Shown here piece after piece: positions 1 through 54,236 of a stretch of DNA of 54,236 nucleotides; position 1 is the first letter of the stretch, and every line of letters begins with the position of its first letter. Origin of the DNA: a virus. Taxonomy: Duplodnaviria > Caudoviricetes. Made by a program: the position numbers and the translations under genes. The notes beneath the pieces were generated by a model. The model was not told the DNA's origin. It ran no database searches and worked only from the letters and a program-made list of their open reading frames with translations. The DNA lies in IMG/VR virus record IMGVR_UViG_3300021962_000138, positions 1-54,236 of that record; one strand, given 5' to 3'.

Positions 1-2
1 AT

Positions 3-458
3 GTAGAAAGAAAGAATCTACCATATCAAAATTTTACAGAAGAAGATATTGGAGAAAATAAAGCATCGGTTATGGGTAATAGATACCGTAGTATCATCGG
101 TGGTTCTCAATATCCCATTTTGACTGAAAAACAAATGCAAGGATATGATTTGGTTATATCTTGTGTAGATAATTTAGGTCTTAGAAAAACCCTCTACAAT
201 TCAAATGTTAAATGGTTAGACTTAAGGGCTCAAGGTAGAAATGCGGCCTTTGTGTCCTTTTTAGCAAATCCCGAAATTTATGATACTCTCTTAGCAGGAG
301 ATAATACTAGGTCATTCTCTTGTCAAGGTGATGAATGGGATGGCTCTAATGTAGGTGTTCATTTTATGCAAGTTACTATTGCAGGAATGGGTGCTGAATG
401 GATTCAAAGATGGTTTAACGGTGAAGAAATTAGTGATTTTAAGATGGTGAATGTATGA
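3..458 (+). CDS. ThiF/MoeB/E1-like adenylyltransferase (5'-truncated by window edge)
   Basis: The frame is open from position 3: VERKNLPYQNFTEEDIGENKA matches the ThiF VExxNLxRQ...DIGxxK motif, followed by YDLVISCVDNLGLR. The true start lies before the window, not at 72. Confidence 0.85.
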   Translation, partial: VERKNLPYQNFTEEDIGENKASVMGNRYRSIIGGSQYPILTEKQMQGYDLVISCVDNLGLRKTLYNSNVKWLDLRAQGRNAAFVSFLANPEIYDTLLAGDNTRSFSCQGDEWDGSNVGVHFMQVTIAGMGAEWIQRWFNGEEISDFKMVNV

Positions 459-655
459 ATTTTACAGAAGATAAATTAGGAGAAATTATTGATTTTGAAT
501 TTTCTAAAGGAGAAAGAATAGTAAAGGTATTCTGTTCAATATGTTCGGCAGAATGTATTGCTCCTATTATTAAAGCAGGGGCTTTTTTAGGAGCCCATGA
601 AATGTTTCATGCGTGGGAATTTAAAATGATGTTAGAACAGGATATGATAGCATGA
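455..655 (+). CDS. small Zn-finger-like protein (CxxC...HxxxH)
   Basis: CSIC and HEMFH; ATGA overlap with the ThiF stop; GGTGA RBS. Confidence 0.6.
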   Translation: MNFTEDKLGEIIDFEFSKGERIVKVFCSICSAECIAPIIKAGAFLGAHEMFHAWEFKMMLEQDMIA

Positions 656-1176
656 GCGAAATAAATTATAATAATACAGATAATTATGACTATTTAGAAG
701 AAGAAGAAAGAAGAAAACTTGACGAATTGGTTTCCCTCCACATCGAAAACAATTGGGAGGGAAATTGGGAAGATAAAAAGTTCTTAGAAGCAATTTGGTA
801 TTCTTCTGTTCAAATTTTACCTTCGCTTGAAGTTCAAGTAGTGGTTGATGCAAATGATAAACTATTCATTTCTACGGGTTCTTCGGCATTGGTTTGGTTT
901 TCTACAATTCCCAAAGGGATGAGAATTCCTATCAAGTGTTGGATTCATACTCATCCATTTGGTATTGCCTATTTTAGCGGTGTTGATTGGAAAACAATCA
1001 ATACATGGAAACCCGTTATGCAGAATGCTATCGTTTTAGGAGATAACGAATTTGGTAAATGGAATCAAGAAGAACCTAATGTGTTACATCATTTCTCTTT
1101 AGGTTTAAACCCTAAATTTACAAAACAATATCAAACTTCTTTGGAAAGGTCTATTTTTTCTTCGGAGGAAGAATGA
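652..1176 (+). CDS. JAB/MPN+ (JAMM) metalloprotease-like protein
   Basis: E...WIHTHPFGIAYFSGVD fits the JAMM E-x(n)-HxH-x7-S-x2-D motif. Confidence 0.85.
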   Translation: MSEINYNNTDNYDYLEEEERRKLDELVSLHIENNWEGNWEDKKFLEAIWYSSVQILPSLEVQVVVDANDKLFISTGSSALVWFSTIPKGMRIPIKCWIHTHPFGIAYFSGVDWKTINTWKPVMQNAIVLGDNEFGKWNQEEPNVLHHFSLGLNPKFTKQYQTSLERSIFSSEEE

Positions 1177-1283
1177 TGTGTGGAGATATACCAACAGAAT
1201 GTGTTACAGAAGATTGTAAAAATTATGCTAGATTAGATGTTTATTGTTTTGTCTGTAATAAGAAACATTCAACGGGGGTGTAA
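1176..1283 (+). CDS. 35-aa Cys-rich microprotein
   Basis: Own translation MCGDIPTECVTEDCKNYARLDVYCFVCNKKHSTGV; GGAGG RBS; coupled to the JAB stop. Confidence 0.5.
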   Translation: MCGDIPTECVTEDCKNYARLDVYCFVCNKKHSTGV

Positions 1284-1285
1284 TT

Positions 1286-1510
1286 ATTCCTACACAATTA
1301 TGTATTTTTTGTGAAAAAAGATATGATGTTAAGCCTTCCAATGTAGTTAGAAATGGGTTTAAACCCACTTGTTACGATTGCCGCCTATCTTTGCCTCCCG
1401 AAGAATTTCGATGCAAGGCAAAAACAACAAAAAATACTCAATGTAAATTATGGAAAAGGTTAGGCAAACACACTTGCGGAACACATAGAATGATGGAGGA
1501 TAAAATATGA
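1286..1510 (+). CDS. Cys/His-rich Zn-binding protein, apparent ATT start
   Basis: Own translation IPTQLCIFCEK...CYDC...RCKAKTTKNTQCKLW...TCGTH; fills the gap exactly; GGGGGTG RBS; no in-frame ATG/GTG/TTG between the upstream TAA (1259) and the Cys motifs. Confidence 0.6.
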   Translation: MPTQLCIFCEKRYDVKPSNVVRNGFKPTCYDCRLSLPPEEFRCKAKTTKNTQCKLWKRLGKHTCGTHRMMEDKI

Positions 1511-1986
1511 AATTTAATTTTAAAGAAGACTACATGGAAAAAAATCTACTAAGAACAATAAATGTAACATTAGCACTTAAGGGTGAATATATTCATCCAT
1601 CAATGAAACTAACTGCTTACCATGAAAACATAACAAATACAGGAATAGGTTTAGATGGAAACCTATTACTGAAATGTTTAGATTGTGGTTGTAGTGATGA
1701 AGATGAAAACTATAAAGAATACTGTTCTACTATTGTTAGACATATTCGATGTAAAGACGAAGACTGTAATAATTGGGCTCATCCCGATAAATTATATTGT
1801 AATGCTCACTTGATAGAAGTGAAAGAATGTATGCTTTGTGGGGATAATACCCAAAACATACTTGAACAGGTATGCAATAAAAACGAATGCTATGAAGCAT
1901 TTATGAGAATAAAATATGGTGAAAATTATGAAGAAGATAGAAGAGCAAGAACAAAACCCAAACTTAGAACAAATTTTAGATATTAA
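1507..1986 (+). CDS. Cys-rich hypothetical protein
   Basis: Multiple CxxC/CxxH pairs; GGAGG RBS. Confidence 0.6.
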   Translation: MKFNFKEDYMEKNLLRTINVTLALKGEYIHPSMKLTAYHENITNTGIGLDGNLLLKCLDCGCSDEDENYKEYCSTIVRHIRCKDEDCNNWAHPDKLYCNAHLIEVKECMLCGDNTQNILEQVCNKNECYEAFMRIKYGENYEEDRRARTKPKLRTNFRY

Positions 1987-2131
1987 AGAAGAAATGGAAT
2001 ATATAGTAGCAGGATTAAATAATCTTGAAGAAGATATGGCTAATCTTGATACCTTGAAAAAAGCAATCCGTGAAATTCAAGAATTTCTTATAGAAAACCA
2101 TGATGCTTTCCTTATCCACAGGGTAGTTTAA
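1916..2131 (+). CDS. small acidic coiled-coil protein
   Basis: Heptad-like pattern; GGTGA upstream of an alternative ATG at 1928. Confidence 0.5.
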   Translation: MVKIMKKIEEQEQNPNLEQILDIKEEMEYIVAGLNNLEEDMANLDTLKKAIREIQEFLIENHDAFLIHRVV

Positions 2132-2133
2132 AT
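2127..2133 (+). promoter_or_regulatory. putative archaeal TATA box for a leaderless groES-groEL transcript
   Basis: TTTAAAT about 24-30 nt upstream of ATG 2157, with no SD before that ATG. Confidence 0.35.
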
Positions 2134-2156
2134 GGGTCTTTATTAATAAGAATTAC

Positions 2157-2381
2157 ATGAAAGCCGTAGGCCAATGGGTTGTTATGCAAAAGGTAGAAAA
2201 TGAGAGTTTAGGAGGCATTATCAGTAGTTCCGAAAATGTAGGGCTTGTTCTTGATTGTGCCGTTGATGAATCTATTATAGGAAAAAAGGTTTGCTTTGAT
2301 TCTCAAAGTGGTAGATTTCATCTTGACTATCTTTTTGTTGAGTATGATAAAATCTATGGACTTATGGAGGAAGAAGCATGA
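2157..2381 (+). CDS. groES: GroES-like co-chaperonin (short)
   Basis: MKAVGQWVV..ESLGGII..G.V..GKKV.F..YLFV..DKIYG pattern; immediately upstream of GroEL. Confidence 0.75.
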   Translation: MKAVGQWVVMQKVENESLGGIISSSENVGLVLDCAVDESIIGKKVCFDSQSGRFHLDYLFVEYDKIYGLMEEEA

Positions 2382-3880
2382 TTATCTTTAATGATGAAGT
2401 AAAACAAAAACTCCTTCAAGGTATTGATTTAGTTGCTGATTCTGTTTCTATTACTTTAGGGCCACAATCAAAAACTGCAATTTTACAAGGCAATCCCCCA
2501 ATTGTTATAAATGATGGAGTAACAATTGCTAAACATATTTCTCATACTGACCCTTATGTTCAAATGGGAATACAATTGGTGCAAAATCTAACGAATAAAG
2601 CACAAAGCAAAGCAGGTGATGGAACAACAACGGCTTGCATCTTAGCAAGAGCCATGTGTCATAATATTGCTAAATTAAATATTGCTAACTTTCATCAATT
2701 TCGACAGGAAATAGATACTCTTAGAGATGCTATGATTGAACAATTAGATAAGTTAGCAATAGAAGTAGATGATGAGTCTATTGAAAGTGTAGCAAAAATT
2801 TCATCAAATAACGATGAAGCATTGGGTAGTTTAATCGCTCAAGTATTCCGCCATGTAGGTAGGGATGGGGTTATTACAGTTCAAGAAGGACATGGATTAA
2901 CAACAACCTATGAATTAAAGGACGGACTAGAAATTGACAATGGTTTTATTTCTCATCTTTTTGCGAATCAAGATAATGGGTCTTGTGTTTTGAACAATCC
3001 TTTAATTGTAACCACTAATAAAATCATTAGAAACTTTCAAGACCTTTTGCCTATATTGGAATATGCTTCTACAAACGGACATTCGATTTTCTTAATCTGT
3101 AAAGATTTACAAGGTTCAGCACTAAGTAATGTATTAGCAAATGTCATTCAAAATAGAATTGAGATTTGTGTAATACAAGGGCCGAATCATGGAGATGTTC
3201 AACTTGATGAATTGAAAGATATAGTTTCAGTAGTTGGTGGTAAAGTCTTTACAGAAGAAGCAAAAGATAATTTACAAATTTTTACAAAAGAAGATTTCGG
3301 TAAATGTGATAGAGTAGTAATAGACCAACTTTCTACCACTATAATTGGTGGAGAAGGCGACACAACTGATAGAATACAAGCCATAAATAATCTTTACAAT
3401 GAGGCGAACAATGATTGGATTAGGGATAGATTAGCAAAAAGACTTAGCCGATTAAAAGGCGGAGTTGCGGTCATTCATGTCGGAGGAGGTTCTAGTATAG
3501 AACTAAGAGAAACAAAAGAACGCTTAGATGATGCGTTGAATTCAACAAAAGCCGCACTTCAAGAAGGAGTTATAGTTGGAGGAGGATTAGGTTTGCTTCA
3601 AGCAGTTTCAAATATTGAAGGTGCTAAGTCGTGGTTTGTAGATTCTTTAATGACTCCAATAAATGTGTTGTTAGAGAATGGCTCTATGTCCGATGCAGAA
3701 TGGGATAATATTAACATTAAAGATAATGTAGGATATAATGCCTCAAAGGGCTATTGTGAAAATTTGCTTGAAGCGAAAATCATTGACCCCGTTAAAGTAA
3801 CAAAGAGTAGTTTAACTGCGGCTATGTCAATTGCTTCTATGTTCCTAACTACAGAAGTAGCAGTATTAAGAGGAGAATAA
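2378..3880 (+). CDS. groEL: group I chaperonin GroEL
   Basis: TLGP, NDGVTIAK, AGDGTTTA, GGVAVIHVGG, KERLDDAL, IIDPVKV. Confidence 0.96.
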   Translation: MIIFNDEVKQKLLQGIDLVADSVSITLGPQSKTAILQGNPPIVINDGVTIAKHISHTDPYVQMGIQLVQNLTNKAQSKAGDGTTTACILARAMCHNIAKLNIANFHQFRQEIDTLRDAMIEQLDKLAIEVDDESIESVAKISSNNDEALGSLIAQVFRHVGRDGVITVQEGHGLTTTYELKDGLEIDNGFISHLFANQDNGSCVLNNPLIVTTNKIIRNFQDLLPILEYASTNGHSIFLICKDLQGSALSNVLANVIQNRIEICVIQGPNHGDVQLDELKDIVSVVGGKVFTEEAKDNLQIFTKEDFGKCDRVVIDQLSTTIIGGEGDTTDRIQAINNLYNEANNDWIRDRLAKRLSRLKGGVAVIHVGGGSSIELRETKERLDDALNSTKAALQEGVIVGGGLGLLQAVSNIEGAKSWFVDSLMTPINVLLENGSMSDAEWDNINIKDNVGYNASKGYCENLLEAKIIDPVKVTKSSLTAAMSIASMFLTTEVAVLRGE

Positions 3881-3882
3881 AC

Positions 3883-4050
3883 ATGAAAAGATGGGATATT
3901 AAAATGCTAACTTCATTTGGTCAAGAGTCATATATCGTTATGGATTCTAAACAGAAAGAAAACTCTTATCAAACTAAAAATTACCTTATTGCTTTGACGG
4001 TTTGTAATGCGTTAAATAGAATTGCTGATTCATTGAATGAGGAGGAATAA
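3883..4050 (+). CDS. 55-aa hypothetical protein
   Basis: Own translation MKRWDIKML...DSLNEEE; GAGGAG RBS. Confidence 0.5.
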   Translation: MKRWDIKMLTSFGQESYIVMDSKQKENSYQTKNYLIALTVCNALNRIADSLNEEE

Positions 4051-4083
4051 ATATGATTATTTTTTGTATGGATTGTGAAAATA

Positions 4084-4176
4084 ATGGAATGTTCTATTTG
4101 TCATAGGTCAGTTTTAAAAGAACATTTAATTGATAATGATTTCTGTAAAGATTGTTGGGAGTTGATTTCTAATTGA
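4084..4176 (+). CDS. 30-aa Zn-finger microprotein
   Basis: MECSICHRSVLKEHLIDNDFCKDCWELISN; stop overlaps the TTG of the next gene. Confidence 0.45.
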   Translation: MECSICHRSVLKEHLIDNDFCKDCWELISN

Positions 4177-4577
4177 CACAAAAAAGAGCAATTACTGTTT
4201 CTTTACCCGCACCACATAATGCGGAAATTCAATGCCCTATTTGTGAAAAAAACGGTTGTAAGGTTTGTGAATTTAGTGGTAAAATAACCTTTCAAGTTGC
4301 TCCACAAATACCTATTCAAAGAGGACACATTATCAAATATGTAGTAGATAATATACACGATGTTGCTTCCGAAATTACTAGAATGTATGGTTTGACTCCC
4401 GAAATAAACACCAAAGAAATTATTGAAATCAATGGTGGTCAATGGGAAATCGTGCAAATTTCATCTTTAGGTGGGGCTTGTTGGGTAGCCAATAGATTAG
4501 ATGTTTTAGATACCCCCCATTATTTTATTTCAAGAAAAGAACTTGAAAAATTTAAGCAGGGGTGGTTAATTGACTGA
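4173..4577 (+). CDS. hypothetical protein with DnaJ-like Zn knuckle
   Basis: CPICEKNGCKVCEFSG; TTG start. Confidence 0.6.
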   Translation: MTQKRAITVSLPAPHNAEIQCPICEKNGCKVCEFSGKITFQVAPQIPIQRGHIIKYVVDNIHDVASEITRMYGLTPEINTKEIIEINGGQWEIVQISSLGGACWVANRLDVLDTPHYFISRKELEKFKQGWLID

Positions 4578-4779
4578 CAATTTAGAATTCAAAGGCCGAG
4601 TAGTGCGTGATGAAAACTCGGAAATTAAACTACATTCGGGCAAATATTGGGGAATACAAGTCATAGATATTCGTTGGTATAATGAAGATAAACCTTCAAG
4701 AAAAGGAATAAGATTAAATGTTAAAGAAGCAAAACTAGTGAAAGAACTATTAGAAAAAATATTAGAGGAAGAAATATGA
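4570..4779 (+). CDS. PC4/p15-like ssDNA-binding protein
   Basis: IDIRWY...KPSRKGIRL motif typical of the PC4 family. Confidence 0.8.
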   Translation: MTDNLEFKGRVVRDENSEIKLHSGKYWGIQVIDIRWYNEDKPSRKGIRLNVKEAKLVKELLEKILEEEI

Positions 4780-5150
4780 AAATATGGGAATTATCAGCGA
4801 ACTCAAAAAACCACGATAAATTTGTTAAGTGGGCTGAAACGATAGAAAAGAAACTACCTAAGAATTTGAAAGAACCATTTAGAGAATCTTGGCCTCTTAT
4901 TCAAAATGCCGACTCTATGGTTCGTGGGGCATTTATTGTTCATTGGTCTTTGATTATTCAAGACCCAATAAGTGAAGTAGCAATACCTATTGTTATTGGC
5001 TCTTTATCATATATGCAACAAGCGGCTGAATCAGTTGGCCGTCTTGACTTAAGCCAAACACTTCAAGCCATGATGCAAAACATTCCTAGAATCCGCCATG
5101 AAATAACCATGACAAATGTTACATTGGAGGAATCAAATGAAGAAGAATGA
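4776..5150 (+). CDS. hypothetical protein
   Basis: 124-aa ORF, ATGA-coupled. Confidence 0.6.
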   Translation: MKIWELSANSKNHDKFVKWAETIEKKLPKNLKEPFRESWPLIQNADSMVRGAFIVHWSLIIQDPISEVAIPIVIGSLSYMQQAAESVGRLDLSQTLQAMMQNIPRIRHEITMTNVTLEESNEEE

Positions 5151-5286
5151 ATGGGTTAGTTTAGCAAACTACCTTTGGAAAATATCAGAAATAAAACACC
5201 CCCGTTCTCCTCTTATCAAAGAAATGATAAGAAAATTAAATGCAAATATGGAAGTGATAATAGATGAATTTAATGAAGATGAGTAG
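5137..5286 (+). CDS. 49-aa hypothetical protein
   Basis: Own translation MKKNEWVSLANYLWK...EFNEDE; GGAGG RBS. Confidence 0.5.
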   Translation: MKKNEWVSLANYLWKISEIKHPRSPLIKEMIRKLNANMEVIIDEFNEDE

Positions 5287-6796
5287 GCTATTAGAGGCTA
5301 CTGAATTCGATAACCCCAAATCAAAAATAAACAGGATTTCAAGAACCTTAAAAGAAGAAGATAACGATACAAGAATCAAAGTATTAAGAGTTCTTTCTTT
5401 AGATTTAAAACAGAATAACATTGGTTTAGTAAAGGGAAAGAAATGGCTTGCCGAAGCATTCGGTATCTTTGAAGATGAATTAGATATGGTTTATACTTCC
5501 GTTGAAGATATTGGAGAAACGGCTAAAATTTTAGATAGCACAGAAAACTCCATTGAATATTCTTTGAATAATCTAATTCATTTGTTAGAATTAGATTGTT
5601 CAAATCATTCTATTGCATTTCCTACCATTAAAGAAACTCTTCTTTCTATGTCGGATTTAGAAAGAAAATGGTTTGTAAAGTATTGGTTAAGGTTGCCGAA
5701 AAACGGACTCAATGAAGCAACCATGATTAAAATTTTAGCAAAGATTTTCTCTAAATCAATTACTGATGTGAAAAATCATTGGAATCATTTTACAATCGAA
5801 GAATTAGTGAATGCCTATTCCAATAATAGAGAACTTGTTCCTTCACTTAATCATGGTCGTTTCATAAAGCCAATGCTTGCTAAAGAAGTAGAACCGTCTA
5901 AGTGGAAAGAAACCTCTATTGTGGATTTCAAGTATGATGGAAACAGATACCAAATACACAAAGAAAACGAATCAGTTATTATTTTCAATAGGAAAGGTTC
6001 CATAGTTAATTATCAATTCCCCGATGTAGTAGAAAGAATATTACATCAATATGATGATGGTATTTATGATGGTGAAATTTATCCAATAAATTCTCAAGGC
6101 CACCCCATAGAACACAAACACATGGGAACGAGAGTTCATTCTAAAAATTGGGAAGATGCTAAAAAGGTAGAAGTGAAATGGGTAGTGTTCGATTGCCTTA
6201 AAATCAAAGGCAAGAACATAATGCACCTTCCATATGAAGAAAGAATACAGGAGTTTTCTCACTTACCATATCAAGCCCAAAGACAAGTAGGAGGAGATTT
6301 TATGTCCTTCTACAATAGAGCAATAAGCGAAGGTTTTGAAGGAGTTATTGTAAAAGATAATGAAAGCCCATACCTCGCAGGTTCTAGAAGCATAGCATGG
6401 GCTAAATACAAGCCTCCACGAATAGAATTAGATGTTGTTATTGTAGGAGCAAGATATGGAGAGGGTTCAAATGTCAATGTATTCTCTTCTTTTGATATTG
6501 CCGTAAAAGAAAGTTTTGATACCGCCAATGGTTTCAAAGTGATAGGGAGCGTGGGAACAGGATTTAGCCAACAAGACTTATCCTTCTTAACAAGAGAATT
6601 AAGAAGATTTACTCAAGGCGTTACAAAAAATACCTATCATTTTCTACCGAGAGTTATTTTAACGGTCAATGCTGACTTAGTAACAAGAAATGCAGAAGGG
6701 GATTTGGCTTTGCGATTTCCTAGAATGATAAGAATTAGAGAAGATAAAATAGTAAGTGAAATAAATACACTTGAAGATGTTGAATTATTCAGTTAG
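5264..6796 (+). CDS. lig: ATP-dependent DNA ligase (replication module)
   Basis: KPMLA, KYDGNR (motif I), DGEI, FD, EGVIVK, WAKYK, GTGF, LRFPR (motif VI); N-terminal DNA-binding domain. Confidence 0.95.
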   Translation: MNLMKMSRLLEATEFDNPKSKINRISRTLKEEDNDTRIKVLRVLSLDLKQNNIGLVKGKKWLAEAFGIFEDELDMVYTSVEDIGETAKILDSTENSIEYSLNNLIHLLELDCSNHSIAFPTIKETLLSMSDLERKWFVKYWLRLPKNGLNEATMIKILAKIFSKSITDVKNHWNHFTIEELVNAYSNNRELVPSLNHGRFIKPMLAKEVEPSKWKETSIVDFKYDGNRYQIHKENESVIIFNRKGSIVNYQFPDVVERILHQYDDGIYDGEIYPINSQGHPIEHKHMGTRVHSKNWEDAKKVEVKWVVFDCLKIKGKNIMHLPYEERIQEFSHLPYQAQRQVGGDFMSFYNRAISEGFEGVIVKDNESPYLAGSRSIAWAKYKPPRIELDVVIVGARYGEGSNVNVFSSFDIAVKESFDTANGFKVIGSVGTGFSQQDLSFLTRELRRFTQGVTKNTYHFLPRVILTVNADLVTRNAEGDLALRFPRMIRIREDKIVSEINTLEDVELFS

Positions 6797-6804
6797 GTGA
6801 AACT

Positions 6805-7101
6805 ATGAAAGAGGTAGCAAAATTCTTTGCTTCTTTTCCTAAAGTATCATCCATACTCTTTTCTTTGTCGGAACCTCTATCCGATGAAGAAGAATTTGTA
6901 TTAACAGAATACAATACAATAATGCTCTTCCAAAAGAAAATACTTTCTCCATGTCTTTTTCTTTTTACGGATGATAGCATTACTGTTCATATAGGAACAA
7001 TCAATGAAAAAATAGTTGTTTTAATCCAAAACAATATTTCTTTCTTTCTTAAAGATATAGATATGCCTTTTTCTTTGGTGGGGGTTTCTAGTCATGTATA
7101 G
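6805..7101 (+). CDS. hypothetical protein
   Basis: 98-aa ORF with GGTGA RBS. Confidence 0.55.
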   Translation: MKEVAKFFASFPKVSSILFSLSEPLSDEEEFVLTEYNTIMLFQKKILSPCLFLFTDDSITVHIGTINEKIVVLIQNNISFFLKDIDMPFSLVGVSSHV

Positions 7102-7468
7102 TAAAGAAATGCTTATAGGTATTTTCTTAGCCAAAGGAAATTTCGTTTCTGTAGTATCGAGAAATGACTCAACAAAAATAGGCTATAAAGTTCTTCTTTT
7201 TATCTATCTTAGAGGCAATCTTGATTTCTTAAAAGCGGTAAAGCGTTCTCTACATACAGTAGGTATAGAATCTAAACTAGAAAAGAATAGACTGAAAATT
7301 AGTTCGGATAGAATTTATAAGATATTAGATATGATTCCCGAATATACAATAGCGAATAAAAATACTCTTGATGAGTTTAGACAAATAGCAGACCTTATTA
7401 AAAATAAAAAACACCTAACTCTAAAGGGCTTAGAAATAATAATGAAAATGAAAGGGGCAATAGAATGA
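7094..7468 (+). CDS. single-domain LAGLIDADG-fold protein
   Basis: LIGIFLAKGNF helix and C-terminal KKHLTLKGLEII typical of LAGLIDADG endonucleases. Confidence 0.7.
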   Translation: MYSKEMLIGIFLAKGNFVSVVSRNDSTKIGYKVLLFIYLRGNLDFLKAVKRSLHTVGIESKLEKNRLKISSDRIYKILDMIPEYTIANKNTLDEFRQIADLIKNKKHLTLKGLEIIMKMKGAIE

Positions 7469-7728
7469 ATAAAAAAGAAAAAAATAAAATAATTATTTCT
7501 ACGATAGACGAAATAATGGAATCTCATTCTACTAATGAAATTGTATTAGAAGATTTATCACATGATGTTTTTTCAAAAATTAAAAATTTACCATACATAA
7601 TTAGTGTCTTCCATACAGAAAAAGAATGGAGAAGAAAGATTTCTTTTTATTGCTCATCCCGTTTGAAAGCAAACGGTTGGACTAAAGTAGGAAAAAGAAA
7701 ACAAAGCCCAATATATAGGAGGTTTTGA
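7465..7728 (+). CDS. hypothetical basic protein (possible winged helix)
   Basis: 87-aa ORF, ATGA-coupled. Confidence 0.5.
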   Translation: MNKKEKNKIIISTIDEIMESHSTNEIVLEDLSHDVFSKIKNLPYIISVFHTEKEWRRKISFYCSSRLKANGWTKVGKRKQSPIYRRF

Positions 7729-7729
7729 A

Positions 7730-8572
7730 TTGGGATTAACAAATATGAATAAAAATAGACCCATTCTTTTAACAGGAAAACATGGAACAGGCAAAACAAC
7801 ACAAGCAAGGGAAAAACTACCAAATGCAGTAATATATTATGCAAACGAAATAGATATTCCCGATGTATTTTCTATTCCGAGAAATATAGGTATTATCATA
7901 GAGGACATACATTATAATCCAAACAAGCAAGAAATTCTAGAAGTGCTTAGAACATATAGAGGAGAAATAATTATTACTTCTCTTAATGAAAAAGATGTTC
8001 CATTAGAAATAAAAACAATGTGTCAAATTAAAAGAGTAGGTTCTAAGCAACACATTTTAGATTCAATTAAGAATATCGCTCCTAGAAGTGAAAAGCCCGA
8101 AACATTAGAAATGGATATGTATTCCTTAGTCATAGAATATTTGAAGAATTCCGATAGGGATAAAATAAAAGACATTCTTCTTTTAAATAAACCCGCAGAT
8201 ATATTTCTCATAAGTATGCTTATGGAAAATCTTAATCCGAATAAGTTAGTATTCATTGATAGTGTAGTCAAAAGAAGATGGAAAACTTCTTATTTTTATG
8301 AAATGTTAGCCTATGCTCATACAGGTAAAACATACATGAGGCCTCAATTTCCTAAGAAAAGAACATATTCTAAAATACCTAATTTGTGTAGAAGATTAGG
8401 TTTGGAGAAAAATGAATTTAGACTTTTCAAACAATTGATAGAAGATGAAGATTTTCGTAAATTCGCTCAATCGAAATTAAACAATGAAGAATGTAGATTG
8501 ATGGGATTAGGCGAAAAAAGAAAAAGAAAGAAAATAGAAAATAAAAATAGAAAATTAATGGAATGGTTATAA
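7730..8572 (+). CDS. clamp loader large-subunit-like AAA+ protein (divergent)
   Basis: Walker A GKHGTGKT, Walker B-like IIIED, C-terminal PIP-like NRKLMEWL, adjacent to the RFC small subunit; start may be ATG 7745. Confidence 0.65.
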   Translation: MGLTNMNKNRPILLTGKHGTGKTTQAREKLPNAVIYYANEIDIPDVFSIPRNIGIIIEDIHYNPNKQEILEVLRTYRGEIIITSLNEKDVPLEIKTMCQIKRVGSKQHILDSIKNIAPRSEKPETLEMDMYSLVIEYLKNSDRDKIKDILLLNKPADIFLISMLMENLNPNKLVFIDSVVKRRWKTSYFYEMLAYAHTGKTYMRPQFPKKRTYSKIPNLCRRLGLEKNEFRLFKQLIEDEDFRKFAQSKLNNEECRLMGLGEKRKRKKIENKNRKLMEWL

Positions 8573-9480
8573 TGTTATGGACGGAAAAATATAGGCCGAA
8601 TAAAATTCAAGATGTAATAGGACAAGAACATTTTGTAATTGATGCTCAAAATTGGATTGAAATAAATGAAATGCCTAACCTATTACTTTATGGTAATTCG
8701 GGTATAGGCAAAACTGCGGGAGCAATTGCTCTTAGTAAATCTCTTCTTAAAGAACACTTCAAAGAAAACTTCTTTGAAATTAACGCTTCCGATGATAGAA
8801 GATTAGAAACTGTTAGAACTACAATTAAAGAAATTGCTCAAAGCGGTAAAATGGGTAATGTTCCATTTAAAATAATTCTATTAGATGAAATGGATGGAAT
8901 GACAACCGATTCGCAAAATGCCCTCAAAAGAATAATGGAAAGGTATGAATCTAATGTTCGTTTTATTATTACTTGTAATGATAAGACAAGAATCATTTTT
9001 GCTCTCCAAAGCCGATGTGCTAATTATCACTTCAAGCCCCTACCCTTTGACTTAGTTTCAAATGTTATTCAAAGGGTATTATCGAAGGAAGGTCATAGCC
9101 TAGATATTGAAGAAGTGGAGCAGTTTATATACCACTTCAACGGTGATATTCGTAGAACACTTACCGAATTACAGGCTTGCGTTGTATCGGGAACACGATT
9201 AAAAATACAAATGGAGAGGACATTAAAAGACTATGAAAATATTGTGAATGACATTATAAATAAAAATACAGAAAAAGCAATTGATAGGCTACATGATTCT
9301 ATTTACAACGGCCTTTCAATACAGGAAATCTGTATTGGAATACATGATTATGTCATTCAATGCGAAATGGAGGCAGAAAGAAAATTGAAATTCCTGCGAG
9401 TAGTTGGTGAGGGGGAATATAGAGCCACGACTATGACCCCTAAACTCCTCGCTTCATGGATAGTGGCCCAACTAATATAG
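8563..9480 (+). CDS. rfcS: replication factor C small subunit
   Basis: WTEKYRP, GNSGIGKT, EINASDDR, LDEMD, LQSRC, GDIRR. Confidence 0.95.
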   Translation: MVIMLWTEKYRPNKIQDVIGQEHFVIDAQNWIEINEMPNLLLYGNSGIGKTAGAIALSKSLLKEHFKENFFEINASDDRRLETVRTTIKEIAQSGKMGNVPFKIILLDEMDGMTTDSQNALKRIMERYESNVRFIITCNDKTRIIFALQSRCANYHFKPLPFDLVSNVIQRVLSKEGHSLDIEEVEQFIYHFNGDIRRTLTELQACVVSGTRLKIQMERTLKDYENIVNDIINKNTEKAIDRLHDSIYNGLSIQEICIGIHDYVIQCEMEAERKLKFLRVVGEGEYRATTMTPKLLASWIVAQLI

Positions 9481-9492
9481 GAGGTAAAAAAA

Positions 9493-10695
9493 ATGCAAAA
9501 CGAAATACAAAAAGCGGCTGAAAAACTTGGCCTTTCTCTTGAGGAAGCACAAGTTAAGTATGAGGAAATATGCAAGGAGAACAATACAGAAGAGGGTAGC
9601 CCTCTTTCTATCGCCCTATGGCGTTCTTATGCAGGACAACGAATACGAGCCATGAACACAAGCAGTAACGACAGACAAACAAGCGGAGATTTGGTAAAAC
9701 AAGCCTTTGGCTTCTTCTTTTCTCTAGAAGAACCTAGAGATTTGAACGATTATGCCCGAAGAGTTGCCCTTGAAGAATACAAAAGAGATTCTTTTGGAGC
9801 ATATCAAAGTGGTAAAGTTGCTTTAGCCGAAGAAAAAGAAGGCGGATTTAATATTTCTCGCTACTCCGAAGGAACTTTAGAAGAAAAGATTGTGAAAAAT
9901 CTACCTTCTTGTTCTGTTTTCATTGAAGACGGAACAATTGTTATTCCTTTGGATTCTACTAAGAATTACCAAAACGGAGGAGAAAACGCTAACTTTGGAA
10001 AACCACTAAAAGAAACTATGCGTAGAACAGGTTTGTTTTTGGGTAAAGTTGGGGATGATACAGAATACCGATTCTACAATTTCTCTTACAAGAATCAAGG
10101 AGGAGTTGAATTTTCTCCTTCTACTTTTGAATGGCTACACATGGCGGTTATTCTTGATAATAACCGTGAAGGTTTCATTTATGGATTCACCGATAAGACA
10201 CTAGGTAGTCTTAGAATGAATACTGATTTAGACCCCGAAGGCGATACATACAGGAATGTTTCAAGTGTTGATATGCTTCAACTGTTGATTAACGCAGTTC
10301 CTAACAATGTTACTCCTTTGACAATGCTTGATGCCAAACACATTGAACTAAGAGATAGAGTAGCAAGTGAACGGTTTGTAATTACTGATGGAACGGTAAT
10401 CAACATGAACATGACCCCTACGGCTAACGGTAATCGAATCATTAACCTTAGTGATTTGAATGCGGAAGTTGATTATGAAGGTGATGGGATGACAACTTGT
10501 TGGATTCCCGAAGGAATAGATATTGATTTCGGGATTGGTTCTTCTGTTGTAGTTGTTGGGCGTTCTTCTCAAAGAGAAACAGAAGACGGCTATGAACCCG
10601 CTACAATCAATGTTAGTGGCCTCCTTGTTACTGAAAAGGTCGGCCATGTTGTTGATATTGAACAAGCGGAGGAAGAGAACTTAGATTGGTTCTAA
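9493..10695 (+). CDS. RPA-like OB-fold ssDNA-binding protein
   Basis: OB-like beta-rich C-terminal half, acidic-aromatic tail EEENLDWF, replication context. Confidence 0.55.
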   Translation: MQNEIQKAAEKLGLSLEEAQVKYEEICKENNTEEGSPLSIALWRSYAGQRIRAMNTSSNDRQTSGDLVKQAFGFFFSLEEPRDLNDYARRVALEEYKRDSFGAYQSGKVALAEEKEGGFNISRYSEGTLEEKIVKNLPSCSVFIEDGTIVIPLDSTKNYQNGGENANFGKPLKETMRRTGLFLGKVGDDTEYRFYNFSYKNQGGVEFSPSTFEWLHMAVILDNNREGFIYGFTDKTLGSLRMNTDLDPEGDTYRNVSSVDMLQLLINAVPNNVTPLTMLDAKHIELRDRVASERFVITDGTVINMNMTPTANGNRIINLSDLNAEVDYEGDGMTTCWIPEGIDIDFGIGSSVVVVGRSSQRETEDGYEPATINVSGLLVTEKVGHVVDIEQAEEENLDWF

Positions 10696-10794
10696 TCCAA
10701 AAGGGGAATTCAACCTCTTTCCATGCAAGTGTAAGTATGAACTTGTGGATAAAATTGATGCTCAAATGGGTGCAAAGCCCTATTAGGTGATACT

Positions 10795-11007
10795 ATGGAA
10801 ATAAAATATAATGCAATAGAAACAGATAGAGCATATGTTAGATATAATAATATTCAACATATCTCATGGGCGAAAGCAACATCGGGAAATTTTGAAGTTA
10901 AAATTCACACTTCTAATAATAATCCGATTATACAACTCTTTACAAAAGAAGAATTTGATAATTTTTTAAATTCTTATAAAGATTTTTTTAAGAGGGTGAA
11001 TAAATGA
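10795..11007 (+). CDS. small hypothetical protein (probable paralog of the next gene)
   Basis: GGTGA RBS; NFEVKIHTS resembles NFHIKLHIG of the next ORF. Confidence 0.6.
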   Translation: MEIKYNAIETDRAYVRYNNIQHISWAKATSGNFEVKIHTSNNNPIIQLFTKEEFDNFLNSYKDFFKRVNK

Positions 11008-11210
11008 TTATTTACGATGATAACTACCTTACTTATGATGATAAGTGGGTCGTGAATTTGGCTAAAGTTGAATTCATTACCATGAAACAAAATTGGGAGA
11101 ATAATAACTTCCATATTAAACTCCACATTGGTTCAAAAGAAGTTAGAATGGAATTAGATTCTAATTCTACCGTTGATGAACTAATAAAAAGATGGAAACA
11201 AACAAGGTGA
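11004..11210 (+). CDS. small hypothetical protein
   Basis: GAGGGTGA RBS; same size and pattern as the previous ORF. Confidence 0.6.
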   Translation: MIIYDDNYLTYDDKWVVNLAKVEFITMKQNWENNNFHIKLHIGSKEVRMELDSNSTVDELIKRWKQTR

Positions 11211-12016
11211 AAATAATGATAAGCAAAATGCAAAATAAAGAAGATGCTACCGCAATCAATCTAAATGCGGTTAGGCAATTAATTGAACAACAAAAGAAAG
11301 AAAATAAGGAAAGCGAAACTAAAATTCTATTAGGAATAGAAGGAGATGCAAAGACAGGAAAATCGGGTCTTTGTATGGATTCTAACTTGAAAACTTTCTA
11401 TTTAGATGTAGATGATGGAGCAGTTCCTACATGGAAAACAAACCATAATTCAACTGATAGAATTTTGATTCTTAATCCCGAAATTAAGAATGAACAAAAT
11501 GAAACTATGCCTTACCAAACTCAAGGAATGATTCGTTCATTTATTGCTTTGGTTCAAGAAGAAATAGATAAAGGAGAAGAAGTCCTTTTCATTTGGGATG
11601 GTGTAGATACATGGTTAGATTATTGCACCCTCTATATGACGGGCATGGAAAATTCTAGAATGAGGCCGATGAAAGTTGATAAACAACAAGAATGGTATCA
11701 ACGAAATCAACCGTTTAGAGAAGTGCTAAAGGAAGCCATTTCATTGAATTGTCATAGAATTTTTATTACTCATACAAAGCCTCCTTTTAGAGATGAACCC
11801 CCTCAACCTATATGGAATAGACTCGATTCACAACTTCATTCTATTCTACAAACTTATGTGAGGTTTTCTCCAAAGGGAACAGAATATGTTGTTAGAGTAA
11901 AAAGTTCTAAATTTCATCCCGAATTAGTGGGCGATACTTCGGTATTTCTTACCATAGGAAATGATAAAAAAGTAATATGGAATGGGTATGCTCCATTAAA
12001 GGAGTTTTCAATATGA
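11192..12016 (+). CDS. AAA_24/Sak4-like RecA-fold ATPase
   Basis: GDAKTGKS, YLDVDDG, FIWDG, IFITH; probable start ATG 11216 after GGTGA. Confidence 0.75.
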   Translation: METNKVKIMISKMQNKEDATAINLNAVRQLIEQQKKENKESETKILLGIEGDAKTGKSGLCMDSNLKTFYLDVDDGAVPTWKTNHNSTDRILILNPEIKNEQNETMPYQTQGMIRSFIALVQEEIDKGEEVLFIWDGVDTWLDYCTLYMTGMENSRMRPMKVDKQQEWYQRNQPFREVLKEAISLNCHRIFITHTKPPFRDEPPQPIWNRLDSQLHSILQTYVRFSPKGTEYVVRVKSSKFHPELVGDTSVFLTIGNDKKVIWNGYAPLKEFSI

Positions 12017-12759
12017 CATTTACAATTGATAGTTCGGCTTTAAAGGAAGGCATTGAAACCGTTTTACTTTCGGGTAAATACGGTGAAAAAAACTCATCAT
12101 TAAATGATGAAATTGTTCTTTATGGAACAGATACACATTTACAGTTATGGAATGGCGATGCTTCACTTATTTGTTCCATAGATATTCCTTATGTTGTAGA
12201 AATAGCCCCTAAGAATTGTATCATTTCTTCAAATGATATTTTGCCCTTCCTTAAGAAAATGAAAGGAGAACTCATTATCAATATTGAAGATAATTTGAGT
12301 ATTACTCAAGACAATACACAAATTACTGTTCCCTTACTCGTTGCTCATCCTAATAGGAATGCTATTGAGAAGATTATGAGTTCTTGTATTCTTTCTTATT
12401 CTTTTGAAGAAGAGATTCCTCTTTTCTTAAATACCTCATTTGAAAGTGCATTAGAACTTACTAGTGATTCTTTGATTGAGGCTCTTACTTTAAGCGAAGT
12501 AGTAGGAACAGGTATCTTTAATTTTAATATAAATGAAGAAAACAATCTAATCATTTCTTCTAGAACAAATACGAAAACATATTCTAAGGAATTAATTCCT
12601 CTCAAATTTAAAGGAGAAAGAGCAACCGTAGATTTCACTTCTCCAATTCATAAGTTCTTTAAAAATACAGAAACAATAACGGTGTTTCTTAAAGATGATT
12701 TCCCACTTTATTTTATTAGTGATGATAGAAGAATTTTAAGAGCCCCTAGATTAGAGTAG
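12013..12759 (+). CDS. pcn: sliding clamp (PCNA-like)
   Basis: About 248 aa, acidic, two-domain pattern, C-terminal FPL...ILRAPR like PCNA LAPR; directly upstream of PolB; start MTFTID after GGAG. Confidence 0.75.
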   Translation: MTFTIDSSALKEGIETVLLSGKYGEKNSSLNDEIVLYGTDTHLQLWNGDASLICSIDIPYVVEIAPKNCIISSNDILPFLKKMKGELIINIEDNLSITQDNTQITVPLLVAHPNRNAIEKIMSSCILSYSFEEEIPLFLNTSFESALELTSDSLIEALTLSEVVGTGIFNFNINEENNLIISSRTNTKTYSKELIPLKFKGERATVDFTSPIHKFFKNTETITVFLKDDFPLYFISDDRRILRAPRLE

Positions 12760-12764
12760 ATTAT

Positions 12765-14510
12765 ATGATATTAAGTAACAATGAAAATAAAATATATATT
12801 AGATGGCGAGAAAACAATACAGTCAAAGAGAAATTGGTTGATTATAAACCATATTTCTTTGTAAAGGATTCTTACATAGAACCTAAATCCTACAAAATTA
12901 AAACAGGAGGAATTAATCTTGTTCGTGATTATACTTATGAAAAAGGCGATTTCGTTAATCTTAACAATGAGAAATTGAAGAAAGTATTCTATGACAGGCC
13001 TTCGGATTTGAACATAGCAAAACTTTCCTTTCAACATGAAAGATTAGGGGATATGACATACGAAGCCGATGTTCCCCCTACTGTTAGATATGCCATTGAT
13101 AATTTAGAAAGTATGCCCGAATACAGAATGCGTAAATGGTATTGGGATATGGAATGGCAACAAGGTGGAGAATACCATGATTGCATTACTACTATTGTAG
13201 CGTATGATAATTACGATGAAAAGTATTACCAATGGGTTTGGTTCCCTAATAATCTAAGAAATAGTGTTTCTAAAACTTTTAAAGAAACAAGGTTATTTTT
13301 CAATAATGAAAAAGATATGCTTGAAAACTTCATGAGAACAATGACTATAAAAGACCCCGATATGTTAATTGCATGGTTTGGTCTTAAGTTTGACCTACCC
13401 AAACTCTTAGAAAGATGTATTGCTTTAGATATTGATGCAACTATAATATCCCCAATTGGCCATATTGAAGGATTTGATTTTGGAAGTAAAAAATTTACAA
13501 GGTCGCAAGGCTATTCTCCTATTTCCCAAGCAATTAAAGGAAGGCTAACTCTCAATTTAGATATGGCCTTTGAGCGACAATGGAATGATGCACAAAAAGG
13601 CACTTTGCCTTCTTTAGCACTAGATTATGTGTCGGATATAGTATTGGGCGAAAAGAAAATGGTAAGCGAAAAGTTTGAAGATATGAATGAGTTTTATAGA
13701 AAAGCATGGCTTGAAGAAACAGAAACATATCTAGAATACGCTCTAAAAGATGTAGAGTTAATTGTTAGAATTGATGAAGAAAACTATTGTAGTGAATCTA
13801 TTCTAGCACTTCAAAGACTTCTAGTTGCTCCTTTCGATTCTTGTTTCTTTGCTTCTCATATGGCCTCTATTTATTTTATGAGAAATGCAGGATGGAAAGC
13901 CATAACTTCTAAGAATGAAGACTACAAAGAATGTTCTTCTTGTGGTTTTCAAAATCAAAATTCTAAAGATTTGAAGTCTTGTAAAAAATGTGGAGAAAGC
14001 CTATCTTATTCGGGTGCTATGATTTATCATCCATTAGATGAAAAAACAAATGGCTTACATTTTAATGTTGCGGCATTTGATTTTGCGGGTCTTTATCCTT
14101 CAATGATTATTGCTCGTAATATTTCATTTGAAACCAAAAGCGAAACCCCTACCGAATTCGGTGCTGATTTGAACACCCCACAGAATCTAAAACCTCTACC
14201 GAATGACTATGAAAAAGATATGAAATATTTCAAGACGGATAAATTAGGCCTACTACCAAAGGCTCTTTTGGAATTGAAGTCATTGAGAAATGAATATAAG
14301 AGTAACATGAAGAAGGCTCAATCGCAAGAAGAATATGCTAAGTGGTATAATAATCAAATGGCGGTAAAAAGACTATCTGCTTCTTTCTATGGGGTTCTAG
14401 CGAAAAAAGGGTATGGTTGGGGTGATGTTGAGTTAGCCTCTTCTATTACTGCTAGTGCAAGAGAATCAATTAGATTTGTAGCAAATAAAGTCAAGGAGAT
14501 GGAAGCATGA
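12765..14510 (+). CDS. polB: family B DNA polymerase, N-terminal part (exonuclease + motifs A, B)
   Basis: YEADV, WDME (ExoI), FDL (ExoII), YALKD (ExoIII), FDFAGLYPSMI (motif A), QMAVKRLSASFYG (motif B). Confidence 0.95.
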   Translation: MILSNNENKIYIRWRENNTVKEKLVDYKPYFFVKDSYIEPKSYKIKTGGINLVRDYTYEKGDFVNLNNEKLKKVFYDRPSDLNIAKLSFQHERLGDMTYEADVPPTVRYAIDNLESMPEYRMRKWYWDMEWQQGGEYHDCITTIVAYDNYDEKYYQWVWFPNNLRNSVSKTFKETRLFFNNEKDMLENFMRTMTIKDPDMLIAWFGLKFDLPKLLERCIALDIDATIISPIGHIEGFDFGSKKFTRSQGYSPISQAIKGRLTLNLDMAFERQWNDAQKGTLPSLALDYVSDIVLGEKKMVSEKFEDMNEFYRKAWLEETETYLEYALKDVELIVRIDEENYCSESILALQRLLVAPFDSCFFASHMASIYFMRNAGWKAITSKNEDYKECSSCGFQNQNSKDLKSCKKCGESLSYSGAMIYHPLDEKTNGLHFNVAAFDFAGLYPSMIIARNISFETKSETPTEFGADLNTPQNLKPLPNDYEKDMKYFKTDKLGLLPKALLELKSLRNEYKSNMKKAQSQEEYAKWYNNQMAVKRLSASFYGVLAKKGYGWGDVELASSITASARESIRFVANKVKEMEA

Positions 14511-14647
14511 AAAATATAATTTGTCCTGTATGTTATAAAAAAGAATTTAAGGTCTATGTAGATGTAGTAAAAAAAGTAATGATGATTAAGTGTCTTAATA
14601 AAAAATGTGAAAGAAAAGTATCATTTAGTATGAAATTGGAGGTATGA
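14507..14647 (+). CDS. 46-aa Zn-ribbon microprotein between the PolB halves
   Basis: MKNIICPVC...IKCLNKKC; ATGA-coupled; GGAG RBS. Confidence 0.55.
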   Translation: MKNIICPVCYKKEFKVYVDVVKKVMMIKCLNKKCERKVSFSMKLEV

Positions 14648-14649
14648 AT

Positions 14650-14808
14650 ATGTTTGATTTAGATAAATTAGTAGATGCACAAACAGAAACAACATTGGTA
14701 TTGTATGAACTTTTAGATAATATAAAAAGAAGTAATAAGATTTTGATGATGGTAAATATTGTAAATATTTTTACTATTATTACTATTTTTACTTTGTTCT
14801 TATTTTGA
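14650..14808 (+). CDS. 52-aa protein with C-terminal TM helix
   Basis: MFDLDKLVD...ILMMVNIVNIFTIITIFTLFLF; GGAGGT RBS. Confidence 0.55.
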   Translation: MFDLDKLVDAQTETTLVLYELLDNIKRSNKILMMVNIVNIFTIITIFTLFLF

Positions 14809-14817
14809 GGGGTTAAT

Positions 14818-14979
14818 ATGGATTACGAATTATTATTTATAATATATGTAATTGGTTCACTACCTATTCTTATCCATAAAATTGTAGGAGATTTTAAAAT
14901 TCTCACCAAAGAATTTAAAGAAATTATGAAAGAGAAACAACAAAATGAACCGAAGGGATTTTGGAGGGGCTTAAAATGA
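14818..14979 (+). CDS. 53-aa protein with N-terminal hydrophobic helix
   Basis: MDYELLFIIYVIGSLPILIHK...; GAGGGG RBS; stop overlaps the PolB-C ATG. Confidence 0.5.
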   Translation: MDYELLFIIYVIGSLPILIHKIVGDFKILTKEFKEIMKEKQQNEPKGFWRGLK

Positions 14980-15890
14980 AAGTAGTATATGGTCATACAG
15001 ATTCTATCTATGTTACAATTGATTCAATTGAAAAAGCCCAAGAAACAGTAGAACATCTTACGAAAGAAGTTCAATCCATATTCCCTAATCTTCTAAACTT
15101 AGAAGAACACCCCGTAGTTTTAGAATTTGAGAAATTTTATTCTTCTTTAGGAGTAGGAACAGTCAAAAATAGAAATGCAGGATTGGTTTCATGGAAAGAT
15201 GGTCAATTTCTAAAAGAAAAAGAATTCACTATGACAGGATTTACCGCAAAGCGTATTTCGGAAACCCCATTAGGTAAAGAAATACAATCTAAAGTCCTAA
15301 ATATGTGGGTTGAAGGAAAAACAAAAGAAGAAATAGATTCTTTTTGTAGAAGTGAATACAATAGGGTTTTGAAAGGTCATGCTTCAATCAAAGAATTGGC
15401 TAAAAGAAGCAGACTAAAAGAAGATAGACTAAAAACAAAATGTCGTTGTGGTAAGAAATCCGATTTATTTGAAATGATGGAGAAATGGATTGAAAGTCAT
15501 AAAGCAATCGAAAACCCCGAACCTTTTTGCTCTAAATGTGGACTATCTTTTGATAATTTTACAACGCTTCAAGGTAAAAAGCCCTCAATCAAAGAAGGTA
15601 TCGCAGGGGTGCTTTATTCTAAGTATGAGTTGGGATATGAATTTAACGACACGATACTTTTTTGTAGAATATTACCTCAATCCCGCAGTTTTATTCATGC
15701 AATTACGGGTAAAAGAGAAACTGCTAATTATGTTTCTGCTAATACTCTAAAAGAATTAAATAGATTTATTCCCGATTGGTCTTTTTATGCCGAAGAAGTA
15801 ATTAAGAAGGCTAAACCCGTCTACGATGCTATGGGTTGGGATATGAAAAGCATCAAAAACACACAAGCAAGTTTAAGTGAATGGTGGTAA
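14976..15890 (+). CDS. polB: family B DNA polymerase, C-terminal part (motif C, thumb, PIP box)
   Basis: YGHTDS, LEFEK, KNRNAG; terminal QASLSEWW PIP box; own GGAGGGG RBS before ATG 14976. Confidence 0.92.
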   Translation: MKVVYGHTDSIYVTIDSIEKAQETVEHLTKEVQSIFPNLLNLEEHPVVLEFEKFYSSLGVGTVKNRNAGLVSWKDGQFLKEKEFTMTGFTAKRISETPLGKEIQSKVLNMWVEGKTKEEIDSFCRSEYNRVLKGHASIKELAKRSRLKEDRLKTKCRCGKKSDLFEMMEKWIESHKAIENPEPFCSKCGLSFDNFTTLQGKKPSIKEGIAGVLYSKYELGYEFNDTILFCRILPQSRSFIHAITGKRETANYVSANTLKELNRFIPDWSFYAEEVIKKAKPVYDAMGWDMKSIKNTQASLSEWW

Positions 15891-16789
15891 AAATGAATGA
15901 ATACGATGTAGAAATAAAAAACATGAGAGAATACACATATCAATGGAATCCCGAAAATTATAGCGACCCTACAAAACCCATTTTGAAGATTAGTAAATCT
16001 TCATTAGGTTGTTATTTATGGTGTCCTTTAAAATACCAATACCAATATATTGAGAAAAGGCCCCAAGATACAACAGAAGCCATGCTTAAAGGAACTATCA
16101 TGCACAACGCTAGAGAAAAATTCTTTGAGGATTTTGATATTAACAAAGCGGAGAGTATGCCGAGAGACGAAGTAATAGATTATTGTAGTAGTCTTTTTGA
16201 AATTGATGATTACTTTGAAGATAATCTTACTGTTGCTATGTTTGAAGCAAATCGTTTTCTAGAATGTAGAGAAGAAAATAGGCTTGAGGAATTTTTACCC
16301 GTTCTTAACGAGAAAAAATTAGATTGCGAAATCACAATACTTTCCGATATTAACCCTAAATTTCCTCTTTCTAGGAATTATGTTGTTCGGCTTCAAGGAA
16401 TTATTGACCGTGTATTCTTAGAAAACGGTGGCTATATTCCAATGGAGTTTAAAACAGGAGGTTGGAAAGATACTAAGGCTACTTCGATGAGAAAAGAAAT
16501 GGCGTTTTATCAATTGATGATAGAAAATTCTACTCCAACAGTATTAAGAAATGCAGGACTAGAACCCAATACTCCCGTTACTCATTGGGCATGGTTCTAT
16601 CCAATAGCAAATCATTTTCATTGTGAGCCAATTAAAAAGAGTTCTAAAACTTCAGTAATAAAATCTATTGCGAAACTTATTCATGCTTATGAAAATAATC
16701 AATTTCCTGCGGATTTCTTTTTTAAGAAATGTAAGGGTTGCAGTTATTTTCCTATTTGTGATGGTGCTATCAATGATTCATGGGTGTAA
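15881..16789 (+). CDS. Cas4-like PD-(D/E)xK exonuclease
   Basis: SKSS..C..CP, GTIMH, GIIDR, EFKTG, C-terminal CKGCSYFPIC (Fe-S staple). Confidence 0.88.
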   Translation: MVVKMNEYDVEIKNMREYTYQWNPENYSDPTKPILKISKSSLGCYLWCPLKYQYQYIEKRPQDTTEAMLKGTIMHNAREKFFEDFDINKAESMPRDEVIDYCSSLFEIDDYFEDNLTVAMFEANRFLECREENRLEEFLPVLNEKKLDCEITILSDINPKFPLSRNYVVRLQGIIDRVFLENGGYIPMEFKTGGWKDTKATSMRKEMAFYQLMIENSTPTVLRNAGLEPNTPVTHWAWFYPIANHFHCEPIKKSSKTSVIKSIAKLIHAYENNQFPADFFFKKCKGCSYFPICDGAINDSWV

Positions 16790-17157
16790 ATATGAAAGAT
16801 TTAATCGAAGCAAAAGTTCTTTCTAAGAATTGGTCTTTTAGTGAAATATCTAATTTAGGAGAAACCATAGAAATTCTTTCTAAAGATATTTTTAGTGAAA
16901 TAAATGTTCTAGAAAGATTTGAGTTAATAAGAGAAATAAAAATAAATGATAATTTTGTTGGTATGTCTTTTGAAGACGCTTTTAGAGAAACTGTTATGAT
17001 TCATCTTAAAGGTGAAATAGCAGGAGTCATAAGAGAAATGTTAGATAAAGCAACCGTCAATTTTGGAGGTAATAAAAATGAAATTTCCGAGAGAAGTGTG
17101 GGCGGGGAGCCATCTAAAAAACGCACCACAGATGAAAAGAAAAATAGTCAAAAATAA
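16780..17157 (+). CDS. hypothetical protein
   Basis: 125-aa ORF; probable start ATG 16792. Confidence 0.55.
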   Translation: MGVNMKDLIEAKVLSKNWSFSEISNLGETIEILSKDIFSEINVLERFELIREIKINDNFVGMSFEDAFRETVMIHLKGEIAGVIREMLDKATVNFGGNKNEISERSVGGEPSKKRTTDEKKNSQK

Positions 17158-18118
17158 ATCCGAATATGCTAGTTTTGTTAAGAACCAAAACAACAGAACT
17201 AATGTCTATACTACGGTATATGACTTTGGGTATTTTTCGGAAACCGCTAAAGTTGATTCATCAGTTATTCTTGATAGAGTCTTTTTAGATTTTGATGCTC
17301 ACGATGATAATTTGGAAAAAGCATTTGAAGATACAAAAAATGTTTCTTCATATTTGAGGTCGAAGGACTATGAACACACTATGTTTTTTTCGGGCAAGGG
17401 GTTTCACATTTTTGTCTTTGGCGAAAGAACATTTGACATTCGACAAATCCATGCTTTTCACAAAGAAATCAAAACCTTACTCCCTCAAGAAAATACTCTT
17501 GACGATAGAGTAGGCCAACCTACAAGATTGAGAAGAGTTCCTAATACCGTAAATATGTCAAGTGCCGATGAAAACGGCCAACCGTATTATTGTATTCCTA
17601 TCTTTGAAAATGACTTGAAAATGGGTCTTCAAAAAATCAAAATATTGGCCTCCGAGCCTAGACTAATTGCACGAAAAACGATAGGAAATTCAAAGGTAAA
17701 ATGGCCAATTTTGAACATTATTGATGAGGTTCAAGAAGAAGCCAAAGTTATCAATGTTGAAGGGAATTTACCAATTCTACCTTGCTTGTATTCGGCCATT
17801 ATGGTAGAGAATCCTTCTCATATGGCGAGAGCATATCTAGTTGCATGGTATCGGGATTTGCTATCACAGAAAACAAATTTGATTACCAATACTCAAAAAC
17901 AAGAAGTCCTCAATACAATAGTGGATGAAATTGAAAAATTAGTTTCGGGTGAAGTTTGGTTAGATTGGGATAAAGAAACAACAAGAAAACACGCACGATT
18001 TACAGTCAATGGTAATTATAATGCTCCAAACTGTAAATCAAAATTGATTCCCGAAGGATATTGTGTAGGTAGGTGTTGGCGATACCCCGATTATTTGGAT
18101 GGTGTAAAAAATGATTGA
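17078..18118 (+). CDS. archaeo-eukaryotic primase, PriS fused to a PriL-like Fe-S domain
   Basis: FLDFD, FSGKGFH, RLRRVPNT; C-terminal LPC...H.AR...Y.APNC...CVGRC. Confidence 0.88.
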   Translation: MKFPREVWAGSHLKNAPQMKRKIVKNKSEYASFVKNQNNRTNVYTTVYDFGYFSETAKVDSSVILDRVFLDFDAHDDNLEKAFEDTKNVSSYLRSKDYEHTMFFSGKGFHIFVFGERTFDIRQIHAFHKEIKTLLPQENTLDDRVGQPTRLRRVPNTVNMSSADENGQPYYCIPIFENDLKMGLQKIKILASEPRLIARKTIGNSKVKWPILNIIDEVQEEAKVINVEGNLPILPCLYSAIMVENPSHMARAYLVAWYRDLLSQKTNLITNTQKQEVLNTIVDEIEKLVSGEVWLDWDKETTRKHARFTVNGNYNAPNCKSKLIPEGYCVGRCWRYPDYLDGVKND

Positions 18119-18287
18119 ATATATATCGCTTGTTTTAATAATTTTCAGTTTCTTTATGAACCTAATCCTCTTCGGTGGAATATCAGCATTACATGATATG
18201 ATTAAAATTCTATTATTACAACAAGTAGAAAATCCCGAAATTGAAAATAAAAATGACTATACTAAATGGGATGATGGTCAATGTTAA
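18111..18287 (+). CDS. 58-aa membrane protein
   Basis: MIEYISLVLIIFSFFMNLILFGGISAL... Confidence 0.5.
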   Translation: MIEYISLVLIIFSFFMNLILFGGISALHDMIKILLLQQVENPEIENKNDYTKWDDGQC

Positions 18288-18976
18288 TTATTGATAGTAG
18301 AGAAACACATGGCTCTAAATTAGTGGGGCTTGTAGAACAAGAAGCCCATAGATTAGCCATACCTTTTGAAAAAAGATGGCTAGAAGTTGGCGACTATGTA
18401 TTTGCCGATGTTTGTTTTGAAGCAAAATCATCCTTTGATTTTTTGAGTTCTGTAATAAGTAAAAGAATTTGGACTCAAATAGATAACATGGATAGGCACT
18501 ATAAAACCAATATTGTTATTATCTATGGTAAAATAGAAGAAGCAATAGAAATATTCAAAGAACATTCTAAGAGTAAAATTCCCGAACCTGCTAGAACTAT
18601 ATCTCTTACAAATAAATTTCTAGGAGCAATAGGTAAAATGATTTTAGATACAGATGTAAAACCCATTTGGGTATCTACTGAAAACGAAGCGAGTAAAATA
18701 ATTACTACTGTTTGTAAAATGCAACCAATAAATAGAGAAGTTATTCGCCCCGAAATATTCAAGAGAATAAGCACCGATGATTTGAGAATAGATGTTCTAA
18801 CTTCTATCAAAGGTGTATCTCTTAAAAAGGCCCAAAGTTTGCTAAAGCGATTCGGAAGTATTGCTGAAATTGGTCTATCTTCACAAGAAGAATTAGCAAA
18901 AATAGATGGTATCGGAAAAACCATAGCATCAAGAATACTTGATACTTTAATGTCCGAAAAGAAGGTGAAAATATGA
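18281..18976 (+). CDS. XPF/ERCC4 (Hef-like) nuclease with HhH motifs
   Basis: IIDSRE, LEVGDY, FEAKS..DF..S, IKGVS / IDGIG HhH pair. Confidence 0.92.
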   Translation: MLIIDSRETHGSKLVGLVEQEAHRLAIPFEKRWLEVGDYVFADVCFEAKSSFDFLSSVISKRIWTQIDNMDRHYKTNIVIIYGKIEEAIEIFKEHSKSKIPEPARTISLTNKFLGAIGKMILDTDVKPIWVSTENEASKIITTVCKMQPINREVIRPEIFKRISTDDLRIDVLTSIKGVSLKKAQSLLKRFGSIAEIGLSSQEELAKIDGIGKTIASRILDTLMSEKKVKI

Positions 18977-20475
18977 ATGAAGATATAGATTTATTTGAAG
19001 AAGATAAAAAAATAATCGGGTCAAAATTGCCCGAATTTGTAAATGAATGGATGATTGAGGCAACAAAGTTTTCTCAATATAATGAAGTTCCTGCCGCAAT
19101 ATCTTGTTTGGTGTTGATAGGTCAAGCAGTAAAAGACTTTGTTAAAATACCTAGAGGAAAAAGCATTGATGATTCAAGGCTACATTGGATTTGGATTCAA
19201 GATTCGGGAACAGGAAAGACCGCAATTATGGATTTCGTCATACCCGTTTCAAATATTCTTTGGGAAAAAATCAACGAATTAAACAACTATCGTCCAAATT
19301 ATATGATAGAAAATTTACAAAAGGAAGCCAATGAAGGTAATGAAATAGGAGAAGATTTGTTGGTCTTGCCTCTTGAAAGATATGACAATTTCGATGTAGT
19401 GGAATATACAGATGCCGCACTTTTAGGATATAATGAACCTTATACTGATGATGAAGGATTCACAAGATATAGACAATACAAAGGAGAAATAGATGGAAAC
19501 GGTTTGGCTCGTTGGGATGAATTCACAAATTCGGGAGTATTCAAACAAAGCCAACACAAAGAAAGTATTGTTACTTATCTCAATACTCTTTGTAATAGTT
19601 TAGGAGGTTCTTCATGGAAAATCACAAAGAAACTGAAAGAAGGGCCACTTTTAATATGTCTTTCTCAAAGGTCTATTTTGGCTACAACTTTCCCTCCCGA
19701 AAATTTAGAACATACAATTGTTGCTACGGGTTTATTTCAAAGGGCATTAATGACAGTTCGCCATGTTCCCGAAGAAATACAAGATAAAATTAGGGATAGT
19801 ATTGTTGATGCTTACGGAACAACAGAAGAAATTGACTTACCGATTGAGCGATTTGCTAGAGGTTTATTCAAAATCTATGAAACAACAAAAGAGCAATATG
19901 AAAATACTGCATCATTTACAGAAGATGGAAAACCCGACCCAACAAAAACAATAACTTTCTCTAAAGAATTTAACGATACTTTGCGGATGAGAAAGAATGA
20001 CATGAATGGTTGGTCGGACGCTACAGAAGGCAAAGTTAGAGAAATAGCCAAAAATTTTCAAACTAGATGGTTGGGTCTTTTGGGTAAAATCTCCGTCCTT
20101 TGTTGTATTGCCGAAGCAAATTCTATTCAAGACAGGGAAAAAAGGTTCATTGTGAATGGGAGAAATGTAAATCAAGCCGCTTTTATTGTTCGGAACTGTT
20201 ATAAATCATTGATAGAGTGGTTAGAACAAAGCCTAAAGGTGAGCCAAAAGGCCGCACTTAATCAAAATGATAACACAGTCGCATTCTTAAAATGCTATGA
20301 GAAACTAGACAAAGATGAGGAGGGGTATGTTTCTAAGACAATCCTATTAAGTGAAGTCATTAGAACAACAACTATCAAACAGGCTCAAGCCTATAATGTA
20401 TTTAGAAAGATAGCAAAACATTGGGAAGAGAAAAAAATAAACAAAACAGTATTTGTAAGACTAAAGAGGGAATGA
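18973..20475 (+). CDS. MCM-like AAA+ replicative helicase (divergent)
   Basis: QDSGTGKT, TDAALLG, WDEF, SILAT, LFQR; C-terminal wHTH-like region. Confidence 0.7.
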   Translation: MNEDIDLFEEDKKIIGSKLPEFVNEWMIEATKFSQYNEVPAAISCLVLIGQAVKDFVKIPRGKSIDDSRLHWIWIQDSGTGKTAIMDFVIPVSNILWEKINELNNYRPNYMIENLQKEANEGNEIGEDLLVLPLERYDNFDVVEYTDAALLGYNEPYTDDEGFTRYRQYKGEIDGNGLARWDEFTNSGVFKQSQHKESIVTYLNTLCNSLGGSSWKITKKLKEGPLLICLSQRSILATTFPPENLEHTIVATGLFQRALMTVRHVPEEIQDKIRDSIVDAYGTTEEIDLPIERFARGLFKIYETTKEQYENTASFTEDGKPDPTKTITFSKEFNDTLRMRKNDMNGWSDATEGKVREIAKNFQTRWLGLLGKISVLCCIAEANSIQDREKRFIVNGRNVNQAAFIVRNCYKSLIEWLEQSLKVSQKAALNQNDNTVAFLKCYEKLDKDEEGYVSKTILLSEVIRTTTIKQAQAYNVFRKIAKHWEEKKINKTVFVRLKRE

Positions 20476-20476
20476 A

Positions 20477-20716
20477 ATGAAATGGGAAAATCACTTTATA
20501 ATTTTTGATGTAACGAAAGGGCCAAAGGTAATTATCGAAGCCTTGAACACTTATGGAGAAGAGGGTTGGGAATGTTGCTCAATGCTTTCAGTAGCAAACA
20601 CAAACATTGTCGCTTTTTTAAAGCGTAGAACTGATAAAGATGCACCAACGGTTGATGAATTGACAAAGCAAATCACACAAGCATGGGAAACTCCCAAAGA
20701 AAATAATAAGAAGTGA
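20477..20716 (+). CDS. DUF4177-like small protein
   Basis: LNTYGEEGWE...FLKR. Confidence 0.65.
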   Translation: MKWENHFIIFDVTKGPKVIIEALNTYGEEGWECCSMLSVANTNIVAFLKRRTDKDAPTVDELTKQITQAWETPKENNKK

Positions 20717-21315
20717 TTATTATGTCGGTCTTAGCACTTGACATAGAAACAAAAAATATGTCAAACGAAATTGGCGGTTTTGCTAATACTCATATGTTTC
20801 AAGTTTCTACTGTTACTACATGGGATGGTGATATTGCTAAAATTTATGTTGATGAACCACTAGAAAAAATATCAAAATCTAACCATATTATCAAATCCCT
20901 TAAAGAATTAAAGTATGACTTAGATGAACACTTTCAAAAAGGGGGCTCTTTGTTAGGACACAATATTTTGGCTTTTGATATGGCCGTCTTAAAAAATGCT
21001 ATGGATATTTATTGCATTAACAAATACATAAGTGAAAATCGCTATATTGATACTAGTAAAGAGTTAGTAAAGAGTCATGGAGAAAGATTTAGGCTTGAGA
21101 ATTTAGTCCATCATACTCTTAATGAATCTAAATTGATGGATGGTGCAGATGCTCCTAAGTTATGGAAACAAGGAGAATATGATAGAGTAGTAGAATACTG
21201 CTTAAAAGATACACAACTCGTTTATGATTTGTGGAAATACGGTCAAGAGAATGGTTTGGTAAAAGCATTCTCAATAGAAAAGGAAGAATATGTAGAATTG
21301 GAGGTTGATTGGTAA
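20713..21315 (+). CDS. DEDD/RNase H-fold 3'-5' exonuclease
   Basis: LDIET, GHNILAFD, YID, YCLKD. Confidence 0.88.
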   Translation: MIIMSVLALDIETKNMSNEIGGFANTHMFQVSTVTTWDGDIAKIYVDEPLEKISKSNHIIKSLKELKYDLDEHFQKGGSLLGHNILAFDMAVLKNAMDIYCINKYISENRYIDTSKELVKSHGERFRLENLVHHTLNESKLMDGADAPKLWKQGEYDRVVEYCLKDTQLVYDLWKYGQENGLVKAFSIEKEEYVELEVDW

Positions 21316-21467
21316 TGACAGGTTGGGAATGGTTTTGGCTAATTATCTTTCTAGTAACAATTACTCTTCTATTCTTTGCCGCTTTTGGTGGGTCAAATTT
21401 GACCGAACAAAGTGTTGAAGAATATATGGGTAGATTGATGAAAGAAAGTAATGCTGAAAGAAAATGA
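21315..21467 (+). CDS. 50-aa membrane protein
   Basis: MTGWEWFWLIIFLVTITLLFFAAFGG...; TAATG coupling. Confidence 0.55.
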   Translation: MTGWEWFWLIIFLVTITLLFFAAFGGSNLTEQSVEEYMGRLMKESNAERK

Positions 21468-21595
21468 CACTAAGACAAGAATGTAAGTATTGTAATGCTT
21501 TAACCGTAGCATTACGAATACAAGGATATTACATTGGTTCTAATACCAAAGTTAAACTTTGGGAATGTAGAAAGTGTGGCGGTATTTGGAAATAA
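21464..21595 (+). CDS. 43-aa Zn-ribbon protein
   Basis: ECKYC...WECRKCGGIW. Confidence 0.6.
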   Translation: MTLRQECKYCNALTVALRIQGYYIGSNTKVKLWECRKCGGIWK

Positions 21596-21648
21596 AAAAG
21601 GGGAGGTCGAATTCTTAGGGAGTTCGGCCTCCCCGAATTTTTTTATTT
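21594..21648 (+). terminator. GC-rich hairpin terminator at the convergence of both arms
   Basis: GGGGAGGTCGAATTC-TTAGG-GAGTTCGGCCTCCCC (15 bp, 2 G-U pairs), T tract downstream and A tract upstream. Confidence 0.75.
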
Positions 21649-21681
21649 AAGGACTAAGTAAGTAAATACTTACCTAACGCT

Positions 21682-22671
21682 TTATTTTCTTCTAAACTCA
21701 ATAACGGGGCAAGTATTTACTGTAACCGATACCCCGTCATATCCATCAACACCATTTATGTATTGAGGACTTGGAGTATTTGCTATTTCCGAATTCTTCG
21801 TTACTCCCCAAAGAGTAATTGCATATAATTTAGTTCCATCATCATTCCATGAAATACCACTTAACCATGCCGTAGCATCACTTGAAGATTGAGAAGGTGA
21901 AGTGTTTCTATTACCAAAATAACTTCTTAAATCAATTGTTTTAACTAAAGTCCATGTGCTTGCAGTATTAAATGCACTTGACAAAGTATATTCATGGATA
22001 TAGCCCGAATGTTGAGAAAGCCATATTCTTGTTCCATCACTATTGAAAAGAATATCACTAAGAGCAGTAAAAGAAAGTGTTTTAGAAGTTCCTTCTGTAT
22101 CACCACTTGAAGTTTCCCATGCAGTAGAAGTCGTGAATTGTCGCAACTGATTAGCATAGCCAAGAAAATATTTAGTTCCATCATTATTCCATGAAACTGC
22201 CCGAATACCCGTTGTAGAAAGATTTTTACTACCTGTTAAACTAAGTGTGCTTAAGTCAAAAGGTGTTGATAATTCAGCACTTTGCACACCTCCCCCGTTG
22301 AAATCTGTTATTATCATATTAGTTCCTGTGGGGTCAAGGTCAAAACCATCACAACTGTTGAATGTAACATCACTAAACCCAATTGTAAAAGATTCTGTTG
22401 GGTGTTTTATCCCCGTAGTGTTCAAAATATCCAACTTAGCAAAATATATGTTATCTGTATCATAATCATTAGCATTACCACGATTAGAGATATACATATC
22501 ATCTCCTATAACTCTTAATCCTGTAAGCCAAGTCATAGTATTGCTAATAACTTCAAAGTTTCGACCAAAGGGTTGATTTCCATTTGTTATGTGAAATGTT
22601 TCTATATTGGTTAAATTATATTTTTTATCATTGTCATATTTTTGACAACAACCCGAAGCACCCGCCAACAT
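21682..22671 (-). CDS. beta-propeller virion/receptor-binding protein
   Basis: Repeats WNNDGTKY / FNSDGTRI / WNDDGTKL and LSTPFDLST / LSSAFNTAST; start at MLAGASG after GGGTGA. Confidence 0.7.
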   Translation of the reverse strand: MLAGASGCCQKYDNDKKYNLTNIETFHITNGNQPFGRNFEVISNTMTWLTGLRVIGDDMYISNRGNANDYDTDNIYFAKLDILNTTGIKHPTESFTIGFSDVTFNSCDGFDLDPTGTNMIITDFNGGGVQSAELSTPFDLSTLSLTGSKNLSTTGIRAVSWNNDGTKYFLGYANQLRQFTTSTAWETSSGDTEGTSKTLSFTALSDILFNSDGTRIWLSQHSGYIHEYTLSSAFNTASTWTLVKTIDLRSYFGNRNTSPSQSSSDATAWLSGISWNDDGTKLYAITLWGVTKNSEIANTPSPQYINGVDGYDGVSVTVNTCPVIEFRRK

Positions 22672-22676
22672 TTTAA

Positions 22677-24740
22677 TCACCCAATTACAAACCATGTATT
22701 AGAGGCTACACAAATAATCGTAACTGCCGCACCATCGGAAACAGAAGTAGTTCCAATAAGTGTATCTCCTGCGTCTTTAGAAATAGTAATAGAACTACCA
22801 CTATTATTCATTAGAACATAATATTCCCCAACATAAGAATCATTAGGAACTGTAAATGTAGCAGTTTCTCCACTTGCTCTATAAAAATAATTTCCCGATT
22901 CTGCGGCAGAAGAAGAAGGAGAATCATTTCCTGTTTCGATAATAACTCTATCTTGAATTGCTTCTCTATGTTGAGTAACAGAAGATTCAGTAATATTTGC
23001 ATCGGGAACATTAGCCCAAGTTACAGAAGCCGTTAAATCATTGACTTCCGCCCCTCCTGTATCAGTATCTAAAATATACCATCCTGTTACTAATGGAGAA
23101 ACTGCATCAGTTAGGGCTTGTAAAGTAATACTTTCATATGTATCTAATGAAATAATATTTGGTGAAGAAATTCTTGAATCTGTTATTTGGCCATTATCAA
23201 TAACATCACCAGCAAAAGGACTAATAATTAAAGGAGTTGTATTTACATTTTTAATGTTTAATACTATTCCGTCATTTGTTGCGGCAGAAGGTAAAGTAAT
23301 TGTGTTTGAAGGTTCATTAACATAATGAACATATTCATCAATTGTTGGATTAGCAGGGCTAAAATTAGCAGTTGTAGAACCAACTTTAGAAAGATTCATT
23401 ATTCCTGTATTAGTAAAACCCCCTACTATAATACTATTCGCAGTATTATTTCCTCTAGTTGTTACAGAATCTAAAGTAGAAATACTTGCTATATCAACTG
23501 TTGAACCTGCTCCATTATCAATAATAGAAATATCATTTCCTGCATTTATCTGCCTAGCGTTAGTAATAGACGAAGCATTAGTGGTAACAAAACCATCATT
23601 AGTTACATTGTTTTCTCTACCCGAACCTTGAACAAGAATTTTAGCCGTTCCCGAAGAACCCGCAGTAAATGAACTAAGATGAATTATTCTTCCTATATTT
23701 TGCACAATATCTGTTGTAGCAGTAGGGCGAACATTTGTCATTTTACCTATATTTGCAGAAAGATAAATAATATCTCCTTCGGAGTATGAACCCGCATCAA
23801 ATAATGTTGCAGAAATATCTCCACTTAGCCCATTAACAATTACTTTACCATTCCCACCCGCAGAAATAGTAGAATAAACTAGGCCGATTGCAGGGTGTTT
23901 ATTAGAAGAATTTGTTGCGTCTGCTTTATCAACAGTTATTTTTCCCGAACCAAACCCTGTTGGATAAACGGGTGTTCCTGTATCAAGTCCTGCTCCCCCT
24001 CCATCTGTTATACTTTTTACTATTGTTGTTTCGGAATAGCCATTAGGAGTTTCAAAATTACCATTAGATACTACTACATCTCCTGTTGTAATATCTATTT
24101 TTCCTGTTCCCGCAGGAGTAAATTTGATGTCTGTATTAGACGCTCCCGTAAAAGTTACATCTGTTCCATCACTAGTAATAGACATTTGTTCCGAATAAAC
24201 AGTAGGAGTTCCTTGACCAATGCTTAAACTATTTTCTGTTTTATCTGTTGTTAAAAATTGAATAAATCTTGAAGTGGTTGTTTCTCCATAGGATAAACGA
24301 ATAACTGCAATAGGAATATCCCCGCTTGATAAATTTGGAACAACATCTTTTGTATCTCTATGTCCATTATCTCTAATTGCTAGAGCATTTCCACTTGTAA
24401 CTACTAAAAGATAATAGGCACTACCACTAGAAGTAGGCTCATCGAATGTCGAAGGGGTTCCTTGAGTAAAATTAACGCCCGTAACAGTAGCCATTAACTT
24501 TCCATCCCGTAATACTTGACCATTAGCAACGGCAAATTGTGTATTTCCGCTAGAATCACTTTGCGTAATATCAAAATTATTACCGTCAAGTATAGCATAA
24601 CTGCCTTTGCTAGCCATATTTAACGCATGAAATAATGCACTATGAGGGTGGTCTGTTCCATCTCTTAATCCGCTTAAAGTTGGGTCAGTTCCTAATCTGC
24701 TAAATCCTCCATCGTTATTACTTGCCGTCATATTACTCAA
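22677..24740 (-). CDS. tail fibre protein
   Basis: G/S/T-rich modular protein at the end of the tail module; TITLP...KN..TPLII..GD.ID fibre-type domains. Confidence 0.75.
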   Translation of the reverse strand: MSNMTASNNDGGFSRLGTDPTLSGLRDGTDHPHSALFHALNMASKGSYAILDGNNFDITQSDSSGNTQFAVANGQVLRDGKLMATVTGVNFTQGTPSTFDEPTSSGSAYYLLVVTSGNALAIRDNGHRDTKDVVPNLSSGDIPIAVIRLSYGETTTSRFIQFLTTDKTENSLSIGQGTPTVYSEQMSITSDGTDVTFTGASNTDIKFTPAGTGKIDITTGDVVVSNGNFETPNGYSETTIVKSITDGGGAGLDTGTPVYPTGFGSGKITVDKADATNSSNKHPAIGLVYSTISAGGNGKVIVNGLSGDISATLFDAGSYSEGDIIYLSANIGKMTNVRPTATTDIVQNIGRIIHLSSFTAGSSGTAKILVQGSGRENNVTNDGFVTTNASSITNARQINAGNDISIIDNGAGSTVDIASISTLDSVTTRGNNTANSIIVGGFTNTGIMNLSKVGSTTANFSPANPTIDEYVHYVNEPSNTITLPSAATNDGIVLNIKNVNTTPLIISPFAGDVIDNGQITDSRISSPNIISLDTYESITLQALTDAVSPLVTGWYILDTDTGGAEVNDLTASVTWANVPDANITESSVTQHREAIQDRVIIETGNDSPSSSAAESGNYFYRASGETATFTVPNDSYVGEYYVLMNNSGSSITISKDAGDTLIGTTSVSDGAAVTIICVASNTWFVIG

Positions 24741-25104
24741 CCTCCAATACTACATAAAAATCCAAATCACCCGATGAAAAGGGGCCTATACCATCAAAAT
24801 TTAAACGGGTTAGCATTTTGTCATAATCGGAAATAGGATTACCAAAAGAATCAGTATATGCTTGATTGAAAATACCAATTTCTCGAATAACTAGACCCGA
24901 TATAGAAGCACCTGTAATAGTAAATTTTAGTTCGATTACATTTACATCGGATAAAGAATTTGTCGTTGAAGAAACATTTACAACGGGAACATCAAGATTG
25001 GTAGAAGTAGGACTAGAACTATTACCTCCCAAACCTACTCTAGCCTTTGTGAAAGTTTTTTTGATAAAATCAACTACTGCTTCTCTTCCGCTATCAACTA
25101 TCAT
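24733..25104 (-). CDS. small tail-tip/fibre-attachment protein
   Basis: IVDSGR..G.G....T.L..IREIGIF pattern of phage fibre N-terminal domains. Confidence 0.6.
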   Translation of the reverse strand: MIVDSGREAVVDFIKKTFTKARVGLGGNSSSPTSTNLDVPVVNVSSTTNSLSDVNVIELKFTITGASISGLVIREIGIFNQAYTDSFGNPISDYDKMLTRLNFDGIGPFSSGDLDFYVVLEVE

Positions 25105-28100
25105 AACTCTTGTTCCACCTGTATTGTTTCTGTTGTTGTTCCACCTGTGCCGAATCCCATAGGAATAGAGAACCCTATTGTTCCCACGAAACCAATAGTA
25201 AATGAACCTGCCCCTGTTGTAGTTCTACTCTTGACAAGTAATTTTCTTTCTCGGATATTAAATTTAGTCAAGAAAGTATTTTCTTCTACATTTTCTAAAT
25301 TATTAGGTCTAATTGCGGCTTTGGTTTGCTTTGCGTCTATTAAAATTTCAGCCAATCTATCTTCTAAACCTTTTGAAAATCTACCCAATTCTAATCTCAT
25401 AAAACCATCTAAGGAATGTTCAATTTGTAAAATTAAATATTTATCCATTTGAACATTTTCTCTTTTTAATTCTAAATAGATAATATCTCCTGCTTGTATT
25501 TGTGATAAATTACGGTGTCCGATTTCTAAAATAATTTTTTGATTAAGAGAAGAATGTAATCGTAATAATTCTATTGCTTTTTTATCGGCTTCATTTTGAG
25601 TAAGAATATTATTATTTTGTATTTCTAAAGTTTTTTTGCCTTGTTTTTTTATTGAATTCAAATCCCTTTTTTTAGAAATATGAGTTCTTCCATAAACAAT
25701 AACTTCATTATAATAATCAAATAAAACATCCGATTTTTCAAAATCTCTTATTTGATATTTATTTGTCATATCACTAATTTTTATTCGGGGATTCAATCTA
25801 TCACTATCTTTATCTAAAATTTTAAATTTAGAATCTTCATAAATTAAAGCCTTATCTTTTCTTTCAAGCAAATAATTCACCGCAGAAAATAAATCTGTGC
25901 TTTTAAAGTTAGGTGTAGCAAATACGGGATATTCTTCTGCATCTTGGGTAAATTCTAAATCATTTTTTTCCATTAGGCTATTTACTAAATAGTCTGTTTC
26001 CTTACCTATCGAAACAACTGAACCAATAAGGGCTCTTTTAGGCGTTCCTTGTATTGTTTTGTTTGTTGTAATTGTAAATGGTTCGGATAAAGAAACAACA
26101 CCATGTAGTTCTTTCATTTCGTCAAATGTAATAACAGAACCTTCTTTACCATTAAAAGCATAATTTCCTATAAAATTTAATTGCATTGATGTTTTAAAAG
26201 AGGTATTTCCATCCGAAAGACAAACCACAAACGGTTTATCCCATTCCGCATTTGTAAAATCTCTTAAAACATATGAAGCCGCAGTATGTGTTCTAGGAAC
26301 AAGTTCAGCCCTACCAATACCACTAAGAGTTTGACAATCTAAATCCACTAAAACATACATAGAAAGAATGGCTTCGTTATGTCCGTGATTTTTTTCATGG
26401 GGAAGAGTAGCAGGGCTTCTTGTGGAACCTGTATAAAATCTAGTTCCCGAACCCTTTTGGTGATAGTCATTAATAGAATCATATGTTTCATCTTCAAACA
26501 CCTTTTTTGTATATTCGGAAGATAGCGTATTCAATTTAATATTTTTAGGAGTAAATTCATAAAAAGCAGTTTCATTAGGTTGCATTATTCTATAAAATTG
26601 ATTTGTTAATTGTTTATCTGTAACTATAATATGAGTTCTAGTCGAATTAGAGGTATCTATTTCATGGGAAATAACATAGGAAATAATATCGGGAACCATA
26701 TTATTTATGCCGTTAGCAGAATGATGAGTAGAACTAGAAAGAACCAAAGAAGAGTTATCTATTTGAATACCTGTTTCAAATTCTCTACCGCTTTCGGAAA
26801 CCAAATAAGTTCCTGTTAAATCAGATATAAAATCTAAATATTCGTCAGTTATAGAATATTTATAGATGGTAGTATTATTTATTGAAGTTATAGTGTCTTC
26901 AATTACATTTGAACCTGTTTCTCCTACATCAATTCTTAATCTTATTTTATTAACATACAATATTCCACTAGCAAGGTCTGTTCCCGTAGTTGTTGTTGCA
27001 GTTAAAGAACTTGCATATTGTAAAAAATTAGTTTCAGTAGATTTGAATAATAAAAGGGTTTGTGAAGAAACAAATTTTCTTAAAGCAATATTATACATCG
27101 GAGAAGAGTTAGTTCCCTTTGATATTTCGGAAGTAGAATTTTCAATATTAAAAACATCTAAAGCAGTAAAATGCAAAACATTATCCATAAAACTACTTGA
27201 ATAAACAGATGATGAATAATCAAAGGTATCGAATTTTTTCAACAATAATGAAGAATGATGAACTAAAGAACCTAAAGTGCTACCGCTTCCAAAAAAAGCA
27301 ATCACACTACCTGTATGTTTTATTGAAAAAGGTAGAGTTAAATTTCCTTTGAGGGCTACTCCTGTTGGTTGAAGGGCGGCCCCATGATAAGTCGTCCATT
27401 CCGAAGAATCAAAAGAATTATTAAAAAATGCACTTTTTAAAGGATGAATATTTTCATCAAAAGTTACAAAACTTTCTGTTTCTCCATGTCCTCTTATTCC
27501 TACTTGTTTTTCTTCTGCTTTGTATAATACTCCTGTATATTCTGCTCCATTGTTGGTAGGAATAGGATTAGCAGTTAAAGAAATAATAGAAACGAGACTA
27601 TGAATTCCATTTACAACACCTATTAAATTGCCTTCACTATCAACTAATAAATCCCCATCACTAAGGGTTACATTTCCACTTAATGTTATTTGGCTAGAAC
27701 CATAACTGCTAACTGTTTCAATTAAAGAAGTAATATTATGATACTTATAATTAAAATTTTGAATTGTTTCTTTTTTAGAAGGGATTTTTTCGGGGTTGAT
27801 TTGATTCATAAAACAATCAAATGTAACTTCTGTCAATCTCATTATTCCTGTTCTTACTAATTGACTAATATCTTTATCTACTTCACTAATAGGAGCAGAA
27901 TCATAATCACTATCTAGATATTTTTTGGCCTTTCCTCCTCCTAAATGAGAAGATTGAATATCGGAATAATCATCTAAAGAAGGTTGATTTAATAATAATA
28001 AATTGTAATTTTTTAAATCATCTGTTGAAGAAACTAAACTCATTAAACTGTCGCTTCTTCTACTTGAATAAGGTAATCTATCTGCATTAGCAAATAAAAA

Positions 28101-31100
28101 TAATCTTTCGGCTTTAGGGTCATAATGTTGCATCATGTCTTTTGCTAAATATCGAGAAGTCGAACTTGTAGGGTCGCTATCTACATAAATAGTATCTTTA
28201 GTGTGGCCACTTTCATAAATATTATAATCAAAATAAAGAGAACCTAATGGAGTTTCTCTTCCTCTAGCCTCTATTGGTAAATGCAAATGTGATAATTCTT
28301 CATATCTATCATGGACTATACCACTATTTGTAGAAATGTTACCTCCTATTTTGTATGCAGAAGCATAATATTTTAATTTATTAGGCAATTTATTGTAATA
28401 ATTTACTCCTAATTTGCTTGAAAAAGTTGTGATAGAAGAAGTAGAAATATTAAAATTGCCTTGTTCAATGTGATTTAATTTATATAATGGGTTGCCGAAT
28501 TTTTCAATTGAACTTGTATAATTTTGAAATGAAGGAGCAGTATAAAGTGTAGGCCTACCATCTATGGAACTACCGTAACCATCGTTTGCGTAGAATAAAG
28601 AATTAACTAAAGCCACAAATTTACCACCATGTAAATGTTCCCCATTTACAAAATATAAGTTGCTAGTCTTTTTAGGAGAATATAAACTAAAATAAGAAGG
28701 ATTAACAGAATCAGTAACAAGATAACTTACTTGTTTAAAAGTTTCATAAACAACTGCTCTATCAAGATAAACTCTCCAATTTGTAGAAAGGCTAGGTTTT
28801 ACCATTTGTGTGCAATAACCAACAAATAAATTATCTACATAGACGGCTCTCCCTTCGGGAATATTCGCTGTTTTACTGCTTAATTCTATGTATCTTCTAT
28901 TATCGGATAAAAAACTAGGAGGATTAGTAGAAGTTCCTATTAAATCATAATTAGCAATATCATATTGGTCGGCATCATTATAATCTAATCTCCCTAAAGT
29001 TATTGGAACATAAGGGGCTAACTCAATCGTAGTTTTTCCATCTGTTTTCGATACATTCAAAACTGTAAAATCTATAAGAGTATTTACTGTTTCAAAATTT
29101 TGTCTTGTTGTTTTTCCTAAATATGATTGAAACGATTCGCTTTTTCCTATTTTTTGAGGACTATAAATATGATAACCTAAAGCCCTAAAATCTGCACTTT
29201 CCGAAGTGCCAACCAAAGAACTACCATCGGAAACCTTTATTCCGCTTTCAAAAACTAACCCTTTGTCTGCCGAAGAACTCAAAGAAGTAGGAAAAACATC
29301 TAATTTATTATTCGATGATAGGGCTTTATTTAGCATATAGGCTCTTTGATTAGAAAGTCCATCTTTGTAGATTTGAAGTCCTGTGCTTATTGATAATGGA
29401 TATTTTTCTTCTAATGTTATTGCTTTGAGGCCACTATCATAAGTTCTAACAGTTCCAATCAATGAAAAATTATTACCATTGGTATTGTGTCTTACATACA
29501 ATTTATCGCCAACGCTCGGAGCAGAAGAAACAGTATTGAGAGTTAGTCCTATACTTGAATGGGTTAATGCACTTGATATTGTTCCTGTTAAAATTAATTT
29601 ATTTAATGGACTATCACTAGAATAAATAATATCTTGGGATTCTAATGTGTTCTCATTTATGATTGGAGAAATCATTTTAGAAAAAGTATTTCTTCCATAT
29701 ATTTTAAATAAATTTTGCCCCCTTTCTTTAACAATATCTAATTGTTCTATTTCTCCTTCAAATCTTTCTATTTCTATTGCATATTGTCCTTCATAATAAT
29801 CTAAATTAGATAATGTAGAATCATGAATATCTGTATTAAATGATAAAGATAATGTTTTTTGGGTGCTATTTATAGAAGTTATGTTTGCTTCCAATTGATT
29901 AAAAGGAGGACTATTGAAAATAACTTTTAAGTTATATTGTCTATCTTCTAATAATGGATAAGCAGTTATTAAATTATTTTTAGAAGGACTCCATGCTCTT
30001 CTTTTTAGTCTGTCATTTGCTGATAAAGTGTAAGAATTTGTTGTAAAAGAAGATTCTGTTTCTAATCTATTTTCACTTTCAAAAGTAATAGTTTGTTGAT
30101 TAGAACTAAATACACCTATTGCATTTACAATCAATATTCTTTCTCCGACCATAACTTCATCGTATTGAGAAATAAGGTCTGTCAAGTCATAATCAGTATC
30201 AAAAAGATATTGATTTCCACTAACATTTGAATTTACTAATGCCTTTAATGGTAAAAATTCATTAAAATTTCCAATATAAACTAAATGTCTTGCTCTTAAT
30301 ATATCAAATTCTTTTATTTTAGAACCCATTATTCTTGCAGTATCAACTATTTTTGTTTCGCAATAGCCTCCTCTTTGACCATGCGATTCAAATATTTTTA
30401 AATCTAAAACTAAATTATTACTATTATTTTTTTCGGGAGAATAGTCATAATGAATATATCTTTTATGTCCTAAAGCAACATAATTAACGCCCATAGTTGT
30501 TCCTATATAGTCGGAAACCCCCGAATTTGAACTTCTACAATTTATAAAACAAGTGCTATAATCAGTATAATTATTTGTCAAAACTGCAAAATCTTCATTA
30601 GAAGATGGTGAGTTTCTTGGGTCGTCTAATTCTCTAAGTTTATCTACTAAATTTGCTTTCATTGTGTATTTAGAATAATCAGTAATCCTTAAATTAAAAT
30701 CTTGCATTGTAATAAATGTAGTATTTTGGCCCAAAGAAATAGTTGCGGAAGAAAGATTATCAACTTCATAGGATAAATAATATTTAGTATTGTGGTCTAA
30801 TTCGTTCTTTTTATCAAGTCTATCATTATAAAAATAAAAAGAAGGTTTAGCAATATTAAATCCTTTATTTATTGCGTAGGAACTATTAGCAACTGAACCT
30901 GCCCGAACTCCAATAGTTACTGCAACTATTGTATTTTCTGTTTTAAGAGGCCCTTTAAAAACCATAAATTTAGTATCTTTAGGTATTTGGTTTCCTAATC
31001 TAGATTCAAATTCAAAAGAATCCCCCTCTACATCGTCTTGTGTGAATTGAGTAATTTTAGCAACATGGTGTTCTAAAGTAGAATCGGAATAAATTAAAAC

Positions 31101-31457
31101 GAAGTAATCATAAGTAGAATCAATAGTAACAAATGAACCCGAACCACTTGATTTAAACCGAATACCTGTTTGATATTCTTCATCCCAACATTTAATTTTA
31201 TATCCTTCTGTTGTTATTAAATTAGAATATTCTGTTCCCGCAGTATCGCTTCCTTGTAATTGTTGAACGAAATTTTCAGTATGTGTATCATCAATAGAAA
31301 CATATGCAAAAGTGCGATAATCAGTAGTGTAAGAAACAGTATCGTAAATAATTGGGTTTGTAGGACAATCAAAATTAATATTATTTAAGGAATTTCCATG
31401 ACCAATAATAGGTGTAGTATTTGGTGCAACACCCCTACGCATAACATAAATAGCCAT
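25101..31457 (-). CDS. giant (2118 aa) tail-tip hub/central fibre protein
   Basis: RFEGEI...IYGR hub segment and C-terminal YNEVIVYG..DLNSIKKQG..A..KA..LL..AGDII..YLILQIEH hub motifs. Confidence 0.7.
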   Translation of the reverse strand: MAIYVMRRGVAPNTTPIIGHGNSLNNINFDCPTNPIIYDTVSYTTDYRTFAYVSIDDTHTENFVQQLQGSDTAGTEYSNLITTEGYKIKCWDEEYQTGIRFKSSGSGSFVTIDSTYDYFVLIYSDSTLEHHVAKITQFTQDDVEGDSFEFESRLGNQIPKDTKFMVFKGPLKTENTIVAVTIGVRAGSVANSSYAINKGFNIAKPSFYFYNDRLDKKNELDHNTKYYLSYEVDNLSSATISLGQNTTFITMQDFNLRITDYSKYTMKANLVDKLRELDDPRNSPSSNEDFAVLTNNYTDYSTCFINCRSSNSGVSDYIGTTMGVNYVALGHKRYIHYDYSPEKNNSNNLVLDLKIFESHGQRGGYCETKIVDTARIMGSKIKEFDILRARHLVYIGNFNEFLPLKALVNSNVSGNQYLFDTDYDLTDLISQYDEVMVGERILIVNAIGVFSSNQQTITFESENRLETESSFTTNSYTLSANDRLKRRAWSPSKNNLITAYPLLEDRQYNLKVIFNSPPFNQLEANITSINSTQKTLSLSFNTDIHDSTLSNLDYYEGQYAIEIERFEGEIEQLDIVKERGQNLFKIYGRNTFSKMISPIINENTLESQDIIYSSDSPLNKLILTGTISSALTHSSIGLTLNTVSSAPSVGDKLYVRHNTNGNNFSLIGTVRTYDSGLKAITLEEKYPLSISTGLQIYKDGLSNQRAYMLNKALSSNNKLDVFPTSLSSSADKGLVFESGIKVSDGSSLVGTSESADFRALGYHIYSPQKIGKSESFQSYLGKTTRQNFETVNTLIDFTVLNVSKTDGKTTIELAPYVPITLGRLDYNDADQYDIANYDLIGTSTNPPSFLSDNRRYIELSSKTANIPEGRAVYVDNLFVGYCTQMVKPSLSTNWRVYLDRAVVYETFKQVSYLVTDSVNPSYFSLYSPKKTSNLYFVNGEHLHGGKFVALVNSLFYANDGYGSSIDGRPTLYTAPSFQNYTSSIEKFGNPLYKLNHIEQGNFNISTSSITTFSSKLGVNYYNKLPNKLKYYASAYKIGGNISTNSGIVHDRYEELSHLHLPIEARGRETPLGSLYFDYNIYESGHTKDTIYVDSDPTSSTSRYLAKDMMQHYDPKAERLFLFANADRLPYSSRRSDSLMSLVSSTDDLKNYNLLLLNQPSLDDYSDIQSSHLGGGKAKKYLDSDYDSAPISEVDKDISQLVRTGIMRLTEVTFDCFMNQINPEKIPSKKETIQNFNYKYHNITSLIETVSSYGSSQITLSGNVTLSDGDLLVDSEGNLIGVVNGIHSLVSIISLTANPIPTNNGAEYTGVLYKAEEKQVGIRGHGETESFVTFDENIHPLKSAFFNNSFDSSEWTTYHGAALQPTGVALKGNLTLPFSIKHTGSVIAFFGSGSTLGSLVHHSSLLLKKFDTFDYSSSVYSSSFMDNVLHFTALDVFNIENSTSEISKGTNSSPMYNIALRKFVSSQTLLLFKSTETNFLQYASSLTATTTTGTDLASGILYVNKIRLRIDVGETGSNVIEDTITSINNTTIYKYSITDEYLDFISDLTGTYLVSESGREFETGIQIDNSSLVLSSSTHHSANGINNMVPDIISYVISHEIDTSNSTRTHIIVTDKQLTNQFYRIMQPNETAFYEFTPKNIKLNTLSSEYTKKVFEDETYDSINDYHQKGSGTRFYTGSTRSPATLPHEKNHGHNEAILSMYVLVDLDCQTLSGIGRAELVPRTHTAASYVLRDFTNAEWDKPFVVCLSDGNTSFKTSMQLNFIGNYAFNGKEGSVITFDEMKELHGVVSLSEPFTITTNKTIQGTPKRALIGSVVSIGKETDYLVNSLMEKNDLEFTQDAEEYPVFATPNFKSTDLFSAVNYLLERKDKALIYEDSKFKILDKDSDRLNPRIKISDMTNKYQIRDFEKSDVLFDYYNEVIVYGRTHISKKRDLNSIKKQGKKTLEIQNNNILTQNEADKKAIELLRLHSSLNQKIILEIGHRNLSQIQAGDIIYLELKRENVQMDKYLILQIEHSLDGFMRLELGRFSKGLEDRLAEILIDAKQTKAAIRPNNLENVEENTFLTKFNIRERKLLVKSRTTTGAGSFTIGFVGTIGFSIPMGFGTGGTTTETIQVEQEL

Positions 31458-32617
31458 TATTCATCAACCTCTTCAAATCGAAAATACAATAGGGTATTAT
31501 CAAAGATTGGAGTTAGGGTTTCTATATTGAATTGTTTTGTTTCATATCCTAAAAAAGCAAATTCATGGAATATCCCCATAAATTGTTCATTTGTTGTTGC
31601 TGAATACTTGCCTGTGGCATCTGTTCCATTTGCCCCCAAAAAGAAATCCTCTTTATCAAAAGAAAAATTTCCCGTTTGAGTATGATGAGTAAAAGTTATT
31701 TCTCTACCATTAAAATACAATGTCATTTTTTTAGACAAATTATTGTATGTAGCGGCAATATGAAATGAATCATAAACATAAATTGGGTTTCTTCTTGTAT
31801 ATGTCAAAAGTAAAGTTGAGGTCAAATCACCCGAATAAGAAGTATCTAAATTTACTGTATCATTTGTTGTTGAGGTTGTGGATAAAGAAACCACTTTCCC
31901 TATTTCTGTGTAAGTAAAACCATCTTGAATAAAAATAGATTGCCCTACAAAAAAATCCGAAGAAATATTTGAACCATATACAACTTGAGTTCCCGAATTA
32001 GAAGTAGGCGTATTATTATGGGCCGCTTCATAGAGAACCTTTCCTTTGGAATTAAAACCAAATAATTTAGAAGCCGTTTGGTCTGCATTTAAGGAAGACC
32101 AATTTATTGTTTTACCATATGAAGAAGAAATCAAAGTATCACTATTTAATGTTACATCAACACCATTTATATTTACTATAAATTGTATTTTATATTCAGC
32201 AGGTCTATTTACTAAGAGGGGAGCAGTATTTACCAAATATAATTTAACTTTACTACTATAAAAAAGACACATTTTATGTCCGTTCCGATTGTTAGGAGAA
32301 AGATACCTACCATTTTGATATGTTTCTATTGTTGTTGTATTAGAATAACTTATGCCTGTAAGCATTCTTTTATCGCCCTTTGTTATTCCAATATTACCAT
32401 CATATTCCACATATCCTTGTATATCATAAGGAGTAACTATTGTTTCTATGGTAAAAGAATCATCATGGTTCCAAATACCATAAATGGTATCATCACTAGA
32501 TTCTCTTAATCCATCAGCACCTACGGGTATATTATCCGAATAATCTATTTTAACATAGGCATTACATAAAACGGGAAAAACCAACCCTCTTTGTTTTCCC
32601 GTTAAAATTCTATACAA
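31457..32617 (-). CDS. LamG/concanavalin-like tail protein
   Basis: SFTIETIV, FHIAATY..MTLYFNG, FFLGA..FMGIFHE, LLYFRFEE. Confidence 0.75.
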   Translation of the reverse strand: MYRILTGKQRGLVFPVLCNAYVKIDYSDNIPVGADGLRESSDDTIYGIWNHDDSFTIETIVTPYDIQGYVEYDGNIGITKGDKRMLTGISYSNTTTIETYQNGRYLSPNNRNGHKMCLFYSSKVKLYLVNTAPLLVNRPAEYKIQFIVNINGVDVTLNSDTLISSSYGKTINWSSLNADQTASKLFGFNSKGKVLYEAAHNNTPTSNSGTQVVYGSNISSDFFVGQSIFIQDGFTYTEIGKVVSLSTTSTTNDTVNLDTSYSGDLTSTLLLTYTRRNPIYVYDSFHIAATYNNLSKKMTLYFNGREITFTHHTQTGNFSFDKEDFFLGANGTDATGKYSATTNEQFMGIFHEFAFLGYETKQFNIETLTPIFDNTLLYFRFEEVDE

Positions 32618-32619
32618 AA

Positions 32620-33300
32620 TTATCCCTCCAAACTTTCTATTAAATCGGTAATCTTACCTGCTCCCGAAGGGAAAACTTCAGCCACTTCAAATTGTAAATC
32701 AAAAGAAATATCTATGGTTGTCGAATCTATGGTTGTATTAAAACTTCTAATAAATCCGATAAGACCCTGTGAATATTGATTTTCGGGAAAGGTAGAGGGC
32801 TTATATACTCTAGTATTATCTAATTCGTTTGGCCCACCCCTTGCAGAATAAGTGAATGGTATAGTTGTAGCACTTCTTTGAATGTAATCATTACCTACTT
32901 TAGAATCATATAAAATTATCAATTCACTTATTGCTTGATGTTCAGCCCAACCTGTTGAATCTACTGCTGAATGAATAAGTTGTGCTATTTCTATCGCAGT
33001 AAATGTATTTGATTTTTGATTACTTACATCACTTGTAAAATTTTTAACAATTGTATCTTCTAAAATAAAACCATTTACAGTAATGTTTTTACTCGCCATA
33101 CCTAAATCTAAAGCGACAGTTAATGACTCTCCTCTAAAAAATCCTGATGCTGGAACATCAACAGAAGGTATTGTTTTAGAAGTAGCAATCGTAATGCTAG
33201 TTGCCTTTAAAGGAATAATGTTTTCTATAAGTTTATTATTTTCTGTGTTTCCTGCATTAAATTTCAAAAAAACTGCGTGTGTTCCATCTCCAAAAACCAT
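32620..33300 (-). CDS. distal tail (Dit-like) protein
   Basis: Position after the tape measure; LDLG..KNITVNG..., beta-rich. Confidence 0.5.
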   Translation of the reverse strand: MVFGDGTHAVFLKFNAGNTENNKLIENIIPLKATSITIATSKTIPSVDVPASGFFRGESLTVALDLGMASKNITVNGFILEDTIVKNFTSDVSNQKSNTFTAIEIAQLIHSAVDSTGWAEHQAISELIILYDSKVGNDYIQRSATTIPFTYSARGGPNELDNTRVYKPSTFPENQYSQGLIGFIRSFNTTIDSTTIDISFDLQFEVAEVFPSGAGKITDLIESLEG

Positions 33301-33302
33301 AC

Positions 33303-34832
33303 CTAAGCCCCCGTTCTAGAACTTGTAGTTCTATTTATTTCTCTATTTATCATTTGGCCAACCTTTTGTGCTATTTGTCTTAATTCGGAATCGGAAGCCC
33401 CTATTCTTCCTTGAACATTTACTGTAATGTTATTTGTTATTCCTCCCGAACTAATCGCCTTAGCATCTTTATTTGATATAACATTAGCACCTTGTTTTCC
33501 AACTAATATTTCGGGGCCTCTTTCACCAACAACAGTTAAAGGAGTATTTATTCTACCACCTTCGGCTTTAAATCCTAACAATTTCTTAAAACTAATAAAA
33601 ATTGCAATAAGTCCTAGTATTGTAAGCAATATTATTCCTAGTGTTAAAACAATAGAAAGAAGACTATTAGCCGTAATCATATTCCAAAAAGCATTTATTC
33701 CCGCAATAGCATTTGATACTTTTTGATAGCCAGCCATTAAGAAAGTGTATATTGCTATTGATTTTTGTATAACAAATACTGCGGCCATTGTTACTGAAAT
33801 TATAAGAATAACCGCTATAATGTTTTTTATATTGTCTTGAAGTAAAGTAATAAAAGGAGTTAAAGGAGCAAAAGTTAATTTTAAAAATGTAAGTGATGCT
33901 TCTAAAAGAACCCATAATAACCCAACACCGATTTCTAAAAGTCCTAAAAATAATGTTCCTAATCCTTCTAAAAAAGAACCCTTTGTAAAGGCATCTTTTA
34001 TTGTTGTAAAACCCTTCATTATTAACTCAACAGGGCCTTTTAGTTTTTCTTTTAAACTTTCAAATGCACTTTTTATTTTTTCTAAAGTATCTTTTTGAGC
34101 AAAAATAGTTCTTCCTATTCTAAACAACAAAAATGCACCCAAAACAAACAAAGAAAAAACCAACATTATTTTACCAATTGAAGTCAAAGTGAATCTAAGA
34201 ACTTTAGAGAAGGGTTTAAGAATTAATTTACCATAAGGAATCCCAACTGTTGTTGCTACCAAACTAAAAAGTTTAGTTGTTCTATCTCTAATTCCTGTTG
34301 CAGATTTTAATTGTCCAAATTTATCTCCTAAAATAGAACCGTATTGTTTAAGTTGGTCTTTTGCACTACCCTGCATCCCAAAACCAAATGTTTTTCCTAC
34401 TTTGGACTGTGCTAATTTAGTGGTTGCACCTTCTTTTAGTTGTTTTAACATTGGACTCATTTTTTGTATAAAACCAAAAGACATAACTAAATTTTTTACA
34501 TTATCAACGGTATCGTTTATACCATCACTAAATTTACCTATGGCTTTAGAAGACAATTCCATAGCATTTTTAATTTTAAAACCGAATGGAACAAAAAGAT
34601 AACCTAATTTAATAACTACTCCTAATTTACCTTTTGATTCTTCTAAGGCTTTACCAAATTTTGTAAATATACTTCTTGTTTTTTGTGTTGTATTTTGAAC
34701 ATTTTTTTGTGCAGTTTGGACTTGGTTTAAATTAGTAACCATATTTTGAATCGGGGAAATTGCATTATCTACTGCATCTCTTAATGTTTGAACTGCTCCT
34801 ATAAGATTGTCTATATCTTGAGCAGTAACCAT
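33303..34832 (-). CDS. tape measure protein
   Basis: Helical with TM segments; AEGG..VVGERGPE..NITVNV C-terminal motif; follows the chaperones. Confidence 0.85.
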   Translation of the reverse strand: MVTAQDIDNLIGAVQTLRDAVDNAISPIQNMVTNLNQVQTAQKNVQNTTQKTRSIFTKFGKALEESKGKLGVVIKLGYLFVPFGFKIKNAMELSSKAIGKFSDGINDTVDNVKNLVMSFGFIQKMSPMLKQLKEGATTKLAQSKVGKTFGFGMQGSAKDQLKQYGSILGDKFGQLKSATGIRDRTTKLFSLVATTVGIPYGKLILKPFSKVLRFTLTSIGKIMLVFSLFVLGAFLLFRIGRTIFAQKDTLEKIKSAFESLKEKLKGPVELIMKGFTTIKDAFTKGSFLEGLGTLFLGLLEIGVGLLWVLLEASLTFLKLTFAPLTPFITLLQDNIKNIIAVILIISVTMAAVFVIQKSIAIYTFLMAGYQKVSNAIAGINAFWNMITANSLLSIVLTLGIILLTILGLIAIFISFKKLLGFKAEGGRINTPLTVVGERGPEILVGKQGANVISNKDAKAISSGGITNNITVNVQGRIGASDSELRQIAQKVGQMINREINRTTSSRTGA

Positions 34833-35038
34833 TACTTCACCTTCTTCATCTCTTGTTCCATTGTATCTGCTTTAAATTCTTCAATGTTTCTATGTAAGTA
34901 TAGGAAATCCATTACCATTTTTGCGGGCATTTTCATTATTTCCAACGGGCTTATTTTCATGCCTGTTGCTAAAGTATATGTAATAATGAGAAAAGAAGTT
35001 TCTAAATCGGCTTCGCCTTGCCTAACTGCTTTTCTCAT
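34832..35038 (-). CDS. tail assembly chaperone, frameshift extension (T-like)
   Basis: LA..MKISPLEIMKMP pattern; lies in the -1 frame of the upstream chaperone. Confidence 0.7.
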   Translation of the reverse strand: MRKAVRQGEADLETSFLIITYTLATGMKISPLEIMKMPAKMVMDFLYLHRNIEEFKADTMEQEMKKVK

Positions 35039-35397
35039 TATTCGTTTTTTTCCTTGTCCTCCTCAATCATGTTAAGGGGATTAGGAAGAATTGCTTGTAG
35101 TTGATTTCCTACATATGCGTTGAGTCTAATGAGTTCAATTGTAGAAAGACTTGGTTCTGTTCTAACAACAAAGTTTTCTACAAGATAACGATACATAGCG
35201 TTCAAATCAATATCCATATCTTGACGCTTTGCATCTATCTTCATCAATGAAGTTAAGGCTTTTTGGACTTCTAACCATGTAGGTTCTCTTACCCATACCT
35301 TAAGGCATTCATTACTGTTCGGGGCTACCTTTAATTCGTAGCATTGTTCTTCTGTTTTCGCAAATAATATGCTTTTATCTTTTACTGTATTCATCAT
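35038..35397 (-). CDS. tail assembly chaperone (G-like)
   Basis: Between tail tube and tape measure; start MMNTVK after GGTGG. Confidence 0.7.
   Translation of the reverse strand: MMNTVKDKSILFAKTEEQCYELKVAPNSNECLKVWVREPTWLEVQKALTSLMKIDAKRQDMDIDLNAMYRYLVENFVVRTEPSLSTIELIRLNAYVGNQLQAILPNPLNMIEEDKEKNE
35044..35050 (-). promoter_or_regulatory. -1 programmed frameshift slippery site A AAA AAC
   Basis: GAA AAA AAC GAA TAA; the -1 frame reads AAA AAA CGA ATA ATG into the next ORF. Confidence 0.7.
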
Positions 35398-35446
35398 TTT
35401 TCCACCTTCATAAAACCAACAAACAAACAATGTTGGTGGAATCTAA

Positions 35447-35554
35447 TTATTGAGAAGATTTAGATTTTCTCCCCCTTTTTTTAGGTGCTTCATTCTTCTT
35501 TTGTTTCTCAACAAAAAGTTTTCTTTTATCACTAGGAGAAATACCTTCGGGCAT
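35447..35554 (-). CDS. 35-aa basic microprotein
   Basis: MPEGISPSDKRKLFVEKQKKNEAPKKRGRKSKSSQ; GGGGTGA RBS. Confidence 0.5.
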   Translation of the reverse strand: MPEGISPSDKRKLFVEKQKKNEAPKKRGRKSKSSQ

Positions 35555-35558
35555 ATTT

Positions 35559-37508
35559 TCACCCCTGCAAAATCCAATGGGTTGTAACTGTGCAACTGTT
35601 TAAACTTAAAGGAACAATTGTAGCCTCTACTGTAATTGCTCCCTTATCTTCGGGTATAGTCCATGTATTTGTAGTAACCATATAATCATCAAACTTTAAT
35701 CTAATTTGTTCTCCATTTGATTTATCAAATATTAAATCAATAAGAGTTCCCGAAGTTAGATTCTCATTTTTGAGTTCATTGAAAAGTCTATCATCAGTTA
35801 CCAAAGCAGTAAGTGAAATTTCATATTCTCTTTGAGAAGGAATTGCTTCTTGTATTCCTTTATTACCAATCCCAACAAATCTTTTTGGTTGTAAAGTATT
35901 ATTCATAGTCAAAGTCAAATTAGTAATTCTAAGAAATTGCTCTCCAAAAATACTAATTGAGCCACTTGAGAAAAAGAAAGGTTGTCTAAATTCATCAATA
36001 GAAGAATAATTTTTAAATGAAGTTTCGTCTGTTACTCCATTTCTAGCCTCATATAATTCAGTTTTTTCTAAGTTGTGTATTTTTTTAGGAATACACTCTA
36101 AGTTTATTTTTACTTCTTCGTTCTCATTTGCCGTCATAGTAAGAGTATTGACTCGATTACCCGTAGCAATCAAAACAAAATTAGTGTCTTCATTGTCATT
36201 AGCGTTATTTGTTCGGTATGTATTCGATGAAGGTAATTTTGACATGACTTGTTCTAAAGCAAAAGAAGGCATATCATCTCCATCTTGTTCTGTAAAAGTG
36301 TAAGTGATTGCATTGGAAATAGAAGAAGTTCCACTAGGTTCAGTTAGTTGGTCTAAATCTCCAAAAGCATCTTGCCCTCTAAGAACGGGAGGAGTCATAA
36401 CATTATCAATAGAACGATAAAAAAGTGGGCCTGTATCTGTAAAAGTAGTATTTTCTAAATAGTATTTATTTTCACTAGCAGTATTTCCTACAAAATCACT
36501 AGTAGGATTGGTTGAAGCACTTAAAGTTGCACTAATAGAACTACACTTTCCAAAGAAATAATAGAGCCATGCTCCATGATTCGCAACGAAATTCAAACTA
36601 CCATTTCCTGCCGTTTCTATTCCTTTGTATTGATAAGTCATATTCCTTGTTCCACCAACAAACAAGTTTTGCCTCTTTGTTTCTACTTCTAATTGAGGGA
36701 AGGTTAAAGACTCAACTATTCCTAACCAATTGTCTGCATTTAATCTTTTAACTTCTACATTAGCAGTAGTGCTACCTACGGTAGTTGTATTTATGGTAAT
36801 ATTTGTAGTATCATTTGTAGCAGGGGTTTGACCTACTGCTCCGCCATAAGTATTTGTTATTGTTAAAACATTTCCACTACCACTATAAGTAAAATGTATT
36901 GTTGATTGAGTATGAGAATCCAATGCGTTAATTATAGCATTAACAACATCTGCTCCACTATCTAAATCCGCATCGCTAATATCTACTTCAACCGTAGCAG
37001 TAGCCCCGCCATAAGTTGAAGTTTGATTCAACCCTATTACAAAAGAAGTTGATGGGGTTCCATCGGCAGTAGGAACTTGACCAAAAGAAAAATCATCATC
37101 ATCATAATCGGATAAAGTATTGCTTTCAAACTCAACAGTTATTACTTGAGCAACATAAGTATTACCCGAACCTGTTGTTTTTTCCGCAGGACATGGAGCC
37201 CCATATCCTTTAATTCTATAATAGTCATCAGTAACATTTAAAGAAATAGTTTGTGCAGGTTGAAATTTAATAGTTGTAGCAGTATTTTCTATAATTCTGT
37301 GTGTAGTTGTAAGACTACCATTATCATAAAATTCTAAAATACACCCTACATACAAATTATTAACAAGACTAAAATTGTTTGTGAAATCCGTATGAATTGT
37401 TAATGTATCTTTATTCCCATTTAATGAATTGGGTTTAATATACAAATCTATTTCGGGAACGAATGTTACTGATGCTCCACTTCCTAAAAATATACTACTT
37501 TCTGTCAT
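35559..37508 (-). CDS. major tail tube protein with additional domains
   Basis: PSFALE, G.RVNTLT, ITNLTLTMNN.L, REYEISLT tube-type motifs; position before the chaperones. Confidence 0.75.
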   Translation of the reverse strand: MTESSIFLGSGASVTFVPEIDLYIKPNSLNGNKDTLTIHTDFTNNFSLVNNLYVGCILEFYDNGSLTTTHRIIENTATTIKFQPAQTISLNVTDDYYRIKGYGAPCPAEKTTGSGNTYVAQVITVEFESNTLSDYDDDDFSFGQVPTADGTPSTSFVIGLNQTSTYGGATATVEVDISDADLDSGADVVNAIINALDSHTQSTIHFTYSGSGNVLTITNTYGGAVGQTPATNDTTNITINTTTVGSTTANVEVKRLNADNWLGIVESLTFPQLEVETKRQNLFVGGTRNMTYQYKGIETAGNGSLNFVANHGAWLYYFFGKCSSISATLSASTNPTSDFVGNTASENKYYLENTTFTDTGPLFYRSIDNVMTPPVLRGQDAFGDLDQLTEPSGTSSISNAITYTFTEQDGDDMPSFALEQVMSKLPSSNTYRTNNANDNEDTNFVLIATGNRVNTLTMTANENEEVKINLECIPKKIHNLEKTELYEARNGVTDETSFKNYSSIDEFRQPFFFSSGSISIFGEQFLRITNLTLTMNNTLQPKRFVGIGNKGIQEAIPSQREYEISLTALVTDDRLFNELKNENLTSGTLIDLIFDKSNGEQIRLKFDDYMVTTNTWTIPEDKGAITVEATIVPLSLNSCTVTTHWILQG

Positions 37509-37532
37509 AATTGCACTTCCTTACAAACAAAC

Positions 37533-38042
37533 TTACGGAACGGTTTGTGCAAATCTTTTCGCTTCTAAATTGATTTTATAGCCAAAAAGACGCTTTGCTC
37601 TATCATTACTTTCGCTCCGTGAACCTAAAAATAACTGATTAAAGCACGAACCGTCTGTGGCTTCATATCCCCTCCGTTTGCTCTCAATTGCATGACGCAC
37701 TATCAAGTATAAAGCCCTTAGCCTATCTTTGCCAAAATTTGCGTCTGTTCCTGCTCTCTCATCGTGAATAGTTCTAATATGAAGTGTAAAACCATACACT
37801 TCATCTCTAATATCATAAAATGGAGTAGGATAAGTGATACTATTTGAATCCTCAAAAACAATAATTACATCTTTAGAAGAAAGGTCATATCTAACTCCTT
37901 TATTCTTATCCATATTTCTTACATCTAATAAGTTTGGTTTTCCTATATGGTCTGCCGTAATTGTTCCTGCATTTTGTAAAGCAGTAGCAGAAGTCGTCCA
38001 TTGACTATCAAGTAAATCAATAACCATACTTACTTCATCCAT
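37533..38042 (-). CDS. putative tail terminator/completion protein
   Basis: Size and position upstream of the tube gene; start MDEVSM. Confidence 0.5.
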   Translation of the reverse strand: MDEVSMVIDLLDSQWTTSATALQNAGTITADHIGKPNLLDVRNMDKNKGVRYDLSSKDVIIVFEDSNSITYPTPFYDIRDEVYGFTLHIRTIHDERAGTDANFGKDRLRALYLIVRHAIESKRRGYEATDGSCFNQLFLGSRSESNDRAKRLFGYKINLEAKRFAQTVP

Positions 38043-38244
38043 TTTTAAACAACTCCTTAACAACTTGTTTCTCTAAATATTTAAATAATTCTTCTTCTAT
38101 TTGTTTTAGTATTTCCTCATTTGAAAAAGTAATATCATATCCTAATATTCTTGAAGCATCGAGCATAAGTAAATTTCTTTCTTCGTATTTCTTGGCTAAA
38201 TCTGTAAGTTTAGATTCGATTTCTTTCATATTCATGTCAATCAA
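38035..38244 (-). CDS. small hypothetical protein
   Basis: 69-aa helical ORF between neck genes. Confidence 0.5.
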   Translation of the reverse strand: MIDMNMKEIESKLTDLAKKYEERNLLMLDASRILGYDITFSNEEILKQIEEELFKYLEKQVVKELFKNG

Positions 38245-39355
38245 TCAAATAAATAATATCCTTTTTGCCGTTTATTAACTCCATAGCCTCTTTTCTAAGA
38301 ATATCATATTTCTCTTTTGTGGAAATATTAGCACCTGTTTCGGCAATAAGAATAGTTTGGTCGTCATGTCTTAATATTTCTGCCGCAACTAATTTTGTGG
38401 CGGCTTCATGTATAGCAGAAGGAACCCTAGTATCGCCAACAATATAGGTAGTAAATACTGAATTCTTTTCATGGTAAGGATAACGCTTTAGGAAAAATAT
38501 TCTACCATCATTACCTAAAGTCCAAAAATCACCTAAACGCCTCATCTCTTGTTTATCTGTAAAATTAGTAACAATACTATTTGAATCCTGTCCTGCTTGG
38601 TCTGTTAATGTAATTGTGCAATCCGAACCATCTTCGCCTTCCAATAAACTAGAAATATGAACAATTTTACCGTCTTCCGAATCAGCATAAGCATAAAAAA
38701 AATCGGAAATATTGTAGCCATTTGTTGTAGAAGTCAAAATCTTTTCACTTGTAGCACCCGTAAATTGTGAAGTTTTAGCAGGATATGTTTCATTGATTAA
38801 AGAAATAATTTCTTGTGCAGTAGTTTTTGCCCCAAAAGAAGAATTAAATGAAGCAGAAGATAGTGGAGAATCTACATGACCATTGTATTTTAATACCCAT
38901 GTATCGCCTGAATTCGGCAATTGTAAAGTAATAGTATTTATTTTATTATAGCCGCTAGTATCTAACTGAATACTTGCTTGAGCAGAAGCCAATTCTCTAT
39001 AATTGTTGCCTTCCCATACTCGCAAACTTACAATTTTTCTAACTTTCATTTGGTTAAGTTGAATAAATCCAACATTACCACCATAATAAGAATGAATAGG
39101 GTGTCGAGTAAAATAAAAATCATTGACTTCGTGCATGATAATTGGTCTAAATGAACGGTTAATAGCATCATCAATAATGCCCTCTACTCTTTTAATTATT
39201 GAACCCACTTGGCCTTCTGTTGGATTTGTTAAATCGGTAAATTCGGGAATTTGTAGAAGGTCTGCTACTGCTACAACATCGGTATAATACCCATAGCCAT
39301 TAGCATAATCTACATTGATATTTGTATAATCGCTTGGGGAGGAAATTATAGGCAT
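38237..39355 (-). CDS. head-tail adaptor with inserted domain
   Basis: YTDVVAVADLL..II..E..ID N-terminus and Y..G..VP.AI.EAA.KLVA C-terminus typical of gp6/gp15-like adaptors. Confidence 0.7.
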   Translation of the reverse strand: MPIISSPSDYTNINVDYANGYGYYTDVVAVADLLQIPEFTDLTNPTEGQVGSIIKRVEGIIDDAINRSFRPIIMHEVNDFYFTRHPIHSYYGGNVGFIQLNQMKVRKIVSLRVWEGNNYRELASAQASIQLDTSGYNKINTITLQLPNSGDTWVLKYNGHVDSPLSSASFNSSFGAKTTAQEIISLINETYPAKTSQFTGATSEKILTSTTNGYNISDFFYAYADSEDGKIVHISSLLEGEDGSDCTITLTDQAGQDSNSIVTNFTDKQEMRRLGDFWTLGNDGRIFFLKRYPYHEKNSVFTTYIVGDTRVPSAIHEAATKLVAAEILRHDDQTILIAETGANISTKEKYDILRKEAMELINGKKDIIYLID

Positions 39356-40668
39356 TAGATATTCCTCTCAAGTATTTGTTTTAATTCAGTATAGTTTTCG
39401 CTGATACCCAAATAGAAGTCAAACAGTTCTTCTCTTAATTTTCTTAATTCATTGTCTTTACTAAGACTTAATGATATTGCATTTTCAATATTTTCCTTTT
39501 TGTCATTTTCTTTATCTGTCATTTTTCTTTTTAAATCGGCAATATCTATTTGTATTCTTTTTTGAACTTCGGGTTCTTCTTCTGTTGCATCTAATTCTTT
39601 TTCTTTTGTTTTTATTTTTGATTCTAACTCTTCTATTTCTTTATTGTATTTCTTACTTGCTTCTTCTGTCAATTCTTCAAATTTAATAGTATAATTAGAA
39701 TCTTCGGAAGTAAAGGCGGCAGGTAATCTTTCAAGTCTGCTTTCTCTCATAGGATTTCTTGTATAACGAATGTTTCCATTATTTGTTATTGTAACTAATG
39801 AATTTTCATAATCTACGACACGCCTTCCTTGTTTATCCTTTCCAATTAGTGCTAAATATATTTCAACATTATACGCATTCCTTAAATTAAATACATTCGT
39901 TCTAGCCGTAAGATAGTCTATAAGTCCTTCCACAAACCCATCTTTTATTGCTTGTTCTAAACTATCAAATAGTATTCTACGACCTAAACTTACTGCAAAT
40001 TCTTTTAAATCTATTATTGTTTCCTTTGGAGAATGACCTTCCAAAGAAGCATTATCAATAATTTCTTTAACAATATCTAAGGTATCAAATTCTATAAAAA
40101 TTCCATTTTCTTCTATTTTTACTGCTCCTTCTTTCTTAAGCAACTTTGTAAGAATATCTTCTAATTTACTACGGATAACATCTCTTACTTTTAAAGAAGG
40201 AGTTTCATCTTCTCTTCCTAATGTTAATGATTCCATTTCAGCAGAATATTCTCCCATTGAAACTTCATTAGAAATTGCATATTCGTTCAATTCTCCAACT
40301 TTTAAACTAGGAGTAAATGTAATAAATTCATTTAATATTATCTTACCATCTTCAATTTCAGCATCAAAATCTATTTGCTTTGAATAGTCTTTGAGCAATT
40401 GAGTAATTTCCAAACTTTCTAATTGTTTCAATTGAGCCAAAACAGTATCATAGAAAACACTAGCATTTTGTTTTGTTTCTTGTAATTGGTTTTGTTCCAA
40501 AAAATCTTCTTTATCCATAATATTTTCAAGAAGATTTTCTGCGGCTTCATGAGGTCTAGTATCATTAAAGTTAAAATTATCCCTTAATAAATACATTTTG
40601 AGAATATCGAGGCCCGATTTTTCCCAATCAACAATTTTACCCTCTTCAATAGAGATATTAAAGGCCAT
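39355..40668 (-). CDS. acidic coiled-coil hypothetical protein
   Basis: 437 aa, E/K-rich C-terminus. Confidence 0.6.
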   Translation of the reverse strand: MAFNISIEEGKIVDWEKSGLDILKMYLLRDNFNFNDTRPHEAAENLLENIMDKEDFLEQNQLQETKQNASVFYDTVLAQLKQLESLEITQLLKDYSKQIDFDAEIEDGKIILNEFITFTPSLKVGELNEYAISNEVSMGEYSAEMESLTLGREDETPSLKVRDVIRSKLEDILTKLLKKEGAVKIEENGIFIEFDTLDIVKEIIDNASLEGHSPKETIIDLKEFAVSLGRRILFDSLEQAIKDGFVEGLIDYLTARTNVFNLRNAYNVEIYLALIGKDKQGRRVVDYENSLVTITNNGNIRYTRNPMRESRLERLPAAFTSEDSNYTIKFEELTEEASKKYNKEIEELESKIKTKEKELDATEEEPEVQKRIQIDIADLKRKMTDKENDKKENIENAISLSLSKDNELRKLREELFDFYLGISENYTELKQILERNI

Positions 40669-40681
40669 ATTAACGGCCTCC

Positions 40682-41335
40682 TTACATTAACCATTTAGCC
40701 CAAGCAGCGCCTTTTTGGATTGCAGAACCTAAACCTAAGCCGCTACTTGGCGGCTGATATGTCATTTGTCCTGTTTGTTGGTCTATCCAATATGGTCTTC
40801 CGTAATTATCTTGGCCCGAAGGAGGGATAGGATAGCCACTACCGTTATTCATAGCATAAGCCCCTTGACCATATATTTGTTGTGCTTGACCGTATGTTCC
40901 GTTTGCTTGTTGAACACCTTGCATTCCTATTGCATTATTAAACCCTTGAGATTCTAAATATTGTTGTTTAGCCATTTTTCTTTGTGCAATAACTTCCGAA
41001 TCAATAGCACTATTCAACAAATTTTGAATGTCTAGAGTAATGTTCTCTTGAGTAATTTTTTCGTATTCTCTTAGTGAATCGGGATGAACTTTTATTGTTC
41101 CTGTTGTAGAATCTTGAACAAAAGATAACTTTACTAACATTTGAGAAGTTACTCTTTCAACAGTATCTTCTATGAGTTTTTCTAATGTTGTTAAAAATTT
41201 CATTCCATGATATTGAAAAAACTCTTCAACATGGTTTTCTTGTAAAGAAAGTAAATTATTTACAGTCTTAAAATTAGATTCATTTTGACCCGATATTGCA
41301 GTTACAATATCGGTATTGCTTGGGCCAAATACCAT
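40682..41335 (-). CDS. hypothetical protein with Q/G-rich tail, WW-like motif and terminal amphipathic helix
   Basis: GRPYWIDQQTGQMTYQPP; LGSAIQKGAAWAKWLM. Confidence 0.6.
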   Translation of the reverse strand: MVFGPSNTDIVTAISGQNESNFKTVNNLLSLQENHVEEFFQYHGMKFLTTLEKLIEDTVERVTSQMLVKLSFVQDSTTGTIKVHPDSLREYEKITQENITLDIQNLLNSAIDSEVIAQRKMAKQQYLESQGFNNAIGMQGVQQANGTYGQAQQIYGQGAYAMNNGSGYPIPPSGQDNYGRPYWIDQQTGQMTYQPPSSGLGLGSAIQKGAAWAKWLM

Positions 41336-41967
41336 TATTCTTCACCTTTTCCTTCAATCAAAAAGTCCATTCGTTCTAATGCAGTTCTTATTTCTTTAGA
41401 AAGTCGCATAACCTCTTGAGGAGGAGTTTCTTCTAAGTTTTTCATAGGCGGTTTTACTATCCAACCCCCTGCTATTAAACTCGCTATGTCCTCCTTTGAT
41501 AAAGTGGTTAGTGGCCCTTTAGATAAAACTTGCGGAATTCGGGGTTTAGGAATAAATGCTTTAAAATCTAATCCGTGTTCTTCTGCAAGAATTTGTTGTT
41601 GTAGCATTTCTCTTTGTTTAAAAATAGAAGCGTGTTTAGGACAATATGTGCCTTTCATTGGCTTGCCTTTATCCACTAATGCTAAGGGAAGAGGAGGCCG
41701 CATATAATCTCCCGAATCCCAAACATAATGTGTTCCACAAACTACGCAACGGTCTTTAATATTGAATTTAAAACCATACTGTATGAATATGAATTTTTTC
41801 TTTTCTGCTAGCAAAACCTTAGTAATTTCTTTGAGTTTTTTCTTTGGTTTAATACTTCTAAAAGTGTATTCTTCCACAGGCCCACTTGCTCTAGCCATCG
41901 CTAAAGGCGGCAAAAATGGGTTTGGTGCGTTTGTTGATGCTCCTATTAAATTCGGTTGTTGAAACAT
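41335..41967 (-). CDS. Pro-rich Zn-binding hypothetical protein
   Basis: CVVC...YCPKH; PFLPPL, RPPLPL. Confidence 0.6.
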   Translation of the reverse strand: MFQQPNLIGASTNAPNPFLPPLAMARASGPVEEYTFRSIKPKKKLKEITKVLLAEKKKFIFIQYGFKFNIKDRCVVCGTHYVWDSGDYMRPPLPLALVDKGKPMKGTYCPKHASIFKQREMLQQQILAEEHGLDFKAFIPKPRIPQVLSKGPLTTLSKEDIASLIAGGWIVKPPMKNLEETPPQEVMRLSKEIRTALERMDFLIEGKGEE

Positions 41968-41978
41968 TTTATCTTCTC

Positions 41979-42521
41979 CTATGTTTTATCTAAATATTTT
42001 TTCCATTCTTCAATCGTCATAAAGACTAATTTATCGGGTGAAATTGGTTTATTTGAAATATACCATTGTGTGCCTACTTGATATATTGGTGATTCTGCTC
42101 TATCCCAATCAATATTTTCTCCTCTAATGCCTATCATATTTCCATCAATGGTAACAATTTCTTCTTTTATCGCAGGATTAGGTAATAGATTTCCTTTTTC
42201 ATCAAATAACGAATTGTAATCTACTTTAACTTCTTTTCTTTTCTTCTGTCCGTATTCTAAAGGTAAGCCTTGTTCTTTCCCTGCCGCCCAAATCAATTTT
42301 GTTTTTTTGTTTTTTGGAGATACCATCAAATCTGCATGGTGGGGTTTTCCATATCCTGTTTCGTGTTGAATGTATTCGCCTTTAGGTAATAGTCCTTCTT
42401 GCATAATTTTTTCTTTCGGTGCTTTACTACCATGAAAATGAGTTATTTTTCCATGAGGATTTTCGGGATAATCTACAAAATTATACAGTTTAGTTTGTAT
42501 TTTTAATATATCAAACCACAT
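41979..42521 (-). CDS. putative ADP-ribosyltransferase-fold protein
   Basis: FHGS..EKIMQEGLLP, IWA, C-terminal W....ISPDKL, as in ART/Tpt1-like domains. Confidence 0.5.
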   Translation of the reverse strand: MWFDILKIQTKLYNFVDYPENPHGKITHFHGSKAPKEKIMQEGLLPKGEYIQHETGYGKPHHADLMVSPKNKKTKLIWAAGKEQGLPLEYGQKKRKEVKVDYNSLFDEKGNLLPNPAIKEEIVTIDGNMIGIRGENIDWDRAESPIYQVGTQWYISNKPISPDKLVFMTIEEWKKYLDKT

Positions 42522-42526
42522 AATAA

Positions 42527-43195
42527 TCAGTAGTCCTTTATCATTGTCATAATTCCTCTATACACCATTTCGGGTTGTGATTTTGCCGACACTATATACT
42601 TAAAACAAGGTATTCCTTTTTCGTTTAGTTTTTGCATTCCGTATTTGAAAGGTTCAAAGATAGGGTGCTTATCAATTTCGCCTTCATGCTTGTGTTTCTC
42701 TCCCCATATATCATGTTTGTTAGCCCAAATACCCACCGCTAAAGGATAATCTTCATTCTTTTTCTTTTTTCCGTTAGGCCAAACGCTTGCACATATTCCA
42801 TCTACTAAAAATTTCCATGCTAATTGGTGGTCTAAATTAGCGGGGCTATCTAAATGTCTATGGTCTATCATAAAAATAATATATTTTACATTTCTTTTTT
42901 GTATATCATCAATCCATGCTCGCCAATACATTGACTCTCCGCCAACATCAGCACTTCGTATAGTGTTTGCATTACCATCAATTTTGATTATTTTTCTAGA
43001 AGCCCTTTCGAGTCCAACCGTTCTATGTTTGATTTGAGGCACTTCTCCTCTTGTTCTCATTTGATGGCTAAGTGTAGTTTTACCTACCATAGTTGAACCA
43101 TAAACACCAAAATTGATTGCATGAACTCTTTTATAAAAGGAATAAACTGCTTCCGTAAGGACTACCGCAAATCCCGTAAGTAACGAAATATCCAT
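42527..43195 (-). CDS. Arf/Sar-like small GTPase
   Basis: G1 GSTMVGKT, G2 RTVG, G3 DVGGE, IIFMID, G4 ANKHD, G5 SAK; N-terminal hydrophobic helix. Confidence 0.88.
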   Translation of the reverse strand: MDISLLTGFAVVLTEAVYSFYKRVHAINFGVYGSTMVGKTTLSHQMRTRGEVPQIKHRTVGLERASRKIIKIDGNANTIRSADVGGESMYWRAWIDDIQKRNVKYIIFMIDHRHLDSPANLDHQLAWKFLVDGICASVWPNGKKKKNEDYPLAVGIWANKHDIWGEKHKHEGEIDKHPIFEPFKYGMQKLNEKGIPCFKYIVSAKSQPEMVYRGIMTMIKDY

Positions 43196-43200
43196 TCCTC

Positions 43201-43404
43201 CTAATGAAACAGACCTACAACTTTACTAATTAACCAACCCATGATATTTATGTCAAAAACGCCTAAAATATTACCAATTAGAAAGGAACCTATAACAAAA
43301 CAAGAACCCCAAAACCACATTCTCATTTGCATCAACCAAATGTCAGCAGAATGAGCGCGTTGTAAATCATAGGCTATTGTGGTTTCATCGAAGCCTAAAA
43401 CCAT
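43201..43404 (-). CDS. small membrane protein
   Basis: TM segment WFWGSCFVIGSFLIGNILGVF followed by an amphipathic tail. Confidence 0.65.
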   Translation of the reverse strand: MVLGFDETTIAYDLQRAHSADIWLMQMRMWFWGSCFVIGSFLIGNILGVFDINIMGWLISKVVGLFH

Positions 43405-43412
43405 TAAAACAC

Positions 43413-43802
43413 CTATTGTAGTGTTGTTAGGAATTCTGCTCCAATACCATCTTCGTCATATTGTGCTATTCTAGGAGCAGTATTGTATTCTTGTTTAAAA
43501 GATTTAATTGAGTCTTTCATACGCTTTCTTTGTTCTTCTTCTTTTTGTTTGAGTTCCCAATAGGCACTAATTCTACGGTCTAATAGCCATGATTCTATCC
43601 AATCATTTAGGAGTAAATCATTCAATGCTTTCATAACAAGAATGCCTCCTACGGTAATTAAACCAAAAAGAATACCATGTTCTAATGCTCCATATGGAAA
43701 ATCTATTCCATAATTTGCATACATGAATACATTTGTTCCGCTAATCGTTCCAACAAATAAGATTGTCATAATCAATCTTGTATCTTTATCTAAAGCCGCC
43801 AT
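43413..43802 (-). CDS. two-TM membrane protein with charged coiled-coil tail
   Basis: LIMTILFVGTISGTNVFMY and GILFGLITVGGILVM; KQKEEEQRKR. Confidence 0.7.
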   Translation of the reverse strand: MAALDKDTRLIMTILFVGTISGTNVFMYANYGIDFPYGALEHGILFGLITVGGILVMKALNDLLLNDWIESWLLDRRISAYWELKQKEEEQRKRMKDSIKSFKQEYNTAPRIAQYDEDGIGAEFLTTLQ

Positions 43803-43811
43803 AAAAAGACC

Positions 43812-44135
43812 TCAATTAAATTCTACCGAATAGGCAAAGTGAGAACTAGGAGAAGGACTAACAGGAGCCGTTACTTCTGCATAAAGTCCTTCTCTAGCCA
43901 ATACTCCGTGCATATCCGCTTCTACATTTTGTGCGGAAGTATTTCCATTAAAGACAAAACGGCAAAGTTCTGTATTTCCTGTAAATGTTGCATCGTTAGA
44001 ATCATATATTTTTAGAATATATTCATCGGGGCCATCTGCTTTACAAGTAATATGAATACTTTTCAAATTACAAGCATTTCCACAAATTAAAGCACTAGTT
44101 GTTAATACACCACTTGACCTTGAAGCATCGGGCAT
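43812..44135 (-). CDS. small beta-rich virion protein (putative)
   Basis: 107 aa, beta-sandwich-like pattern, downstream of the capsid gene. Confidence 0.5.
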   Translation of the reverse strand: MPDASRSSGVLTTSALICGNACNLKSIHITCKADGPDEYILKIYDSNDATFTGNTELCRFVFNGNTSAQNVEADMHGVLAREGLYAEVTAPVSPSPSSHFAYSVEFN

Positions 44136-44184
44136 TACATCACCTATACAATCCTAAGAATATACCTTTAATGAAACTTTTGTT

Positions 44185-44511
44185 TCATTCTTCGGTTTTC
44201 TTAGGTGTTGTTTTCTTTGTAGGAACTTTTTTAATTTCCTTTGTTGGTAAAAGAATTGAAACAATGGTTTCGATATTCTCTTCACAACCCAAAGAAGTAG
44301 CCAACATATTAATTTCTCTTTCGGGAAGAGCCATAAGAGGCTCCCTATCTGCTTCTGTAAAGGTAATGTTTAACTTTGGACTTGAAAGGTAGTGAGAAGC
44401 AGTAAAGGTTGAAATTTCTGTTTCTTCTTTACTAACTTCAAACCACCCTTCTTGTCCTTTAAGTTTCATTGAATCTTCTAGAACAATTTCTGTTAATTGA
44501 ATTGTGGCCAA
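44185..44511 (-). CDS. hypothetical protein
   Basis: TTG start after GGAGGG; K-rich tail. Confidence 0.55.
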   Translation of the reverse strand: MATIQLTEIVLEDSMKLKGQEGWFEVSKEETEISTFTASHYLSSPKLNITFTEADREPLMALPEREINMLATSLGCEENIETIVSILLPTKEIKKVPTKKTTPKKTEE

Positions 44512-44523
44512 TTAAGACCCTCC

Positions 44524-44790
44524 TCAATTACCGTATGCAACCCAAATGCCGTCAGTATCGGCAGTAGTAACAATTGTTACATTACCACTAGCCAAAGGAA
44601 ATGTTTCATTTACTGCGGGTGCATTTGTATCAACGGCTGAACCTCTAACTTGAAGATGAATAAAATCTACACGGTTAAGACCTGTTTCAATATCTCCTCC
44701 TGTATCGGAACCGCCATTGGTAAATGTTCCATAAGCAACTCTTTTATTACCGAACACCGTAGTTTCGGTGATTGTTGATGAAAAAGCCAT
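44524..44790 (-). CDS. putative capsid decoration protein
   Basis: 88 aa, G/T-rich, immediately after the capsid gene; GAGGTGA RBS. Confidence 0.5.
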   Translation of the reverse strand: MAFSSTITETTVFGNKRVAYGTFTNGGSDTGGDIETGLNRVDFIHLQVRGSAVDTNAPAVNETFPLASGNVTIVTTADTDGIWVAYGN

Positions 44791-44801
44791 CTTTAATCAC
44801 C

Positions 44802-46136
44802 TCAAGCGATGTTAGTAATCTTTGCTTGTCCTCTAAAGAAGGAACAACCTGTTTCAGCAATTGTTCGATACAATGCTTGATTTCCTAGACGGCCTACACC
44901 GAATGGGTTTCCGTTGCTAATACCATCTTCAAAGTATTGAGTTGGTTTCAAAACTTGAAGCCACAAGTGGTCTGTATCAAGGAATAGCATATCGCTAATT
45001 CCACTATCTGCTGAATTTCGTGTTCCTGTCATTTCCTTAACAGGAATAAGAGGAATGTCGTAGTATGTTGCTACACGGAATCCAACTTCTTGACCCTTTA
45101 CACCACGAACACCATTAACAGTAGGAATAACTTCCTTTCTATCCATGAATCTTTCTTGTGCTTGGAGCAAATCAGCAATTGCTTGAATGGTGTCATATCC
45201 TGTTAGGATAACCTTTGGTGAACCACCTGCTTCTCGGAGTTGTCGAATAACCGAGTTGATAAGAGTCAAGGTTAGAGGTCGAACTGATGATGCGGCATAT
45301 GATGAGTTGAAATCAACAATTGCATCAAGATAAGAAGCCGCAGTAAATCGCTCTTCACCGTAGATTTTACCGAGATTGTTAGTAGCAGAAGTTGTATCTG
45401 TTGCGAGAACTCCGCCATCAAGAGCAAGAAGTTCTGCTCGGCTTGTAACAATCTTAAGGAGTGAAGTATAGTTTCGCTCAATATCTGCTAGTGCGCTTGA
45501 TTCACCATAGAATTCAAGTGGCATAACCAACATTTTGTTTTGTGCTTCTGCGTGTGCTTTACCCATATCTTCTCGGATAATTGCTCGAATATCGCCTAGT
45601 CCATCATCAATTTGAGCCATTTCCATAGCGAGTTCGGAAATATCAAATTGGTGTGCAATTGTCTTAGGCGACATGAAAAGTTGTGCGTAAGTAGGAGCCA
45701 TAGAACTAAGTCCATCTGCCGTAGTAGAAAGTCCTGCGTTTTCGGGAACACCACCAATCTCGTCTGCTTGTGGGTCATCGGAACCGATACCGCCTCCGCT
45801 TCCATCGGATTGTAGAGTCAATGTGTTTCCACTACCACCAAAAGGACGACTCTTAAGAATACGCCATCCACTTGAATTGTATGGCCTCTTAGAAAGCATA
45901 GCCAAAGCATTAACCTCTCGGTTAAGCATTGACCATACTTTTTGTCCGTAAAGAACATTGTAAAGTCCTGTTGTTCCTGTAATTCCTGTTACTCCGCTTG
46001 CGGAAGCATCTGTAATATCGTGTGCAGTATGTAGTCCTTGAACTACACCTGCTTGCTTAAGGAGAGAATTTCCTCCAAAGGCAGGTAGGCCGTATGTTGA
46101 TGCTTCCAAATCTCTAATTGTGTTAATATATCCCAT
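44802..46136 (-). CDS. major capsid protein (HK97 fold)
   Basis: Follows protease/scaffold; E-loop-like ...PKTIAH..ISEL, spine helix, G.P..ILT, Y.DIPL; real start MGYINT after GAGGTGA (the ORF-track start 46205 is too long). Confidence 0.85.
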   Translation of the reverse strand: MGYINTIRDLEASTYGLPAFGGNSLLKQAGVVQGLHTAHDITDASASGVTGITGTTGLYNVLYGQKVWSMLNREVNALAMLSKRPYNSSGWRILKSRPFGGSGNTLTLQSDGSGGGIGSDDPQADEIGGVPENAGLSTTADGLSSMAPTYAQLFMSPKTIAHQFDISELAMEMAQIDDGLGDIRAIIREDMGKAHAEAQNKMLVMPLEFYGESSALADIERNYTSLLKIVTSRAELLALDGGVLATDTTSATNNLGKIYGEERFTAASYLDAIVDFNSSYAASSVRPLTLTLINSVIRQLREAGGSPKVILTGYDTIQAIADLLQAQERFMDRKEVIPTVNGVRGVKGQEVGFRVATYYDIPLIPVKEMTGTRNSADSGISDMLFLDTDHLWLQVLKPTQYFEDGISNGNPFGVGRLGNQALYRTIAETGCSFFRGQAKITNIA

Positions 46137-46146
46137 GTTTTTCACC

Positions 46147-47343
46147 TCAATATTCTCCGCTAACCGCTTTATGAATATCGCTCCATGACATATCGGAAAT
46201 TTCATCTAGTGAAAAGACCTTTACTGTAGAAGCAACTTCTTGGGCTTTGCGAATTTCATTCTTTTCTTCTGTAAGCGACTTTCGGAGTTCGCTAAATTGT
46301 GTCTTAAGATTTGTAATTTCTGCTTGTGCATTGTATTCTGCTTTAGCAACCAAATCATTACGAGAAGCAACTTCTTGCTTAAATCGTGTTTCAAATTGCT
46401 TTTCTAATCGGCCATAAGCCAATTTTTCAAGTTGTTCTTGTCGAAATTGCTCATAGGCTTTCTCGATGTTTTCGTTTGAAAGGTTGAGCGAAGTAAATTC
46501 ATTGTTACTGAATGCTTTAGTAACATTGTGTTCCTTAAAAGCCTGTGAATCGCCTGTTGGTCGGCCACCACTAACTACAACATTATCAGCAGGTTCGCCA
46601 TCTTCAATTGAACCTGCGTCAAGGGTTGGAGTTGGGCCTTTCATTTCACTATCATCGGCTTTATCATATCCCATCATTTCTTCTTCGCCATCAGTTGTGT
46701 CCATCATTTCTTCCGATGGATGGCCACTACCATAGCCTTTTTCTTCTTCTTCTTCTTTACGAAGTTGATTTACTTCCTTTAGAAGCATATCAAGTTCGCT
46801 TAATGCTTTTTCTAGTTTTGTCATATTTTTCACTTCCTGTTTTAAGATGTCAAATTTCGCTTCGGGGTTAATTCCTTTTTCGCATATGGTAACTTCGTGT
46901 AATTCAAGTTTGCTAATCTCATTGTATTCGCCTAACTCTTCATTACGCTTTTTTACTTTTTGTAACGCCTGTCCTCCAATGCTAAAACTTCTTAACGAAC
47001 CTTTGCGAATGCCTCTATTTATTTCCTTTGCTTTTTCTATATCATCTCGGAGTTTAATTACAACAAAGAAGCCCACATCATCTACTTCTGTTTTCCATAA
47101 CCTCCCCGATTTATCCCTGTATGAATCTACTACTTCTCCGACTTGAACATTAGAATGATTTGTCATTACATTACGAAATCTATCTTTTTCCATAAATTTC
47201 TTTACTGCTCCCTCCAATGCTTTTAATGTAATCAAGTCGTTTTGCTTATCTACCATTTCTATTGAAGCATATCCACCAATCATTAAATCTTCATTTGCCT
47301 TTAGTATCATAAAGTCATTGTTTTTATGAAGCATTAGTGTCAT
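46147..47343 (-). CDS. HK97-type prohead protease fused to scaffold
   Basis: GYAS..VDKQND, NH..QVG, G.L.SFSIGG, L.EVT..G.NPEA, then an acidic linker and coiled coil. Confidence 0.9.
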   Translation of the reverse strand: MTLMLHKNNDFMILKANEDLMIGGYASIEMVDKQNDLITLKALEGAVKKFMEKDRFRNVMTNHSNVQVGEVVDSYRDKSGRLWKTEVDDVGFFVVIKLRDDIEKAKEINRGIRKGSLRSFSIGGQALQKVKKRNEELGEYNEISKLELHEVTICEKGINPEAKFDILKQEVKNMTKLEKALSELDMLLKEVNQLRKEEEEEKGYGSGHPSEEMMDTTDGEEEMMGYDKADDSEMKGPTPTLDAGSIEDGEPADNVVVSGGRPTGDSQAFKEHNVTKAFSNNEFTSLNLSNENIEKAYEQFRQEQLEKLAYGRLEKQFETRFKQEVASRNDLVAKAEYNAQAEITNLKTQFSELRKSLTEEKNEIRKAQEVASTVKVFSLDEISDMSWSDIHKAVSGEY

Positions 47344-49816
47344 CGGCTTCAACTTCCTTTGTTCTATCTTGACTATTTAAGTGCTTCGCTTTATTTTGTA
47401 ATTTAAGGTCTTTGAACTTGTCATTATAAATATTCCAAATACCTTCATCTGTGCTTTTATCAACGGGTTTTTGTTCATAGCCCGTCCATGCTATCCACAT
47501 TTTTTCTCCTTTTGTTTCTACAACTCTAAAATGAAGTTTAGTTTCAAACTTATTTCCTTTTAGAATGTATTCATGATAGCCATGTCTTTGAACACCTAAT
47601 TGAACTTCTCCTTCATCAAGTAATTTAGTTCTATCTATATTTGTAGATATTTCAGCAGGATATTTTACGGCTTTTCCAAAGAAAGCAAAAATATCATCAT
47701 CAGTAGCAATATCAATATTCCAATTTAGAATTTCTTCTTTATGCTCTACTGCAAAAGAAAGATTGCCGTCCTTTCTAAGATAGACTTTAAATTGAGAAGA
47801 TTCTTTAACAATTTTATCATGTTCTGCAATTACAATATTATTTTTAACTGTAAGACCATCTCTTAAATTAATCCATTCTCCTAGTTCTTTTTTATTAGAT
47901 TCTAGTAGAGTTTCATAATCATTAGCATATTCTTTTAAAAGAAAATTATGAACATCTATAACTGTTTGGGGTTTATTTTTATTTTTGATGAAGTTAATTA
48001 TTGCTACTGTAAGTTTTCCTTGCATCGTTTTGAGAGTTTCTTCTGCTTCTTCTTTCCAAAAATCTAAATCTTGTAGGGCATTCTTAGACATTAGATTGTT
48101 TTCTTGAAAACCATAAATAGTAAATCCGTCCATACTTTTAGCAATAATAGTAGCAGTTCCGTGAATATTATCTGTAATCGTTATACCTTTTTTAAGAGCC
48201 TCAACATTATATTTTAGAGAAGGCTTAGTATCTTTAGCCAACATCTCTAATGTAACTATTTTATCGGGTTCTTCGACTTCGGGTATTTCTATGACCTTAG
48301 CAGAATAAAGTGTATATTTTCCCCCACTTTCTTTTACTTCATCTACTTTGACTCTAATGATTTGGCCAACATCAACAACGGTTTTTGTGTTGAGGGCTTT
48401 ACCAACATTCATGTAAAATTTACCGTTTATTTCAGTTCCGCCCTCTTCTTCATCAATTGGCCCTGCCCCTAAAGTATAGGAATACATACCCGATTTTGTG
48501 CCTTTCTTATCAAGAACAATCAAATCTAAATCTACAAATTTCTTCCATTTTACCCATTTAGGATTTTTCTTTGTTCCTATGAAATATGTGGATTCTATAT
48601 CCTTGATAACAACTCCTTCGGAAGTAGGCATTTCCATAATTTCTTCTGCGTATTCCTTTACATCTTTTAGATTATCTGCAATCCTAGTATCTTTTTTAGA
48701 AGGAAAGAATAAATCTTCCGAAGATTTTGTAGAGTAATTATTGAATAGAATATTGATTCTTTTTCTCAATGGTTCATCTGTTAGTTTTTGATTTTCATGC
48801 CTCAAAATATCAAAAACATGGGCTTTGAGTCTAGACTCTTTGTAGGAATTTTTGAAAATATGGGCTATTGTATCGGCCCTATGAAGTGCTTTATCACCAT
48901 CAAACAGTATCAATTCAGCATCAAGAATACAATCCCCGTATTCCTTTTTCTCTAATTCTTTGACTTGTTCTTTACACTTCTCGGTAATGTCTTTTTCATT
49001 ATATGAATAGATTGAAACCTTGCCGTCTATTTTGTGTAATTGGATTCTCATTCCGTCATATTTTTCTTGAACTACATATTCTCCGCTAAACCCTTTGAGT
49101 TCATTCATATCTTCAATGTCAAAAATTCGATACATTGGTTTATTTGGAACTAAGAAATGAACATTCGCTTTTTGTTCTTTTTGAATTTCTACAAGTTCTT
49201 CAAATTCTTCTTCTTCATGTTTTGAGAAATAAAATAATTCTAGAATGTTAAGTGCTTCCTCTACTTTCTTTTCTACTTGTTTTGTATCTTTATCATCACC
49301 ATAATGTTCAATAATATAGAGGCTAATATCTTCTTCTTGTAAATCAAGACCTTGAAGCCCGACAGTTAAAGTATCTTCTTCCATATCTTTGATTGAATAT
49401 ATATCTTTAGGTAGGGCTTTATCATCGGAGCGAAGAGCATAATGAACAAATTTAACCATTGTTTCGGGCGAAGATAAAAGAGCCTCTAATACATCTCCCT
49501 TAAATTTGTCAGCGAATGGGTCTTCTACTTTTTCGGAATCATATCTCATAAGTTTAATTGCTTCATAAATATCTTTAGCAACATTCGATTCGGGGTTTTT
49601 AGCATCTTTATCTTCTATTTTTTCTTCTCCAACATAATTTTCTAATTCGTCTTTTATTTCCGAAGAAAAGGCTCGATTGATTTCTTCAATGATATTTCGC
49701 CAACGCCCCCCATATTCTTTGGGGTCTTCTTTTGCTGAAAGATATGCTACTCTTGTTTTCTCAAAGAGTCGAAGGATTACATTAGAAGCGTTATCTTTTT
49801 CGATAAGATACGCCAT
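47324..49816 (-). CDS. second ATP-dependent ligase-like multidomain protein in the head module
   Basis: QEKYDGMR, LDAEL, FDIL, EGVVIK, WVKWK, OB domain; long acidic N-terminus and extra C-terminal domain. Confidence 0.85.
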   Translation of the reverse strand: MAYLIEKDNASNVILRLFEKTRVAYLSAKEDPKEYGGRWRNIIEEINRAFSSEIKDELENYVGEEKIEDKDAKNPESNVAKDIYEAIKLMRYDSEKVEDPFADKFKGDVLEALLSSPETMVKFVHYALRSDDKALPKDIYSIKDMEEDTLTVGLQGLDLQEEDISLYIIEHYGDDKDTKQVEKKVEEALNILELFYFSKHEEEEFEELVEIQKEQKANVHFLVPNKPMYRIFDIEDMNELKGFSGEYVVQEKYDGMRIQLHKIDGKVSIYSYNEKDITEKCKEQVKELEKKEYGDCILDAELILFDGDKALHRADTIAHIFKNSYKESRLKAHVFDILRHENQKLTDEPLRKRINILFNNYSTKSSEDLFFPSKKDTRIADNLKDVKEYAEEIMEMPTSEGVVIKDIESTYFIGTKKNPKWVKWKKFVDLDLIVLDKKGTKSGMYSYTLGAGPIDEEEGGTEINGKFYMNVGKALNTKTVVDVGQIIRVKVDEVKESGGKYTLYSAKVIEIPEVEEPDKIVTLEMLAKDTKPSLKYNVEALKKGITITDNIHGTATIIAKSMDGFTIYGFQENNLMSKNALQDLDFWKEEAEETLKTMQGKLTVAIINFIKNKNKPQTVIDVHNFLLKEYANDYETLLESNKKELGEWINLRDGLTVKNNIVIAEHDKIVKESSQFKVYLRKDGNLSFAVEHKEEILNWNIDIATDDDIFAFFGKAVKYPAEISTNIDRTKLLDEGEVQLGVQRHGYHEYILKGNKFETKLHFRVVETKGEKMWIAWTGYEQKPVDKSTDEGIWNIYNDKFKDLKLQNKAKHLNSQDRTKEVEADDTNAS
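47373..47380 (-). promoter_or_regulatory. putative TATA box for protease-capsid transcript
   Basis: TTAAATAG about 30 nt upstream of ATG 47343. Confidence 0.3.
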
Positions 49817-49827
49817 TTTTCATCACT

Positions 49828-50220
49828 TTATTCATAGCCTAAATCTCGCATAATTGCATCTACAATTCTCGTAAATTCCATTAAATGTTTATCGTAGTCC
49901 AATATTTTTTTATCTACTAAAGGGTTAATCAAAGAATAAACATTATCAAATGCACTATTTAATTGATTTTTTAGTTTTGAGTTCAATTCTTGCTTTTTCA
50001 CACTTTCACCTGCTAAACCATATCCCGAATGTGTATTTTTATTGTTTTCAATTTTAGTATTGTCATTTTCAGCCTTTGGTCTTTTGACTTTGACTTCTTC
50101 CATATCATCATCATAAGGCAAATTTACTTCGTTTTCTTGTTGAATAAGTTGTTTTACTAAACGAAGTTGTTCTACTGTCTGTCTAATTATTGCTTCTTCT
50201 TTGGTAACTTTTTCGGGCAT
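49828..50220 (-). CDS. hypothetical protein
   Basis: Start MPEKVT after GGAGG. Confidence 0.55.
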   Translation of the reverse strand: MPEKVTKEEAIIRQTVEQLRLVKQLIQQENEVNLPYDDDMEEVKVKRPKAENDNTKIENNKNTHSGYGLAGESVKKQELNSKLKNQLNSAFDNVYSLINPLVDKKILDYDKHLMEFTRIVDAIMRDLGYE

Positions 50221-50221
50221 T

Positions 50222-50455
50222 TTATCTTCCTCCATTTACAAATTTATCAATGTCTTCCCAACTCATTTTATGGATTGCATCGGAATCGGGAACTCCCATG
50301 TTTGTCATTGAAGGTGTTGGTGTTTCAGTAACTACAAATCCCGACTTCATCAATAAGTTGTCTTTATGATAAACGGCTCTTTCTAGTTCTTTTATTCTAT
50401 CAGTTAGTGCTTTTAGAATTTCTAAAAGTTCAGTATCTTGTTCTACATCATTCAT
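50222..50455 (-). CDS. small coiled-coil protein with scaffold-like C-terminus
   Basis: DAIHKMSWEDIDKFV resembles the scaffold end DEISDMSWSDIHKAV. Confidence 0.6.
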   Translation of the reverse strand: MNDVEQDTELLEILKALTDRIKELERAVYHKDNLLMKSGFVVTETPTPSMTNMGVPDSDAIHKMSWEDIDKFVNGGR

Positions 50456-51890
50456 CTCTTAAATCCCCCTTTCTTTTTGGAAATACTACTTCTCTTAATT
50501 GACGATATAGTAACTCATACTCTTTACGAAGTCTGCTACTTAACGCTACCATATCAATATTCCTCTCGTCAATAGATTCAAACCTTTTTTTCATTTTATT
50601 GTCAGATTTTATTAAATCTAATTCTTTGAGCATATCAATTAGTTCACCTAATCGAGTAAAGTCTTGACCAAAATATTCTGTTGGCTCAACTGATTGTAAG
50701 GTTTTCTTGAGTCTTTTTCTTTCTTTATCATCTAAAGTGTCTAGAATTGGGCTGAATTCTTTTTCGATTTCTTGTTTTTTAATGAATGTTTCTAAATATT
50801 CATTTACATATTCTTCTAATTCCTTTATGTTAGAATTTAATTCGGACTCATACAGTTCGGCATTTTCTTCTTTTAGTCTATCATTCAAATTCATTAAATC
50901 TTCATCGGAAATAGTATCTTCTACATTATCTAAACTAGAAACATATTCTTCAATTATTCTATCTAAATCATCAAGTTCAAAAGCCATTGAATAAGGGTCA
51001 TCTAGTGTGCTACTAAAAAGAGTAGCCATATCTTCTACAAATCTACCTCTATATCCTGCTATGTTTTCTTCTTTATTCAAACGATAAAATAATACAGTTA
51101 CTATTTTTGTAGGTCTATTTATTTCTAATAAGCGAGATAAAATATCCTCTTCGTAATTTGCCCTAAGAAATATTTCGTTATCTTCATCATTCAAAGTCGA
51201 ATTCAAAATCTTATTTATTCTTCTTCCTAAGTTTTTCAGTTCTCTAAACTGTTCTTGTTCTTTATAGGGTTGAGTTGTAATGATAAGTTTTCCCTTATCT
51301 TGAATAAAATACATTACATCATTAGAGTCTTTTTCTATTCTTTCTAGAAAATTTCCTAATCCATCAATTTTTTTAGCCCAATCTAAATTAGAAGAAAAAG
51401 GGCCATTTTGGAATTTTTCAAGACTAGTTTCAATATTTTTTATAATTTTAATATATGATTCTTGTATTTTTTTATCTTTAAATTCTCCTCTTACGATACC
51501 TTCAAAGATTTTAGAGGCTTCTACTATTGTTGTAGGAGGTTTTATTTTTGTTATTCTTTTCAATTCTAACGCAGTTTCATATATTGAAACTAAAAGTGTA
51601 TTTAAAAATGAAGTGTCTATGTCTTTAGATAAAGATTTTAGATACTTTTTAATTTTGTTAAGGCTATCATCAACAGATTTAGATTCCTCTTCATTTAGAT
51701 AGTCGTTTTTATATTCATCTGTATTAGCAACATATCTATTCACTTCTTTAATATATTGTTCAAGCCCATCCCCTTTCTCACTATCAAATCTACGCATAGC
51801 ATCTTCAACAGTAATTCCTTTAGGCATTCTGCCGCTTCTATCTAAAGAGTCCTCTTCATTTTCTGCTTTAAGGATAGAAGTCCAAGACAT
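50448..51890 (-). CDS. acidic helical hypothetical protein
   Basis: Start MSWTSILKAE after GGTGA. Confidence 0.6.
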   Translation of the reverse strand: MSWTSILKAENEEDSLDRSGRMPKGITVEDAMRRFDSEKGDGLEQYIKEVNRYVANTDEYKNDYLNEEESKSVDDSLNKIKKYLKSLSKDIDTSFLNTLLVSIYETALELKRITKIKPPTTIVEASKIFEGIVRGEFKDKKIQESYIKIIKNIETSLEKFQNGPFSSNLDWAKKIDGLGNFLERIEKDSNDVMYFIQDKGKLIITTQPYKEQEQFRELKNLGRRINKILNSTLNDEDNEIFLRANYEEDILSRLLEINRPTKIVTVLFYRLNKEENIAGYRGRFVEDMATLFSSTLDDPYSMAFELDDLDRIIEEYVSSLDNVEDTISDEDLMNLNDRLKEENAELYESELNSNIKELEEYVNEYLETFIKKQEIEKEFSPILDTLDDKERKRLKKTLQSVEPTEYFGQDFTRLGELIDMLKELDLIKSDNKMKKRFESIDERNIDMVALSSRLRKEYELLYRQLREVVFPKRKGDLRDE

Positions 51891-51895
51891 AATGC

Positions 51896-52120
51896 TCACC
51901 ATTTATTTTCTGTTCGTGGTCTTTTCTTGATAGGTAATTGAATAGCATCGGGAGTATCAGCAGAACCAACTTTAGATTTATGGGTTGTATCGGGTGGAAG
52001 TCCACCTAAAGAATAATCCCTAGATGGCCTAACTTGATTATCGTTTGACATTTTTTCTGCTCTTACTTTCGCTAATTCTTTTACTAATCTTCTCTCTTTT
52101 TGTCCTATATCTTCTGTCAT
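51896..52120 (-). CDS. small hypothetical protein
   Basis: Start MTEDIG just after the portal stop. Confidence 0.5.
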   Translation of the reverse strand: MTEDIGQKERRLVKELAKVRAEKMSNDNQVRPSRDYSLGGLPPDTTHKSKVGSADTPDAIQLPIKKRPRTENKW

Positions 52121-52121
52121 A

Positions 52122-53765
52122 TTAACCAATTCTCCTTTCACTTCTTCTATCTACATTTTGGTTTCCCGCATCTGTCGGCAATCCCGTAAATCTCTTATCG
52201 GGGCCTACGCTCATCGAGGGTTTATTTCTTGTGGTTGCAGGATTCTCTTGAGGTTTAGAAGGCATACCTCCACCTTCTGCAAATTGTCTTTGCATTTCAT
52301 CTAAATCTCTTTGGTCTAAATTTGACCCTGCTAATGAATTACTTTCTATTGCTTTTTCAGTAGGGGCTTCTTGTGTTTCTACGGGTTCGGGCTTCTTAAA
52401 AGTAAAGTTTCCATCTTCGTCCATTTCAACTTCAAATCCAAGATTTTTAGTAGAAGCGGCAATATTAACTTCAAGTTCTCTCTTTCTCAATACTGCAATT
52501 TCATCTTCTTCTTCACTTGGAGGTAGTTTCAAATTCCAATCTGTAATACCGAATTGCTTAACCAAAAAAGGAAATACATAATTATTATACACATTTTGAG
52601 CCATTTGAACTGCTCGGTTAGTAACAAGGATTTGCATACCTTCATTATTCAATCCTCCACTTGTAGTATTGTCAGCCATAAACACTTTACTTACACCATA
52701 AAATGCTGAAATCCTATCTCTTAAATCATCTTTAACTGAAACATAATCCATTTCTTTTAGACTATCCATGAACTTAATCCATTCAACAGACCCCTTTCCA
52801 TTTTCTGCTTCTATTCCCATAACAGGAATATAATGGGGGTCTTGTTCCATTCTTTCTTTGACTCCACGCCAAAAGGCCGCCATTGAATCCATATTTCTTG
52901 TTTGAACTGCGAGAATCCCTCTCGGCATACGGCTTTTTGTATAAGACGAATTAACATAAGTTTCCATAGCAATAAGAGTCATAATATGATTGAATAAAGT
53001 AAGAATAGGGGATTGACCATAAAGCCTACTAGGATTATATTTACTAAAGTGAAGTATTTCTCCTTCAATATAATATTGCTCTTCTCCATTTGCTCTATTT
53101 ACATAATGAATGGGGAGCAAATTACCTCCACAATCTTGACAATTTTCATACGGTTCAATAGAAATATAATTTCTATGATTGATACAAGTAAAGCCCTTTG
53201 TTCCACGAATACCTACTTCATCAGCATAAATACTCATAGTAACAGGGTCGCCCCTAAATAATTCTTTGATACGGTGCATACGGATTTTACCATTACCGTC
53301 TAAATAATATTCTTTTACAAGAACAATATAAGCATCATCCATAATATTCAAATCCTCTTCTAATTCTTTTAGAACATCAATAAAGAGTTGCTCGGATTTA
53401 TTGATATATCCCTCTAGAAATTTTTCAGCATATTCTAACTGTTTGGGATTTGGTAATGCTAGATTATTAGAACCACATCTAGAACATTCAGTAACAGGTC
53501 TTTTATGTGTTTTTTGACATTCGTTACATCGGCTTTCATAGGCTTTTTCCCAAACATACCCTCTTCTAAATATCTCTTGTTTGAGTTGAGTAATACAAGT
53601 CCGAACAATAACCGATTGACTTACGACATTATAAATCATAGGGGCGGTCATCATGTAGGAGTTTTCTCTTTCTTGAATCCCTACATTATACACCCTGCGG
53701 TCATTTGGCTTAGGGGTGCTTCTACGGAATAAATTCGTAAAGGAAAATCTACTTTTTTCAGCGAT
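52122..53765 (-). CDS. portal protein (with Zn-ribbon insertions; probable ATC start)
   Basis: EILHF..P...YGQSPI, P.GIL, DMDY..RI.A.YGV, F..L HK97-like portal motifs; the frame is open 24 codons upstream of the GTG at 53693. Confidence 0.88.
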   Translation of the reverse strand: MAEKSRFSFTNLFRRSTPKPNDRRVYNVGIQERENSYMMTAPMIYNVVSQSVIVRTCITQLKQEIFRRGYVWEKAYESRCNECQKTHKRPVTECSRCGSNNLALPNPKQLEYAEKFLEGYINKSEQLFIDVLKELEEDLNIMDDAYIVLVKEYYLDGNGKIRMHRIKELFRGDPVTMSIYADEVGIRGTKGFTCINHRNYISIEPYENCQDCGGNLLPIHYVNRANGEEQYYIEGEILHFSKYNPSRLYGQSPILTLFNHIMTLIAMETYVNSSYTKSRMPRGILAVQTRNMDSMAAFWRGVKERMEQDPHYIPVMGIEAENGKGSVEWIKFMDSLKEMDYVSVKDDLRDRISAFYGVSKVFMADNTTSGGLNNEGMQILVTNRAVQMAQNVYNNYVFPFLVKQFGITDWNLKLPPSEEEDEIAVLRKRELEVNIAASTKNLGFEVEMDEDGNFTFKKPEPVETQEAPTEKAIESNSLAGSNLDQRDLDEMQRQFAEGGGMPSKPQENPATTRNKPSMSVGPDKRFTGLPTDAGNQNVDRRSERRIG

Positions 53766-53815
53766 AGCATTCCCCTCCTAGTATATCCACGAATCTTTTA
53801 CTCTTAGTTTTTCGC

Positions 53816-54229
53816 CTACCAATTGAAGTTACAAGCCCACCAACCCGCAGTTAGTTTGTTTTTCTTGTCCTTACAATTGTGCCTTGATTTGAAATTTTTT
53901 CTTCTTTCGGGGTCTTTGTGTTGAAGGAAATCTTCCATTCCTCTAAACCCAAAATTGACAATTTTAATAATGGACTTCCCTCTTTCATAGACTCTAGCCA
54001 ATACTCGATATTTGCTTTGGCTACCCTTTGGGGCTCTTTTGGGTTTATTAAAAGCAGGAAATGTTTCTCCCCGATATTTAATTTGACCACTTTTTGTTCT
54101 TTCAACATCAGCCTTTACAATAGAATGAAATGCTTCATCGGATATGCAATCATCACAACATGATTTCATAAAAATATCATCGGGTATCTCATAATGAATT
54201 TCTTCTTTTAGTATTGTTTTCCAAATCAT
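53816..54229 (-). CDS. basic protein resembling DUF5754-type viral proteins
   Basis: KYRV..KIVNFG..GM.D...HKDPERRKNF..RH.C...TAGWW (family recalled from memory, not searched). Confidence 0.55.
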   Translation of the reverse strand: MIWKTILKEEIHYEIPDDIFMKSCCDDCISDEAFHSIVKADVERTKSGQIKYRGETFPAFNKPKRAPKGSQSKYRVLARVYERGKSIIKIVNFGFRGMEDFLQHKDPERRKNFKSRHNCKDKKNKLTAGWWACNFNW

Positions 54230-54236
54230 GCTAATG

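Follow-up and report, generated by a model that had tools for sequence, protein, structure and literature searches.

A conserved small-GTPase gene cassette of magrovirus-like viruses as a candidate membrane-remodelling system

The window analysed here, a 54,236-nucleotide stretch that makes up the tailed-virus record IMGVR_UViG_3300021962_000138, yielded on ORF calling a run of six genes at positions 40682-43802, all on the minus strand and with intergenic gaps of -1 to 13 nt, in agreement with a sequence-only reading of the same DNA that had described a co-oriented, tightly packed block. Five of these genes, which we term the cassette, follow one another in the order TM2, TM1, GTPase, ProZn and QG. 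They lie downstream of genes for a prohead protease (46147-47352) and an SU10-type MCP (44802-46205), and in the window's lineage they sit between the MCP gene and a conserved 372-aa gene that is itself upstream of the tail tube gene. The sequence-only reading had placed the block between head and neck genes; the head side of that placement stands, but the neck side is weak, as the sole basis for the supposed neck gene (ORF 38237-39355) is a PHROG without known function.

The first two genes encode small membrane proteins, one with two hydrophobic segments and one with a single segment by hydropathy, as had been predicted. TM2 (43413..43802, minus strand; 129 aa) has its hydrophobic helices at about residues 10-28 and 39-57, with hydropathy peaks of 1.60 and 1.82, followed by a charged, probably coiled-coil tail that ends in a conserved EFL..LQ motif; mean column identity in an alignment of 19 homologues is 58%. 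Its best match to a PHROG holin family is not significant (E 0.25). TM1 (43201..43404, minus strand), a single-pass protein of 67 aa, has one hydropathy peak of 1.85 at residue 34, and in 25 aligned homologues an invariant N-terminal RAHSA motif precedes the helix. Both genes were found in 66/66 loci with at least 1.3 kb of upstream sequence.

The third gene (42527..43195, minus strand) encodes a small GTPase of 222 aa that belongs to the Ras superfamily and begins with a helix, at residues 3-24 in the AF2 model, that is hydrophobic by hydropathy. Motifs G1 (GSTMVGKT), G2, G3 (DVGG), G4 (NKHD) and G5 (SAK) lie at residues 33, 59, 83, 159 and 203 and conform to the pattern of the Ras superfamily within the TRAFAC class (G1 GxxxxGK[ST], G2 Thr, G3 DxxG, G4 NKxD, G5 SAx). 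G1, T59, D83/G85/G86 and N159/K160/D162 are invariant in 32 aligned sequences from two lineages. The AF2 model (pLDDT 67, pTM 0.68) has the alpha/beta fold of a G domain, and Foldseek returned 723 PDB matches at E <= 0.001, the top ones being Rab, Ras, Rap and G-alpha structures (TMt 0.42-0.67). With invariant motifs and a model of this kind, the identification of a small GTPase made from the letters alone is confirmed. Homologues occur in 71 IMG/VR loci at 62-78% identity, and the gene is the second most conserved of the neighbourhood, with a median identity of 72.5% against 77% for the MCP.

The further label given to this protein, Arf-like, holds by way of distant relatives and not for the window protein itself, which gave no match to Pfam Arf (PF00025; gathering cut-off 22.3 bits) at E <= 1 and matched the Roc, Ras and SRPRB families below threshold. 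One of 19 close homologues matched Arf, at E 0.016, and four of ten distant relatives scanned passed the Arf cut-off (27-36 bits). When the alignment of the viral GTPases (A11) was compared by hhalign with that of eight distant relatives (A15), four of which pass the Arf cut-off, the two matched at 99.9% (E 8.5e-35, 194 columns), which points to an Arf/Sar/SR-beta-like protein by transitive homology, not directly. The G3 motif of the window protein reads DVGGE, with Glu at the position of the catalytic Gln of Arf; it is D[IVLM]GG[QED] in a second lineage of viruses (group 2) and DIGGH in a third (group 3), and the Ras-like SAK of G5 is replaced by MAT in group 2. A profile search found 78 proteins among 1.84 billion representatives, and the 15 full-length matches fetched comprised 6 that resemble the magrovirus-like GTPases and 9 unplaced metagenomic proteins. 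The family is not found in cellular genomes except for 4 contigs (2 bacterial MAGs) that are seemingly mis-binned, and it appears to represent an Arf/Sar/SR-beta-like clade of prokaryotic viruses.

The last two genes of the cassette, ProZn and QG, overlap, the stop of one and the start of the other sharing 1 nt in the window and 8 nt in locus L118, and neither protein has recognisable relatives among coat, GAP or GEF proteins. ProZn (41335..41967, minus strand; 210 aa) is the proline-rich CxxC/CxxH protein that had been anticipated, with 9.5% Pro and a putative Zn site formed by C74, C77, C109 and H112; it also carries a conserved G-T-Y-C-P-K-H motif, an RPPxPL motif and a C-terminal helix. 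QG (40682..41335, minus strand; 217 aa) consists of a helical core at about residues 7-129 with an ITQENI motif, a disordered, low-complexity Q/G-rich linker at 132-165, a small WW-like beta unit at about 175-192 (pLDDT about 83) and a Gly/Trp-rich amphipathic helix at the C-terminus. The Q/G-rich stretch and terminal helix previously ascribed to QG are therefore present, but its WW assignment is not supported, as the match to Pfam WW (PF00397) scores 12.9 bits against a cut-off of 26.9 (E 0.12) over model positions 11-31 only, and structural matches to WW domains all have E of at least 1. These make up about half of the Foldseek matches listed for the beta unit and span 23-25 columns with an rmsd of 1.2-2.0 A. 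Neither signature Trp is kept, the second being replaced by Y. The unit is missing from the QG homologues of groups 2 and 3, and RPPxPL is confined to the window's lineage. Because both occur in one lineage only, a contact between a WW domain and a proline motif is not the conserved core of the system, and the WW-like unit, which is lineage-specific, is only a lead.

The sixth ORF of the run, g180 (41979..42521, minus strand; 180 aa), lies at the junction of the GTPase and ProZn genes. The slots on either side of the GTPase gather unrelated small accessory ORFs, 41 of them in 14 clusters, among which g180 is a singleton. It had been listed as an ART-like member of the system, yet tblastn found no homologue in 71 related loci, Pfam gave no match and no ART family at E <= 1, and PDB sequences likewise gave no match, with no ART among the hits at E <= 10. 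Its identity as an ADP-ribosyltransferase is not supported, and the gene is a non-conserved insert in a variable slot rather than a conserved member of the cassette.

Synteny across relatives, the check that the sequence-only reading had called for, gave a strongly positive answer: five of the six genes are co-conserved, with order and strand kept in all 47 related IMG/VR loci that have enough flank, and ProZn and QG occur together in 51/51 loci. The group-2 lineage, whose GTPase is about 35% identical, has the layout TM (170-220 aa), TM (78-100 aa), GTPase, ProZn-like, QG-like, and the same layout is found in two of the four group-3 loci examined. The group-2 ORF directly downstream of the GTPase is homologous to ProZn (hhalign 96.6%, E 7e-10), with ProZn HMM matches in 67/80 group-2 loci, and a ProZn homologue occupies the same place in group 3. 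The core of QG is likewise homologous to the proteins in its position in group 2 (hhalign 86.9%, E 4.2e-6) and group 3 (HMM E 3e-9 to 1.4e-13), and Gly-rich amphipathic tails occur among QG homologues. Cross-lineage homology is supported for the GTPase, ProZn and QG; for TM2 and TM1 it is not demonstrable by hhalign (E 0.04-0.15), and architecture alone matches, the group-2 counterpart of TM2 being built alike (E 0.042, not significant) and the positional counterpart of TM1 carrying LRAxH before one TM segment (E 0.15, not significant).

The setting of the cassette differs between lineages. In 3/3 group-2 records the portal gene follows about 12 kb downstream of it and the MCP gene is about 23 kb away, and the gap between the MCP gene and the homologue of the 372-aa gene is about 2.8 kb only; in locus L159 the cassette follows a thermosome gene. 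The neighbours g107, g437 and g180 are variable or unlinked, unlike the cassette, which has moved as a unit among magrovirus-like lineages. Because its genes are co-conserved in 47/47 loci and recur at other genome positions, they are better seen as a functional module than as position-bound head or neck genes. We found no earlier report of this cassette in the magrovirus literature searched.

Since the nucleotide-binding motifs are all kept and the neighbours are membrane proteins, there is good ground for describing the cassette as a putative GTPase system associated with the membrane; the association is supported by the hydropathy of TM2, of TM1 and of the N-terminal part of the GTPase, together with the predicted helix 3-24. 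A Pfam scan of 40 window ORFs brought up no lysin-like family, in line with the earlier remark that no endolysin is recognisable there, and PMC10791045 describes the way in which tailed archaeal viruses exit the cell, machinery included, as completely uncharacterised. We suggest that the cassette may be a GTPase switch, expressed late, through which the host membrane is remodelled or breached, its late timing being read from co-orientation alone, and we give this reading somewhat less than an even chance.

The sequence data establish how the genes are built, their motifs, the fold class of the GTPase, the co-conservation and the movement as one unit; topology, contacts, timing and membrane effect are inferred. 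Transcribed with the morphogenesis genes, the cassette would set a switch under GTP control at the cytoplasmic side of the host membrane, where conserved cytoplasmic segments of TM2 and TM1 might dock or activate the GTPase. In its GTP-bound form the GTPase would grip the membrane by its N-terminal hydrophobic helix, as is thought for Arf, Sar1 and the archaeal ArvA, and would recruit the translationally coupled ProZn and QG. ProZn could then serve as a regulator of the Zn-ribbon type, possibly GAP-like, as proposed for ArvC, although this GAP or Zn reading is weakened because ProZn has no invariant Arg across lineages and one group-3 ProZn lacks the His ligand. QG would be the likely effector, its low-complexity region and Gly-rich amphipathic tail acting on the bilayer. 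The most likely outcome would be that the host membrane is remodelled or breached late in infection so that virions are released, with GTP hydrolysis as a timer or reset. The bolder proposal of an Arf/Sar/ArvA-like vesiculation or lysis machine in magroviruses, made up of a GTPase, two TM activators, a Zn-ribbon regulator and a membrane-active low-complexity effector that would together open the host membrane or make it bud, is doubtful enough that we put it forward only tentatively.

The head-neck placement in the window's lineage is equally compatible with a role in assembly, the cassette tethering or organising capsid assembly or DNA packaging at the membrane, acting like a chaperone or an assembly site, or supplying minor virion components, with no remodelling or breaching. 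The tight packing of the cassette between the MCP gene and the 372-aa gene (gaps of -1 to 13 nt), its co-orientation with portal and MCP genes in 3/3 group-2 records and the chaperonin gene that adjoins it in L159 would all fit such a morphogenesis factor. However, its distance from the head genes is not conserved (12-23 kb in group 2), the PHROG structural families give no match to any of the five proteins, and HK97-type tailed-virus capsids need no membrane, so that we consider this explanation rather unlikely, at about one in four by our judgement. Lower still we place a complex that changes how the host envelope works, for example in division, transport or vesicle traffic, or that blocks superinfection, and has no part in release: accessory-type ORFs fill both slots flanking the GTPase, as in accessory loci, and the GTPase family is nearly absent from cellular genomes, yet the cassette recurs in three lineages, is strongly conserved, unlike typical accessory or exclusion genes, and is co-oriented with late genes.

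Packaged proteins that are ejected with the DNA and form or regulate a channel in the host membrane, as some phage ejection proteins do, would explain small TM proteins among head genes in the window's lineage and the amphipathic tails of the QG homologues. This seems to us quite improbable, as a cytosolic nucleotide switch is hard to square with action from inside a capsid, the place of the cassette in other lineages is independent of the head genes, and we know of no ejection system with a GTPase. There is hardly any chance that the five genes form no system and are unrelated neighbours held together by general collinearity. Gene order within magrovirus modules is indeed reported to be generally conserved (PMC5434244), but here the internal order is kept while genomic position changes across three lineages, and g107, g437 and g180 vary or are unlinked; the changed positions largely refute this view.

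If the bolder proposal of a vesiculation or lysis machine is correct, the cassette would be the first means of egress to be identified in tailed archaeal viruses and the first one driven by a GTPase in any prokaryote virus. A remodelling role would also add the viruses of prokaryotes to the eukaryotes and the archaeal ArvABC operon as settings of GTPase-driven membrane remodelling. The virus-restricted branch that the family would add to the Arf/Sar/SR-beta-like GTPases also bears on the spread of such switches before eukaryotes. Few archaeal viruses of the surface ocean are as abundant as magroviruses, and a compact cassette with a nucleotide switch, present in three magrovirus-like lineages, is a concrete, clonable candidate. 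The hosts of magroviruses, the uncultured archaea of Marine Group II, abound in the surface ocean (PMC5434244).

Several known systems share part of this design. Giant viruses of eukaryotes encode Ras, Rab and Ran GTPases of the same fold (28 Foldseek BFVD matches at E <= 0.001), and among the 50 BFVD matches listed, 49 are named and none of these comes from a virus of bacteria or archaea; these are, however, host-derived trafficking GTPases, found without the cassette with its N-terminal hydrophobic helix and without these partners. The holin cassettes of tailed phages contain small late membrane proteins that span the membrane once or twice and end in a charged C-terminus, a topology with which the viral proteins are compatible, in a virus that has no other recognisable lysis gene among the 40 ORFs scanned. 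However, the viral cassette has neither a significant holin match nor a lysin partner, and we know of no holin system with GTPase, Zn or low-complexity components. SR-beta (SRPRB, PF09439) is Arf-related and anchored through an N-terminal hydrophobic helix, as the viral GTPase may be; sub-threshold SRPRB matches occur in 13/19 family members and one distant relative is labelled SR-beta by its source, but the window protein scores 12.6 bits against a cut-off of 25 and has no SR-alpha-like partner. In the Sar1/COPII and Arf/COPI systems a GTPase with an amphipathic N-terminal helix works with a membrane-protein activator (Sec12) and a Zn-finger GAP (Sec23, ArfGAP), and a G3 motif of the form DxGG[QH] is seen in the group-2 and group-3 viral GTPases, whereas the window protein has DVGGE and a Ras-like SAK, and its top structural matches are Rab and Ras, not Arf.

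The closest known analogue is the archaeal vesiculation operon ArvABC (OapABC). In Haloferax volcanii its Arf-like GTPase ArvA, which begins with an amphipathic helix, is reported to drive vesicle formation with the Zn-ribbon protein ArvC and with ArvB, for which a SepF-like fold is reported (PMC10927574). In this and other archaea a single-domain GTPase of less than 250 aa with a membrane-binding N-terminal helix and Arf-like affinities shares its operon with a Zn-ribbon protein and a second small protein, a design that resembles the viral cassette, and the system acts on the cytoplasmic membrane, as the cassette may do. The viral cassette differs in its two extra membrane proteins, in the helical model of QG as against the SepF-like ArvB (PMC10927574) and in having a different CxxC..CxxH protein in the position of ArvC, within two genes downstream of the GTPase. 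Even at E <= 10 the HMMs for ArvB (OapB, PF09846) and ArvC (OapC, PF09845) have no match in the window, which makes the parallel one of analogy. The phrase 'eukaryote-like parts', used of these genes in the sequence-only reading, is overstated, since their GTPase family is by our analysis an Arf/Sar/SR-beta-like clade of prokaryotic viruses with a probable functional analogue, ArvABC, in the archaea.

The cassette lies in a tightly packed series of minus-strand genes with intergenic gaps of -1 to 13 nt. The gene for the major capsid protein (MCP; 44802-46205) and three small ORFs are followed by TM2 (43413-43802) and TM1 (43201-43404), whose products have two and one hydrophobic segments, respectively (Kyte-Doolittle hydropathy, 19-residue window), the GTPase gene (42527-43195), a 180-aa ORF, g180 (41979-42521), the ProZn gene (41335-41967), the QG gene (40682-41335), an ORF for a coiled-coil-looking protein of 437 aa (39355-40668) and a 372-aa ORF, g372, with a match to a PHROG of unknown function. 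In the GTPase, motifs G1, G3, G4 and G5 are present together with a hydrophobic segment at its extreme N-terminus (Kyte-Doolittle hydropathy 1.48), and its AlphaFold2 model (pLDDT 67, pTM 0.68) has a helix at residues 3-24 followed by a G-domain topology; Foldseek comparison of this model with the PDB gave 723 matches with E <= 0.001, the best being Rab, Ras, Rap and G-alpha chains. ProZn contains 20 prolines in 210 residues, and its only cysteines (74, 77 and 109) form a CxxC..CxxH pattern that is completed by His112. The QG model (pLDDT 62, pTM 0.32) begins with long helices (7-68), a hairpin and further helices up to residue 129, and continues with a disordered Q/G-rich stretch (132-165), a small beta unit (175-192, pLDDT ~83) and a terminal helix (203-216).

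The virus record of 54,236 bases, estimated to be 58% complete, carries in one arm a thermosome-type chaperonin, a family-B DNA polymerase split between two ORFs that are separated by about 450 nt (12765-14510 and 14961-15890), an RFC-like clamp loader, an ATP-dependent ligase and a Cas4-like nuclease, and in the other a portal, a second ligase domain, a prohead protease, an SU10-type MCP and a tail-tube-like protein. Because the content of both arms agrees with that described, in passages of PMC5434244, for magroviruses of Marine Group II archaea, we call the virus magrovirus-like. The second ligase domain (ATP-dependent DNA ligase) occupies residues 240-425 of an 830-aa protein of the structural module (47324-49816), with long unassigned flanks that add 600 residues; a ligase in this module is given there as a magrovirus trait, and a figure legend of the same 2017 paper reports the same polymerase split for one magrovirus subgroup (PMC5434244). 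A 2118-aa ORF in the tail region (25101-31457) has no Pfam family at E <= 0.001. The 137-aa protein encoded upstream of the portal (53816-54229) matches Pfam DUF5754 (E 1.3e-9); in locus L139 a homologue is encoded some 4 kb upstream of the cassette. No RNA runs covering window positions 38237-47352 were found, and about a third of the words of this segment occur in three contig-only runs from one study.

A scan of IMG/VR with the GTPase identified 71 loci, at 62-78% identity, of the window's lineage, here called group 1 (groups 1, 2 and 3 are labels of the present analysis and not published magrovirus groups). By tblastn, gene order is fixed across these loci: scaffold/protease, MCP, variable small genes, a small gene upstream of TM2 (g107), TM2, TM1 and the GTPase gene, then a variable slot, ProZn, QG, a long variable protein and g372. 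The sequence-only reading had proposed that these genes form a GTPase-timed system for membrane remodelling, lysis or assembly built from eukaryote-like parts, and had asked for synteny across relatives as a check; among loci whose sequence extends 1.3 kb or more upstream of the GTPase gene and 3.2 kb or more downstream of it, all 47 have the five genes in this order and on the same strand. TM2 and TM1 are present together in all 66 loci with enough flank, and ProZn and QG in all 51. Median identities across loci are 77% for MCP, 72.5% for the GTPase, 65% for QG, 60% for ProZn, 57% for TM2 and 56.5% for TM1. The cassette is real, and the evidence that it is conserved goes beyond what the sequence-only reading could know.

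Two insertion hot spots flank the GTPase gene, one towards TM1 (window 43196-43200) and the other towards ProZn (window 41979-42521). Together, across the 71 loci, they hold 41 ORFs of at least 50 aa that fall into 14 unrelated similarity clusters. Nine slot ORFs, representing eight of the 14 clusters, and one group-2 insert gave no Pfam family above cut-off; the slot ORFs may be homing elements, or cargo with an accessory or anti-defence role. The occupant of the second slot in the window, g180, is a singleton among these clusters with no tblastn match in any of the 71 loci, so we rejected it as a member of the system; its earlier description as ART-like was not borne out by any search. The 437-aa protein likewise has no tblastn match in these loci, where its positional counterparts range from 356 to 810 aa, and its gene is a fast-evolving one between the cassette and the conserved g372.

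Searching 1.84 billion representative proteins with a profile of 19 GTPases yielded no more than 78 at E <= 0.001, and many of these are fragments. A set of full-length proteins about 35% identical to the window GTPase (P0013-like; group 2) led to 80 further IMG/VR loci, in 67 of which the ProZn HMM matches the ORF directly downstream of the GTPase gene; the QG HMM matches the ORF after that in five, and the TM HMMs match in none of the 80. The group-2 layout is nonetheless constant throughout: a protein of 170-220 aa that has hydrophobic helices and a coiled-coil tail of basic character, a single-pass protein of 78-100 aa and the GTPase, then a ProZn-like protein of 292-348 aa, a Q/G-rich protein of 190-229 aa and an additional two-TM protein of 77-94 aa. 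Among the 76 loci in which the GTPase ORF was placed by script, the two downstream ORFs have the expected sizes in 75 and the two upstream ORFs in 67. The start/stop overlap between ProZn and QG occurs in the window and in the listed group-2 loci. An ORF of 54-89 aa is often inserted between the GTPase and ProZn-like genes (for example L118, a group-2 locus, at 6727-6906), and by eye its product might be a small swapped-hairpin DNA-binding protein.

Profile-profile comparison of groups 1 and 2 supports homology of ProZn, over the zinc core and a common G-T-Y-C-P motif (96.6%, E 7e-10), and of the QG helical core (86.9%, E 4.2e-6); for the membrane proteins homology was not supported (E 0.15, 0.042 and 0.072). 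A third lineage (group 3; P0014-like, four loci, of which two were examined) has the identical five-gene order, with HMM matches for the large membrane protein (1e-16 to 1e-18), ProZn (2e-51 and 9e-30) and QG (3e-9 to 1.4e-13). Three long group-2 records place the cassette on the strand that also carries the portal and MCP genes, some 12 kb upstream of the former and some 23 kb from the latter; since only about 2.8 kb separates MCP from the g372 homologue in these records, the cassette does not lie between them. In L159 (2250-3785), a locus of the third lineage, it lies directly downstream of a thermosome-like chaperonin gene, unlike in both other lineages. From these two positions, apart from the head genes and beside the thermosome gene, it follows that the block has moved at least twice with its internal order kept.

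The window GTPase matches the Pfam models Roc, G-alpha, Ras, MMR_HSR1 and SRPRB, all below threshold, and its 19 close homologues give weak matches throughout (MMR_HSR1 in 18, Roc in 17, Ras in 15, SRPRB in 13 and Arf in one). NCBIfam yielded nothing beyond sub-threshold generic GTPase models, and PDB sequence searches with the GTPase, ProZn and QG profiles nothing significant. Four of ten distant relatives scanned (P0036, P0059, P0074 and P0078) pass the Pfam Arf cut-off (27-36 bits versus 22.3), and homology links the viral GTPase alignment to one built from eight such distant relatives (99.9%, E 8.5e-35). Relatives of P0078 carry the source names SR-beta, SAR1-family or Arf-like, and a protein search with the alignment of eight recovered such Arf/SAR1/SR-beta-named proteins, then Der GTPases, and no OapA. 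Given its own sub-threshold Pfam matches and the profile link to Arf-passing relatives, the protein is best termed an Arf/Sar/SR-beta-like small GTPase by transitive homology, and not a Pfam Arf member. A hydrophobic N-terminal segment is found in all GTPases compared; the G3 motif reads DVGGE in the window, D[IVLM]GG[QED] in group 2 and DIGGH in group 3, and G5 is SAK in the window and MAT in group 2.

The GTPase family looks virus-restricted. A scan of genomes of 185,579 species with the GTPase alignment found only four contigs, in two bacterial MAGs. These magrovirus-like contigs are assigned to alphaproteobacterial Maricaulis and Parvibaculum, three of them in one MAG, and the two examined (L165 and L166) carry a complete group-2 cassette; most likely all four reflect binning contamination and not bacterial hosts. 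A thermosome scan of genomes for archaeal relatives found nothing, and among 50,697 deposited records of phages and archaeal viruses, tblastn with the GTPase matched none. Among the 50 structural neighbours listed from BFVD, the 49 named ones all belong to giant viruses of eukaryotes. The most distant GTPase relatives are cluster singletons on contigs of 1.5-11 kb, and searches for their contexts gave no match in viral contigs (P0036, P0065 and P0012) or metagenome contigs (A16 and P0065); tblastn of P0078 against plasmids gave one match, in Nostoc.

Two more specific ideas about the downstream proteins were set aside. The WW-like unit seen in QG is a lead only (Pfam WW, E 0.12): WW domains make up about half of the Foldseek rows listed for the QG model, with alignments of 23-25 columns at 1.2-2.0 A and no E value below 1, and both signature Trp positions are substituted. 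This unit and an invariant RPPxPL motif of ProZn are both confined to group 1, so a WW-proline contact was rejected as the conserved core; that they occur and are missing together would fit a contact peculiar to this lineage, but reflects one evolutionary event at most. ProZn was also rejected as an ArfGAP-type finger, having no invariant Arg and a Cys spacing different from that of ArfGAP fingers. The ESM Atlas gave for ProZn only sub-0.9 leads to small unnamed proteins and for QG no usable match and no model.

Taken together, the comparisons show a predicted GTP-binding switch under strong constraint with fixed companions, two membrane proteins upstream and ProZn and QG downstream. The alignments and the positive-inside rule would put the conserved TM1 N-terminus and the charged TM2 tail on the cytoplasmic side, where they could meet the GTPase. 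In each of the three lineages the QG homologues have a helical core as well as a low-complexity stretch rich in Q, G and M, and their C-terminal tail is Gly-rich and hydrophobic or amphipathic; for this reason QG is the best candidate for a membrane-active effector.

We rank first, tentatively, a late remodelling or breaching of the membrane for release, on the basis of the likeness to the archaeal ArvABC system, of the lysis machinery of tailed archaeal viruses, which a passage of PMC10791045 states to be unknown, and of the lack of a lysin: as the sequence-only reading had noted, no endolysin is recognisable in the window, and none of the 40 window ORFs scanned shows one. A membrane-linked role in assembly is possible and comes second; in group 1 the cassette follows the MCP gene, and its changed position elsewhere argues against an obligatory head-neck structural role and, with the order kept, for a functional unit over simple collinearity. 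That unit might instead serve host takeover or exclusion, which we consider unlikely, or entry, which seems improbable and stands last. The cassette is a viral version of the small-GTPase membrane-switch theme, with a putative function for which release is the reading we favour.

Our literature searches found nothing combining magroviruses with a GTPase and no paper on a tailed-virus GTPase or on virus-encoded GTPases, and the main texts of PMC5434244, PMC11706807, PMC10160649 and PMC8651126, which deal with magroviruses or archaeal tailed viruses, contain no occurrence of GTP or GTPase. The nearest precedent found is a pair of small GTPases encoded in a mobile-like region integrated into an Asgard genome, described in a passage of PMC11529989. 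The closest known system is ArvABC of Haloferax volcanii. According to parts of PMC10927574, the formation of extracellular vesicles there requires ArvA, an Arf-like GTPase that carries an amphipathic helix at its N-terminus; cells lacking the Zn-ribbon protein ArvC release more vesicles, and those lacking ArvB fewer. Although Pfam models of ArvB and ArvC match nothing in the window, and the SepF-like fold of ArvB is not seen in the QG model, which has no Foldseek match below E 1, the viral cassette shares with it, as an analogy, the logic of a GTPase paired with a putative zinc protein.
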